Source: Eledone cirrhosa (lineage: Eukaryota). Taken from it: a DNA stretch of 64,000 nt. Both the position numbers and the translations under genes were made by a program. Of the stretch, positions 1 through 64,000 are shown piece by piece. The first letter of the stretch is position 1; each line of letters starts with the position of its first letter. The DNA lies in the NCBI GenBank assembly GCA_964016885.1, contig OZ024743.1, forward strand, positions 172,360,001-172,424,000. Reading direction: 5' to 3'. The notes beneath the pieces were generated by a model. The model saw nothing but the letters and a program-made list of their open reading frames with translations. It did no database searches and was not told the origin of the DNA.

Positions 1-200
1 GGCGTAGCTGCTCCGTTTTGTAGAGGTCGGCGCACCACATAACCACGGTGCCACCCTTGTCCGCCAGTTTGATAGCATGTCATCATGGATTCGGAGGGAG
101 CAGATGGCAGCGAGTCCCACCCAGTGGCGTATCCGGAAGTCGAACCGATTTACTACGCTGTGCCACGAATATGTCCAGGGTGCTGATCTGGCTGGGGGGG
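1..200 (-). pseudogene. Penelope-like element RT N-terminal fragment, degenerate and running off the window edge
   Basis: The reverse strand of 1-80 translates as HAIKLADKGGTVVMWCADLYK, matching the PLE IKPADKGGxVVxW motif; it is frameshifted upstream. Confidence 0.7.
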
Positions 201-1697
201 GGGGGGGGGCATCCCTTGTGATAGCTGTCGGCCTAGTTACAGAAAGCTGTAAGGGTAATTGGGTGAGGGCGGGGTGCGATGAAAGTACGTCTCTATTTTC
301 GTGCGGTACAGGAACCTTTCGACGTCGGTGCGAGTGCAGAGGTCGTAGCTGTGGGTTGTGAGGGGTACGACGCCTGGTATAGTAACAAGTTGTAGGTTAG
401 AGGGAGGTGTAGTACGATGGTGAGGAGAGTTGGTCATGGAATAGGTGGTGGAAGGAGAGGGTGTGGTTGTTGGGGTGGGAGTGTTATGAGTGTGGTTGGC
501 CGTGAGAGTGGGGAGAAGAAGAGAATTAAGTTTACGTCGTTTGGCGGAGGTAAAGAAGTTGAAAAGTAGGTGGTTGAGGTGATAGATGAAGAAGAGGATG
601 GAGTGTACGAGGAAAGGATGACAGGTGGAACAGAGATGAAGGAAAGTGTGTGGGTTGTCGTGGTCGAGGGTGCGGATCTACAAGGTGGAGCGGAGTGTGG
701 CACGCAGGTGAAGGTGGGAAGAAAGGGTGAGGATGGGGTCTATGTAGGTGGACGAGTAAGTTGTAGGGTGGAAATGGAGGCGGAAAACATGGAGAATGAG
801 ATGGGGTCAAGGCAGCAGCTGAGAAAGGTGATGTGAATGGAGTAGCGGGGTTTTTTAAGAGGTGAGAGAGTTAGAGTGTGGGCTGGATGAAGAAGAGGGA
901 GAGGGGTGAGGTACATGGTTAGGGAGGAGCAAAGGTGGTGGAGGAAAGATTTCTGGTTGGCAGGATGTCTTTTTAGGTAGAGGCACGTAGATAGTGAGTA
1001 GATAGATGCAAGAGGGAGAGTAAAGTAGGTGGTGGGTCCCGGAAGATTTGTGTTACGAATACAGTGCAGCCATTCCCGATTTTGAACTTACCTACCTGGA
1101 TTCTATCCATCTCGGTCTCCTCTAAACTCGAAAAACTCACCTCACTATTTCAATACACACCAACAACTACACATCTCTGCCAAACACACAGACTAGCATA
1201 CACACTCGCGCGCACATACACGAATGCGCCCAAGAGGACCTGGATGTGTGCCTGTATGTGCGCGCGCGGGCGCATGAGTACAAACATTTATATACACTTC
1301 CAATAACAATACACTTAACATCATCAACACACGCGAAAACGTATCGTAATATGCACCCAACCAACACACCCACACTCTGCACGTCTGCTACCCTTACCCC
1401 GACCTCCACACCTACACGCTGAACCACACTCCCACACACCACTAATACTCCTCCTCTGCCGCTCCTTTTTGTTTTTTGTTTTTCTTTCTAATTTTATTTT
1501 TAAAACAATTTTATTTCTATATTGATTTTTATTGTTATTTTCTTTGCACTTTTCCTTTTGTGTTTTTCCTGATAAAGGACAAATGCCCAATACGTTCACT
1601 ATGTAACTCATTCTACTTCCTCCAAGCGTGAAAATAATACACTTCATGTTATTGTATTCTCTTGTTTATTCGTTTCTTGTTTCTTGATATATATATA

Positions 1698-1913
1698 TGG
1701 TACACCGAGCACCTCCGTGACATCCGTCTCGGCTCGTGTTCCCCCATTGCCCGACACTTCTACTCAGCCGGACATTCCGCTCACAACTTGACCGTCTGCG
1801 GCCTGATTGCATGCCCAGGAACCCCAGATACCCGACTGAGAGCCGAGCAACAGACATGCCAACTACAGACATGCACCGCCCCCGGTTTGAACTCCACACC
1901 CTTCTGGCTTTAG
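1698..1913 (+). pseudogene. PLE GIY-YIG endonuclease C-terminal fragment
   Basis: EHLRDIRLGSCSPIARHFYSAGHS...RLRAEQQ...PGLN matches the PLE endonuclease C-terminus (EH..., PVARHF...H, R..E, P.GLN). Confidence 0.7.
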
Positions 1914-2277
1914 CCCCCGAATGACACCACTATCCACCATCGACCATCACCCACCCCTACCTTCCACTAATTCCAATAACCTACTACCATCAGCCCACTC
2001 AATACACACGCACCCTTTGCCACCCCACTAATACAACTAACCCCCTCATACTACCACCCTTTCCTTCACCCCCTAACCTACTAATAACCACACACATTTC
2101 CCCCACCTCGTCACCCTAATCCACTAACTCCCCACCATACACCTCACCCACGTCCCCTACAACCCTTACACCACAAAAACACACACGCACTTACACTCTA
2201 AACGCACACAGACACCAGTGTATACACTCAATTACGTGTATGTACACATCAAAACAGACTCCTCCCACACACATCAA

Positions 2278-2490
2278 CAATATCTCCTCGCATGTCCACC
2301 ACGCTTTCTACACACACATACACATAATACCATACACACATACATACACAAATGCCACTCTCTGCCACCTCCACCCATACAAACAGCGACCGACAGAACC
2401 CTTCCACATACACCGACAATACCTCCTGGCATGTCCATTACGCTTTCTACACACACATGCACATAACGCCATACACACATGCCACTGTCA
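2278..2490. repeat. Imperfect ~70-80 bp direct duplication in CA-rich low-complexity DNA
   Basis: caatatctcctcgcatgtccaccacgctttctacacacac (2278) recurs as caatacctcctggcatgtccattacgctttctacacacac (2417). Confidence 0.7.
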
Positions 2491-3399
2491 CCCACCTCCA
2501 CCCACACACACCTGCCTGTCTACACAGCTAACTACCCCTCACGCACTGATAGTGGCACTACCACTCTTACCCACCAAGTTCTATTTTGTTGGCACCATCT
2601 CCTCCCTTCCCACTCACACATTGTACCGCCGCCACCACCCTCTCCACCCCTCCTCTCACTCTTTCGATTTGGCCACTTTCAGTTGCGCACGCTACACTGC
2701 CATTTTCTCCTGCTTACTTGGAATTTACCTCACATTGAAATCAACCTCCTCTACCCTCGGATTTTTACCATCCACACACACACCAACATCCTTCCAGAAA
2801 CATAGACACACAGACACTTGCACCATTTCCTAATACATGGAACTACGCACCTTACACGAAGGCACATCACCTACAGACATACCACACATCCCTTCTTTTA
2901 ACCACACACTTGCACATTTACACATACACCCACACTTCACCCCACACCGCCTCCGGATTTGACACGATCTCATCTCATCCCATCTGTCCCCCTCTATCCA
3001 CACACACACACATACACACCAACATCCATATTGGGACTATACACGCAGAGACATACACTCCAGCCCAACACATACACACAATGGTTTTTCAAAACCTACA
3101 TTCATATACACTCGCTTCCTTCCAGACTCTCACACTTACTTCCACACATATACATACACACGTGCATCTGCACATACACACACACCTTACCTTCCGCCAT
3201 CCCCGCCCGGACTCTGATTTACTTGCTTCCTCCCATCCTTTCTCTCCCTCCTCTCACTTTCCCCCTCCACCCACCCAACAGACACTACCACACCCGTGCC
3301 ATCCCGCCCCTGTACACCTCTGCCACCCCCTTTATTTTCACTTTTTTTTAATTCTGTTTTTATTTATTTTTATTTTTTATTTGTTCAGCATCACAACCA

Positions 3400-3900
3400 C
3401 CCACACGCCAGGACATGTCGCAACAAAACACCAACAAACCCAAATCCCAGCCTTTCTCAAACCGCATGCCGAACTGCAACGAGGAACTTGCACACAGGAA
3501 GGCCTCCAAATGTAACTGCCACCTACTGGATAAATGCCCACTAAAGAATAGATGCCTAGCGTCAAGTATAGTATACCTATGCACTATCAAGTCTGGCAAC
3601 CTAGCATGACACTACATAGGTGCCACGGCTGGCGACTTCAAAAAAAGATGGTATGTGCATCGACACTCCATAAAAAACCGAAAACTTGATAATACAACAA
3701 CGTTGGCCAATAAAATCTGGCAGCTTAAGGATATCAATCAGGAATATGAGATTAGCTGGTCGAAATTACTGAATGCAAGGGCCTACAGAAAATGGAATGT
3801 TCCACTGTGGATTCTACAATATGGAGCTGCTCCATATTCTGCAATATAACAAAATGCTGCTCAATAGCAAGATCGAGCGAACAATCTTCTGTAGGCACAA
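3400..3900 (+). pseudogene. PLE GIY-YIG endonuclease fragment with CxC..CP...C linker (Nematis-like)
   Basis: CNCHLLDKCPLKNRCLASSIVYLC...*HYIGATAGDFKKRW..H...TTLANKIWQLK...ISW; contains a stop and frameshifts. Confidence 0.8.
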
Positions 3901-4464
3901 AGCCGCCACTAAATTCTCCAAATTCAAACCACGACAAGCATAATTCGACGCAGCGATCTCACCATCCGGATTAGAATATCTACTACACCGACGCACACGG
4001 ACCAACTTTATACTTCCTCGCTGTGATTAACTGTCAGTTGACCAATCGGACATTAAATCAATCTCGGCAATCCCTCAGCTTTTTATAGACACATCCTCTC
4101 ACGCATAACGTTTCCATCAATCCTCACACCCATTAAGATAAAACACTCAAATTACCCCAACCTTAATCACCCATCTGTTATCATTGTCTCTTTTACTTTT
4201 TATTCTCTATTTATCTATTTATCGTTTTCTGATTTTTACTTTTATATTTAAATTTTTGTTTTCGACTCCTAATTCTATATTTTTATCGTTTATTATTTTC
4301 TATCTCTATTTTTTATCACTTTTTATTTCGCCAATTTATGAATTTAATCCACTATATTAGAATGGCGTCAATACACCAGTTTGCGACAGACCAGTATTTC
4401 ATCTACCATATCTCTTCTTCCCTAACCTTTTTCATGTTATTATTATTGTGGTGGATTGGCCAAA

Positions 4465-4650
4465 GGGCGGTGGATTGGCAGTATCGGTAGAGAGTCGGAC
4501 TCCATGCTTTGAAGCATAGAGTTTCGTCCCTTTATGATCTGAGTTCAAATCCCGCCGAAGTTAACATTGCCTTTCATCCTTATGGGGTCGATAAAATAAA
4601 GTACCAGTAATGCACTGGGTAATTGCTGGCCTTGTGCCAAAAGTAGAAAC
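4465..4650 (+). mobile_element. tRNA-derived SINE with Meta-domain-like core and (ATT)n tail
   Basis: A-box-like tggcagtatcgg, B-box gagttcaaatcc, core gcctttcatccttatggggtcgataaaataaagtacc; close copies at 29036, 44915, 51485 and 54131. Confidence 0.9.
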
Positions 4651-4663
4651 AATTATTATTATT

Positions 4664-5960
4664 GTCCCTTGCTCCAGCCCATCTCTCACCAAAATGGAGC
4701 GCCTCCTGGTCCGCATTTTGTGGAAGGGACGCGCTCCCATGGTCAGACGATCCATCTGCTGTCAACACCCGTTGCGTGGAGGACTGGGCATGCCATGGCT
4801 GATGATGCGCAGACATGCGCTGAGGCTGCGACATCTCTGGTGCTTCCTTAATGGTGAACGGGTGTGGTCGCCGTTCGCCAGGCACGTTTTCCCACAGCTC
4901 GTCTCCTTGACGGAGCTGAAGTCCTGGGTCAGAAAAAGACCGAGGGATAGCGCTTGGAAACTGGAATGTCTCAGGCGCTCACTGCCCTCTGCCAGTTGGG
5001 CACCAGTATCGGTGGAACATCCACCTCAGCGTTCTATAGAGGAGTAGTGGAGGGGAAGAGCGACGGCATTCTCGGACAGATCCTGGGCGTTGAAGAAGAT
5101 CAGCTGTTTGCTCTCTTCCGGAGAACTTTCAGCCCAGGGCCTATGGATAACTTCCAAAAATCCCTGGCCTGGCAGTGCTACCGGGGAGCGCTGCCGGTTA
5201 GAGATAAGCTCTACAGGCACGGAAGTGCCGTCAGCCGAGCCTGTCCGAGATGCAAGCAGAGCGACGAAACCGTCGTGCACGCACTTGTTCAGTGCCCGAG
5301 CATTGCTGACTTGTGGAGCTATGTCGAACAGTTGCTGTCGCGTGTGGGACTGATCCGGTTGTCGACTGAGTCCATTGTGGAGATGGTCTCGCCGTCTTCC
5401 TTCGAGGAGGAAGGGCAGGCGGTTTTCATCTGCCTGGTGGCCATGGCGAAAGAGATTGTGTGGTGGACGAGGTTAAAAGGGTTAAAGACAGACACTTTCC
5501 TCTTCAGCGAATCCCCAATTAACTTTTTCAAGTTTTACTTGAAGAGGAAAATCAGGGTGGAGAGGCAAGTGCTGCCTTCTAGCAAGTTTGTTGAAAGGTG
5601 GGTAAATGTAGCGAGAATGGTCCGAGTGAACGGGACCACTCTGAATATACGTCTGTAGTTTGAGAAATGGAAAAATTGAGAAAGGGCGATTGCCCTGGTG
5701 GTCAGGGTGGCCGTGGTCTTTTGTGTGGTTTTCGCTACGAGTAACCCTCGGAGGTTTCCCCCCTATTTGGGAATTTTTCATTGTTTCAATTTTCATTTTT
5801 ATTGTTTATATATATATATGTTTCTATGTCCTTTTTTTTCTTTTCTTATATAAATAATAAAAATATTTACACGCACAAAACCCACATCGTACCGTCCTGT
5901 ACCGTCCTGTGCCGTCTGTAATCTTTTTCTTGATGTCAGCCCTTGTGGCCAATAAAGAAA
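4664..5960 (+). mobile_element. 5'-truncated Tx1-clade LINE (ORF2 C-terminus plus 3' UTR)
   Basis: Homologous to 20286-21524; C-terminal zinc finger CPRCKQSDETVVHALVQC; sits in the SINE's ATT tail and ends in (ATT)n. Confidence 0.92.
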
Positions 5961-5984
5961 TCATTATCATTATTATTATTATTA

Positions 5985-6207
5985 TTGTTCTTTGAGTCAC
6001 AGTCATTGATGTTAATTAACTGGAAAGTTTGTTGAAATGAATATCAAGCCACTACCTGCAGCCTCAGATATTCAGGACGTATCGGAGGGTTCTTGCTGTT
6101 CCCACAAGCATGCCTTTTGAAGCGTTCCAAAAAGCGTGGCGGGGCCAATTTTGTTTAACCAGCCCTGGAAACTTTTTTGAGATAGTAGCTAGTGCGCCTA
6201 TGACAAT
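5985..6207 (-). mobile_element. 3'-terminal fragment of R4/Dong family A, A2 subfamily
   Basis: Matches the 3' end of the copy at 44680-44902 (3' UTR ...gactcaaaga); flanked by TTA tracts. Confidence 0.85.
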
Positions 6208-6227
6208 TATTATTATTATTATTATTA

Positions 6228-9200
6228 CAGCTGCATTTATCTTGCTTTATATTCATACGAGTTATCACCAAGTCACAACCAGTGACCTCAAGAGACAGCA
6301 AGGTCCGTATCATTCCTAGAGCGCCTACAACCACTGGTATTGTTTTAGTTCTCAATTTCCACATTTTTCCAATTTCTATCTCCAGGTCCTTATACTTGTT
6401 CAATTTTTCAAATGTTTTTATAGATACATTCTTGTCTATTGGAACGGACATATCAATTAGCAGGCATACCCTCTTTTTAAAGTCCTTCAATATTATATCA
6501 GGTCTATTTGCATCTATTTTTCGGTCTGTTTGGATGCTAAAGTTCCACAAGATTGAGATGTGATCTTTTTCAAGTATGGGAGGTGGTTGATGCTCCCACC
6601 AATTCTTTTGATGGGGCAGGTCAAAATGCTTACACATTATCCAATGTATGTATTGTGCAGTTCTGTCATGCCTGTTTAGGTATTCGGTTGGAGCTATAGG
6701 ACTGCACATTGAAATTATATGGTCAATGGTCTCTGGTTGTTTTTTACATACACGGCATAATGGGCTGCATCCATTTTTTATTATGTTGGCTTGGTAATTT
6801 TTTGTTGGCAGACACTGATCTTGTGCCGATATAATCAGTCCTTCAGTCTCCGATTTCAGTCCAGAGGATGCCAACCACTGATGGGTTAACGTTTTGTCAA
6901 CATCAGGATTGTTAGCTCGTTCTGGGTATTTTCCATACAGAGGCTTTTCTTGCCATTTCTTAGCCAGTTTCTGTAGCAGTTCTTTCTTTGCAGTTACTTT
7001 TACCTGCTTTGCTTTTTCTGTGTTTTACATTTCAGCAGTAAATGGGACTTCTAAAATTTGTAGTCCATTTCTGTATCTTTGTGCATCTTTTGTAATGGAG
7101 TATGATCTTTTGATGCTTTCGTGTTTCAAAACGAGTTTGATCATCCAATCATGTGATTCCCTTAGATATGTAGATAATCCAATTGTTGCAGTTTTCAACG
7201 CAATGTCTAACTGGATTAACCCACGTCCTCCTTCTTTCCTAGGGAGATATATTCTATCTGTATCTGCCTTAGGGTGATGCATTCTGTGCATGGTTAAGAA
7301 TTTTCGAATTTTTGTATCGAGCCTACGGATCTCTGTGCTTGACCAGTTGATGACATTGTAACTGTAGGTTACTACTGGTATGGCAAGCGTGTTTATGGCA
7401 TCGATCCTATTCCTTGCATTCAATTCCGTTCTTAAGATTGATCTTACTCTGCGGTAACATTCCTTCCTTATCCTTTCCCTCATTGTCGAGTGCTTGATTC
7501 CGTCTCCTTCACAAACACCTAGATATTTGTAAGTTTCCTCTTGATCAAGTTCTCTTATCACATTCCCCCGATCAAGATTAATGTCTGAACTTTTCAGCAG
7601 CTTTCCTCTGGTGAACGTTGCTTTGGCGCATTTATCTAGTCCAAACTCCATTTTAATGTCATCACTGAACTGCTCCACAGTGGATAATAGCCCTTGCAAT
7701 TGTTCATCATTTTTTGCAAATAGTTTCAGGTCATCCATGTAGAACAAGTGATTAATGGTTTTGTCATAGACTTTATATCCATGTTTTGTTTCATTGAGCA
7801 TTTTACTTAATGGTATAAGTGCGATGCAGAATAAAAGCGGTGATAAAGAGTCAGCCTGAAAAATTCCACAATTAATATTAACTTCTCCAGCTTCCAGTGA
7901 TTTTGTTTCACTATTCAAAAGGAGTGTCGTTTTCCATGTCTTCATACTGAATGACAACGGCAGATATTTTGAAAATCTCTAAATATTTTTCAATCCAACT
8001 GTGTGGCAAACTATCGAATGCTTTTTTATAATCTATCCAAGCAATTGATAGATTTTTGTGTCCATTATGACAATCTTCCAGTATCATTTTGTTAACCAAA
8101 AGCTGATCCTTACAGCCACATGAGACTCGTTTACACCCTTTCTGCTCAATGGGAAATAGATCATTTGTTATCAGGTGGTCATATGTATATTCAGTTAGGA
8201 CTGATGTTAAAATTTTATACATTGTGGTCAAGCAAGTTATCGGTCTGTAATTTTTGGGATTGTTTGTCTCATCATTCTTTGGAACTAGGAATGTAATGCC
8301 GTTAACTTGCCATGATGGTATCTTTTCTGGCTCCTTAACTATTTCATTGTAAAGTTGGGCTAACAGCTCATGAGGCTCTGTGAAGGCATTTATCCAAAAA
8401 TTGGGTATTTTGTCTTGGGGATTTTGTCCTGGGGATTTCCATTTGCTGGTTTTTTCTTAGAGCCAAGCGCAACTGTTCAACTGTTATATTTGTTCCTCAA
8501 GGTGAGCTGTATCTTTCATTTGTCTGTCTATCCATGCGGCATGTATATTATGAACTTTTTCTTCGGCCCAGATCTTTTCCCAGAATTCTTGCACTTCCTC
8601 CTTGGGTGGTATTGATTTAGCAGTTATTGTTGCCTTACCAATTTTTCTGTAGAAGTTTCTTTGGTTGTTTTTGAACATATTATTGTCCTTATAGAATCTA
8701 GATCGTTCTTCAAAGCGTCTTATACGAGCAGCTTTGGCCGACACTTTTTGCTTGATTATTTCTATCAGTATGTCTATGTCACTTGTTGATTTTATACTGT
8801 GTTTTCTTTTCCATTTTCTAAGTTTAGTTTGTTTAACATGTTCACCTACTTTGTAGTTTGTTAAAATTTCTGTCAGATCGGAGAAGGTTTATCTGGCGAT
8901 TGATGTTCTCTTGCCAAGTAGATTTCTTGTGGGAATTCCTTTGGTTTGTAATTTTCACACCACATAAGTGAGTTGTGACTTTAGCTGATGCATAATAGAG
9001 ATGATTTAAATCAGTAATGTTTAGTTTGTTTGTGATGATAATGTTTTTGAGAATTATGTTAGTCTTGTGTATTATCTTTTGGTTCTGTTTGGAGTTCTGG
9101 ATCTTAGGGAGGGTGTCTCGTTCCCCCATGTCAGATTCTTTCATTTTCATCCATTCGATCATAATTTCATCCTTCAAGTTGGCAAGTTCATTCTCATTCA

Positions 9201-10908
9201 TTTCTTTATCACTTACGATCTCATTGTTTTCATTTTGAGTTTCATCTTGAGCATGCACTCCCTCCACTTTTTCGATCCTTTCTTTAATTTGTTCTGTTGT
9301 CAGTGATTCCGCCCCAATTTACCTCGTTTTCACTGACACATGTTTCGTTTTCCCTTCGCTGACTTTGTGCTAATAGCTTGATCTGCTCAATTTCTATATC
9401 AGTTAGTAACTTTTTTTTTACAGTATTTCTTCGTATATTGGCTAGTTTGTTACTGTCAATATAGCCTCTGTTTTCGGGATGTTTCTTTTTCCAGTTGATA
9501 TATGTCTGTTCTGTATTCGATGTATTTGATGGGTAGTACATTGAAGAAAGCCTTAAGAACTTCTTTATTGTATTCCCTTGACCATTTTTCTCTCTTTTTC
9601 TTTGGATTTCTTGGTGGTGAGCATGGAGGGCCAACAGTAGGAGTATTCCGGTTATGGGAGGTCTCCAGCTCCGAGGTGATGGTAAGGTTTGAACCATTAG
9701 CTGATTTTTCGACCCCAGTCTGGTTCCTCTCTGAGGGACGCGGCCCTTTTTGACCCGGGTGACGGCCGATCTGGTATGAGATTTTATCATTAGACATTTA
9801 CTTTATTTTGTCGCATTTTATCCTTATCCGCCAAGGGGTAATCATTTCGTGTTACCACTTCTAGAACGAGTGTCAACCAAGACTAGAGGGGTCGTCCTCC
9901 CCTAGAGACACGGCTATTCCCCGCCGGCCGCCATCCCGGTATTTCTTGGTCACGGGGTTTTCTTTTTTGTTGTTTTTTTAAATTGTTATTATCATGAGTG
10001 GTTCCTTAATGTGAGCATTGCGTGGCTTAAGAATGAAATTATTAATAATATAATATACTTTTTGCTGAAGTTGCCTGTTATTGTTGTTGGCTATGTCGGT
10101 GGTGGTGCTGGGGCTTTTTCTATTGTTGGTGGAGAAGGGGGAGCCAGCAGTGACATAGTCGTTGACGTTTGGCCGGTGGCCGGGTCACTAAGTCAATCTA
10201 TTTATATCTTTTGCTAGCCTCTCCCTTGTCTAGTGATACCGCCACCTTCCCCTTTCTTAAGTTAGAAGGTAATGGAGGAATAGTGGTGGTAGCAATGAAG
10301 GAGTGGTGGAGGCGGTGATGGGATAGTGGTAGCAATGATGGATGGAGTGATGGCGTTGTCGTTACTTAGTTTTGTTGAATAGACTGTAGTTTTGTTCGAT
10401 CTGTGTATCTATGCGTTTGTCGCGTATGTTTAATATATGTGTTGACATATTTTCTTAATATTGGAATTAAACATTTTGTGACAACTTGAGACAATAATAA
10501 TATTAATTATTATTATTATGCTGGGATTGGTGGTGGTGGTGGTGGTGGGGAAATTGCCGTTATCTGGCTGTTGTATTTAGTGTACACAGAGGGGTGATGT
10601 CATAGGTGGTGTATCTAGTTTGTGGTGTTGGTGAAATTGCTGTTATTTGTTCTATATAGTGTAGACAGAGGGGTTTTTTTTCCATTTGTAACCATTTTCT
10701 TTTTTGAATATAAAATGTATAATATAAAATTAAATATTTGAGCGATATAACAGGATATTATGGATCCGAATTTTTCGAGGCTTGGGTTTGTTGCTTTATG
10801 TATCATTTGCACTAAGAATTGTTATTTCACAATTGATTTAAATATGTTAAAAATCAAAAACTTACGGGAGCGATTTCATGACCTATCCACTACGTACGTC
10901 TTCTTCCC
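6228..10908 (-). mobile_element. Near full-length R4/Dong family B LINE with a frameshifted ORF (about 9797 to 6300) and 5' leader
   Basis: ORF pieces carry DYKKAFDS, IFQADSLSP (QGD mutated), FYMDDLKL, CRVC..H..C, RHD and RPD..D..K..KY (RLE); ~190 bp lost near 6308 relative to the 21618 copy; flanked by TTA. Confidence 0.92.
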
Positions 10909-11000
<92 letters not shown>

Positions 11001-11011
11001 GTTATTGTTAT
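10909..11011. repeat. (TTA)n microsatellite spacer
   Basis: Direct reading. Confidence 0.98.
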
Positions 11012-14000
11012 TCCTTGAATCTCAGTCATTGATGTTGGTTAACTGGAAAGTCCGTTGGATTTAATATCAAGCCACTACCTGCAGCCTCAGATATTCAGGA
11101 CGTATCGGAGGGTTCTTGCTGTTCCAAGCAAGCATGCCTTTTGAAGCGTTCCAAAAAGCGTGAAGGGGCCGATTTTCTTTAACCATCCCTGGAAACCTTT
11201 GGAGATAGTCCCCAGTGCGCCTATGACAATCGGGATCACTTTGACTTCATGGCAGTTCCAAATCCTTTTCACCTCCCACTTTAGGTCCTGGTATCGGTTA
11301 ATTTTCTCCCTCTCCTTCTCTTGCACTCTCGTGTCGAACGGGCAGGCCACATCCACAATCAGGCACGATCTTTTTTCTTTGTCCACAACCACCAGGTCAG
11401 GTCTATTGTGTTCCAGTTTTTTGTCCGTCTGTATCCTAAAATCCCACAGCACCTTCACCTGACTGTTCTCCATCACCGCCTCTGGCCTATGCTCATACCA
11501 TTTCTCAGAATGTGGTAGATTGTTTACTTTGCACAGGTGCCAGTGGATCACCCTGCCCATCACATCGTGTCTCCAGCCCTTATAGTGGGTCTGGGCTAGG
11601 TGTTTACACTCGGACACAATGTGAGCCACAGTCTCCTCTCTCTCTCCACAGATCCTGCACAGTGGGCTAGCCTCCTCCTTGTAGATATGGTGCTTCAACC
11701 ACTTCGTTTTGAGGGCCTGCTCCTGCGCAGCCATTAGCATTCCTTCTGTAGCCTTTTTGAGGTCTCCTCTTCTCAACCAGTTCCATGTCTGTGGATCTCT
11801 AAATTCAGTTTTCTCAAAGAAGGTACTATGAAGGGATTTTCCCTTAAGGCTGCTCTTCCTCCTTGATGTTATTTCCTCGTTGGACATCCCCTGGCCTATT
11901 GTCCCCTCCTTCAGTACAGTTCTGAGCATTGGCTCCTTACTATAGGTCACGTATTTGTATAGGTTGTTTTTCTCCATCTGAACACAGTCCTCTATGCTGA
12001 TAAGACCTCTTCCACCCTCAGATCTCCTTAGGTAGAGTCTATCGACATCACTCCTCTTGTGGAACATGTTGTAGATAGTCAATAGCTTCCTAGTCTTCCT
12101 ATCCATTTCTTTTTGTTCAGCAACATTCCATCTCAGAATTCCCGCACTGTACCTAATAATAGACACAGCTCGGGAATTTACTGCGCTTATGGCATTTCTG
12201 CTGTTCAGATGTGACTTCAATACGCTCCTTACTCTCCGAATGTATTCAGTTCTTAACAATTCCTTCATTTTTTTGTTCTTTATGCCATCAGCCTCCAGAG
12301 CGCCCAAATACTTGTATCCTTCCTCAGAGTCAATTTCCTTTATCATCTCACCTGTTGGTATCTGGATTCTGCTCAACCTACCCCTCTTCACCACAATGAC
12401 TCCACATTTACCAATACCAAACTGCATACATATATCACTGCTGAAAATACGGACAGTGTCAACAAGCACATCCAACTCCTTCTCACTTTTCCCGAAGAGC
12501 TTAAGATTGTCCATGAAGAGGAGGTGATTGATGGTAAGCTCTCCCCTTCCCAACTTGTATCCTGCTCTCACTTTTCGCAGCATAATGGTCAAGGGCATCA
12601 GGGCAAGGACAAACAACAGAGGGGACAGGCTATCTCCCTGGAAGATACCTCTCTTGATCTTCACGCTTCCCAAGGATACTCCAGTTGATGTCAACTCTGT
12701 CTCCCAGGACCCCATACTCCTGCCCAGCAACTGTCTGATGTTATCTGCCACCCTGAAGACCTCCAGGCTTTTGGTGATCCAGGAATGAGGCACCATGTCA
12801 AATGCCTTTCTGTAGTCTATCCATCCCATGGCAAGATCAGTGTGTCTCCTCCTGCAATTCCCCATTACCATCTTATCTATAAGCAACTGGTCCTTTGTAC
12901 CACGTGACTTCTTTCGGCATCCTTTCTGTTCGTCCGGTAACAAGTTGTTTGTGTGGAGGTGATGGTAGATTTCCTCAGACACAATGCTCGTCAACAGTTT
13001 CCACATTACGGGCAGACATGTGATAGGTCTATAGTTGGTAACATCATTACCCTTGATTCGGTCTTTCATTATCAGAACTGTGGTACCTTTTGTCAACCAC
13101 TCTGGCACCTCATCCGACACCAAGCAGTCATTGAACATGGCCGTCAGCTTCGGGTGGAGGGATGTTAAATGTTTAATCCAATACCCCTGCACACCATCTG
13201 GGCCTGGTGATTTCCAGTTGGTTAGTTTTTTGGCTTGCCCCTTAAGAGTTTCAACTGTGATACTCAAATCAGTCTGTTGTTGTGCCTTCTCACCGATCTC
13301 CCTCTGTACTGTCTCAATCCACCATGCCTGGGCATTGTGTCTAACATCCTGCTCCCATATTCCTCTCCAGAATGTTTTAGCTTGTTCCGCCCCAGGGATC
13401 AAGTCGTTGCCTCTTTCTTTCCCCTCAAGCTGTCCAAACAGCATCTTCTGGTTGTTGTCGAACATGCGGTTCTGTTTATACTGACTGACTCTGTTCTCGT
13501 ATCGCCTGATTTTGGCACTCTTTGCTACAATGCGTTGCTTCAATTCCTCTATGATAATATTTAGCTTTTTACTCCTAGTTTTGTATTTTATTTCCAGTCT
13601 ATTTTTAGTGCCTATGTTTTTTAGTGTCCCATTCAGTAGTGACTCAAGCTTTCCTATGTCATTTCTCATTTCCCCGATTTGCCCACTCAGTTGCTTCTTC
13701 CACCACGGCTCTGCTCTTTCTTGTCTGTTGTTTCCTCTCGCTTTTATACGAAGTAGTTTCCTCACCGTATTTGCTGTTGCTTTGAGGATATTGTTGCACT
13801 GGTGAAGACTCCTCGCCTCAAGGTATGGGATGACTTTGTTTACCTTAGCTGTTGTTTCTTTTAACTTTTTCCTGTCTACAAATCTTAGGTTCATAGGTCT
13901 CCCACTATCATTGTTCAATTCATCTACCACTAGATTTAGGATGTCAACCGAATCTTGTCCTAGCCCGTCAGCATTCATCTCCTCAGTGGCCGTATCTCTG

Positions 14001-15547
14001 TTCCAGGTATTATTTATCTCAGTGTTCAGATCATTGTCTGCTTCGGGTGGTTCCTCCGTTCTCTCGACCTCTACACCTTCATTTCCCACTGGCTCGTTTG
14101 TCTGGCATACTACACCCGCCATCTCCAAGCCATTCTCTCTGCTCAGTTCCTCCAGTTCCAGCTCGCTTATCCACCCATTAGTTCTTATTACCCGAGCCTG
14201 CCCGGCCAATTTTTGTTCATCTAATTTAAATAAACCAATCTCGTTCCAGATGTTATGCATCCGTCTCCTGTAGCCCCTCTCCTTGGGGTTACTTTTCAGG
14301 TAGCATTGCATAACAGTTCTATTCAATTCTTTCGTCCAGTTGGTTCTGGCCCCTTTCCTTCTTCTTCTTCCTCCAACATCAGCAGTATTTGGTTGACAGT
14401 CAGGTTCCTGCTGCTGAGCCAGGGGGCACCTGTTGGGTGAGAGTCTGTCACATGACGTTCTAGTCTCCATTTCACCGTTATTCGAACTGTTTATGTTCGA
14501 TATTTAAACACTCTTATCGAGGATTGGCGAATGTATGTTTACATAGCCATCTGTGGATCCGCCATCCCACTTGGCCCTTGTGTGGCATTATCACCACGCT
14601 GTATACGAACACACATAAACAAACAAACACACGGGCAGAAAGGGCCCCAAAAATGAATAAGCATAAGTTTCATTGTAATGTAGTATTCGAATGTCTGACT
14701 TAGTTTTTGTTTTTTAAGTTTTACTTTTTCCCCCCTCTTCTCTGTCCGTCCGCCTGCTTCTCTCTTCATTCTTATTTTCTTTACGTTTTGGGGGTTTCTT
14801 TTTTTGTTTTTGTTTTTCTCTGTTTGTTTTTCTCGTTTTTTGCTGTTGTTGCTGTGCTGCTTTGGTTTTGTTGTTTGTTTTTTCTTTTTTCTTTTGAGTC
14901 TATCTATATATTTTGATGCCTTCCTCTTTGTTACTAGTAGGGATTCTATAATGTGGAAGTAGTAGCAGCCAGCAGGGAGAAGTGGGAGAGGGCGGCGTTG
15001 GCGATACTGAGACAGTGGTGGTGGTGATGTCGATACCGAGGCAGTGGTGGCGGTGATGCGACCGTATTACTGTAGTGATGGTGCTGTAGCGGTGGCAGCA
15101 GCAGTGAAGGAGTCAATGGGTGGTGGCGGCGGTGATGGGATAGTGGTGGTAATGATGGCCGTAGTGAGCGGTGGCGGCGAAGGTGAAAATGCTGTTGTGT
15201 TTAGTGTACACAGATGATGGGGTGGGTGGTGTATCTAGTTTCTGTTGTTGGTGAGTTTAGCTGTCCTATATAGTGTAGCCAGAGGAGAGGAGGGGGGGGG
15301 GGTCTTCTTCTTCCATTTATAGCCATTTTTTTTTGGGATATACAGTGTACAATACAAAGTTGAATATTTGAATATTTGAGCCTTATAACAATATATTTTG
15401 GGTCCGAATTTTTTGGGGCTCAAGCCGGGTGCTTTACGTAACATTTGTACTAAGAGTTGTTATTTCACAAATGATTTAAATATGTTAAAAATTCAAAACT
15501 TACGGGAGCGATTTCATGACCTCCGTCACCTCGTGCGTCTTCTTCCC
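11011..15547 (-). mobile_element. Full-length R4/Dong family A LINE
   Basis: Single ORF plus 3' UTR and ~1.08-kb 5' region, collinear with 33275-37453; bounded by TTA tracts. Confidence 0.95.
11087..14470 (-). CDS. R4/Dong polyprotein: RT, CCHC knuckle and restriction-like (PD-D/ExK) endonuclease, 1127 aa
   Basis: [38 protein letters not shown] (catalytic DD changed to DN), CRICGEREETVAHIVSEC, RHD, RPDLVVVD..IVDVACP..EKINRY. Confidence 0.93.
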   Translation of the reverse strand: METRTSCDRLSPNRCPLAQQQEPDCQPNTADVGGRRRRKGARTNWTKELNRTVMQCYLKSNPKERGYRRRMHNIWNEIGLFKLDEQKLAGQARVIRTNGWISELELEELSRENGLEMAGVVCQTNEPVGNEGVEVERTEEPPEADNDLNTEINNTWNRDTATEEMNADGLGQDSVDILNLVVDELNNDSGRPMNLRFVDRKKLKETTAKVNKVIPYLEARSLHQCNNILKATANTVRKLLRIKARGNNRQERAEPWWKKQLSGQIGEMRNDIGKLESLLNGTLKNIGTKNRLEIKYKTRSKKLNIIIEELKQRIVAKSAKIRRYENRVSQYKQNRMFDNNQKMLFGQLEGKERGNDLIPGAEQAKTFWRGIWEQDVRHNAQAWWIETVQREIGEKAQQQTDLSITVETLKGQAKKLTNWKSPGPDGVQGYWIKHLTSLHPKLTAMFNDCLVSDEVPEWLTKGTTVLIMKDRIKGNDVTNYRPITCLPVMWKLLTSIVSEEIYHHLHTNNLLPDEQKGCRKKSRGTKDQLLIDKMVMGNCRRRHTDLAMGWIDYRKAFDMVPHSWITKSLEVFRVADNIRQLLGRSMGSWETELTSTGVSLGSVKIKRGIFQGDSLSPLLFVLALMPLTIMLRKVRAGYKLGRGELTINHLLFMDNLKLFGKSEKELDVLVDTVRIFSSDICMQFGIGKCGVIVVKRGRLSRIQIPTGEMIKEIDSEEGYKYLGALEADGIKNKKMKELLRTEYIRRVRSVLKSHLNSRNAISAVNSRAVSIIRYSAGILRWNVAEQKEMDRKTRKLLTIYNMFHKRSDVDRLYLRRSEGGRGLISIEDCVQMEKNNLYKYVTYSKEPMLRTVLKEGTIGQGMSNEEITSRRKSSLKGKSLHSTFFEKTEFRDPQTWNWLRRGDLKKATEGMLMAAQEQALKTKWLKHHIYKEEASPLCRICGEREETVAHIVSECKHLAQTHYKGWRHDVMGRVIHWHLCKVNNLPHSEKWYEHRPEAVMENSQVKVLWDFRIQTDKKLEHNRPDLVVVDKEKRSCLIVDVACPFDTRVQEKEREKINRYQDLKWEVKRIWNCHEVKVIPIVIGALGTISKGFQGWLKKIGPFTLFGTLQKACLLGTARTLRYVLNI

Positions 15548-15555
15548 TAATAATA

Positions 15556-15615
<60 letters not shown>
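15548..15615. repeat. (TTA)n spacer between the head-to-head Dong-A and Tx1 elements
   Basis: Direct reading. Confidence 0.98.
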
Positions 15616-15822
15616 GGCGACCTACGTAGTAAATCGTATCATCGTGAGCTCCGCAAATGTTTGTTATTTCCGTTTGTTAAAAATTGTCATTTATGGAAAA
15701 TTTTATTGTTAACTGTTTATAAGCGCACATACATTGTTTTCCGAAAAGGACACCCAAAAAGATTGGGGCCTTGTGCCCAAAATTTTAACTTTTATTATTA
15801 TCAAAAAATTTCTTTGAAAAAA

Positions 15823-17827
15823 ATGGCTAATTCACCTCTGCAACAAGCAGCTGAAAGCCTTCCTCACAAATTAACACCTCACACCGAGACCACCTTTGTA
15901 AATGTTACTACGTTTGCCAACACAAAAAAAAATATAAGCAGTAGCAATATTTTAAATTTGTCTCAGGCAGACATACATTTCCCGCCATTACCAATGACTG
16001 CAGGTGTTAAAGCCTCCACCACCACCACCACCGCGACAACCACCACCCCCACCACCACCGCGACAACAGAAACAAAAGAAGAAAAAAATAAATTAACTCG
16101 TGATGTCGAAATGAAATCAAGCAAAATGGACTCTTCCCCACCAAAGACGACTGACGTCACCACCACCACAACTGAAACTAAAATTAATATTAACGATAGC
16201 AACAACAACAACAATGACATTATAACCCCCCCCCCCCTCAGTTTCGCCAGAGTAGCAAAACAATTCGAAGCATTTACGGTAACTCAGGAAGATTTAGAAA
16301 AGGCCAAACAAATGGTAAAGAAAGATGGGTACAGGGTCAGCCTCACACCCCCCACCTAATAAAATGGAGCATCGGCGCCTATGCACCGTGTCGTATAGAA
16401 CAATAAATGTAAAATCGCGCCGAGTGGAACGGGCATCCGTGTCCCAAATCCAAAAAGCTTTGGGACATGTGTGGGCAAGAAAAACCCACATCAGACGTGG
16501 GCAAAAGTATGGAACCGTGGACGTGTTCTTCGAAACACCAGAGGAGGCTAGAGAACACTCCATGGCCCCATTAAAAAGTGACGACTTCACACTCGTCCCA
16601 AGCTATTGTGGCCAGAGACTCGTAAAGATCAGGGTGACCCACGTTCCACCGGCCATCGAAAATCCCTGGCTAATAGCGGCCGTCCTCGCCGGCATCGAAG
16701 CCAACACGAAAATAATAGCAATAGCAAAAGAAAAGCAGGAAAACTGGTCCGGATCTGGGATGGAGCTCCTGATCCAAGCGGACCAAAAAAGCATTGAGGA
16801 GATCCCAGAGGTAATAGACCTCACTGACGGCAGCCACCTCACGGTAATTGTCGAGGGCAGAAGACCTAGGTGTGTCGTTTGTGGTGAAGGAACCCACCTA
16901 AGGGCTTTCTGCCCTCAGGCTAAAAGGTTGAGGCCACCTCTCCTACCCACCCCAGTGACACAACCATCAACACCACCAGTAGCAGAGATGGCAGCAACAA
17001 CTGTAGCAGCAACAACTGTAGCAGCAACAACAGAAGCAACTATAACAGCAACAACCCCAGCAACAGTAGCAAAACCAACACCACCACCACCACCAGCAAA
17101 ACCAACACCACCACCACCCAACGCTTCAGAACTAGCACCAGCGCCTACACCATCCACCACGCCACAACCAAAACTAACGGCTGTGGAGGATTTTCCACTC
17201 CCCGGCCTATCACAACTGGAGACAGATTGTGACGACGAGGAGTTGGAAACGATATCCGGAAAAAAAAAGAGAAACCAAAAAAGAAAAAATTCTCTTCCTT
17301 CCCCCTCCAAAAACAAAATACAGAGGGAAACAAATAAATTAAGAAACAAAAAAGTTAGGACAGATATGCCACCATCCACACCAGCATCACCAACCCCATC
17401 AACCCAAACACCAACACCATCACCATCATTAACCCCAACACCACCATCACCTACACCACAAAAGTCACCAAAATGCGAAACAGAAACAAACCCACAACAA
17501 ACGCAAACAAAACAAAACAACCAAAACGATACACACTACACAGCATTACATTTGAACAACAAGCAATTATTACACTACATCCAACACAACACCAGCATCA
17601 CAGAAACAGACTACACAACAACCCCAAAATTCACACCACCTCCACACATACAAATCACTCGCATCACACATAAAACGTACATGACACTAAAACAAAAATT
17701 CCCCAAAGACATCGGAGACTTCCGACAAGCACTCTCCAGGAGGATTTATAAGGACATCCTTCCTGAGGAGGCCACAAGCAGTGAAAAGGATGGAAAAACC
17801 GTCCTTCCCCTACGAGAAGTAAGGTAA
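15823..17827 (+). CDS. Tx1 ORF1 (gag-like nucleic-acid-binding protein) with one frameshift at the C6 run 16348-16353
   Basis: ATG at 15823 (MANSPL...); joins the 16325..17827 frame containing CX2CX4HX4C (CVVCGEGTHLRAFC) and Pro/Thr-rich and basic tracts. Confidence 0.8.
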
Positions 17828-17861
17828 GTGGTCTTTCCCATCTTTTCCACTCCTTTTCAAC

Positions 17862-20800
17862 ATGACCTCACTCAGAATAGGCAGCATAAATGCGCGTGGC
17901 TTGGGGTCGTCATGGAAGCAGGGCCACCTGCTCAACGACCTCAGGTCACTAAACATAGATGTAGTGGCCATCAGCGAGACCAGAATCTCCGAAGCACAGG
18001 CTTTCGCACCGATCTTCGGCGGCTACGATGTGTACGCATCTCCCAGCCGTCCGGGATCGGGGAGAGGAGTTGCTGTGCTTTTTCGGAGAGGTTTGGATCT
18101 TGCCATACGGGCCATCTTCCTGGAGCCAGAAGGTAAGTTGGTGGTGCTGGACATGACCAGCGGAGACGGGCAAGCTTTCAGGTTAGTGGCCGTCTATGCC
18201 CCGACAGGAGCAGGGCGGCCTGATTTCTTCCGGCGTCTGGAGACCTTTCTTGGAACGTCCCGCTCTTTAGTGTTAGTGGGCGACTGGAACGGGATCTTAG
18301 ATGCACGCTGGGATTGTGTGGGATTAGTGAATAGGGAAGGAGGGTGCAAGAGTCTCACCAACCTGCTCAGACGTTTTGAACTGTCTGACAGGTACCGAAT
18401 GGATTTCCCGAATGTACCAATGTGGACTTGGACAAATCGCATAGGGTCATCCAGATCATATCTAGATAGAGTATTTTGTAGGGAAATAGATAGGTCTAGC
18501 ATAGGCTGTCCACAATTCAAGATAGTCAGCTACACGGACCACAAATTCGTGATCTGTGTGCTTGACGTAGATAGGCTTCATAGGCGAGGACCCGGCTACT
18601 GGAAGCTAAACACGTCCTTACCGGCGCGCAAGGCCTACAGAGACTGGATTAGCGAACTAGTTAAGCGGGCGTTGACGGGGGCCATCGTCAACAACAAGTG
18701 GTGGTTTGCTCTGAAAAGAGCAATTAGAATAGAGTCCATTAGGTTTAGTAAGACTTTAGCAATAGAGAAAAATAGAGCAGAGGGAGAACTAGTTAGAAAA
18801 TTAGATGAGGCGCTTAGCAAAGGCATCGCGACCGACGTACTTGCGGCGAAATTGGCCCTTGACCAATTCTTCAATGCAAAGCACGAAGGCTGCGTTGTCA
18901 GAGCTAGGGTGCGTGCTCTCAGACACGAGGGGACGAAAGCCGTTCAATGGGCCCGAGTGGCGGAGGCGCGTCGTGGCAACAAAGCCACGATCCGGTCTTT
19001 GGTGGACCACTACGGGCGCATGCTACTCGATTCCGGGCAAATGTGTGAAGCTTTTCAGCGACACTTCGCTCAACTGTTCGGGGGCAGTGGCGGGCCGGAT
19101 CGAGGGATGGACTTTAGTGTCTACCTCGACGGACTGCCGCGGCTTTCGGCCACTGAGCCGGAGTGTTGCGAAAAGCCGATAACAACCGCTGAAGTACGGG
19201 ATGCAATGACTAGTTGCACAAGGGGTAAATCGCCTGGTTTGGATGATCTGCCCTATGAACTTTACGTACAAATGCCAAACTTGTTCGGAGGCCTCTTGGC
19301 GGACGTCTACTGCAACTGGCAACAGAACGGGAGAATTCCCAGCTCTGTGAGCCGAGGAGCGGTGGCGCTGCTGAGAAAGGATCCGAACAAGGGGGATAAC
19401 ATAGATAATTTTAGGCCCATAACTCTGCTAAACACAGAGTTCAAGATTTTGGCCATGGTGCTAGCAAAGAGGTTGGCGCTTGTCGTTGGTGGTCTGGTGG
19501 GAGAGGCACAGACATGCGCCATTCCCGACAGATCCATCCACGACAACCTCCACCTCATGCGATACATCGTAGAGAGGGTAGCTAGGGAACCTGGCAAGGG
19601 TGGGTCTTTGATCAATTTAGATCAATCGAAAGCCTTCGATAGGGTCGACCATCGTTACCTAGCGGCAGTCCTGTGGGCGGCTGGCTTTGGGCCCGTCTTC
19701 AGAGGCTGGATCGCTGCCATGCACAGCGACATCTGCTCTGTAGTGAGAGTGAACGGTCACCTTTCGGAACCGTTCAACATCATGCGCTCGGTCCGCCAAG
19801 GATGTCCCCTCTCGTCCCTATTGTACGTATTGACTCTCGAGCCATTACTGCACAAACTGGAGACGTTGAGGGGGGTCCCGCGCGAACTAGGATGCGGAAG
19901 ATCTGTGTCAGCATATGCCGACGATGTCACCGTAGTGGTGTCGAACGCCAAACACATCGAGGCGATCGGCACTACACTAATAGAATACGAAGCGGTGACA
20001 GGAGCAATGATCAACCAGGAAAAGTCAGTGGGCCTGCAGCTCGGCACCTGGAGAGGCAGGTCCATGCCGTCCAACAGCGTCGTCGGGCGCTGGACGGACG
20101 GACCGGTTAAATTGCTAGGGGTCTGGTTCGGTCCAGACCTCCAGACGGACAAAAACTGGGACGAGGTGACCAGCAGGTTGGCTTCTCTCACCCAGAAATG
20201 GGCCGAGAGGAAGCTATCCCTGAAAGGTCGAGCGGAGGTGGCGAATGCGTACATCGCATCCGTCATCTACTACCGCCTGACCGTCGTACCTTGTCCTAAG
20301 CCCCGCCTGACTGCGCTGGAGCGTTTGCTGTTTCGCTTCTTGTGGAAGGGACGCGCTCCGATGATCAGGCCGTCCATCTGCTGTCAACACCCGCTACGTG
20401 GAGGGCTGGGCATGCCGTGGCTGATGATGCGCAGACACGCGCTCAGGCTACGACATCTCCACCTCTTCCTCGACGGTGATCAGGTGTGGTCGCCGTTTGC
20501 TAGACACGTCTTTCCCCAGCTCGTCTCCTTGACGGAGCTGCAGTCCTGGGTCAAGCGAAGACCGAGAGGGAGCGCTTGGAGACTGGAATGTCTTCAGGCG
20601 CTCACAGCCCTCGACCAATCGGGCAATGTGATCGGTGGAAACTCCACCTTGGCGTTCTATAGGGGATTAGTGGAGGGGAAGAGCGACGACGTACTTGGAG
20701 AAACTCTAGGCGTCGACGAAAATCAACTAGCCAATCTCTTCGGAAGGAATTTCGGGCCGGGGCCTATGGACAACTTCCAGAAATCCCTGGCCTGGCAGTG

Positions 20801-21281
20801 CTACCGAGGAGCTTTGCCAGTTCGGGATAAACTCTACAGGCATGGAGGTGCCGTCAGCCGGGCATGTCCGAGATGCGCGCAGGGCGACGAAACCGTCCTG
20901 CACGCACTCGTCCAGTGTCTGAGCATTGCTGACTTGTGGGTTTATGTCGAACACCTGCTGTCACGTGTAGGACGGATCCAGCTATCAGCTGAGTCCATCG
21001 TGAGGATTGCCCCGCCGCCTTCCTTTAGCCGGGAAGGGCAGGCAGTTTTTATCTGTCTGGTGGCCATGGCGAAAGAGATAGTATGGTGGACACGTTTGAA
21101 AGGGCTGAAGACGAGCACTTACCTCTTCGGTGATGCCCTGATTAACTTTTTCAAATTTCATTTGAAAAGGAAAATCAGGGTAGAGAGGGAAGTGCTCTCT
21201 TCCCAGCATGTTGTTGAAAGATGGGTGAGAGAAGCAAGTATGGCCCGAATGAATGGGCCTTCTCTGAGTATGTGTCTGTAA
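17862..21281 (+). CDS. Tx1 ORF2: apurinic-like endonuclease, reverse transcriptase and C-terminal zinc finger, intact 1139 aa
   Basis: APE motifs SINARGL, ISET, VYAP, VGDWN, YLDR, TDH; RT motifs FRPITLLN, DQSKAFDRVDH, VRQGCPLS, AYADD; CPRC..ETVLHALVQC. Confidence 0.95.
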   Translation: MTSLRIGSINARGLGSSWKQGHLLNDLRSLNIDVVAISETRISEAQAFAPIFGGYDVYASPSRPGSGRGVAVLFRRGLDLAIRAIFLEPEGKLVVLDMTSGDGQAFRLVAVYAPTGAGRPDFFRRLETFLGTSRSLVLVGDWNGILDARWDCVGLVNREGGCKSLTNLLRRFELSDRYRMDFPNVPMWTWTNRIGSSRSYLDRVFCREIDRSSIGCPQFKIVSYTDHKFVICVLDVDRLHRRGPGYWKLNTSLPARKAYRDWISELVKRALTGAIVNNKWWFALKRAIRIESIRFSKTLAIEKNRAEGELVRKLDEALSKGIATDVLAAKLALDQFFNAKHEGCVVRARVRALRHEGTKAVQWARVAEARRGNKATIRSLVDHYGRMLLDSGQMCEAFQRHFAQLFGGSGGPDRGMDFSVYLDGLPRLSATEPECCEKPITTAEVRDAMTSCTRGKSPGLDDLPYELYVQMPNLFGGLLADVYCNWQQNGRIPSSVSRGAVALLRKDPNKGDNIDNFRPITLLNTEFKILAMVLAKRLALVVGGLVGEAQTCAIPDRSIHDNLHLMRYIVERVAREPGKGGSLINLDQSKAFDRVDHRYLAAVLWAAGFGPVFRGWIAAMHSDICSVVRVNGHLSEPFNIMRSVRQGCPLSSLLYVLTLEPLLHKLETLRGVPRELGCGRSVSAYADDVTVVVSNAKHIEAIGTTLIEYEAVTGAMINQEKSVGLQLGTWRGRSMPSNSVVGRWTDGPVKLLGVWFGPDLQTDKNWDEVTSRLASLTQKWAERKLSLKGRAEVANAYIASVIYYRLTVVPCPKPRLTALERLLFRFLWKGRAPMIRPSICCQHPLRGGLGMPWLMMRRHALRLRHLHLFLDGDQVWSPFARHVFPQLVSLTELQSWVKRRPRGSAWRLECLQALTALDQSGNVIGGNSTLAFYRGLVEGKSDDVLGETLGVDENQLANLFGRNFGPGPMDNFQKSLAWQCYRGALPVRDKLYRHGGAVSRACPRCAQGDETVLHALVQCLSIADLWVYVEHLLSRVGRIQLSAESIVRIAPPPSFSREGQAVFICLVAMAKEIVWWTRLKGLKTSTYLFGDALINFFKFHLKRKIRVEREVLSSQHVVERWVREASMARMNGPSLSMCL

Positions 21282-21552
21282 ATTAAAGGTGGAAAACTGG
21301 GAGAGGGCACTTGCCCTGGTGGTCAGGGCCACTGTGGTCTTTTAATGGGCTTTCTCCACAAATGTCCCTCGGAAGTCTACCCCCTATTGGGGAATTTTTC
21401 TTTGTTATTTTATTTCAACCTCCGTTTTTTTTACACGCAGAAATGCCCATTTGTACCGTCCTGTATTGTTCTGTACTGTCCTTAATGTCTACTTTATGTA
21501 AACCCTTGTGGTTATAAAGAAAACATTATTATTATTATTATTGTTATTGTTA

Positions 21553-21598
21553 TTCCTTGAATCTCAGTCATTGATGTTGGTTAACTGGAAAGTCCGTT
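21553..21598 (-). mobile_element. 46-bp extreme 3' fragment of Dong family A
   Basis: Matches 11011-11056; TTA on both sides. Confidence 0.85.
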
Positions 21599-21617
21599 TA
21601 TTATTATTATTATTATT

Positions 21618-24277
21618 TGCATTTATCTTGCTTTATGTTTATACGAGTTATCACCAAGTCACAACCAGTGACCTCAAGAGACAACAAGGTCCGCCATGTT
21701 CAAGAAAGAACACACATATTCACACATGCATCCTTAGTGTTTAGACTTGTGATGTACTTATATTGACAGGATCTTCCTTAGTATATGGGCAGTTCCCATT
21801 AGTACTATCTTTTGTATTTCTCCTATACGCGGGTTTCCTGGGATTTGCGATAAGTAGTCGTTAGACCCCTTAGGTATCATTCCCAGAGCGCCTACAACCA
21901 CTGGTATTGTTTTTGTTCTCAATTTCCACATTTTTCCAATTTCTATCTCCAGGTCCTTATACTTGCTCAATTTTTCAAATGTTTTTATAGATACATTCTT
22001 GTCTATTGGAACAGACATATCAATTAGCAGGCATACCCTCCTTTGAAAGTCCTTCAATATTATATCAGGTCTATTTGCATCTATTTTTCGGTCTGTTTGG
22101 ATGCTAAAGTTCCACAAGATTGAGATGTGATCTTTTTCAAGTATGGGAGGTGGTTGATGCTCCCACCAATTCTTTTGATGGGGCAGGTCAAAATGCTTGC
22201 ACATTATCCAATGTATGTATTGTGCAGCTCTGTCATGCCTGTTTAGGTATTCGGTTGGAGCTATAGGACTGCACATTGAAATTATATGGTCAATGGTCTC
22301 TGGTTGTTTTTTGCATACACGGCATAATGGGCTGCACCCATTTTTTATTATGTTGGCTTGGTAATTTTTTGTTGGCAGACACTGATCTTGTGCGGATATA
22401 ATCAGTCCTTCAGTCTCCGATTTCAGTCCAGAGGATGCCAACCACTGATGGGTTAAAGTTTTGTCAACATCAGGATTGTTAGCTCGCTCTGGGTATTTTC
22501 CATACAGAGGCTTTTCTTGCCATTTCTTAGCCAGTTTCTGTAGCAGTTCTTTCTTTGCAGTTACTTTTACCTGCTTTGCTTTTTCTGTGTTTTCCATTTC
22601 AGCAGTAAATGGGACTTCTGAAATTTGTAGTCCATTACTGTATCTTTGTGCATCTTTTGTAATGGAATATGATCTTTTGGTGCTTTCGTGTTTCAAAACG
22701 AGTTTGATCATCCAATCATGTGATTCCCTTAGATATGTGGATAATCCAATTGTTGCAGTTTTCAACGCAATGTCTAACTGGATTAACCCACGTCCTCCTT
22801 CTTTCCTAGGGAGATATATTCTATCTATGTCTGCCTTAGGGTGATGCATTCTGTGCATGGTTAAGAATTTTCGGATTTTTGTATCGAGCCTACGGATCTC
22901 TGTGCTTGACCAGTTGATGACATTGTAACTGTAGGTTACTACTGGTATGGCAAGCGTGTTTATGGCATCGATCCTATTCCTTGCATTCAATTCCGTTCTT
23001 AAGATTGCTCTGACTCTGCGGTAACATTCCTTCCTTATCCTTTCCCTCATTGTCGAGTGCTTGATTCCGTCTCCTTCACAAACACCTAGATATTTGTAAG
23101 TTTGTTCTTGATCAAGCTCTCTTATCACGTTCCCCCGATCAAGATTAATGTCTGAACTCTTCAGCAGCTTTCCTCTGGTGAACGTTGCTTTGGCGCATTT
23201 ATCCAGTCGAAACTCCATTTTAATGTCATCACTGAACTGCTTCACAGTGGATAATAGCCCTTGCAATTGTTCATCATTTTTTGCAAATAGTTTCAGGTCA
23301 TCCATGTAGAACAGGTGATTAATGGTTTTGTCATAGACTCTATATCCATGTTTTGTTTCATTGAGCATTTTACTTAATGGTATAAGTGCGATGCAGAATA
23401 AAAGCGGTGATAAAGAGTCACCCTGAAAAATTCCACAATTAATGTTAACTTCTCCAGCTTCCAGTGATTTTGTTTCACTATTCAAAAGGAGTGTCGTTCT
23501 CCATGTCCTCATACTGAATGACAAAAACCTCCTGATAACGGGGGATATTTTGAAAATCTCTAAACATTTTTCAATCCAACTGTGTGGCAAACTATCAAAT
23601 GCTTTTTTATAATCTATCCAAGCAATCGATAGATTTTTGTGTCTATTATGACAATCTTCCAGTATCATTTTGTTAACCAGAAGCTGATCCTTACAGCCAT
23701 ATGAGCCTCGTTTACACCCTTTCTGCTCAATGGGAAATAGGTCATTTGTTATCAGGTGGTCATATGTGTATTCAGTTAGGACTGATGTTAAAATTTTATA
23801 CATTGTGGTCAAGCAGGTTATCGGTCTGTAATTTTTGGGATTGTTTGTCTCATCATTCTTCGGTAGCAGGAATGTAATGCCGTTAACTAGCCATGATGGT
23901 ATCTTTTCTGGCTCCTTAACTATTTCATTGTAAAGTTGGGCTAACAGCTCATGAGACTCTGTGAAGGCATTTATCCAAAAGTTTTGTATTTTGTCTTTTC
24001 CTGGGGATTTCCATTTGCTGGTTTTTCTTAGAGCCAAGCGCAGCTGTTCAACTGTTATATTTTCCCATTGTTTGTTCTTCAAGGTGAGCTGTTTCTTTCA
24101 TTTGTCTGTCTATCCATGGGGCATGTATGTTATGAACTTTTTCTTCGGCCCAGATCTTTTCCCAGAATTCTTGCACTTCCTCCTTGGGTGGTATTGATTT
24201 AGCAGTTATTGTTGACTTACCAATTTTTCTGTAGAAGTTTCTTTGGTTGTTTTTGAACATATTATTGTCCTCATAGA

Positions 24278-24279
<2 letters not shown>
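21618..24279 (-). mobile_element. 5'-truncated Dong family B LINE; open RT-RLE frame at 21758..24082 (774 aa)
   Basis: IFQGDSLSP, FYMDDLKL, CCHC, RHD, RPD..D..K..KY, C-terminal GTAHILRKIL. Confidence 0.93.
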
Positions 24280-24338
<59 letters not shown>

Positions 24339-24341
<3 letters not shown>

Positions 24342-27300
24342 CTTGAATCTCAGTCATTGATGTTAGTTAACTGGAAAGTCCGTTGGAATGAATATCAAGC
24401 CACTACCTGCAGCCTCAGATATTCAGGACGTATCGGAGGCTTTTTGCTGTTCCCAGCAAGCATGCCTTTTGAAGCGTTCCAAAAAGCGTGAAGGGGCCGA
24501 TTTTCTTTAACCATCCCTGGAAACTTTTGGAGATAGTCCCCAGTGCGCCTATGACAATCGGGATCACTTTGACTTCATGGCAGTTCCAAATCCTTTTTAC
24601 CTCCCACTTTAAGTCTTGGTATCGGTTAATTTTCTCCCTCTCCTTCTCTTGCACTCTCGTGTCGAATGGGCAGGCCACATCCACAATCAGACACGCTCTT
24701 TTTTCTTTGTCTACAACCACCAGGTCAGGTCTATTGTGTTCCAGTTTCTTGTCCGTCTGTATCCTAAAATCCCACAGCACCTTCACCTGATCGTTCTCCA
24801 TCACCGCCTCTGGCTTATGCTCATACCATTTCTCAGAATGTGGTAAATTGTTTACTTTGCACAGTTACCATTGGATCACCCTGCCCATCACATCATGTCT
24901 CCAGCCCTTATAGTGGGTCTGGGCTAGGTGTTTACACTCGGATACAATGTGAGCCACAGTCTCCTCTCTCTCTCCACAGATCCTGCACATTGGGCTAGCC
25001 TCCTCCTTGTAAATATGGTGTTTCAACCACTTCGTTTTGAGGGCCTGCTCCTGCGCAGCCATTAACATTCCTTCTGTAGCCTTTTTGAGGTCTCCTCTTC
25101 TCAACTAGTTCCATGTCTGTGGATCTCTAAATTCAGTTTTCTCAAAGAAGGTACTATGAAGGGATTTTTCCTGAAGGCTGCGCTTTCTCCTTGATGTTAT
25201 TTCCTCCTTGGACTTCCCATGGCCTACTGTCCCCTCCTTCAGTACAGTTCTGAGCATTGGCTCCTTACTATCAGTCACGTATTTGTATAGGTCGTTTTTC
25301 TCTATCTGAACACAGTCCTCTATGCTGATAAGACCTCTTCCACCCTCAGATCTCCTTAGGTAGAGTCTATCGACATCACTCCTCTTGTGGAACATGTTGT
25401 AGATAGTCAATAGCTTCCTAGTCTTCCTATCCATTTCTTTTTGTTCAGCAACATTCCATCTCAGAATTCCCGCACCTAATAATAGACACAGCTCGGGAAT
25501 TTACTGCGCTTATGGCATTTCTGCTGTTCAGGTGTGACTTCAATACGCTCCTTACTCTCCGAATGTATTCAGTTCTTAACAATTCCTTCATTTTTTTATT
25601 CTTTATGCCATCAGCCTCCAGAACGCCCAAATACTTGTATCCTTCCTCAGAGTCAATTTCCTTTATCATCTCACCTATTGGTATCTGGATTCCGTTACTT
25701 CTGCTCAACCTACCCCTCCTCATCACAATGACTCCACACTTACTAATACCAAACTGCATACATATATCACTGCTGAAAATGCGGACAGTGTCAACAAGCA
25801 CATCCAACTCCTTCTCACTCTTCTCGAAGAGCTTAAGATCGTCCATGAAGAGGAGGTGATTGATGGTAAGCTCTCCCTTTCCCAACCCGTATCCTGCTCT
25901 CACTTTTCGCAGTACACTGGTCAGGGCATCAGGGTAAGGACAAACAACAGAGGGGACAGGCTATCTCCCTGGAAGATACCTCTCTTGATCTTCACGCTTC
26001 CCAAGGATACTCCAGTTGATGTCAACTCTGTCTCCCAGGACCCCATACTCCTGCCCAGCAACTGTCTGATGTTATCTGCCACCTTGAAGATCTCCAGGCT
26101 TTTGGTGATCGAAGAGTGAGGCACCATGTCAAATGCCTTTCTGTAGTCTATCCATCCCATGGCAAGATCAGTGTGTCTCCTCCTGCAATTCCCCATTACC
26201 ATCTTATCAATAAGTAACTGGTTCTTTGTACCACGTGACTTCTTTCGGCATCCTTTCTGTTCGTCCGGTAACAAGTTGTTTGTGTGGAGGTGGTGGTAGA
26301 TTTCCTCAGACACAATGCTCGTCAACAGTTTCCACATTACGGACAGACATGTGATAGGTCTATAGTTGGTAACATCATTACCCTTGATTCGGTCTTTCAT
26401 TATCAGAACTGTGGTACCTTTTGTCAACCACTCTGGCACCTCACCCGACACCAAGCAGTCATTGAACATGGCCGTCAGTTTCGGGTGGAGGGATGTTAAA
26501 TTTTTAATCCAATACCCCTGCACACCATCTGGGCCTGGTGATTTCCAGTTGGTTAGATTTTTTGCCTGCCCCTTAAAAGTTTCAACTGTGATACTCAAAT
26601 CAGTTTGTTGGTGTGCCTGCTCACCGATCTCCCTCTGTACTGTCTCAATCCACCCTGCCTGGTCATTATGTCTAACATCCTGTTCCCATATTCCTCTCCA
26701 GAATGTTTTAGTTTGTTCCGCCTCAGGGATCAAGTCGTTGCCTCTTTCTTTCCCCTCAAGCTGTCCAAACATCATCTTCTGGCTGTTGTCGAACATGCGG
26801 TTCTGTTTATACTGACTGACTCTGTTCTCGTATCGCCTGATTTTTGCACTCTTTGCTACAATGCGTTGCTTCAGTTCCTCTATGATAATATTTAGCTTTT
26901 TTCCTCCTAGTTTTGTACTTTATTTCCAGTCTATTTTTAGTGCCTATGTTTTTTAGTGTCCCATTCTGTTGTGACTCAAGCTTTCCTATGTCATTTCTCA
27001 TTTCCTTGATTTGACCACTTAGTCGTTTCTTCCACCAAGGCTCTGCTCTTTCTTGTCTGTTGTTTCCTCTCGCTTTTATACCAAGTAGTTTCCTCACCGT
27101 ATTTGCTGTTGCTTTGAGGATATTTTTGCACTGGTGAAGGCTCCTCGCCTCAAGGTATGGGATGACTTTGTTTACCTTAGCTGTTGTTTCTTTTAACTTT
27201 TTCCTGTCTACAAATCTCAGGTTCATAGGTCTCCCACTATCATTGTTCAATTCATCTACCACTAAATTTAGAATGTCAACCGAATCTTGTCCCAGCCCGT

Positions 27301-27460
27301 CAGCATTCATCTCTTCAGTGGCCGTATCTCTGTTCCAGGTATTATTTATCTCAGTGTTCAGATCATTGTCTGCTTCGGGTGGTTCCTCCGTTCTCTCGAC
27401 CTCTACACCTTCATTTCCCACTGGCTCGTTTGTCTGGCATACTACACCCTCCATCTCCAA
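24339..27460 (-). mobile_element. 5'-truncated, frameshifted Dong family A copy
   Basis: Collinear with 11011-14129; several stops and indels. Confidence 0.92.
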
Positions 27461-27465
27461 CTATT

Positions 27466-29013
27466 CTGGAAGATACCTCTCTTGATCCTCACGCTTCCCA
27501 AGGATTCTCCGCCCGATGTTAACTCTGTTTTCCAGGGCTTCATACTTTTGTTCAACAACTGTCTGATGTTATCTGCCACTCTGAAGATCTCTAGGCTTTT
27601 GGTTATCCAAGAATGAGGTACCATGTCGAATGCCTTTTTGTAGTCTATGCATCCTATGGCAAGACCAGTGTCTCCTCCTGCAATTCCTCATTACCATCTT
27701 ATCAATAAGTAACTGGTCCTTTGTACCACGGGACTTCTTTCGGCATTATTTCTGTTTTTCCGTTAACAAGTTGTTTATGTGGAGGTGATGGTAGATTTCC
27801 TCAGACACAATGCTTGTTAACAGTTTCCACATTACGCACAGACATGTGATAGGTCTATAGTTGTTAACATCATTACCCTTGGTTCGGTCTTTCATTACCA
27901 GAACTGTGGTACCTTTTGTCAACCACTCTGGTACCTCACCTGACATCAAGCAGTCATTGAACATGGTTGTCAGTTTCGTGTGGAGGGATGTTATATTATT
28001 AATCCAATACCCATGCACACCATCTGGGCCTGGTGATTTCCAGTTGGTTAGTTTTCTGGCCTGCCCCTTAAGAGTTTCAACTGTTCCTGTTCACTAATCT
28101 CCTTTTGTACTGTCTCAATCCACACTGCCTGGTCATTATGTTTAACATCCTGCTCCCATATTCCTCTCCAGAATGTCTTAGTTTGTTCCGCCTCAGGGAT
28201 CAAGTCGTTGCCTCTTTCTTTCCATTCAAGCTGTCCAAACAACATCTGGTTGTTGTCAAACATGCGGTTCTGTCTATAATGACTGACTCTGCTCTCGTAT
28301 CGCTTAATCATTGCGCTCTTTGCTACGATGCGTTGCTTCAGTTCCTCTATGATAATATTTGGCTTTTTCCTCCTAGTTTTGTACTTTATTTCCAGTCTAT
28401 TTTTAGTGTCAATGTTTTGTAGTGTCCCATTCAGTAGTGACTCAAGCTTTCCAATGTCATTTCTCATTTCCTTGATTTGACCATTCAGTCGTTTCTTCCA
28501 CCAAGGTTCTGATCTTTCTTGTTTGTTGTTTCCTCTCGCTTTTATGCCAAGTAATTTCCTCACCGCATTTGCTGTTGCTTTGAGGATATTGTTGCACTGG
28601 TGAAGGTTCCTCGCCTCAAGGTATGGGATGACTTTGTTTACCTTTGCTGTTGTTTCTTTTAACTTTTTCCTGTCTACAAATCTTAGGTTCATAGGTTTCC
28701 CACTATCATTGTTCATTTCATCTACCACTAAGTTTAGGATATCAACCAAATCTGGCCTAGCCAGTCAGCATTCATTTCCTCAATTGCCGTATCTTTGTTC
28801 CAGGTATCATTTATTTCAGCATTCAGATCAGTGACTGCTCGGATGCTTCCTCCGTTCTCTCAACCTCTTCACATTCATCTCCCACTGGCTCGTTTGCTTG
28901 ACATACTCCACTCTCCATTTCCAATCTAATCTCTCTGCTGAGTTCCTCCAGTTCCAGCTCGCTTATCCACCCATTAGTTCTTATTAGCCGAGCGTGGCCG
29001 GCCAATTTTTGTT
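27466..29013 (-). mobile_element. Internal fragment of Dong subfamily A2 (N-terminal half of the ORF to the IFQ motif)
   Basis: Shares diagnostic residues with the 41563 copy (KDRTKGNDVNNYRP, WKTELTSGGESLG, TLQNIDTK). Confidence 0.88.
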
Positions 29014-29035
29014 ATTATTATTATTATTATTATAA

Positions 29036-29216
29036 GGGCGGTGAATTGGCAGTATCGGTGGAGGGTCTGACGCCATGCTTTCCATAGTTACGTCCCTTCA
29101 CGATCTGAGTTCAAATCCAGCCAAGGTTAACTTTGCCTTTCATCCTTACGGGGTCGATAAAATAAAGTGCCAGTAATGTACTGGGTAATTGCTGGCCTTG
29201 TGCCTAAAATAGAAAC
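29036..29216 (+). mobile_element. tRNA-derived SINE (same family as 4465)
   Basis: Same head, B box, core and tail; TTA on both sides. Confidence 0.9.
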
Positions 29217-29217
29217 A

Positions 29218-29269
<52 letters not shown>

Positions 29270-29270
<1 letters not shown>

Positions 29271-32200
29271 AGTTACATTTATCTTGCTTTATGTTCATAC
29301 GAGTTATCACCAAGTCACAACCAGTGACCTCAAGAGACAACAAGGTCCCCCATGTTCAAGAAAGAACATACATACTCACACATGCATCTTTAGTGTTTAG
29401 ACTTGTGATGTACTTATATTGACAGAATCTTCCTTAGTATATGGGCAGTTCCCATTAGTACTATCTTTTGTATTTCTCCTATACACGGGTTTCCTGGAAT
29501 TTGCGATAAGTAATCATTAGACCCCTTAGGTATCATTCCCAGAGCGCCTACAACCACTGGTATTGTTTTAGTTCTCAATTTTCACATTTTTCCAATTTCT
29601 ATCTCCAGGTCCTTATACTTGCTCAATTTTTCAAATGTTTTTATAGATACATTCTTGTCTATTGGAACAGACATATCAATTAGCAGGCATACCCTCTTTT
29701 GAAAGTCTTTCAATATTATATCAGGTCTGTTTGCATCTATTTTTCGGTCTGTTTGGATGCTAAAGTTCCACAAGATTGAGATGTGATCTTTTTCAAGTGT
29801 GGGAGGTGGTTGATGCTCCCACCAATTCTTTTGATGGGGCAGGTCAAAATGCTTACACATTATCCAATGTATGTATTGTGCAGCTCTGTCATGCCTGTTT
29901 AGGTATTCGGTTGGAGCTATAGGACTGCACATTGAAATTATATGGTCAATGGTCTCTGGTTGTTTTTTGCATACACGGCATAATGGGCTGCATCCATTTT
30001 TTATTATGTTGGCTTGGTAATTTTTTGTTGGCAGACACTGATCTTGTGCTGATATAATCAGTCCTTCAGTCTCCGATTTCAGTCCAGAGGATGCCAACCA
30101 CTGACAGGTTAAGGTTTTGTCAACATCAGGATTGTTAGCTCGTTCTGGGTATTTTCCATACAGAGGCTTTTCTTGCCATTTCTTAGCCAGTTTCTGTAGC
30201 AGTTCTTTCTTTGCAGTTACTTTTACCTGCTTTGCTTTTTCTGTGTTTTCCATTTCAGCAGTAAATGGGACTTCTGAAATTTGTAGTCCATTACTGTATC
30301 TTTGTGCATCTTTTGTAATGGAATATGATCTTCTGATGCTTTCGTGTTTCAAAACGAGTTTGATCATCCAATCATGTGATTCCCTTAGATATGTAGATAA
30401 TCCAATTGTTGCAGTTTTCAACGCAATGTCTAACTGGATTAACCCACGTCCTCCTTCTTTCCTAGGGAGATATATTCTATCTGTATCTGCCTTAGGGAGA
30501 TGCATTCTGTGCATGGTTAAGAATTTTCGAATGTTTGTATTGAGCCTACGGATCTCTGTGCTTGACCAGTTGATGACATTGTAACTGTAGGTTACTACTG
30601 GTATGGCAAGCGTGTTTATGGCATCGATCCTATTCCTTGCATTCAATTCCGTTCTTAAGATTGCTCTTACTCTGCGGTAACATTCCTTCCTTATCCTTTC
30701 CCTCATTGTCGAGTGCTTGATTCCGTCTCCTTCACAAACACCTAGATATTTGTAAGTTTTTTCTTGATCAAGTTCTCTTATCACATTCCCCCGATCAAGA
30801 TTAATGTCTGAACTCTTCAGCAGCTTTCCTCTGGTGAACGATGGTTTTGGCGCATTTATCTAGTCCAAATTCCATTTTAATGTCATCACTGAACTGCTCC
30901 ACAGTGGATAATAGCCCTTGCAATTGTTCATCATTTTTTGCAAATAGTTTCAGGTCATCCATGTAGAACAAGTGATTAATGGTTTTGTCATAGACTTTAT
31001 ATCCATGTTTTGTTTCATTGAGCATTTTACTTAATGGTATAAGTGCGATGCAGAATAAAAGCGGTGATAAAGAGTCACCCTGAAAAATTCCACAATTAAT
31101 ATTAACTTCTCCAGCTTCCAGTGATTTTGTTTCACTATGCAAAAGGAGTGTCGTTTTCCATGTCTTCATACTGAATGACAAAAACCTCCTGACAACGGGG
31201 GATATTTTGAAAATCTCTAAACATTTTTCAATCCAACTGTGTGGCAAACTATCGAATGCTTTTTTATCCAAGCAATTGATAGATTTTTGTGTCTATTATG
31301 ACAATCTTCCAGTATCATTTTGTTAACCAAAAGCTGATCCTTACAGCCATATGAGACTCGTTTACACCCTTTCTGTTCAATGGGAAATAGGTCATTTGTT
31401 ATCAGGTGGTCATATGTGTATTCAGTTAGGACTGATGTTAAAATGTTATACATTGTGGTCAAGCAAGTTATCGGTCTGTAATTTTTGGGATTGTTTGTCT
31501 CATCATTCTTCGGAAGCAGGAATGTAATGCCGTTAACTAGCCATGATGGTATCTTTTCTGGCTCCTTAACTATTTCATTGTAAATTTGGGCTCACAGCTC
31601 ATGAGACTCTGTGAAGGCATTTATCCAAAAAATTTGTATTTTGTCTTTTCCTGGGGATTTCCATTTGCTGGTTTTTCTTAGAGCCAAGCGCAACTGTTCA
31701 ACTGTTATATTTTCCCATGTTTGTTCCTCAAGGTGAGCTGTATCTTTCATTTGTCTGTCTATCCATGGGGCATGTATGTTATGAACTTTTTCTTCGGCCC
31801 AGATCTTTTCCCAGAATTCTTGCACTTCCTACTTGGGTGATATTGATTTAGCAGTTATTGTAGACTTACCAATTTTCCTGTAGAAGTTTCTTTGGTTGTT
31901 TTTGAACATATTATTGTCCCTATAGAATCTAGATCGTTTTTCAAAGCGCCTTATACGAGCAGCTTTGGCCGACACTTTTTGCTTGATTATTTCTATCAGC
32001 ATGTCTATGTCACATGTTGATTTTATACTGTACTTTTTTTTCAATTTTCTAAGTTTAGTTTGTTTAACATGTTCACCTACTTTATAGTTTGTTAAAATTT
32101 CTATGTCAGATCGGAGAAGGTTTATTTGGCGATTGGTGTTCTCTTGCCAAGTAGATTTCTTGTGGGAATTCCTTTGTTTTTTCATCTTCACTCCACATAA

Positions 32201-33238
32201 GTGAGTGGTGACTTTAGCCTATGCATAATAGAGATGATTTAAGTCAGTAATGTTTAGTTTGTTTGTGATGATAATGTTTTTGAGAATTATGTTAGTCTTG
32301 TGTATTATCTTTTGGTTCTGTTTGGAGTTCTGGATCTTAGGGAGGGTGTCTCGTTTCCCCATGTCAGATTCTTTCATTTCCAGCAATCACCCAGTGCATT
32401 ACAATAATATAATATACTTTTTGTTGTAGTTGGCTGTTATTGTTGTTGGCTATGTCGGTGGTGGTGCCGGGGCTTTTTATATTGTTGGTGAGGAAGGGGT
32501 GAGCCAGCAGTCCCATAGTTGTTGATATTGTCGTTTGGCCTTGGCCAGGTCACTAAGTCAATCTATTTATATCTTTTGCTAGCCTCTCCCTTGTCTAGTG
32601 ATACCGCCACCTTCCCCTTTCTCTCTCAAGTTAACAGGGGAATAGTGGTGGTAGCATTGAAGGAGTGGTGGCGGCGGGGAGATGTGGGAGACAGTAGCGG
32701 CGGTATCGATACTGAGACAGTGGTGGTGGTGATGTCGATACCGAGGCAGTGGTGGTGGTGACGTGATCGTATTACTGTAGTGATGGTGTTGTAGCGGTGG
32801 TAGCAATGAAGGAGTGGTGGCGGCGGTGATGGGATAGTGGTGGTAATGATGGCAGTAGTGAGTGGTAGTGGTGAAATTGCCGTTATCTGGCTGTTGTGTT
32901 TAGTGTACACACAGAGGTGATGGGGTAGGTGTTGTATCTAGTTTCTGGTTTTGTTTGGCTGTTCTATATAGCGTGGACAGAGGAGGGGTTTGGTTCTTCT
33001 TCCATTTATAGCCATTTTCTTTTTTGAATATACAATGTACAATACAAAGTTGAATATTTGAATATTTGAGCCTTATAACAATATATTTTGGGTCCGAATT
33101 TTTTGGGGCCCAAGACGGATGCTTTACGTAGCATTTGTACTAAGAGTTGTTATTTCACAAATGATTTAAATATGTTAAAAATTCAAAACTTACGGGAGCG
33201 ATTGCATGACCTTCCGTCACCTCGTGCGTCTTCTTCCC
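29270..33238 (-). mobile_element. Dong family B copy with an internal deletion near 32380 and the 5' leader
   Basis: Collinear with the other B copies; the region equivalent to ~9150-10040 is missing; leader at 32403-33238. Confidence 0.92.
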
Positions 33239-33274
33239 TTATTATTATTATTATTATTATTATTATTGTTGTTA

Positions 33275-36200
33275 TTCCTTGAATAACAACAATACGATCT
33301 TTTTTCTTTGTCCACAACCACCAGGTCAGGTCTATTGTGTTCCAGTTTTTTGTCCGTCTGTATCCTAAAATCCCACAGCACCTTCAACTGATTGTTCTCC
33401 ATCACCGCCTCTGGCCTATGCTCATACCATTTCTCAGTGTGTGGTAAATTGTTTACTTTGCACAGGTGCCAGTGGATCACCCTGCCCATCACATCGTGTC
33501 TCCAGCCCTTATAGTGGGTCTGGGCTAGGTGTTTACACTCGGACACAATGTGAGCCACAGTCTCCTCTCTCTCTCCACAGATCCTGCATGGTGGGCTAGC
33601 CTCCTCCTTGTAAATATGGTGCTTCAACCACTTCGTTTTGAGGGCCTGCTCCTGCGCAACCATTAGCATTCCTTCTGTAGCCTTTTTGAGGTCTCCTCTT
33701 CTCAACCAGTTCCATGTCTGTGGATCTCTAAATTCAGTTTTCTCAAAGAAGGTACTATGAAGGGATTTTCCCTTAAGGCTGCTCTTCCTCCTTGATGTTA
33801 TTTCCTCCTTGGACATCCCCTGGCCTACTGTACCCTCCTTCAGTACAGTTCTGAGCATTGGCTCCTTACTATAGGTCACGTATTTGTATAGGTTGTTTTT
33901 CTCCATCTGAACACAGTCCTCTATGCTGATAAGACCTCTTCCACCCTCAGATCTCCTTAGGTAGAGTCTATCGACATCACTCCTCTTGTGGAACATGTTG
34001 TAGATAGTCAATAGCTTCCTAGTCTTCCTATCCATTTCTTTTTGTTCAGCAACATTCCATCTCAGAATTCCCGCACTGTACCTAATAATAGACACAGCTC
34101 GGGAATTTACTGCGCTTATGGCATTTCTGCTGTTCAGATGTGACTTCAATACGCTCCTTACTCTCCGAATGTATTCAGTTCTTAACAATTCCTTCATTTT
34201 TTTATTCTTTATGCCATCAGCCTCCAGAACGCCCAAATACTTGTATCCTTCCTCAGAGTCAATTTCCTTTATCATCTCACCTGTTGGTATCTGGATCCCG
34301 TTACTTCTGCTCAACCTACCCCTCTTCATCACAATGACTCCACATTTACTAATACCAAACTGCATACATATATCACTGCTGAAAATACGGACAGTGCCAA
34401 CAAGCACATCCAACTCGTTCTCACTTTTCCCGAAGAGCTTAAGATCGTCCATGAAGAGGAGGTGATTGATGGTAAGCTCTCCCTTTCCCAACTTGTATCC
34501 TGCTCTCACTTTTCGCAGCATAATGGTCAAGGGCATCAGGGCAAGGACAAACAACAGAGGGGACAGGCTATCTCCCTGGAAGATACCTCTCTTGATCTTC
34601 ACGCTTCCCAAGGATACTCCAGTTGATGTCAACTCTGTCTCCCAGGACCCCATACTCCTGCCCAGCAACTGTCTGATGTTATCTGCCACCCTGAAGATCT
34701 CCAGGCTTTTGGTGATCCAAGAATGAGGCACCATGTCAAATGCCTTTCTGTAGTCTATCCATCCCATGGCAAGATCAGTGTGTCTCCTCCTGCAATTCCC
34801 CATTACCATCTTATCAATAAGTAACTGGTCCTTTGTACCACGTGACTTCTTTCGGCATCCTTTCTGTTCGTCCGGTAACAAGTTGTTTGTGTGGAGGTGG
34901 TGGTAGATTTCCTCAGACACAATGCTCGTCAACAGTTTCCACATTACGGACAGACATGTGATAGGTCTATAGTTGGTAACATCATTACCCTTGATTCGGT
35001 CTTTCATTATCAGAACTGTGGTACCTTTTGTCAACCACTCTGGCACCTCACCCGACACCAAGCAGTCATTGAACATGGCCGTCAGCTTCGGGTGGAGGGA
35101 TGTTAAATTTTTAATCCAATACCCCTGCACACCATCTGGGCCTGGTGATTTCCAGTTGGTTAGTTTTTTGGCCTGCCCCTTAAGAGTTTCAACTGTGATA
35201 CTCAAATCAGTTTGTTGGTGTGCCTGCTCACCGATCTCCCTCTGTACTGTCTCAATCCACCCTGCCTGGACATTATGTCTAACATCCTGCTCCCATATTC
35301 CTCTCCAGAATTTTTTAGTTTGCTCCGCCCCAGGGATCAAGTCGTTGCCTCTTTCTTTCCCCTCAAGCTGTCCAAACAGCATCTTCTGGTTGTTGTCGAA
35401 CATGCGGTTCTGTTTATACTGACTGTCTCTGTTCTCGTATCGCCTGATTTTTGCACTCTTTGCTACAATGTGTTGCTTCCGTTCCTCTATGATAATATTT
35501 AGATTTTTCCTCCTAGTTTTGTACTTTATTTCCAGTCTATTTTTAGTGCCTATGTTTTTTAGTGTCCCATTCAGTAGTGACTCAAGCTTTCCTATGTCAT
35601 TTCTCATTTCCCCGATTTGACCACTCAGTCGTTTCTTCCACCACGGCTCTGCTCTTTCTTGTCTGTTGTTTCCTCTCGCTTTTATACCAAGTAGTTTCCT
35701 CACCGTATTTGCTGTTGCTTTGAGGATATTGTTGCACTGGTGAAGGCTCCTCGCCTCAAGGTATGGGATGACTTTGTTTACCTTAGCTGTTGTTTCTTTT
35801 AACTTTTTCCTGTCTACAAATCTTAGGTTCATAGGTCTCCCACTATCGTTGTTCAATTCATCTACCACTAAATTTAGGATGTCAACCGAATCTTGTCCTA
35901 GCCTGTCAGCATTCATCTCCTCAGTGGCCGTATCTCTGTTCCAGGTATTATTTATCTCAGTATTCAGATCATTGTCTGCTTCGGGTGGTTCCTCCGTTCT
36001 CAGGACCTCTTCACCTTCATTTCCCACTGGCTCGCTTGTCTGGCATACTACACCCGCCATCTCCAAGCCATTCTCTCTGCTCAGTTCCTCCAGTTCCAGC
36101 TCGCTTATCCACCCATTAGTTCTTATTACCCGAGCCTGCCCGGCCAATTTTTGTTCATCTAATTTAAATAGACCAATCTCGTTCCAGATGTTATGCATCC

Positions 36201-37453
36201 GTCTCCTGTAGCCCCTCTCCTTGGGGTTACTTTTCAGGTAACATTGCATAACAGTTCTATTCAATTCTTTAGTCCAGTTGGTTCTGGCCCCTTTCCTTCT
36301 TCTTCTTCCTCCAACATCAGCAGTATTTGGTTGACAGTCAGGTTCCTGCTGCTGAGCCAGGGGGCACCTGTTGGGTGAGAGTCTGTCACATGACGTTCTA
36401 GTCTCCATTTCACCGTTATTCGAACTGTTTATGTTCGATATTTAAACACTCTTATCGAGGATTGGCGAATGTATGGTTACATAGCCATCTGTGGATTCGC
36501 CGTTCCACTTGGCCCTTGTGTGGCATTATCACCACGCTGTATACGAACACACATAAACAAACAAACACACAGGCAGAAAGGGCCCCAAAAATGAATAAGC
36601 ATAAGTTTCATTGTAATGTAGTGTTCGAATGTCTGACTTAGTTTTTGTTTTTTTAGCTTTAGTTTTTCCCCCCTCTTCTCTGTCCGTCCGCCTGCTTCTC
36701 TCTTCATTCTTATTTTCTTTACGTTTATTGTTTTTGTTTTTCTCTGTTTGTTTTTCTCGTTTTTTGCTGTTGTTGCTGTGCTGCTTTGGTTTTGTTGTTT
36801 GTTTTTTCTTTTTTCTTTTGAGTCTATTTTTGATGCCTTCCTCTTTTTTAGTAGTAGGAATTATATAATGTGGTGGCAGCAACCAGCTAGAAGAAGTGGA
36901 AGACAGTAGCGGCGGTAGCGATACTGAGACAGTGGTGGTGGTGATGTCGATACCGAGGCAGTGGTGGTGGCGATGTGATCGTATTACTGTGGTGATGGTG
37001 TTGTAGCGGTGGTAGCAGTGAAGGGGTGAAGGAGTGGTGATGGGATAGTGGTGGTAATGATGGCAGTAGTGAGCGGTGGTGGTGAAATTGCCGTTATCTG
37101 GCTGTTGTGTTTAGTGTACACAGGTGATGAGGTGGGTGGTGTATCTAGTTTCTGGTGTTGGTGAGTTTGGCTGTTCTATATAGTGTAGACAGAGGAGAGG
37201 AGGGGGGGGGTCTTCTTCCATTTATAGCCATTTTCTTTTTTGGATATACAGTGTACAATACAAAGTTGAATATTTGAATATTTGAGCCTTATAACAATAT
37301 ATTTTGGGTCCGAATTTTGGGGGGCTCAAGCCGGGTGCTTTACGTAGCATTTGTACTAAGAGTTGTTATTCCACAAATGATTTAAATATGTTAAAAATTC
37401 AAAACTTCCGGGAGCGATTTCATGACCTCCGCCACCTCGTGCGTCTTCTTCCC
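33275..37453 (-). mobile_element. Dong family A copy with intact RT (FMDD) but a deleted RLE C-terminus and 3' UTR; ORF 33217..36408
   Basis: ORF is open from METRTS to RPDLVVVDKEKRS, then reads into the TAA tract; full 5' leader present. Confidence 0.93.
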
Positions 37454-37571
<118 letters not shown>

Positions 37572-37899
37572 TTTCATTTACGTTAAACCCCAATGTATCT
37601 ATAAATACCAGTGCCCTGTATTACCTGTATTCTGATGATTTGATCGGGCATGGACTGTAATTAAGGTCCAGTGACGTAACTTCTAACGATCAGTAGCTTT
37701 AGACTCACCTGATCAATGAAACAATTGTTAATACAGTAAATAAACCCTTTTGTACAGCCGACCATTCTTTTACTAATATTACTCCAAGAACCACCTGCCT
37801 AGGAACTTTCTTAAACCGGCAACGCGAGTAAGGAAATTTCTTGTTGAGTCAAACAACGCCGTACGTTAAAACTATCCTCGACACAGAGTACTCACAACC

Positions 37900-38040
37900 T
37901 CTAGCTGGATTACCTAAAACGATACTTTGTTATCCTATATCCTGTTGGAGACGCAGGACATGGCAGCGATAATGATGGACAGAGACCGCTGGAGAGAACT
38001 CGTCCATGGATCTCGGGAATTTTACCCGCCCTAGAAAAAA
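37900..38040 (+). pseudogene. 3' end of an RTE-clade LINE or RTE-tailed SINE
   Basis: ETQDMAAIMMDRDRWRELVHG matches the RTE C-terminal A.DR..WR motif and is followed by an A tail. Confidence 0.55.
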
Positions 38041-38045
38041 AAAGA

Positions 38046-40358
38046 TATATATATAACAAATAGTAGAAAGGAAAAAGGCTTTTTCTGTAGAAAATGTTGA
38101 AGAGATATTTTTGGTGAAATTTTAAAGCATTAATCTATTTACAATACTGGTTTCAGCATTAAATGCATTTTCAATTGCGGATATGCAGAATATTGTTAAG
38201 TTGCCTATTTGTACAAATAGTGGAAAATAATGATAATAACAAAAAAAAAGAGAAAAAAAATATAGAGAGGGGAAGAAAAGTTAATTTTCACATACATGGT
38301 TCTTTAGAGAAGAAAGTCATTTTGTCTGTCCATCCTTCTCTGCTAATGGTTTTGCCACAAAGAAGATTTAGAGTTATTGAAATATTAATTCCACCTCTAG
38401 CAGGAATTTTAGATTTAGCGGGATGGAGAAAATGTTACTACAAAGAGGGGTTCAGAGCCACTGGAGTACCCATTCTATCTTCAGCAGAAGCGTCCAGATT
38501 CAGAGGAATGTAAAGCATTTAGTATTGCACCTGAATGTTTCCATTTGATTATCTTCATGGAGGTCCTCCAGGACTTGCTGATGTGGGTGTTACTATTTGG
38601 TTGCTTGGTCTGAATTATATGGTTCCTGAAATCTTGGAGGAGGATATATTGCTAAAGGGTTAATTTGTCTAGGGTGTTGATTTTAAAGTGTGCCAGCTTT
38701 GGTTTAGTCCGAAGTGGAAGCATTTAGAAGGGGTTCGTATTTGGCAATAAATTGTGATTCCTTGCTAATGCGCTGGATGTAGGACGCGTTGTCTTTGAAT
38801 TTGTAGATGGGAAAATTCTAAAATTGCTTTGTTCATCAGATGCGCGGGTCGCGATGTGTTCACTTAGTGCTATCTTTCTGTATTCCCTATTTTGGTTTGG
38901 GATCTATGGACGGTCATACTTTGTCGGAGGCTGTGTGGGGTCTGTTCTATGTAGTGCTCTCGACAACCTGAGCAGATCAACACTTAGATAAGGTTTACTG
39001 ATGCACATGTGAAATTGCACATAACTGTAAAGTGTTGTCCTTGTTTGAAGTGGAACTCCGATCCCTCTATTAGATTGATTAGATTGATACATATACCACA
39101 GTTGGGTCTTCTGCATTTTTTTACTGTAGGGTTCATTGTGGGGGTCGGCTGGACTTTGGCCTGTGTAAGGATGTTTTTTATTGATTTTGGTTATCTTTTG
39201 CTCTTTAGGATATTGTGTGTTTGGAGGATCTGGTTCATTCTTAGGTCTCTTTTTAGTAAAGGTATGTTCAGGAGGATGGTGTCGAATGTCTCATTGTTAA
39301 GGGGGTTGTGTGTGGAGATGTATGGTAGAGTTTTCAGTTTTGATTGATTCCTTGGTTTGGGGTGTCTAAGTTCCTGGATGTTGAGTTTTAGGGCTCGCTG
39401 GAATCCATTGTTGATTAGGGATGGTGAGTAATTCCTGCTAATAAGTGTGTTCTTTAATTCTTCTAGTCGTATGTACATGTGTATTTATTGTGATACTATT
39501 GTGCAGATCCTTTTGGCTAGGTTGTAGGGAATGCTCATTTTCATGTGTCTAGGGTGGCATGAGCTGAATGGAAGATACTGTTTGGAGTCTGTGGGTTTAT
39601 AGTATATGTCTGTTTCTATTTTGCTGTTGGTTTTCATTCTGGAGGTGATGTTTTCTTATTTCTTTGTGTGTTGCAGGGGCGTCTGCGTAGTTGCTGTGCG
39701 GTTGGGTTAAGAGGTAAGGGTAAGGTGTTGCCGTCTTTTTTTGGTAGGTCATAATCTCAATTACCTCCATCACACAAAGGTCGCAAGAGCACCTTTCACT
39801 TTGATATGGGCGGGTGAACCTTAACACGGACCAGGAGAGTGTATATTCCGTATTGTTTCGTTTCAAGTCCCAGATTTTTTGGCAATGGCGGTTGATTTAC
39901 TCTAAACAGGATCTTTGAATGAATGGGAGTGCACATATACTATTCAAAGTATCCACTATTCAAAGAGTCCCACATAGCAGTCTGCAGCCACAACAACCAT
40001 CCCCTACCTCCTCCTCTTCCTTCCCCCCCCCCCCCTGCTACTTCCCTCTCCAGTCACAACAAAGTCATTAGCAGAGAAGGATGGACAGACAAAATTACTT
40101 TCTTCTCTGAAGGACCATGTATGTGAAAATTAACTTTTCTTCTCCTCTCTATATTTCTTTCTCTTTTTTTTTTTGTTATTATCATTATTTTTCACTATTT
40201 GTACAAATATGCAACTTAACAATATTCTGCATATCCGCAATTGAAAATGCATTTAATGCTGAAACCGGTATTGTAAATAGATTAATGATTTGAAATTTCA
40301 CCAAAAATATCTCTCCAACATTTTCTACAGAGAAAATCTTTTTCCTTTCTACTATTTG

Positions 40359-40365
<7 letters not shown>
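38046..40365 (-). mobile_element. Decayed Neptune-like PLE (RT thumb, CX4CX2C linker, endonuclease; ~38700-39650) bracketed by ~300-bp inverted pLTR copies
   Basis: TDIYYKPTDSKQYLPFSSCHPRH..SIPYNLAKRICTIVS, RLEELK..L..RNY, CRRPNCGIC; 38046-38349 is the reverse complement of 40066-40365. Confidence 0.82.
39740..39915 (-). pseudogene. Nematis-like PLE endonuclease C-terminal fragment
   Basis: IWDLKRNNTEYTLSWSVL...Y....CDLCVME. Confidence 0.65.

Positions 40366-40417
<52 letters not shown>
40360..40417. repeat. (TA)n microsatellite
   Basis: Direct reading. Confidence 0.98.
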
Positions 40418-40419
<2 letters not shown>

Positions 40420-40426
40420 GAAAAAT

Positions 40427-41112
40427 TAGGCATCATAGGTATGTCTTCGCGTTAGAGACAAGATACCTCAGCCTAGGGCGAAACAATAACTAAAGTAAGT
40501 TATTGGGATAAAAAGAAGTGGGTGGAGAAAGAGAAAGACATGTAAACAGACACGATGGGTGAAGCAACGTAAAGAGAGGAAAAAAAGGAAAAATATCAAG
40601 TCAATAATTTATTTCGAACATAAGAACTGGCGAATTTTGACGAGAGGGAAAAGACAGCGTCTTGACCGTACGAGTGTGAGCGAGAAGAAAGACCGCGTAC
40701 AGTACTGGACGATGGAGGAAGTGAGAGAGAGGGTGAGTAGCAGAGAGTGAGTGAGTGAAAGTGCGAGGAAGAGGCTAGCCGAGAGAGTCACTAGCAGAAG
40801 GGGTGAGTGAAAGTAAGAGGGAGAAGAAGAGAGAGAAGGGGTAGAGAGAGAGGATAGCAGCAAGGGAAGAGAAAAAAGACTGGTCACAGCAAAGGGGAAG
40901 CTTATATGAATCAAAATGGCGAGCTGTGTTGTTGCATTAAGTATAGTGAAAATTTAGAAATTAGAGAAGTTAGGATTATCCATCATCAGTTGTCTACTAG
41001 GCATCATAGGTATTTCTTCGCGTTAGAGACAGCATACCTCAGCCTAGGGCGAAACAATAACTAAAGTAAGTAATTGGGATCAAAAGAAATGGGTGGAGAA
41101 AGAGAAAGACAT
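40427..41112. repeat. ~115-bp direct repeats (40427-40542 and 40998-41112) flanking a purine-rich segment
   Basis: taggcatcataggtat.tcttcgcgttagagaca...gagaaagacat occurs twice. Confidence 0.8.
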
Positions 41113-41151
41113 ATATATATATATATATAGGATAACAAAATATCATTTTAG

Positions 41152-41180
41152 GTAATAATAATAATAATAATAATAAAGGA

Positions 41181-41231
<51 letters not shown>

Positions 41232-41234
41232 GGA

Positions 41235-41300
<66 letters not shown>
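41152..41300. repeat. (TAA)n tract with AGGAAA interruptions
   Basis: Direct reading. Confidence 0.95.
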
Positions 41301-44300
41301 GGAAATAAAAATGAAGAGAAAAACAAACGGACGGACAGAGAAGGGAAGGGAAAAACTAAGTCAGACATTCAAACACTACATTACAATGAAACTTATGCTT
41401 ATTCATTTTGGGGGTTTTTTCTGCCTGTTTGTTTGTTTGGGTTCGTCTACAGCGTGGTAATGCCACACAAAATTCACGTGGAGTGACGAAACCACCGGAG
41501 ACAAGTAATTCACCGGTGGTTATGTAACCATACATTCGCCAATCCTCGATAAGAGTGTTTAAATGTCGAACCTAAACAGTTCGAATAACGGTGAAATGGA
41601 GACTAGAATGTCATGTGACAGACTCTCACCCAACAGGTGCTCCCTGGCTCAGCAGCAGGGACCTGGCTGTCAACCAAATACTGCTGGTGTCGGAGGAAGA
41701 AGAAGAAGGAAAGGGACCAGAACCAACTGGACGAAAGAATTGAATAGAACTGTTATGCAATGTTACCTGAAGAGTAACCCCAAGGAGAAAGGCTATAGGA
41801 AAAGGATGCATAACATCTGGAACGAGATTGGTCCATTTAAATTAGATGAACAAAAACTGGCCGGGCAGGCTCGGGTAATAAGAACTAATGGGTGGATAAG
41901 CGAGCTGGAACTGGAGGAACTGGGCAGAGAGATTAGCTTGGAGATGGAGGGTGGAGTATGCCAGGCAAACGAGCCAGTGGGAAATGAAGGTGAAGAGGTC
42001 GAGAGAACTGAGGAACCACCCGAAACACACAATGATCAGAATGCTGAGATAAATAATACCTGGAACAGAGATACGGCCACTGGGGAGATGAATGCTGACG
42101 GTCTAGGACAAGATTTGGTAGATATCCTAATCTTAGTGGTAGATGAATTGAGCAATGATAGTGGGAGACCTATGAACCTAAGATTTGTAGACAGGAAAAT
42201 GTTAAAAGAAACAACAGCTAAGGTAAACAAAGTCATCCCATACCTTGAGGCGAGGAGCCTTCACCAGTGCAACAATATCCTCAAAGCAACAGCAAATACG
42301 GTGAGGAAAGTACTTGGCATAAAAGCGTGAGGAAACAACAGACAAGAAAGAGCAGAGCCTTGGTGGAAGAAACGACTGAGTGGTCAAATCAGGGAAATGA
42401 GAAATGACATTGGAAAGCTTGAGTCCCTACTGAATGGGACACTACAAAACATAGACACTAAAAATAGACTGGAAATAAAGTACAAAACTAGGAGGAAAAA
42501 GCTAAATATTATCATAGAGGAACTAAAGCAACGCATTGTAGCAAAGAGTGCAAAAATCAGGCGATACGAGAGCAGAGTCAGTCAGTATAGATAGAACCGC
42601 ATGTTTGACAACAACCAGAAGATGTTGTTTGGACAGCTTGAAGGGAAAGAAAGAGGCAACGACTTGATCCCTGAGGCGGAACAAACTAAGACATTCTGGA
42701 GAGGAATATGGGAACAGGGTGTTGAATATAATGACCAGGCAGTGTGGATTGAGACAGTACAAAAGGAGATTAGTGAACAGGCGCACCAACATACTGATTT
42801 GATGTCAGGTGAGGTACCAGAGTGGTTGACAAAAGATACCACATTTCTGGTAATGAAAGACCGAACCAAGGGTAATGATGTTAACAACTATAGACCTATC
42901 AGATGCCTGTCAGTAATGTGGAAACTGTTAGCAAGCATTGTGTCTGAGGAAATCTACCATCACCTCCACATATACAACTTGTTACCGGACGAACAGAAAG
43001 GATGCTGAAAGAAGTCACGTGGTACAAAGGACCAGTTATGTATTGATAAGATGGTAATGAGGAATTTCAGACACACTGGTCTTGCCATGGGATGGATAGA
43101 CTACAAAAAGGCATTCGACATGGTACCTCATTCTTGGATAACCAAAAGCCTAGAGATCTTCAAGGTGGCAGATAACATCAGACAGTTGTTGAGCAAAAGT
43201 ATGAAGTCCTGGAAAACAGAGTTAACATCGGGTGGAGAATCCTTGGGAGGCGTGAAGATCAAGAGAGGTATCTTCCAGGGAGATAGTCTGTCACCTCTGT
43301 TGTTTGTCATTGCCCTGATACCCCTGACCATTATACTGTGAAAAGTGAGAGTAGGATACAAGTTGGGAAGAGGAGAGCTTACCATCAACCACCTCCTCTT
43401 CATGGACGATCTTAAACTCTTTGGGAAGAGTGAGAAGGAGTTGGATATACTTGTTGACACTGTCCGTATTTACAGAAATGATATATGTATGGAATTTGTT
43501 AATAATAAGTGTTGTGTCCTAGTGATGGAGAGGGGTAAATTGAGCAGAAGCAACGGAATCCAGGTACCAACAGGTGAGATGATAAAGGAAATTGATACTG
43601 AAGAGGGATACAAATATTTAAGTGTTCTGGAGGCTGATGACATCAAGAACAAAAATATGAAGGAATTGATAAGATCTGAATACATTCGCAGAGTAAGGAG
43701 CGTATTAAAGTCACATCTGAACAGTAGGAATGCCATAAGTGCAGTAAATTCCCGAGCTGTGTCTATTATTAGGTACAGTGCGGGAATGCTGAGATGGAAT
43801 GTTGCTGAACAAAAAGAAATGGATAGGAAGACTAGGAAGCTATTGACTATCTACAACATGTTCCACAAGAGGAGTGATGTCGATAGACTCTACTTAAGGA
43901 GACCTGAAGGTGGAAGAGGTCTTATCAGCATAGAAGACTGTGTTCAGATGGAGAAAAACAACCTACACAAATACGTGACTGATAGTAGGGAGCCAATGCT
44001 CAGAACTCTACTGAAGGAGGGTACAGTAGGCCAGGGGATGTCCAAGGAGGAAATAACATCAAGGAGGAAGAGCAGCCTTAAGGGAAAATCCCTTCATAGT
44101 ACCTTCTTTGAGAAAACTGAATTTAGAGATCCACAGACATGGAACTAGTTGAAAAGAGGAGACCTTAAAAAGGCTACAGAAGGAATGCTAATGGCTGCAC
44201 AAGAGTAGGCCCACAAAACGAAGTGGCTGAAACACCATATTTACAAGGAGGAGGCTAGCCCACTGTGTAGAATCTGTGGAGGGTGAGAGGAGACTGTGGC

Positions 44301-44902
44301 TCACATTGTATCCGAGTGTAAACACCTAGCCCAGACTCACTATAAAGGCTGGAGACATGATGTGATGAGCACTGGCACCTATGCAAAGTAAACAATTTAC
44401 CACATTCTGAGAAGTGGTATGAACATAAGCCAGAGTCGGTGATGGTAAACGATCAGGTGAAGGTGCTATGGGATTTTAGGATACAGACGGACAAAAAACT
44501 GGAACACAATAGACCTGACCTGGTGGTTTTGGACAAGGGAAAAAGATCGTGCCTGATTGTGGATGTAGCCTGCCCATTCGACACGAGAGTGCAAGAGAAG
44601 GAGAGAAAATTAACCGATACCAGGACTTAAAGTGGGAGGTAAAAAGGATTTGGAACTTCCATGAGGTCAAAGTGGTCCCGATTGTCATAGGCGCACTAGG
44701 TACTATCTCAAAGAGTTTCCAAGGATGGTTAAAGAAAATTGGTCCCGTCCCGCTTTTTGGAACACTTCAAAAGGCATGCTTGCTGGGAACAGCAAGAACT
44801 CTACGATACGTCCTGAATATCTGAAGCTGCAGGTAGTGGCTTGATACTCATTTCAACAAACTTTCCAGTTAAATAACATCAATGACTGAGACTCAAAGAG
44901 CA
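41298..44902 (+). mobile_element. Dong subfamily A2 copy, degenerate, with the leader truncated
   Basis: ORF pieces 41563-44824 with FMDD and RLE motifs, many stops and a deletion near 42800; (AAT)n tail. Confidence 0.92.
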
Positions 44903-44914
44903 ATAATAATAATT

Positions 44915-45101
44915 GTTTCTATTTTTAGGCACAAGGCCAGCAATTATCCAGTACATTACTGGTACTTTATTTTATCGACCCCATAAGGATGAAAGGCAAA
45001 GTTAACCTCGGCGGGATTTGAACTCAGATCATAAAGGGACGTAACTCTATGCTTCAAAACATGGTGTCCGACTCTCTACCGATACTGCCAATCCATGGCC
45101 C
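44915..45101 (-). mobile_element. tRNA-derived SINE, tail-to-tail with Dong A2
   Basis: Reverse complement of the 4465 family. Confidence 0.9.
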
Positions 45102-45117
45102 TATAACAATAATAATA

Positions 45118-45148
<31 letters not shown>

Positions 45149-45157
45149 TTGTTGTTA

Positions 45158-46516
45158 TTCCTTGAATCTCAGCCATTGATGTTGGTTAACTGGAAAGTCC
45201 GTTGGATTGAATATCAAGCCACTACCTGCAGCCTCAGATATTCAGGACGTATCGGAGGGTCCTTGCTGTTCCAAGCAGGCATGCCTTTTGAAGCGTTCCA
45301 AAAAGCGTGACGGGGCCGATTTTCTTTAACCATCCCTGGAAACTTTTGGAGATAGTCCCCAGTGCGCCTATGACAATCGGGATCACTTTGACTTCATGGC
45401 AGTTCCAAATCCTTTTCACCTCCCACTTTAGGTCCTGGTATCGGTTAATTTTCTCCCTCTCCTTCTCTTGCACTCTCGTGTCGAACGGGCAGGCCACATC
45501 CACAATCAGACACGATCTTTTTTCTTTGTCCACAACCACCAGGTCAGGTCTATTGTGTTCCAGTTTTTTGTCCGTCTGTATCCTAAAATCCCACAGCACC
45601 TTCACCTGATTGTTCTCCATCACCGCCTCTGGCCTATGCTCATACCATTTCTCAGAATGTGGTAAATTGTTTACTTTGCACAGGTGCCAGTGGATCACCC
45701 TGCCCATCACATCGTGTCTCCAGCCCTTATAGTGGGTCTGGGCTAGGTGTTTACACTCGGACACAATGTGAGCCACATTCTCCTCTCTCTCTCCACAGAT
45801 CCTGCATAGTGGGCTAGCCTCCTCCTTGTAAATATGGTGCTTCAACCACTTCGTTTTGAGGGCCTGCTCCTGCGCAGCCATTAACATTCCTTCTGTAGCC
45901 TTTTTGAGGTCTCCTCTTCTCAACCAGTTCCATGTCTGTGGATCTCTAAATTCAGTTTCTCAAAGAAGGTACTATGAAGGGATTTTCCCTTAAGGCTGCT
46001 CTTCCACCTTGATGTTATTTCCTCCTTGGACATCCCCTGGCCTACTGTCCCCTCCTTCAGTACAGCTCTGAGCATTGGCTCCTTACTATGGGTCACGTAT
46101 TTGTATAGGTTGTCTTTCTCCATCTGAACACAGTCCTCTATGCTGATAAGACCTCTTCCACCCTCAGATCTCCTTAGGTAGAGTCTATCGACATCACTCC
46201 TCTTGTGGAACATGTTGTAGATAGTCAATAGCTTCCTAGTCTTCCTATCCATTTCTTTTTGTTCAGCAACATTCCATCTCAGAATTCCCGCACTGTACCT
46301 AATAATAGACACAGCTCGGGAATTTACTGCGCTTATGGCATTTCTGCTGTTCAGATGTGACTTCAATACGCTCCTTACTCTCCAAATGTATTCAGTTCTT
46401 AACAATTCCTTCATTTTTTTGTTCTTTATGCCATCAGCCTCCAGAACGCCCAAATACTTGTATCCTTCCTCAGAGTCAATTTCCTTTATCATCTCACCTG
46501 TTGGTATCTGGATCCC

Positions 46517-46520
<4 letters not shown>
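45158..46520 (-). mobile_element. 5'-truncated Dong family A copy
   Basis: ORF pieces 45234..45923 and 45920..46492; TTA on both sides. Confidence 0.92.
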
Positions 46521-46564
<44 letters not shown>

Positions 46565-46699
46565 ATTAGGTCACTGATAATAATAGTAGTGGTGGTAATG
46601 GTCGTAGTTGTAATGGTTAGTAGATAGATGCGTAAAATAGTAATGACAGTAACAAAAATAATAACATGAAAAAGGTTAGGGAAGAAGAGATATGGTAGA

Positions 46700-47830
46700 T
46701 GAAATACTGGTCAGTCGTTAGGTTCGCTTGCATCTGAAAGGGTGGGAATACCCCTGTTCAGTGTGGAGGGTTGGGAAACCGTTCGTGTGGTTTTATGTTT
46801 CGATCAAAATCCCGGAGGCGTTTACTCTTCAATTCAGTTATGAGACTGCTATGGTTAGCTGTGGTAGAGTAGGACAGCCGAACTGTTTTTTCTGTTCAGG
46901 ATTTCACGATACCTGTGTCCTGGAGGAAAGCTTTCCTCTAGTTTCTAAAGAAATGTGTTGCTATTTAGTGGTAACTAGTCCCTTATGTGGGGGATTAAAC
47001 CACATATAGTATTTGGAGCAAGAGTGCTTAGGTATTATCAAATCCAGCGATTCAGTTTTTGAATTATCAGTTGTGCAGGGTTTCCTACGGTTGTTTCTGC
47101 TCCTAGAGTTTGTATGCCTATATTGCTGCCAATTCCTAGTGTGGTGAAACTTTCGTCGTCTGGCTGTTTTTTTCGTCATAGCCAGCCCTGTGGAGGGCTG
47201 CGTTATAGTAATCCGCATGCGCGTTGAAGGTGGATTCAGAGGTGGACAGCCTGGAGATTCTACGAGAAGATTTACCAACTATGGAGTTAATGATAGATTC
47301 AGAGTGGTTCGAGTGCTTGTTAAAATAGTTTAGGTTATCATTAACCTTATGAAAGGGTTCATATAAGCCAGAATTAAGGTCTAATGTCACATCTAGAAAG
47401 TTTGCTAATGTAAAATTGTAGTCGAAATTAATTTTAAGACCTTGTCGCTTAGAGAAAGATCTTATAGCTTTCCTTTTATTTCAGGGTGTTGACCGTTGAC
47501 ATTGTTTACGATTGTAAGAGCGTCGTCCCTATATAATCCTCCCTGAAGGTTAACAATTGTGCATGTGATAGTTTCCGACAAGGTTTGAAACCTGGGCTGA
47601 GTCACTAGAACCCATAGTTATTTCAAAATCATTACATTTATCCCTGCGTGTCCTCATTATCAAAGAATCTTACAGAGCGTCTGGCGGCTAAAACTATATC
47701 TACTTTGTCCCTAGTCAAGTTAGAGTTGCGCATAGCAAATATAAGGGCCTTATTAAGAAGGACAGGTCATATAGAGGAGTAGTATTCATCAATATCATAT
47801 TGGATAAATTTTGACAATGTTTTGTACTCT
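46700..47830 (-). pseudogene. Decayed Nematis-like PLE RT
   Basis: FIQYDIDEYYSSI, GGLYRDDALTI, TLDLNSGLYEPFHK..SNH..RRISRLS..YNAAL..GY, WFNPP. Confidence 0.8.
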
Positions 47831-47874
47831 AATTGAATGAACCAACCTTCGCTAATATTGTCCCAAGTTACATA

Positions 47875-49937
47875 CATACATACATAAGCCCTGACAATAA
47901 ACACATTAAAAGTTACAGCAATATGGAAGATATATACATAAGTAATAAGAAATGGTACTATACCTTCAGATTTATACCTGTAATTATTGGGGCACTGGGA
48001 TATGTTAGTTCTGCCTCAGTACAAATCTTGGGATGCTAGGCTTCACAGAAACAACAAGAACATGACTAGTTAAGAAATTACACGCACAATCCATCCATTT
48101 ATGGAACAGTAAAAATATGTAAAACATTCCAAAAATTCTGCATCTATTAACTGCATATACACATGTACATATACAAAGCATGCACATGTACACATATATC
48201 TCAAAAGATCAATATCCACACATACATAAACATCCATACTTGCACACACATGCATGCATGCAGACATGCAGACATGCATACATATCTACCTAGTTGACGT
48301 TGTGTAAATTTCAATGAGAGAATCTTGTGTCTATGTTAGAAATCGAGGAGGACAGAAATACTAAGGAGGACAGAAATACGAACCTAACCCATAATTCTTT
48401 GTGGATGATCTGAAACATACATGGGACGAAGAAAAATATTGACCTGGTTACAGCATTCTCAAAGGATATAGGAATCGAATTTGCCCAAGAGAAATGTTCA
48501 TATATGATTGTAAAGCGGGGAAAAACTACAACACAATCTAGCAACATTTTCATCAATGGCCTAATTGTTTATCGATATCTGACGAAGACTGGTATGGATA
48601 CCTGGGGATACATGAGAACATATCCTATAATGATATTTGTAATAAGGAACGCGTAACTAGTGAATATTACACCCGATTAAGAAAAGTATGGTCATGGGAA
48701 CTCTATGCGCACAATAAAACAGTGGCTCACAGTGTGTTTGCTGTGCCTGTCCTAACACCAACGTTTGGAATACTCGATTGGACGATAGACGAGATCCGAG
48801 CAATTGATGTTAGAGATCATGAGAGTTGGGAAGGAACTCCTTGAAAGATATTAACTGCATGATAATCAAAAACTCACACCAGGGAAGTCGCTCAGCAGTA
48901 TCGTAGTGAATCCATGGATGAAAAACTGCATGTTTATCAGCAAAAAATCATGCATGGATATGTTGCCAGGAAGCTCCAGAGTGAGAGTAATATAGATAAA
49001 CAAAATAGTCATATCTTGGACCAACAACCGCTATATTGACTCCCACTTTGAAGGATACTCTTTTGCAATCCAAGAACAGGAAATCAACACAAAACACCTG
49101 ATTCACAAAAGAGATAGGGATGCAGGCAAAACACCTAGATGTGATAACAAGTGCAGACTCTGCAGAATTAACATCAAAGATGTCACCCATGTCATAAGCA
49201 GCTGTCCAAATATGTCATCGTGGTACTATCTACCTATGAGGCATGATGTAGTGGCCAAAACACTGTACAATGCAATCCGTAGAAAATATAACCCCAATAA
49301 TAAACACATTAAAAGCTACAGCAATGTGGAAGACATACATATACATAATATGAAAGAGTACTCGTGGAATGTTCCAGTAAAAACCCCAATAAAATGCAGG
49401 CATAACAGACCAGATATAATGATATGGGACAGGGAAAAGAAGGCATGCACAGTAGTGCAAGTTAACTGCCCAGCAGATGCCAATATAATATCAAAGATTA
49501 GCGGAAAGGAGATTATCTATGCAGAACTAATGAGAAATCTGCAGATACTCCACCCTGATTATACCTTCAGATTTATGCCTGTAACTATTGGGGCACTGGG
49601 ATATGTTAGTAACTGCCTCAATATAAATCTTGAGAAGCTGGGCTTCACAGAAACAGAAAGAACACAACTAGTTCGGAAATTACAAGTACAATCCATTAAT
49701 GGAACAGTAAAAATATGTAAAACATTCCAAAAGTTCTGCATCTAATAACTGCATATATACTTGTACAAATACAAAGCATATGCACATGCACACATACAAC
49801 TCAAAACATCCACATCCACACATACAATAACATCCATACCTGCACACACATATATGCATGCAGACATGCAGACATATCTACCTTGTTTATGTTGTGTCAA
49901 TTCCAATGATAGAGTCTTGTATCTATGTTAGAAACCG
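47875..49937 (+). mobile_element. Third R4-clade family (C): a 3' fragment (~47875-48350) followed by a degenerate 5'-truncated copy (~48400-49937)
   Basis: CRLCRIN..VTHVISSC, RHDVVAK, RHNRPDIMIWD..VNCP, PVTIGALG; the 3' end and UTR are duplicated. Confidence 0.8.
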
Positions 49938-49938
49938 A

Positions 49939-49970
<32 letters not shown>

Positions 49971-50167
49971 TTATTGGTAAAAATTTGTGAAATTATAAAA
50001 CCAGAAGAACATACATACATAAATACATATAAGCATATATATATATATAGAGAGAAAGCAAAGGGGAGAGAGGGTAAGAGAGAGAGAGAGAGGGGGGGGG
50101 GACAGACAGACAGACAAACAGAGACAGAGAGATTTGGCTATGCAAATGGCAGAAACAAAACTCATTT

Positions 50168-50307
50168 CTGGTATTTTATTTAATCCACCCAGTAAGGATG
50201 AAAGGAAATTTAATCTCGGTGGGATTTGAACTCCGAACGTAAAGGGACGTAAATGCATGCTACAAAGCATGTTGTCCGACACTACTGATATTGCCAATCC
50301 ACTGCTT
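50168..50307 (-). mobile_element. Diverged SINE of the same superfamily
   Basis: gggatttgaactc B box and ggatgaaagg core. Confidence 0.7.
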
Positions 50308-50545
50308 CTATGGACACATTAATGATAAACAAATTTACAGCTCTTAGATAATTGCATTTTAAAGTAATTTTAGCCAATCATAGGCATCCATTTTGGGAAT
50401 AGTAAATGAATGACAATAAAAAATACCATAAGCAAGCACAACATTAACAAGAAAATGAGAAAGAACCACTACACGTTGGTAATAAGTGGTTCTTTATGAT
50501 CTTGTTGTTGTTGAGGTTGTTTATGAAAATTGTTATTATATCAGG

Positions 50546-50750
50546 AAGGCGGCAAATTGGTAGAGTCATTAGAACGTCGGATAGAGTGATTTGTGGTATT
50601 CGTTCCGGCTCTGTACGTTCTAAGTTCTCGTCGATGGCCAGCTTTGCCTTTTTTTCCTTCACGGTCAATAAAATAAAGAGAGATATAGAGGAAGAATCGC
50701 TCCCAGTAATGAACTGTCATTACTGGGAGCGATTCTTCCTCTATTCTTTT
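50546..50750 (+). mobile_element. Diverged SINE containing a fold-back hairpin
   Basis: ggcggcaaattggtagagtc head and ctttgccttt...ggtcaataaaataaag core. Confidence 0.6.
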
Positions 50751-51484
50751 CTCTGGAAGAAATTGATGTGTTAAGATCTGGTCTCCGCCAGGTTTTAAAC
50801 ATTCCTCAGAAACGCCGTATGTCATTAAAGCATCCATACGACTCCATCAGAAGTTACGGGTACAATAACTAACACACACACTCTCTATCTATATCTCTCT
50901 TTAATACTGAGTTAAAGTGTGTCTTAAATAAGGGCTATTGGGCATCCCCGTCAGTATCGCTTCCTCAGCTTCTCCCACTTAAACCACTTCCATTTAAACA
51001 ACACGATTGTTAACCAGAAGAACGCTCACCGATGTGCAGAATCCCAGGCGCATGCCGCCCTGTGATCCCAAAGAAAGTGTTACTGCGGAGGATAGCGAGG
51101 AAGACGCTTTGAAATAGTCACTCCAAGTCGCAGGGGCTCTGTTAGTGGCCAACTCTGTCCCGGTAGCAGCATTATCAAATGAAACATATCTCAGACAAGA
51201 ATTAGAATTTTAAAACATATTGGAGAGTGACAAGTTTAGTGGGAAAGGAAAAACAAAAACACGATAAAAAGCAATTCAGGCATATGCAGGCATATACAAA
51301 CACATACACATATTAAAGGCGTATATGAAAGAATATACAATCTGTCTGTGTATAATAAACGTACATAAGTCTCACTATAAGTATTTAAGCTGTGATCACG
51401 TCACAACTACCCCAGTGATCGTTACTGAGGTAGATGTACCATGATCAAAGTTTGAAATATGCACAGTGAGACGTGTGTATGTTG

Positions 51485-51636
51485 GGACGCCATGCTTTGC
51501 AGCATAGTTACGTCCCTTTACGGACTGAGTTCAAATCCCGCCGAGGTTAACTTTGCCTTTCATCCTTACGGGGTCGATAACATAAAGTACCAGTAATGTA
51601 CTGGGATAATTGCTGGCCTTGTGCCAAAAGTAGAAA
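51485..51636 (+). mobile_element. 5'-truncated SINE (4465 family)
   Basis: B box, core and ggccttgtgccaaaagtagaaa end. Confidence 0.88.
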
Positions 51637-51849
51637 TAATTATATGCTTTCATATACGCCTCTATTATGAATCCCACTATGTTAATGTTACTGCTAATTA
51701 AACATATATGGCTGTTGCTGTTTTCAGTACTGACACATGCATAGCATGTGTGGGTGTCTATGCTTGTTGGGTGCAGGCGCAGCATGAAACAATCCACCTG
51801 CAAACGTACCCTTGTATAGCACATGACAAACAACTTTGTCAGGCAGCAA

Positions 51850-52060
51850 GTCAGAAAATATGCTGGCAGACAAGAACCAATCTTTGCGATGGGGAAAAGA
51901 CGGTTATGTATACTTCCCCATGACTCCCTTTCTAAAGCCATCCTTTAGGACACCGTTTGGGGAGGGCGAAAAAGATGTAAACGACAACATCAAGGACTCG
52001 ATAGGTAACAACACCGTGACCTTTTTACGTATGTGGCACTCCAACGACTGGCTGCACCAG
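51850..52060 (+). pseudogene. Old RTE-clade LINE C-terminal remnant
   Basis: HDSLSKAIL*DTV...DNIKD resembles the RTE segment HDSLSKTILQGTVEG...DNIK.W. Confidence 0.55.
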
Positions 52061-53214
52061 TTTCGGAAACTTGATGATGATGATGGAAGAGTGGTGACGA
52101 ATGAAGTCGATAACATTAGTAACAGGTCAGTGTTTAGAGAAACAAGTCCAACTGTAGAGTGTGTGCAGTATGTTTAGGCATTGATGCGCGCGCGCGTAAA
52201 TTAAATACCTAAATGTCCGCGTCAAAAATTGGTGTTACACACAAGAATTCGCTAGGGCCTGTAGGAGCGCTAGTTTGTTCTGTATGCACTCATGCACTTA
52301 GCTGTGTGCATCCACGTCCAAAATAGTCCATACGTGAAAATCTACAAAAAGGACAGAAATTTCTGCTAGTGTTGAAGTTCTTTCAGAGGATATAAAACAA
52401 GGAATTGGTTGTCTTATCCGGTTAGTTAGTCATACAGATGTTAAGCGTGGTTCTGTGGCATTGTTCACTGATTACAGGATAAGCTAGGCTGAAACACGTG
52501 GCTAAATATCGGATACATAGCCGCGTGGTGAGCTGAGGATGGGATCCTGTTCCTCGCGTACTTGAACACTTTTTAATTTATTTATGTCGTTAAGTAATCA
52601 TACATTTGCAAATCCTAATTTATTGATGTATTTATGTAATTGTGCATCATTATTCGGATATGTATTGACATGTGCAAATGCTGGTGCCTCAGCTCATTGG
52701 GTGCAGGGTCAGCGTGCAACTCTCTACCAGCATACGTACCTTTGTATTACATTCGGATGTACATCAACTTGTTCGTACGCAAGCATGAATGAACATAGCC
52801 TCGACGATATCTAGATGGTCCCCATCCCATGGAGAAATAACCGGATATGCGCAGTGCTGAATTAACCTAGTAGCAAGAGTAGCAATTGCTATGAGAGCTG
52901 CATTTTCAGCCCACAGCTTGTCGTAGTTTCTTTTAACATTTTGATCTCTTTATGGTGCAAGTCATATCCTAACCTAGTCTGGCATTGTCGGTGTGTATGC
53001 GGTTCTGATGCAACGCATGCACCGTATGTGCTTTCTTTCTTTCACGTAATTACTCATGCACTTCCTATATTGATATGAAAAAAGAGAGAGAGAGAGGAAG
53101 TGAGAAAGGGAGGAAGGAAGTGAGAGAGAGAAAAGGAGAGGGAGTTAGATAGGAAGATAGAGAGGTAGAGGAAGTGAGAGAGGTAGAGGAAGTGAGAGAG
53201 AGATATAGAGAAAA

Positions 53215-53363
53215 TAATCCACCCCAGTGCTAGAGTGCTAATTTTTTTATCGACCTCGAAATGATAAATGGCAAAGTTAACCTCAGCGGTATTTGAATTA
53301 AGATAGCGCAGAGAGCCGAAGTGAATACCATGAGGCATTTAAACAATTTTTTAATTCACCGCC
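53215..53363 (-). mobile_element. Diverged SINE
   Basis: ttttatcgacc...ggcaaagttaacctcagcggtatttgaa...aattcaccgcc. Confidence 0.65.
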
Positions 53364-53507
53364 TTTTCCCATAGATTATTGTTGATTCTTGTTGTAATAG
53401 CGAATACACAATTTATAAAATCTTTATAACCTACCATTTATGAATTTTGTAAGGAATTTCATAGTATTCTTTAATGTGTATATCAAAGTGGATACTTGTG
53501 AATTTTA

Positions 53508-53870
53508 GGGCGTAGAATGGTCGAAAGATTAAGACGTTCGTTTCTCAATAATTAGGCCCAGAGTTCGATACCACTACGCGGCATCGTATGATTGTGTCAT
53601 TTAGCATAGCCTCGGATCGACCCATGCCTTTTTCTCCGCCCATTTATTCCTGTGACGGTCGTGTGAGCTGAGTCATCAAGCACGACTTCCTGCTGGTCCT
53701 GCTGGTCCTGTCAGAAGCAAATGATTCTGCTGAATACCCAAGTATGATTAACTAAGCTCATGCTGAAGCTGGCACGTTCCTGCAGCAGCTCCTGCAATTC
53801 TTGCTTGTAATTCAGCCTCCTGCCTTGTGACTGAAATTGAGTAAACGGAAAGTGTTTGAAAGCTTGTCGA
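53508..53870 (+). mobile_element. Second, diverged tRNA-derived SINE type, apparently interrupted by a ~190-bp insert (~53631-53820)
   Basis: B box gagttcgatacc; tagcctcggatcgacccatgcctt resumes as tgccttgtgactgaaattgagtaaacggaaa. Confidence 0.5.
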
Positions 53871-54130
53871 ATGAACAGCACCTGTATTTCAAAGGGCCAG
53901 TGTGAGTGTGTGTGTGACGGCTTTTCGCGTGTTAGACTACATACAAGAGCTGTGTAGTCACGCTATCGTTAATACGTCAGGATTATGTGTTGCAGTGAAA
54001 AATATTTAATTCTAAAAAGAAAAGAATTCTAAAAAACAAACAAATCAAGGAAGAAAACATTTTAAGAAATACGAGATTTAAGTAGACTACCAAGTAGAAG
54101 AAATATTGTTGAGATAAATGAGATATAACT

Positions 54131-54317
54131 GTTTCTACTTTTGGCACAAGGCCAGCAATTATCCAGTACATTACTGGTACTTTATTTTATCGACCCCGTA
54201 AGGATGAAAGGCAAAGTTAACCTCGGCGGGATTTGAACTCAGAATGGCAAGGGCCGTAACTCTATGCGTCAAAGCATGGCGTCCAACCCTCTACCGATAC
54301 TGCCAATTCACCGCCCT
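54131..54317 (-). mobile_element. Full-length SINE (4465 family) with an 11-bp target-site duplication
   Basis: TGAGATATAAC at 54119-54129 and 54317-54327. Confidence 0.92.
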
Positions 54318-54749
54318 GAGATATAACAGATGGCTGTGTATTCCTGTGTTCACTTTCTTTTTGTTTTCATGTCAATATTGTGTGTTTTAGTTTGATAGCA
54401 CCACTGTAAAGTTTGATATCCATACAGGCTCATGGATTTTGTGCAGAGTTGTAGTGAGTAAGAATATGCGAGCTGAAATGCAGTGCACAACATGTTTGTG
54501 TCTTAAGATATACAACATTATTCTAACAGATCTTACGTGCAAAAACAACTGGCAGGAAACTTGTTGGTTAACATCCATGAGCTCTGCTTGTCTCGCTTGG
54601 GAATCCAACCAGAGACAGGACCCGCTGGAAGGATTGTTTGGGGACTTTTCCCCACAACACTCTCAGGAATAAGTGGGTGGAAGAGAAGACTTTTTGTCTA
54701 GATATTTGGGCGCAGCATACATGGTTGTGTAGAATGCTCAACAGCTTCA

Positions 54750-57270
54750 TGAGCCCAGAACCCAACGAAAATTGAGTATCTGTTTATGTCACTGTTGTAA
54801 TTATTTATACTAAACTCTTCCTATGGACTGAGTGCTCTTACTCTTGGATATTTCGACTTAACTTTTACTTTAGTAACTAGCACCAGTAACTTATTGTGAC
54901 CAGCAGATTCTTACACGAGTGTATGATTAGCAAACGCTTTAAACTGTTGAGCGCTCTATATATCCGAGTTCCCAACACAACGTGAAGATGGACCTCCGTG
55001 AGATTGACTATTCCATGAAGAATATACCGACCCCTTCGCGCAGGACTTACTCTAAACTTCTCCTCCATAGAGTTGAAGATGTGGTCAAGCATTTGATATG
55101 GAGAGCATTGGCCTCCGATGGAATGCTGTCAAGTTCTGCCAATATATTCAACCTCAAGTCTAGAAAGAACCCACCTAAGGTAAATGAACTCGCTAGCTTT
55201 GAGGCTGATTTTCTCAGTCTCGTTGCTAACATTTCTTTCCGCAAGCACTCCAATTTTCAAAACAAAATAAGTAGAGACATTAAAAACTTCAAATCCTCAG
55301 ATAGAACTTGCGTTCTATCTGATAAAACTGACAACCTGCATGAATTAGATCAGCCTACTTATAACCAACTCCTTAGCAAAACCATACAGGCTAAATACAA
55401 AAAATCTGAACCTGCTACCTATTATGCCATTAATACTGACGCTAAGGATATAGCTGCCACCCTTAGAGTTGGCAACAAATTAGGAGAGAGACCTATATCA
55501 CCCTCAAGGACCATAAGGATGACTTTGCTAACAAACCAACGTGTAGACTTATAAACCCTGCTAAAACAGATCTAGGTCTTGTTAGTAAGGACATACTCAG
55601 GAAAATTAATATAGGCATTAGGAAACAGTCCAACCTTAACCAGTGGGATAATATCCTCAAACACTCTAAGAAAGCTAGATTCGCACAATTTGACATTATT
55701 GAATTTTACGCCTCGATATCCAGGACCTTACTTGATAAGCCCCTTGATTTCGCTACTAAATTTACTAGCGTAGATGATTTGGACCGTTTAGTCATATCAC
55801 ACTGCAGGGAAAACCTCCTCTTTAGTAACGGCGACCCGTGGATTAAAAAAATCAACCACCAATTACCTATTCGATGTACCGATGGGATCATTTGACAGCG
55901 CAGATATATGCGATTTGGTGGGCCTATTTATTCTAGACACCATACAGATAAAATTCCCTGATTTCCATACGGGCATATATCACGATGGCGGTCTAGCTCT
56001 ATCCAGCCATAAAAGCGGCCATGACCTGGACACCTTTAGGAAAAACTTAATCGCCACCTTTAGCAGCCTAGGTTTAAAAATTACGATAGCCACTAATCTC
56101 ACTAATGTCAACTTCATAGACCTACAGACTCGCCCCTATAGACCATTCCACAAAACCAGTGAGAAGTTTCGGTTCATGCATCAGGACTCTAGCTACCCCC
56201 TATAGTTTTTAAAAACCTCATTAACAATATTAGTAAGATTGTTTCCAACCTCTCCTCCAGCAAAGCCATATGTGATAGGGCAGCACCCTACTATAATTTA
56301 GCGCTGAAGAACAACGACTTCCCTGAAACTATTACATACTCTCCAGATCACTGCCCTACATCAAATAAGAAAACACTTAGACATAAAGATGTCATATGGT
56401 TCGCACCACCTTTCTCACTTAATTTGAAAACAAATATAGGCAACAAATTCTTGGCCATAAATACCGAAAGATTTGTAATCGCCATACAATTAAAATATGA
56501 TACACTTGCACCAACAATGTAAAAACCTAACACAAAAACCCTCCACTGTACGGATGCTCATGTAGAAGACCTGAAACATGTCCACTAGACCAACAGTGCA
56601 ACACTCCGGCAGTGATATACCAAGCAGAGGTTACCTCCACCAACCAGAACCACCAAACTTAAGCCTGGATCTATGTTGGTATGTCCGAGAGCCGGTTTAA
56701 AAACCGGTTCCTGAATCACGAAACAACATTCAGATATCCTGATAAAAATCATACCACCCTACTCGCAAATGACGTATGGAGCCTTAAGAACAATGGCACC
56801 CCCTTTTTCCATCAAATGGCGTATTTTGGAAAGATCTATCGCCTACGTAAATGAGTCGAAATTTTGTCGGCTTTGTAATTCCGAAAAATGGTGAATACAC
56901 TCACAATTACCTTCGGATAAACACTGACTCAACACAGGTCTTGATTGATTTGGCGGTTGTCCCCATGTGAAGAAATATATTTTGGATAAAGCGCTTAGGC
57001 CTGACTAACAGGCCCAGAAGTATCTTTCGATTTACTGACTATATTGTAATTCAGGGAAATTGGATCTTTGGAGTCAACTAGTAGAAATTATGTGCTTCTA
57101 TTTTCATTCAAAATTGACTGTGGTCTCTCAAGAGTTATCCCCCTGTATCTTACCCTATTTTTTTTAAATAACCCCTTTTTCTATATTTTTTCCTCATGAC
57201 AGGCTGAATGGATTGGGGCCCAGAACCCAACGAAACTTGGGTACCTGGTTACGTCACTGCTGTAATTATA
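54750..57270 (+). mobile_element. Full-span degenerate Nematis-like PLE (ORF ~54982-57000) with short direct pLTR remnants
   Basis: YSMKNIP, SDKT, YITLKDHK..CRLINPAKTDLG, FAQFDIIEFYASI, MGSFDSADICDLVG, IYHDGG (YRDD mutated), VIYQ..YVG, CRLCNSEK; gcccagaacccaacgaaa...gtcactg.tgtaattat at ~54752 and ~57218. Confidence 0.87.
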
Positions 57271-57271
57271 T

Positions 57272-58138
57272 TAAGTTAAAACAATGAAATAAAAATTCAA
57301 GTCATTAGAAATATACTTCACTGCTTTACGATCGTTTCTAGGTGATGATAATACATCGTAACCATACTTCTTTATCGATCTATGTAAGGTTAGTTACAAA
57401 ATATCAGATAACGAAACAATTTACTTACATGTATATCACCCGCTGTTGTCAAAAGCATTGAGAATTTTATTCAAAATTAGTAGTAAATTAGTAGTAAATT
57501 GAGTTCTATGACCTTATTTGGAGGTAGCTGAAGAACAAAACAATCAGATTGTTTTTTTCCCATATGATGTTAAGATGAAAAATAATTTACTTTAGTTGAG
57601 GTCATGACCCTTTGAAAGGAATGGTTGAATGGTGTTAACAATAGAATTGCTATAAAGAATCTATTAGGAAAAAGGGGAGTCATATTGATAGTTGAATGTA
57701 TATAGTATAGTGAAGTTTAAAAGGAATGTAAAAATTAAATGTTGAGTTGTGTTGTATGGAGGTTTTAGGTGAATATAAATTAAGGTCATTACCAGGAAAG
57801 ATAGTATTTTAAAAGATGAAAATTATAATAAGATAATGAAATATAGTAATACAATAATTTAATATAATGTAACACAATATAGTACGTTGTGGTGCATTGT
57901 ACATAGTATAATACAGCGTATGATACGTCTTAAAATACTTTCAAGTATGTCCATGTATAAATAATCAAACTCAGATAAATGCATGTTGACATATAGTCAA
58001 AACGCATAAATTTCATAGATCACAAAGTGCATATACCCACATTATAGATTGAGGTATAGTTATATTGATACTCAATTAAAAACATACGCATAAATAGATA
58101 CGCATAAATAGATGTAAACATATACATACGTGCACACA

Positions 58139-58224
<86 letters not shown>

Positions 58225-61200
58225 CACACCTATACACACATATATATATGTATATATATGTACACACACATACATGTAACCACACACATAAACACCCATA
58301 CACATATATACGCATATACATATATACACACACATATATATATATATTCACATATCATACATACATAGATACATATTTACTCATGCAATTACGGGTGGTT
58401 GTGTACCTTGTTGCCCTTAGTCATTAACGCATAAATCTAAGGAAGCTAAAAAATTAAAAGGTAAGACATAAGCATGAATGCGTATAATTAGGGGAAAGGG
58501 ATACTAACAAATCTTACGCTACACAGAATTATAGTGAGTTGCTATTTAGAATATTTAATTAGGTTTATAGTATTTAAATGTTTTTCGTATACGGTGATTA
58601 CAAACTATAATCAGTTCTTGTCTTTTATTCAATAAATCGTCCTTAGATTTAGTAATTTCCAAGATCTCCCCTGAACATAACCTGCATTCTCTCCTGTTCC
58701 CAAGATCTGGAATTCTTTGTAGAATGGTGTTCCACGATAGCTTGAAATCTATTTTTTTCTTTTTCTGTGTCTACTACTGACTCCAACAAAACATATATAG
58801 GATCTACATCGAACATATTTAAGAAAAGATATTACGCCACTCTAGTAGTTTTAACAATACTAAACTAGCTAACACCACATCTTTAGCTGAAGCAATAAAT
58901 AACTATAAAAAGAAAAAAATAGATTTCAACCTATCGTGGAACACCATTCTACAACGAACTCCATATCTTGGGAACAGGAAAGAATGCAGGTTATGTTCAG
59001 GGAAGATCTTGGAAATTACTAAATCTAAGGACGATTTATTGAATAAAAGATAGGAATTGATTATAGTTTGTAATCACCGTATACGAAAAACATTATATTG
59101 TCTCTTCAACTTTTAGATCGTCAATGGTTTCGAGAATTTAACTAAAATAAAAAATTAAATTAAATATAATTAAATAAGTAGGGGTTCTCTTTTTCAAAGA
59201 GATATAGAAGGAAAATTAAAAAAGATTAATATGACTCCATATATGTCTCACATGTCAGGATTGAACCTCAGTCCTCGATTCAACCCACAGACCACAATTG
59301 AACACCGAGACCAGGATCTCACCATCTCTGGTTTTTCCCACTAAGCTACCGAGACAGACACATAGATTTACTGAAAATTAATATTTATAAACCTACTTTC
59401 AAAATAAAATTAATTAAATTAAATTAAATTAAAAATAAAATGAAATAAATCGACATTGGGGTTCTAAACTTTAATATATATATATATTCCTTTGACATTT
59501 CTTAGAAAAAAAACTGAAAAAGTTTTGTGAGAACCCCCAATGTCTATTTATTTTATTTTATCTTTAAATAAAATTAATTAAATTAATTTTATTTTGAAAG
59601 TAGGTTTATAAATATTAATTTTCAGCAGACCTTTGTAGCGCCCTTGGCGGCTTAGTGGTAAGTACCAGAGATGGTGAGATCCTTGTCTGTAGGTTCAATC
59701 CTGCTCTGGGAGTTCAATCGTTGCTGGGAGACACATGTAATGTGTCCTGTTAATCTTTTTTTAATTTTCCTTAGAAAAAACTGAAAATCTTTGGTGAGAA
59801 CCCCAATGTCTATTTATCTAATATAATTTAATTAATTTAATTTAATTTAATTTTTACTATAGTTAAATTGTCGAAACCACTGGTGATCTAAAGTAGGAAG
59901 AGACAGATAAAATAGACATTATATTGTCTCCTCAGTGTTTTCGACAATTCAACTAAAATAAAAAATTAAATTAAATATAATTAAATAAATAGGGGTTCTC
60001 TTTTTCAAAGTGATATAGAAAGAAAATTAAAAAAGATTAACATGACACCTTACATCTATCTCATGGACCAGGATTGAACCTCAGTCTTCAATTCAACCCT
60101 CAGACCAGGATTGAACACCAAGAACAGGATCTCACCATCTCTGGTACTTCCCACTAAGGTACCGAGACAGACACATAGATTTACTGAAAATTAATATTTA
60201 TAAAACTACTTTCAAAATAAAATTAATAAAATAAAATTAAATTAAATTAAAAATAAAATGAAATAAATAGACATTGGGGTTCTCACAAAACTTTTTCAGT
60301 TTTTTTTCTAAACCTAATTAAATATTCTAAATAGCAACTCACTATAATTCTGTGTAGCGTAACATTTGTTAGTATCCCTTTCCCCTAATTATACGCATTC
60401 ATGCTTATTTCTTACCTTTTAATTTTTTAGCTTCCTTAGATTTATGCGTTAATGACTAAAGGCAACAAGGTACACAGCCACCCGTAATTACTTGGGTAAA
60501 TATGTATCTATGTATGTATGATATGTGAATATATATATGTGTGTGTGTGTGTATATATGTATATGCGTATATATGTGTATGGGTGTTTATGTGTGTGATT
60601 ACATGTATGTGTGTGTACATATATATACATATATATATGTGTGTATAGGTGTGTATATGTATATACATATATATAAATATATATGTATATGATTGTGTGC
60701 ACGTGTGTAGATGTATGTATATGTTTACATCTATTTATGCGTATGTTTTTAATTGAGTATCAATATAACTATAACTCTATCTATAATGTGGGTATATGCA
60801 CTTTGTGATCTATGAAATTTATGCGTTTTGACTATATGTCAACGTGCATTTATCTGAGTTTGATTATTTATACATGGACATACTTGAAAGTATTTTAAGA
60901 CGTATCATACGCTGTATTATACTATGTACAATGTACCACACCGTACTATATTGTGTTACATTGGATTATATTATTGTATTTCTATATTTCATTATCTTAT
61001 AATTTTCATCTTTTAATATACTATCTTTCCTGGTCTTGACCTTAATTTATATTCACCTAAAAACTCCATACAACACAACTCAACATTTAATTGTTACATT
61101 CCTTTTTAAACTTCACTATACCATATACATTCAACTATCAATATGACAATCCCCTTTTTCCTAATAAATTCTTTATAGCAATTCTATTGTTAACACCATT

Positions 61201-61556
61201 CAACCATTCCTTTCAAAGGGTCATGACCTCAACTAAAGTAAATCATTTTTCATCTTAACATCATATGAGAAAAAAACAACCTGATTGGTTTGTTCTTCAG
61301 CTACCTCCAAATAAGGTCATAGAACTCAATTTACTACTAATTTACTACTAATTTTGAATAAAATTCTCATTGCTTTGGACAACAGCTGGTGATATACATG
61401 TAAGTAAATATTTTTCTTATCTGATATTTTGTAACTAACCTTACATAGATCGATAACGAAGTATGGTTACGATGTATTATCATCACCTAGAAACGATCGT
61501 AAAGCAGTGAAGTATATTTCTAATGACTTGAATTTGCATTTCATTGTTTTAACTTA
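57272..61556. mobile_element. Palindromic (inverted-dimer) PLE 3' end: left arm 57272-58766 (-); right arm 58767-59092 plus 60310-61556 (+)
   Basis: The arms are reverse complements; the plus copy encodes KTYIGSTSNIFKKRY..TSLAEAI..LSW..CRLC..LLNKR (GIY-YIG). Confidence 0.85.
59093..60309. repeat. Three ~400-bp AT-rich units in alternating orientation, each with a tRNA-like core
   Basis: ~59093-59470 (-), ~59500-59910 (+), ~59918-60309 (-); the core at 59640-59711 has a D-arm gctt/aagt and a T-arm gtagg-ttcaat-cctgc. Confidence 0.75.
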
Positions 61557-62462
61557 TATTATGACTCTGTTTTCCTTTTAATGTTTTATTGTTTTCCGGG
61601 ATTTATTTTAGCCTACAACATTTTCAACATATGGATTACATTGAGTTCTTCATGCAGACTGGACCCCACAACTTACCGTGGATATCTCTGTATATATATA
61701 TATATATATATATATCTTTGCCGAACGTTTTTACCACCGTCGTAAAAAAAACCTTCTGGATTATCTCCCTTTGCCTTCTCCTCACTTTTGGCTGCCCGTG
61801 TCTCTCTCTCACTTTCTCCTGTCTATGTGAGAGGCAGCACGATTATACCAGCTCTGAGTCGTAGCTGACCACCAGGCTAAAGTCTCCCAGGTTGACCACA
61901 ACTTACTTTCCCTATTTTTCCACGGTTACTTTTTTGCATGTTTCTTTCACCTGTGTCTTCCCACGATGGGATCTGTACACTTTTTTTTCTTCTATTCCTT
62001 TCCTATTTTTCCCCTTCTTCCTCTCTCCTCATCTTTTTCCTCTCTGTTCTTCCTCCTTTCCCTCTCTTTCCTTTTCTCTCACTTTTTTTCTCTCCTTCTC
62101 TCTCCTTTTCCACCTGACCTTTTGATTAATAAAAGGCCTTGGGCGCACCCGAACTACACCGATGTCCACCGGTTCGGGATATATTTACAGCTGACGATGG
62201 AAATTCCTTTCTCCTCCTGTTCCGTCCTAACCACCATCCTAAACCTTGCTTTTAGTAACCACACAGCTCCTTTCGTTTCATAACTTTTTGTATATATATA
62301 TATATATATATAAGGATTAGAATACTGGAGCGTGTTGGAGTTAAACACCCTCTTCGTATTATAGAAATGACAGTAAAAGGTATAGCTCAATGCAGTTAAA
62401 CAGAGCCAAAAAATTAAGAGAGTAAAACAAAGAATCCTTTAATACATCAAAAGTGTTTATTA

Positions 62463-62500
62463 GCCGACAATGTTTCGTCCTATTAAGGACCCATCAGGGC
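62463..62500 (-). ncRNA. Minimal type I hammerhead ribozyme-like motif (PLE-type) with one core mismatch
   Basis: gcc-CTGATGG-gtcct taat aggac-GAAA-cattg-TC-ggc. Confidence 0.65.
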
Positions 62501-62596
62501 AATCAAAACAACAAGAAGTAATATCGGCAGATACAAGCCGGAAACTCCGAAGAATATGGAGTGTACATACACTAAAGTCTTGCAAAAATATATGAT

Positions 62597-62660
62597 AATA
62601 AAAATAAAAATAAAAATAAAAATAAAAATAAAAATAAAAATAAAAATAAAAATAAAAATA
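62597..62660. repeat. (TAAAAA)n repeat
   Basis: Direct reading. Confidence 0.95.
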
Positions 62661-62881
62661 TATAATAAGAATAACTAAGGATGTAGATAACATTAAGAAC
62701 CATATTACAAATATAGTCGAAAAAGCAACTAACCTAAATCTAAACAAATTTGGTCATATATAGCAGGAATTATATATAACACAATGCAATATAACATAAT
62801 ACATTATAATAATATACCTTTACCAACATTAAAATTACAATTAAAAATCAAAAGGTACAATATATACATGTATATATGTGC

Positions 62882-62885
<4 letters not shown>

Positions 62886-62932
<47 letters not shown>
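62886..62932. repeat. (CA)n microsatellite
   Basis: Direct reading. Confidence 0.97.
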
Positions 62933-62938
<6 letters not shown>

Positions 62939-63342
62939 ACAATGGCACATCCATGTTCAACTACACAAATTAAGCCTTATTAGAAGTTTGAATATAAAAA
63001 TAAGCATGATAAGAGTGAAAATAATACCAATACATCTACTCAATATACATGAGGCAATAATATGATATAATTACAAGAGACACATATAATAAATAATAAA
63101 CAATAAAATTATATAATTCAATATAATATAATAGATAATCCCCGGTTAATTTACAGAAACAATATAGATGTCACAATAAAATACAATGATAATATGTTAA
63201 CAGTGTACTAACATTTACCATAAACAATATATACAAATCGATTCATACTGGGTTACAGAGTAAATGAGGAAAAATAAATTATATAATACTCAAAAAAATA
63301 CTATAATGGTATAGGAAAAATTATGATGGTACAGAAAAAATA

Positions 63343-63524
63343 TACAGACATCTTACATGATATGTAAAGTCTAAATATCATAATGTTACATATAATGAAC
63401 AGTAAGTAATAAGGATCAATGTTACAATATTACAAAAATACAGACATCTTACATGATATATAAAGTTTAAATATCATAATGTTACATATAATGAACAGTA
63501 AGTAATAAGGATCAATATTACAAT
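63343..63524. repeat. Tandem duplication with a ~96-bp period
   Basis: tacagacatcttacatgatat...aaggatcaat at 63343 and 63439. Confidence 0.9.
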
Positions 63525-64000
63525 ACAATATAATATAATATATTATAAATTGACATAAAATAATATATAAATACTTATAATTACAAGGTTAGTAGACAGA
63601 AATATGTGGATGTGTAAGTAAAGCCAGATAGTGAATAGTAAATAGAATATAGAATAAAATAAATAAATATAATCAACCGGAAATTACAAAACAAAAGCAA
63701 ATATATACACACTTAGGCCTCACATGCGGTTAAGAAGTTAGGTAAACACTAAGGAAAACAATCATTTTAATTGACTCAAAACCCTATTTGATAAATTAAT
63801 ATCAAAAATATCAAAACTATCTAATAATGTAGTATAATATTAGCTATAGTTTAAGTCATTGAAGTTTATAAACTTTAATGTTTCGTTACAAATGTTTACA
63901 AAAAGGAATGAAATCTTTTACTATCATATACGTAACGATATCTAAAAAACTGACTTAAGTAGAATTAAGGTAGGCTAATGGGGACAGAATTGATGAAATA

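Follow-up and report, generated by a model that had tools for sequence, protein, structure and literature searches.

A probable Tx1-derived 5' leader shared by two Dong retrotransposon families in Eledone cirrhosa

The stretch of Eledone cirrhosa DNA analysed here (64,000 nt; contig OZ024743.1, positions 172,360,001 to 172,424,000, referred to below as the window) holds LINEs clustered around TAA/TTA arrays and belongs to a genome of 3.0 Gb. On its minus strand lie four copies of a 5' leader attached to Dong elements, and each begins immediately after a (TAA)n array. A first-pass annotation had described this leader as collinear with the start of a Tx1 element on the opposite strand of the window, and the sequence strings that it quoted lie where it placed them. 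The locus raises the question of whether an element with a restriction-like endonuclease (RLE) can have acquired the 5' end of a LINE from the apurinic endonuclease (APE) superfamily and, if so, from which source and with what effect. The features needed to follow the argument are listed here, beginning with the copy under study (32403..33238).

33239..33265, strand (.): (TAA)n target array at the 5' junction of the 32403..33238 leader
33012..33238 (-): leader head, type I, homologous to Tx1 5' UTRs; its first base, G, directly follows the (TAA)n array
32403..33011 (-): leader body, with a short uORF, ACC-rich low-complexity modules and a ATAAATAGA block; without significant ORF1 similarity
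32380..32402 (-): remnant of a SINE 3' fragment that is fixed in the type I Dong-B leader, cut by an internal deletion here
29270..32382 (-): Dong-B body, with reverse transcriptase (RT), CCHC and PD..D endonuclease motif; about 0.9 kb of the 5' region deleted
10040..10908 (-): type II leader on a Dong-B copy, about 80% identical to type I, without the SINE fragment
11087..14503 (-): single ORF of Dong-A, a 1138-codon open frame with RT, CCHC and RLE motif and no APE
14950..15547 (-): Dong-A leader of type I, facing Tx1-W head-to-head over a TAA/TTA array
36850..37453 (-): type I leader of another Dong-A copy (ORF 33294-36441, 3' part deleted)
15616..15822 (+): Tx1-W 5' UTR, 207 nt, beginning after (TTA)n
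15823..17827 (+): Tx1-W ORF1, with a low-complexity N-terminus, a conserved domain and a CCHC knuckle; frameshifted at a poly-C run near 16350
17862..21281 (+): Tx1-W ORF2, with APE, RT and zf-RVT; its closest PDB matches are L1 ORF2p

Dong families and their common leader

The 1138-codon frame of Dong-A contains Pfam RVT_1 and lacks Exo_endo_phos, and the 779-aa frame of Dong-B matches RVT_1 only. Translations of both families show a C-terminal CCHC and a PD..D restriction-like endonuclease motif (read by eye), and the closest PDB matches of Dong-A are R2 proteins. Insertion into (TAA)n is evident from the TAA arrays at the ends of both families, in the window and in the fetched loci. From this architecture and target, together with the accepted classification of such elements, we take Dong-A and Dong-B to belong to the R4/Dong clade, the homologue matches carrying no family names. 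The two are distant relatives, with proteins 41% identical and no BLASTN similarity between their DNA. A third family, Dong-C, resides in TACA repeats and is 30-34% identical to Dong-A and Dong-B; its 5' UTR is unrelated to the leader head, which matched none of 20 Dong-C loci. Dong-C (L234, L239, L246) is an abundant Dong-like family with many 1174-codon open frames, and its 5' end starts with AAAATGGCG, which resembles a YY1 site.

At the copy under study, the type I head carries the 13-mer TCGCTCCCGTAAG, which it has in common with Tx1, at 33201-33189, and ends in AAAATGG, with the ATG at 33015-33013. The uORF in the leader body has 25 codons here and 16-43 codons across type I copies. The Dong ORF lies 0.9-1.1 kb downstream, beyond the uORFs. 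In intact type I Dong-B leaders the SINE 3' fragment is about 50 nt long, is flanked by ATTATT and comes from the same SINE as the repeat at 4463-4663. The studied copy is a deletion derivative in which the leader is joined straight to the Dong-B body through the internal deletion of about 0.9 kb; in 28 of the 29 other type I loci the leader is followed by the Dong-B 5' region, and the remaining one (1/29) enters Dong-A. A conserved motif at 33196-33186 ends in GTAAGT, a sequence like a 5' splice donor, and donor-like sequence is found at a similar place in Tx1-W and Tx1-C.

Two other repeats of the window deserve mention. A SINE-like repeat of about 200 nt that ends in TTA repeats is present at 4463-4663, 29034-29229, 44901-45102 and 54125-54317; it occupies the same arrays as the LINEs and also inserts into Dong leaders. 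A large inverted repeat covers 57262-61565 (57262-58567 against 60309-61565, 91% identity), with shorter inverted repeats nested in it.

Genome searches show that the leader is a feature of dispersed, amplified families, as the first-pass annotation had supposed. All 90 loci from three leader searches (30 each for types I, II and IV) run on into Dong-A or Dong-B. With the head of the 32403-33238 copy as query (type I), the 30 loci were spread over 10 contigs; 29 of them, among which is the window copy, lead into Dong-B and one into Dong-A. The head of the 10908 copy (type II) gave 23 loci entering Dong-B and seven entering Dong-A, seven of the 30 loci in this sample being members of one tandem array. 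Type IV, defined from a copy (L186) that happened to lie in one of the arbitrarily picked stretches of genome, leads into Dong-A sequence at 30 of 30 loci and into Dong-B at none. Exact genome matches numbered at least 1,994 for a 19-nt motif of the head and 961 for a 26-mer across the leader/Dong-B junction, and the reversed controls gave none in either case. Local duplication as the source of the leader-Dong copies is ruled out by the spread of the type I loci over 10 contigs, and single contigs from two other organism labels (X4, X7) span the 3' part of the leader into the Dong-B ORF, an assembly artefact thus being excluded as the cause of the junction.

The leaders comprise at least three types of graded age, of which type IV is the oldest (median copy-to-consensus identity 99.1% for type I, 98.4% for type II and 95.7% for type IV). 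Type I leaders of Dong-A and Dong-B are about 91% identical over 560 nt, although the proteins behind them are only 41% identical and the elements share no BLASTN similarity; the leader has therefore moved from one family to the other at some point. The seven type II Dong-B copies of the tandem array stand head to tail with a period of about 4.9 kb (G000:C2:353.61-353.64 Mb; L062-L067, L072). A subfamily of Dong-A (L142-L169) has one to three tandem copies of a leader module of about 440 nt, similar in this to mouse L1 monomers.

Relationship of the leader head to Tx1 5' UTRs

The Tx1 element of the window, Tx1-W (15616-21525), has two ORFs, and its ORF2 contains Pfam Exo_endo_phos, RVT_1 and zf-RVT, yields L1 ORF2p as top PDB match (E 1.6e-49) and has a relative at 73% identity in Argonauta hians. 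Three further families were obtained from loci flanking leaders, namely Tx1-C (L029), Tx1-D (L078) and Tx1-E (L077); an ORF1 and a W-like ORF2 were verified in each, the ORF2s being 65-94% identical to that of W. We assume the Tx1 label for W, C, D and E from the CCHC knuckle of ORF1, the zf-RVT and the microsatellite targeting, no named Tx1 being among the homologue matches.

Tx1-W and a Tx1-C copy (L222) have ORF2s 95.6% identical in DNA and ORF1s 51% identical in protein, and their UTRs and ORF1s show no BLASTN match except in the last 80 nt. The UTR of W is nearest to that of E, whereas its ORF1 is nearer to those of C and D. On these comparisons, the pattern between W and C is one of recent swapping of 5' modules within Tx1. 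The poly-C run near 16350 in the Tx1-W ORF1 varies in length among copies (L031-L060, fetched with a protein query that favoured shifted copies). A hairpin shortly before the ORF1 ATG recurs across Tx1 families (L077, L029, L078, L004, L111-L140) with different stem sequences, making it a candidate translation or RNP signal; it is also present in a further Tx1-like 5' UTR, H (L004:900-1500, minus strand), which is cut after about 330 nt by a TTA array.

The collinearity of the Dong leader with a Tx1 start holds for the first ~225 nt, which on sequence comparison are homologous to Tx1 5' UTRs; the match to the Tx1-W copy that had suggested it is weak. Window leaders reach local z-scores of 2.6-5.7 against Tx1-W with dinucleotide shuffles and 1.5-4.0 with local shuffles, while the consensuses of the young families give only 0.8 and 1.5. 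The 10040..10908 leader carries private changes that mimic Tx1-W. BLASTN of the Tx1-W 5' end against leaders returned mainly low-complexity matches at the top, the one UTR match among those listed having E 0.12. The best of the quoted landmarks, GACGTACGTAGT, proved to be present in 1 of 90 leader copies, the window copy itself; the family reads GACGCACGTGGT.

Stronger evidence came from profiles and from the older leaders. A profile built from the UTRs of W, C, D and E, with no leader sequence, was searched against 264 kb, namely the window and 200 kb of genome picked arbitrarily, where it matched Tx1 itself and five of five leader heads (E 0.002-0.06), the next match standing at E 3.9; with Tx1-E left out of the profile, no window leader matched. 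On 855 kb of loci it gave 183 matches at E<=1, made up of 98 Tx1 UTRs, 83 of 116 leader heads and two others, both of them Tx1-like 5' ends. The reciprocal profile, built from leaders only, matched 20 of 20 Tx1-E loci and none of 30 Tx1-W loci. Scores against Tx1-E grow with leader age, from 47 for type I through 55 for type II to 80 for type IV (z 5.1, 6.4 and 12.5), and the alignment of type IV with Tx1-E runs end to end, collinear to the ATG, with 134 of 207 columns identical (65%). The length of the head up to the ATG is nearly constant over leader types (220-227 nt), and the 13-mer is kept in 73 of 90 leader copies. A pattern combining this 13-mer with a Tx1-type target gave 103 matches (control 0), and the 30 that were fetched are relatives of Tx1-E, designated F and G; since the shared 13-mer served to find both, there is some circularity in their scores, E having been found independently. 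The nearest relative of the leader is among Tx1-E/F/G and not the Tx1 neighbour in the window, from which it had been thought to come.

The similarity could in principle reflect AT-rich internal promoters that converged on a few common motifs with no shared descent. Leader and Tx1 UTRs both have 30-39% GC, the young leaders are not above local shuffles against Tx1-W, and type I without the 13-mer drops to z 2.4-2.6 against E, F and G, all of which would suit such an origin. Type IV, on the other hand, holds a score of 67 (z 9.9) against Tx1-E once the 13-mer is removed, aligns over its full length and reaches z 6.2 even against Tx1-W, and none of 1,760 real genomic windows scored as high against Tx1-E as leader I or II. 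Convergence does not predict that older copies should be the closer ones, and the age gradient largely refutes it, leaving it very improbable in our estimation. We regard both the homology and the sharing of the leader by Dong-A and Dong-B as well supported by the alignments.

The proposal that the leader continues into a decayed Tx1 ORF1, read from broken frames of the form RLAK..DLAKAK..LTP, finds no support in the families. Frameshift-tolerant tests with profiles from three or four Tx1 families found no ORF1 remnant above shuffles in any register (15 of 15 cases), and a search for ORF1 homologues returned 884 candidates, none at E<=0.001. Of 30 type I copies 11 have the DLAKAK string, as against none of 30 type II and none of 30 type IV copies; the state without it is also present in sequencing runs X4 and X8. 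A profile of the W ORF1 only passed three of five tests, at a different, Pro/His/Thr-rich low-complexity site, with types II and IV failing, and in a nucleotide test of the supposed remnant block one window copy passed (z 4.7) and the other failed (z -0.4). In type IV, the ATG at the position of the ORF1 start opens an in-frame, Thr-rich uORF of 38 codons, whose likeness to the low-complexity beginning of Tx1 ORF1s is confined to composition. An ORF1 start in the leader is thus hinted at just by the position of this ATG and by the short frame behind it.

Direction of transfer and possible role of the head

Several observations suggest that the head passed from Tx1 to Dong, which we consider the likely direction. 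Type IV scores 80 against E, 65 against W, 38 against C and 35 against D, and the scores of C and D against E and W are only 35-45; the leader is therefore closer to E/W than C and D are, which, provided that rates are comparable, would put it within the radiation of Tx1 UTRs. The ATG at the end of the head opens a long ORF1 frame in Tx1-C and Tx1-D and only a short uORF in Dong leaders. The hairpin before the ATG is marked in six of eight Tx1-type UTRs (E, F, G, C, D and H; z -3.4 to -5.9) and in none of the three leader types (z -0.1 to -0.9), which we read as decay, although Dong is not alone in this loss, Tx1-W and L120 having only a weak hairpin as well (z -0.6). An unrooted UTR tree unites the three leaders in one clade (97/98) on an unresolved base and gives no direction, because the leaders are not nested inside Tx1.

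Searches for intermediates gave the following. Pattern searches of the genome, which the first-pass annotation had called for, found no Tx1 family with the leader's own start on a full ORF1. A Tx1-type head behind (TAA)n gave eight matches at six places, all of them ordinary Tx1 starts after ATT repeats, and a same-strand junction from a Tx1 5' end into Dong was found at none of the fetched loci. No leaderless ancestral 5' end of Dong-A appeared among 30 loci, of which 26 have leader sequence and four end at a TAA array at differing positions. For Dong-B, four of 22 distinct loci (25 loci minus three overlapping duplicates) begin at the leader junction; in both families such ends could be native starts or truncations by target annealing.

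These results bear on the possibility that Dong and Tx1 both took the head from a third source (a host promoter, a SINE or an extinct element), or that Tx1 took it from Dong. The unrooted tree with its unresolved base would allow this, as would the readiness with which Tx1 swaps 5' modules, W and C combining ORF2s of 95.6% DNA identity with different UTRs and ORF1s of 51% identity. Four verified Tx1 5' modules that have diverged from one another (W, C, D and E) nevertheless all carry homologous UTRs, E and W have a nearer relative in the leader than in C and D, the ATG opens ORF1 in Tx1 only, and Dong-C is without the head. Taken together, these points make an origin outside Tx1 improbable. 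With type IV found on Dong-A alone (30/30), a single capture from Tx1 followed by transfer from Dong-A to Dong-B fits better than two captures.

As to function, UTRs of the L1 group contain internal promoters. This, with the fixed 5' start of the leaders and the retention of the motif in 73 of 90 copies, is why we think that the head is likely to act as a Dong promoter. Among the matching sequencing runs listed, none was of RNA. Alternatively, the Tx1-derived head might be a passenger, with Dong RNA made by read-through from upstream tandem elements or from the host, and the fixed 5' end produced by processing or integration. Many Dong copies do follow other Dong copies in tandem, leaders have gathered SINE fragments and tandem modules as neutral sequence would, and R2 elements are freed from co-transcripts by ribozymes, according to the available part of one account (PMC3774820). 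A search of seven loci against Rfam found no family at threshold and no ribozyme at E<=0.5, though divergent ribozymes can escape such a search. The head has moreover been retained through three leader types and two families at a length to the ATG of 220-227 nt, with the 13-mer conserved in most copies, and we consider a passenger unlikely.

The history that we favour, and think probable, is that an ancestor of Dong-A captured the head of about 225 nt from a Tx1-E/W-like element, in all likelihood as an internal promoter, and that the leader then passed to Dong-B. Dong and Tx1 accumulate, it appears, in the same TAA/TTA arrays; the sense strand of Dong inserts with TAA and that of Tx1 with TTA, and the two often lie head to head in one array. 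Dong-A might have inserted in an (AAT/AAC)n tract of Asn codons close downstream of a Tx1 UTR, or the two might have been joined when the reverse transcriptase switched templates; such an Asn-codon tract is present in the Tx1-D ORF1. Either event would have placed Dong behind a Tx1 start site, and a chimeric RNA beginning at that site could then have been copied by the Dong-A protein. The start of the Tx1 ORF1 would subsequently have decayed to a short uORF and the pre-ATG hairpin would have been lost, while the motif near the 5' end was retained. Dong-B probably acquired the leader by inserting into one of its short TAA tracts: (AAT)2-3 is found where leader and Dong-B meet, and SINEs have inserted into short TAA/TTA tracts inside leaders, one of these insertions being fixed in type I Dong-B. 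Later exchanges would have brought types I and II onto both Dong families.

It is quite possible, though we offer it tentatively, that the TAA/TTA arrays of this genome let LINEs of different superfamilies trade 5' modules with one another. Such an exchange would cover an APE-derived Pol II promoter on an RLE element, its spread to a second Dong family and the swaps of UTR and ORF1 on nearly identical ORF2s within Tx1, and the captured promoter may have allowed Dong to expand outside transcribed arrays.

Comparison with known systems

The Dong leaders point to a likely case in which a 5' UTR was captured across LINE superfamilies and then exchanged among Dong families, which extends the 5' UTR replacement known within L1. 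Its value lies in a leader for which a source can be named, in another superfamily, and of which a graded series of forms survives. Set beside the Tx1 UTRs, the 225-nt head with its 13-mer also offers a direct test of how an RLE element is transcribed outside rDNA. Sharing of the leader matters for annotation too, because repeat libraries can misassign such 5' ends or merge the two families.

In the open-access PMC and bioRxiv literature we found no description of the capture of a 5' UTR by an RLE element from an APE element. Octopus genomes contain recently active families of both Dong-R4 and L1-Tx1 (PMC13282606, PMC9115989; both list Dong and one also Tx1), and the main text of these papers, as far as it was available, has no passage on shared or captured 5' UTRs, although their repeat libraries may contain these consensus ends; the accessible part of a third paper (PMC11203168) contains nothing on UTRs. 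The targeting of (TAA)n by Dong has been documented (PMC3812793) and, in the portion of that source available, the TAA target agrees with that of Dong-A and Dong-B.

The shuffling of ORF1 in Jockey-superfamily LINEs, from the available sections of its description (PMC4120745), is likewise a reticulate exchange of 5' modules between LINE lineages, comparable to that among Tx1-W, C, D and E. It concerns coding ORF1 domains among APE elements, whereas here a non-coding UTR has apparently come to lie on an RLE element. Chimeras and promoter co-option are documented for L1 itself (PMC13174262), where, in the passages at hand, sense-oriented 5' additions arise by template switch or RNA joining and a LINE can come to carry a foreign promoter. 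Those cases are mostly single insertions or occur in few copies, whereas full-length elements of two amplified Dong families are normally of the chimeric form.

The closest parallel is the replacement of the 5' UTR, and with it the promoter, in mammalian L1 (PMC3600994). In the excerpts available of that work, families whose 5' UTRs are alike do not form one clade, older 5' ends have been recruited by other 3' ends and the leader may consist of tandem repeat modules, as it does in Dong-A here. The exchanges described there took place within L1 or drew on unknown sources, whereas the source of the Dong head is identifiable and probably lies in another superfamily, a two-ORF APE element having supplied a single-ORF RLE element, and the Dong families that share the leader are only 41% identical.
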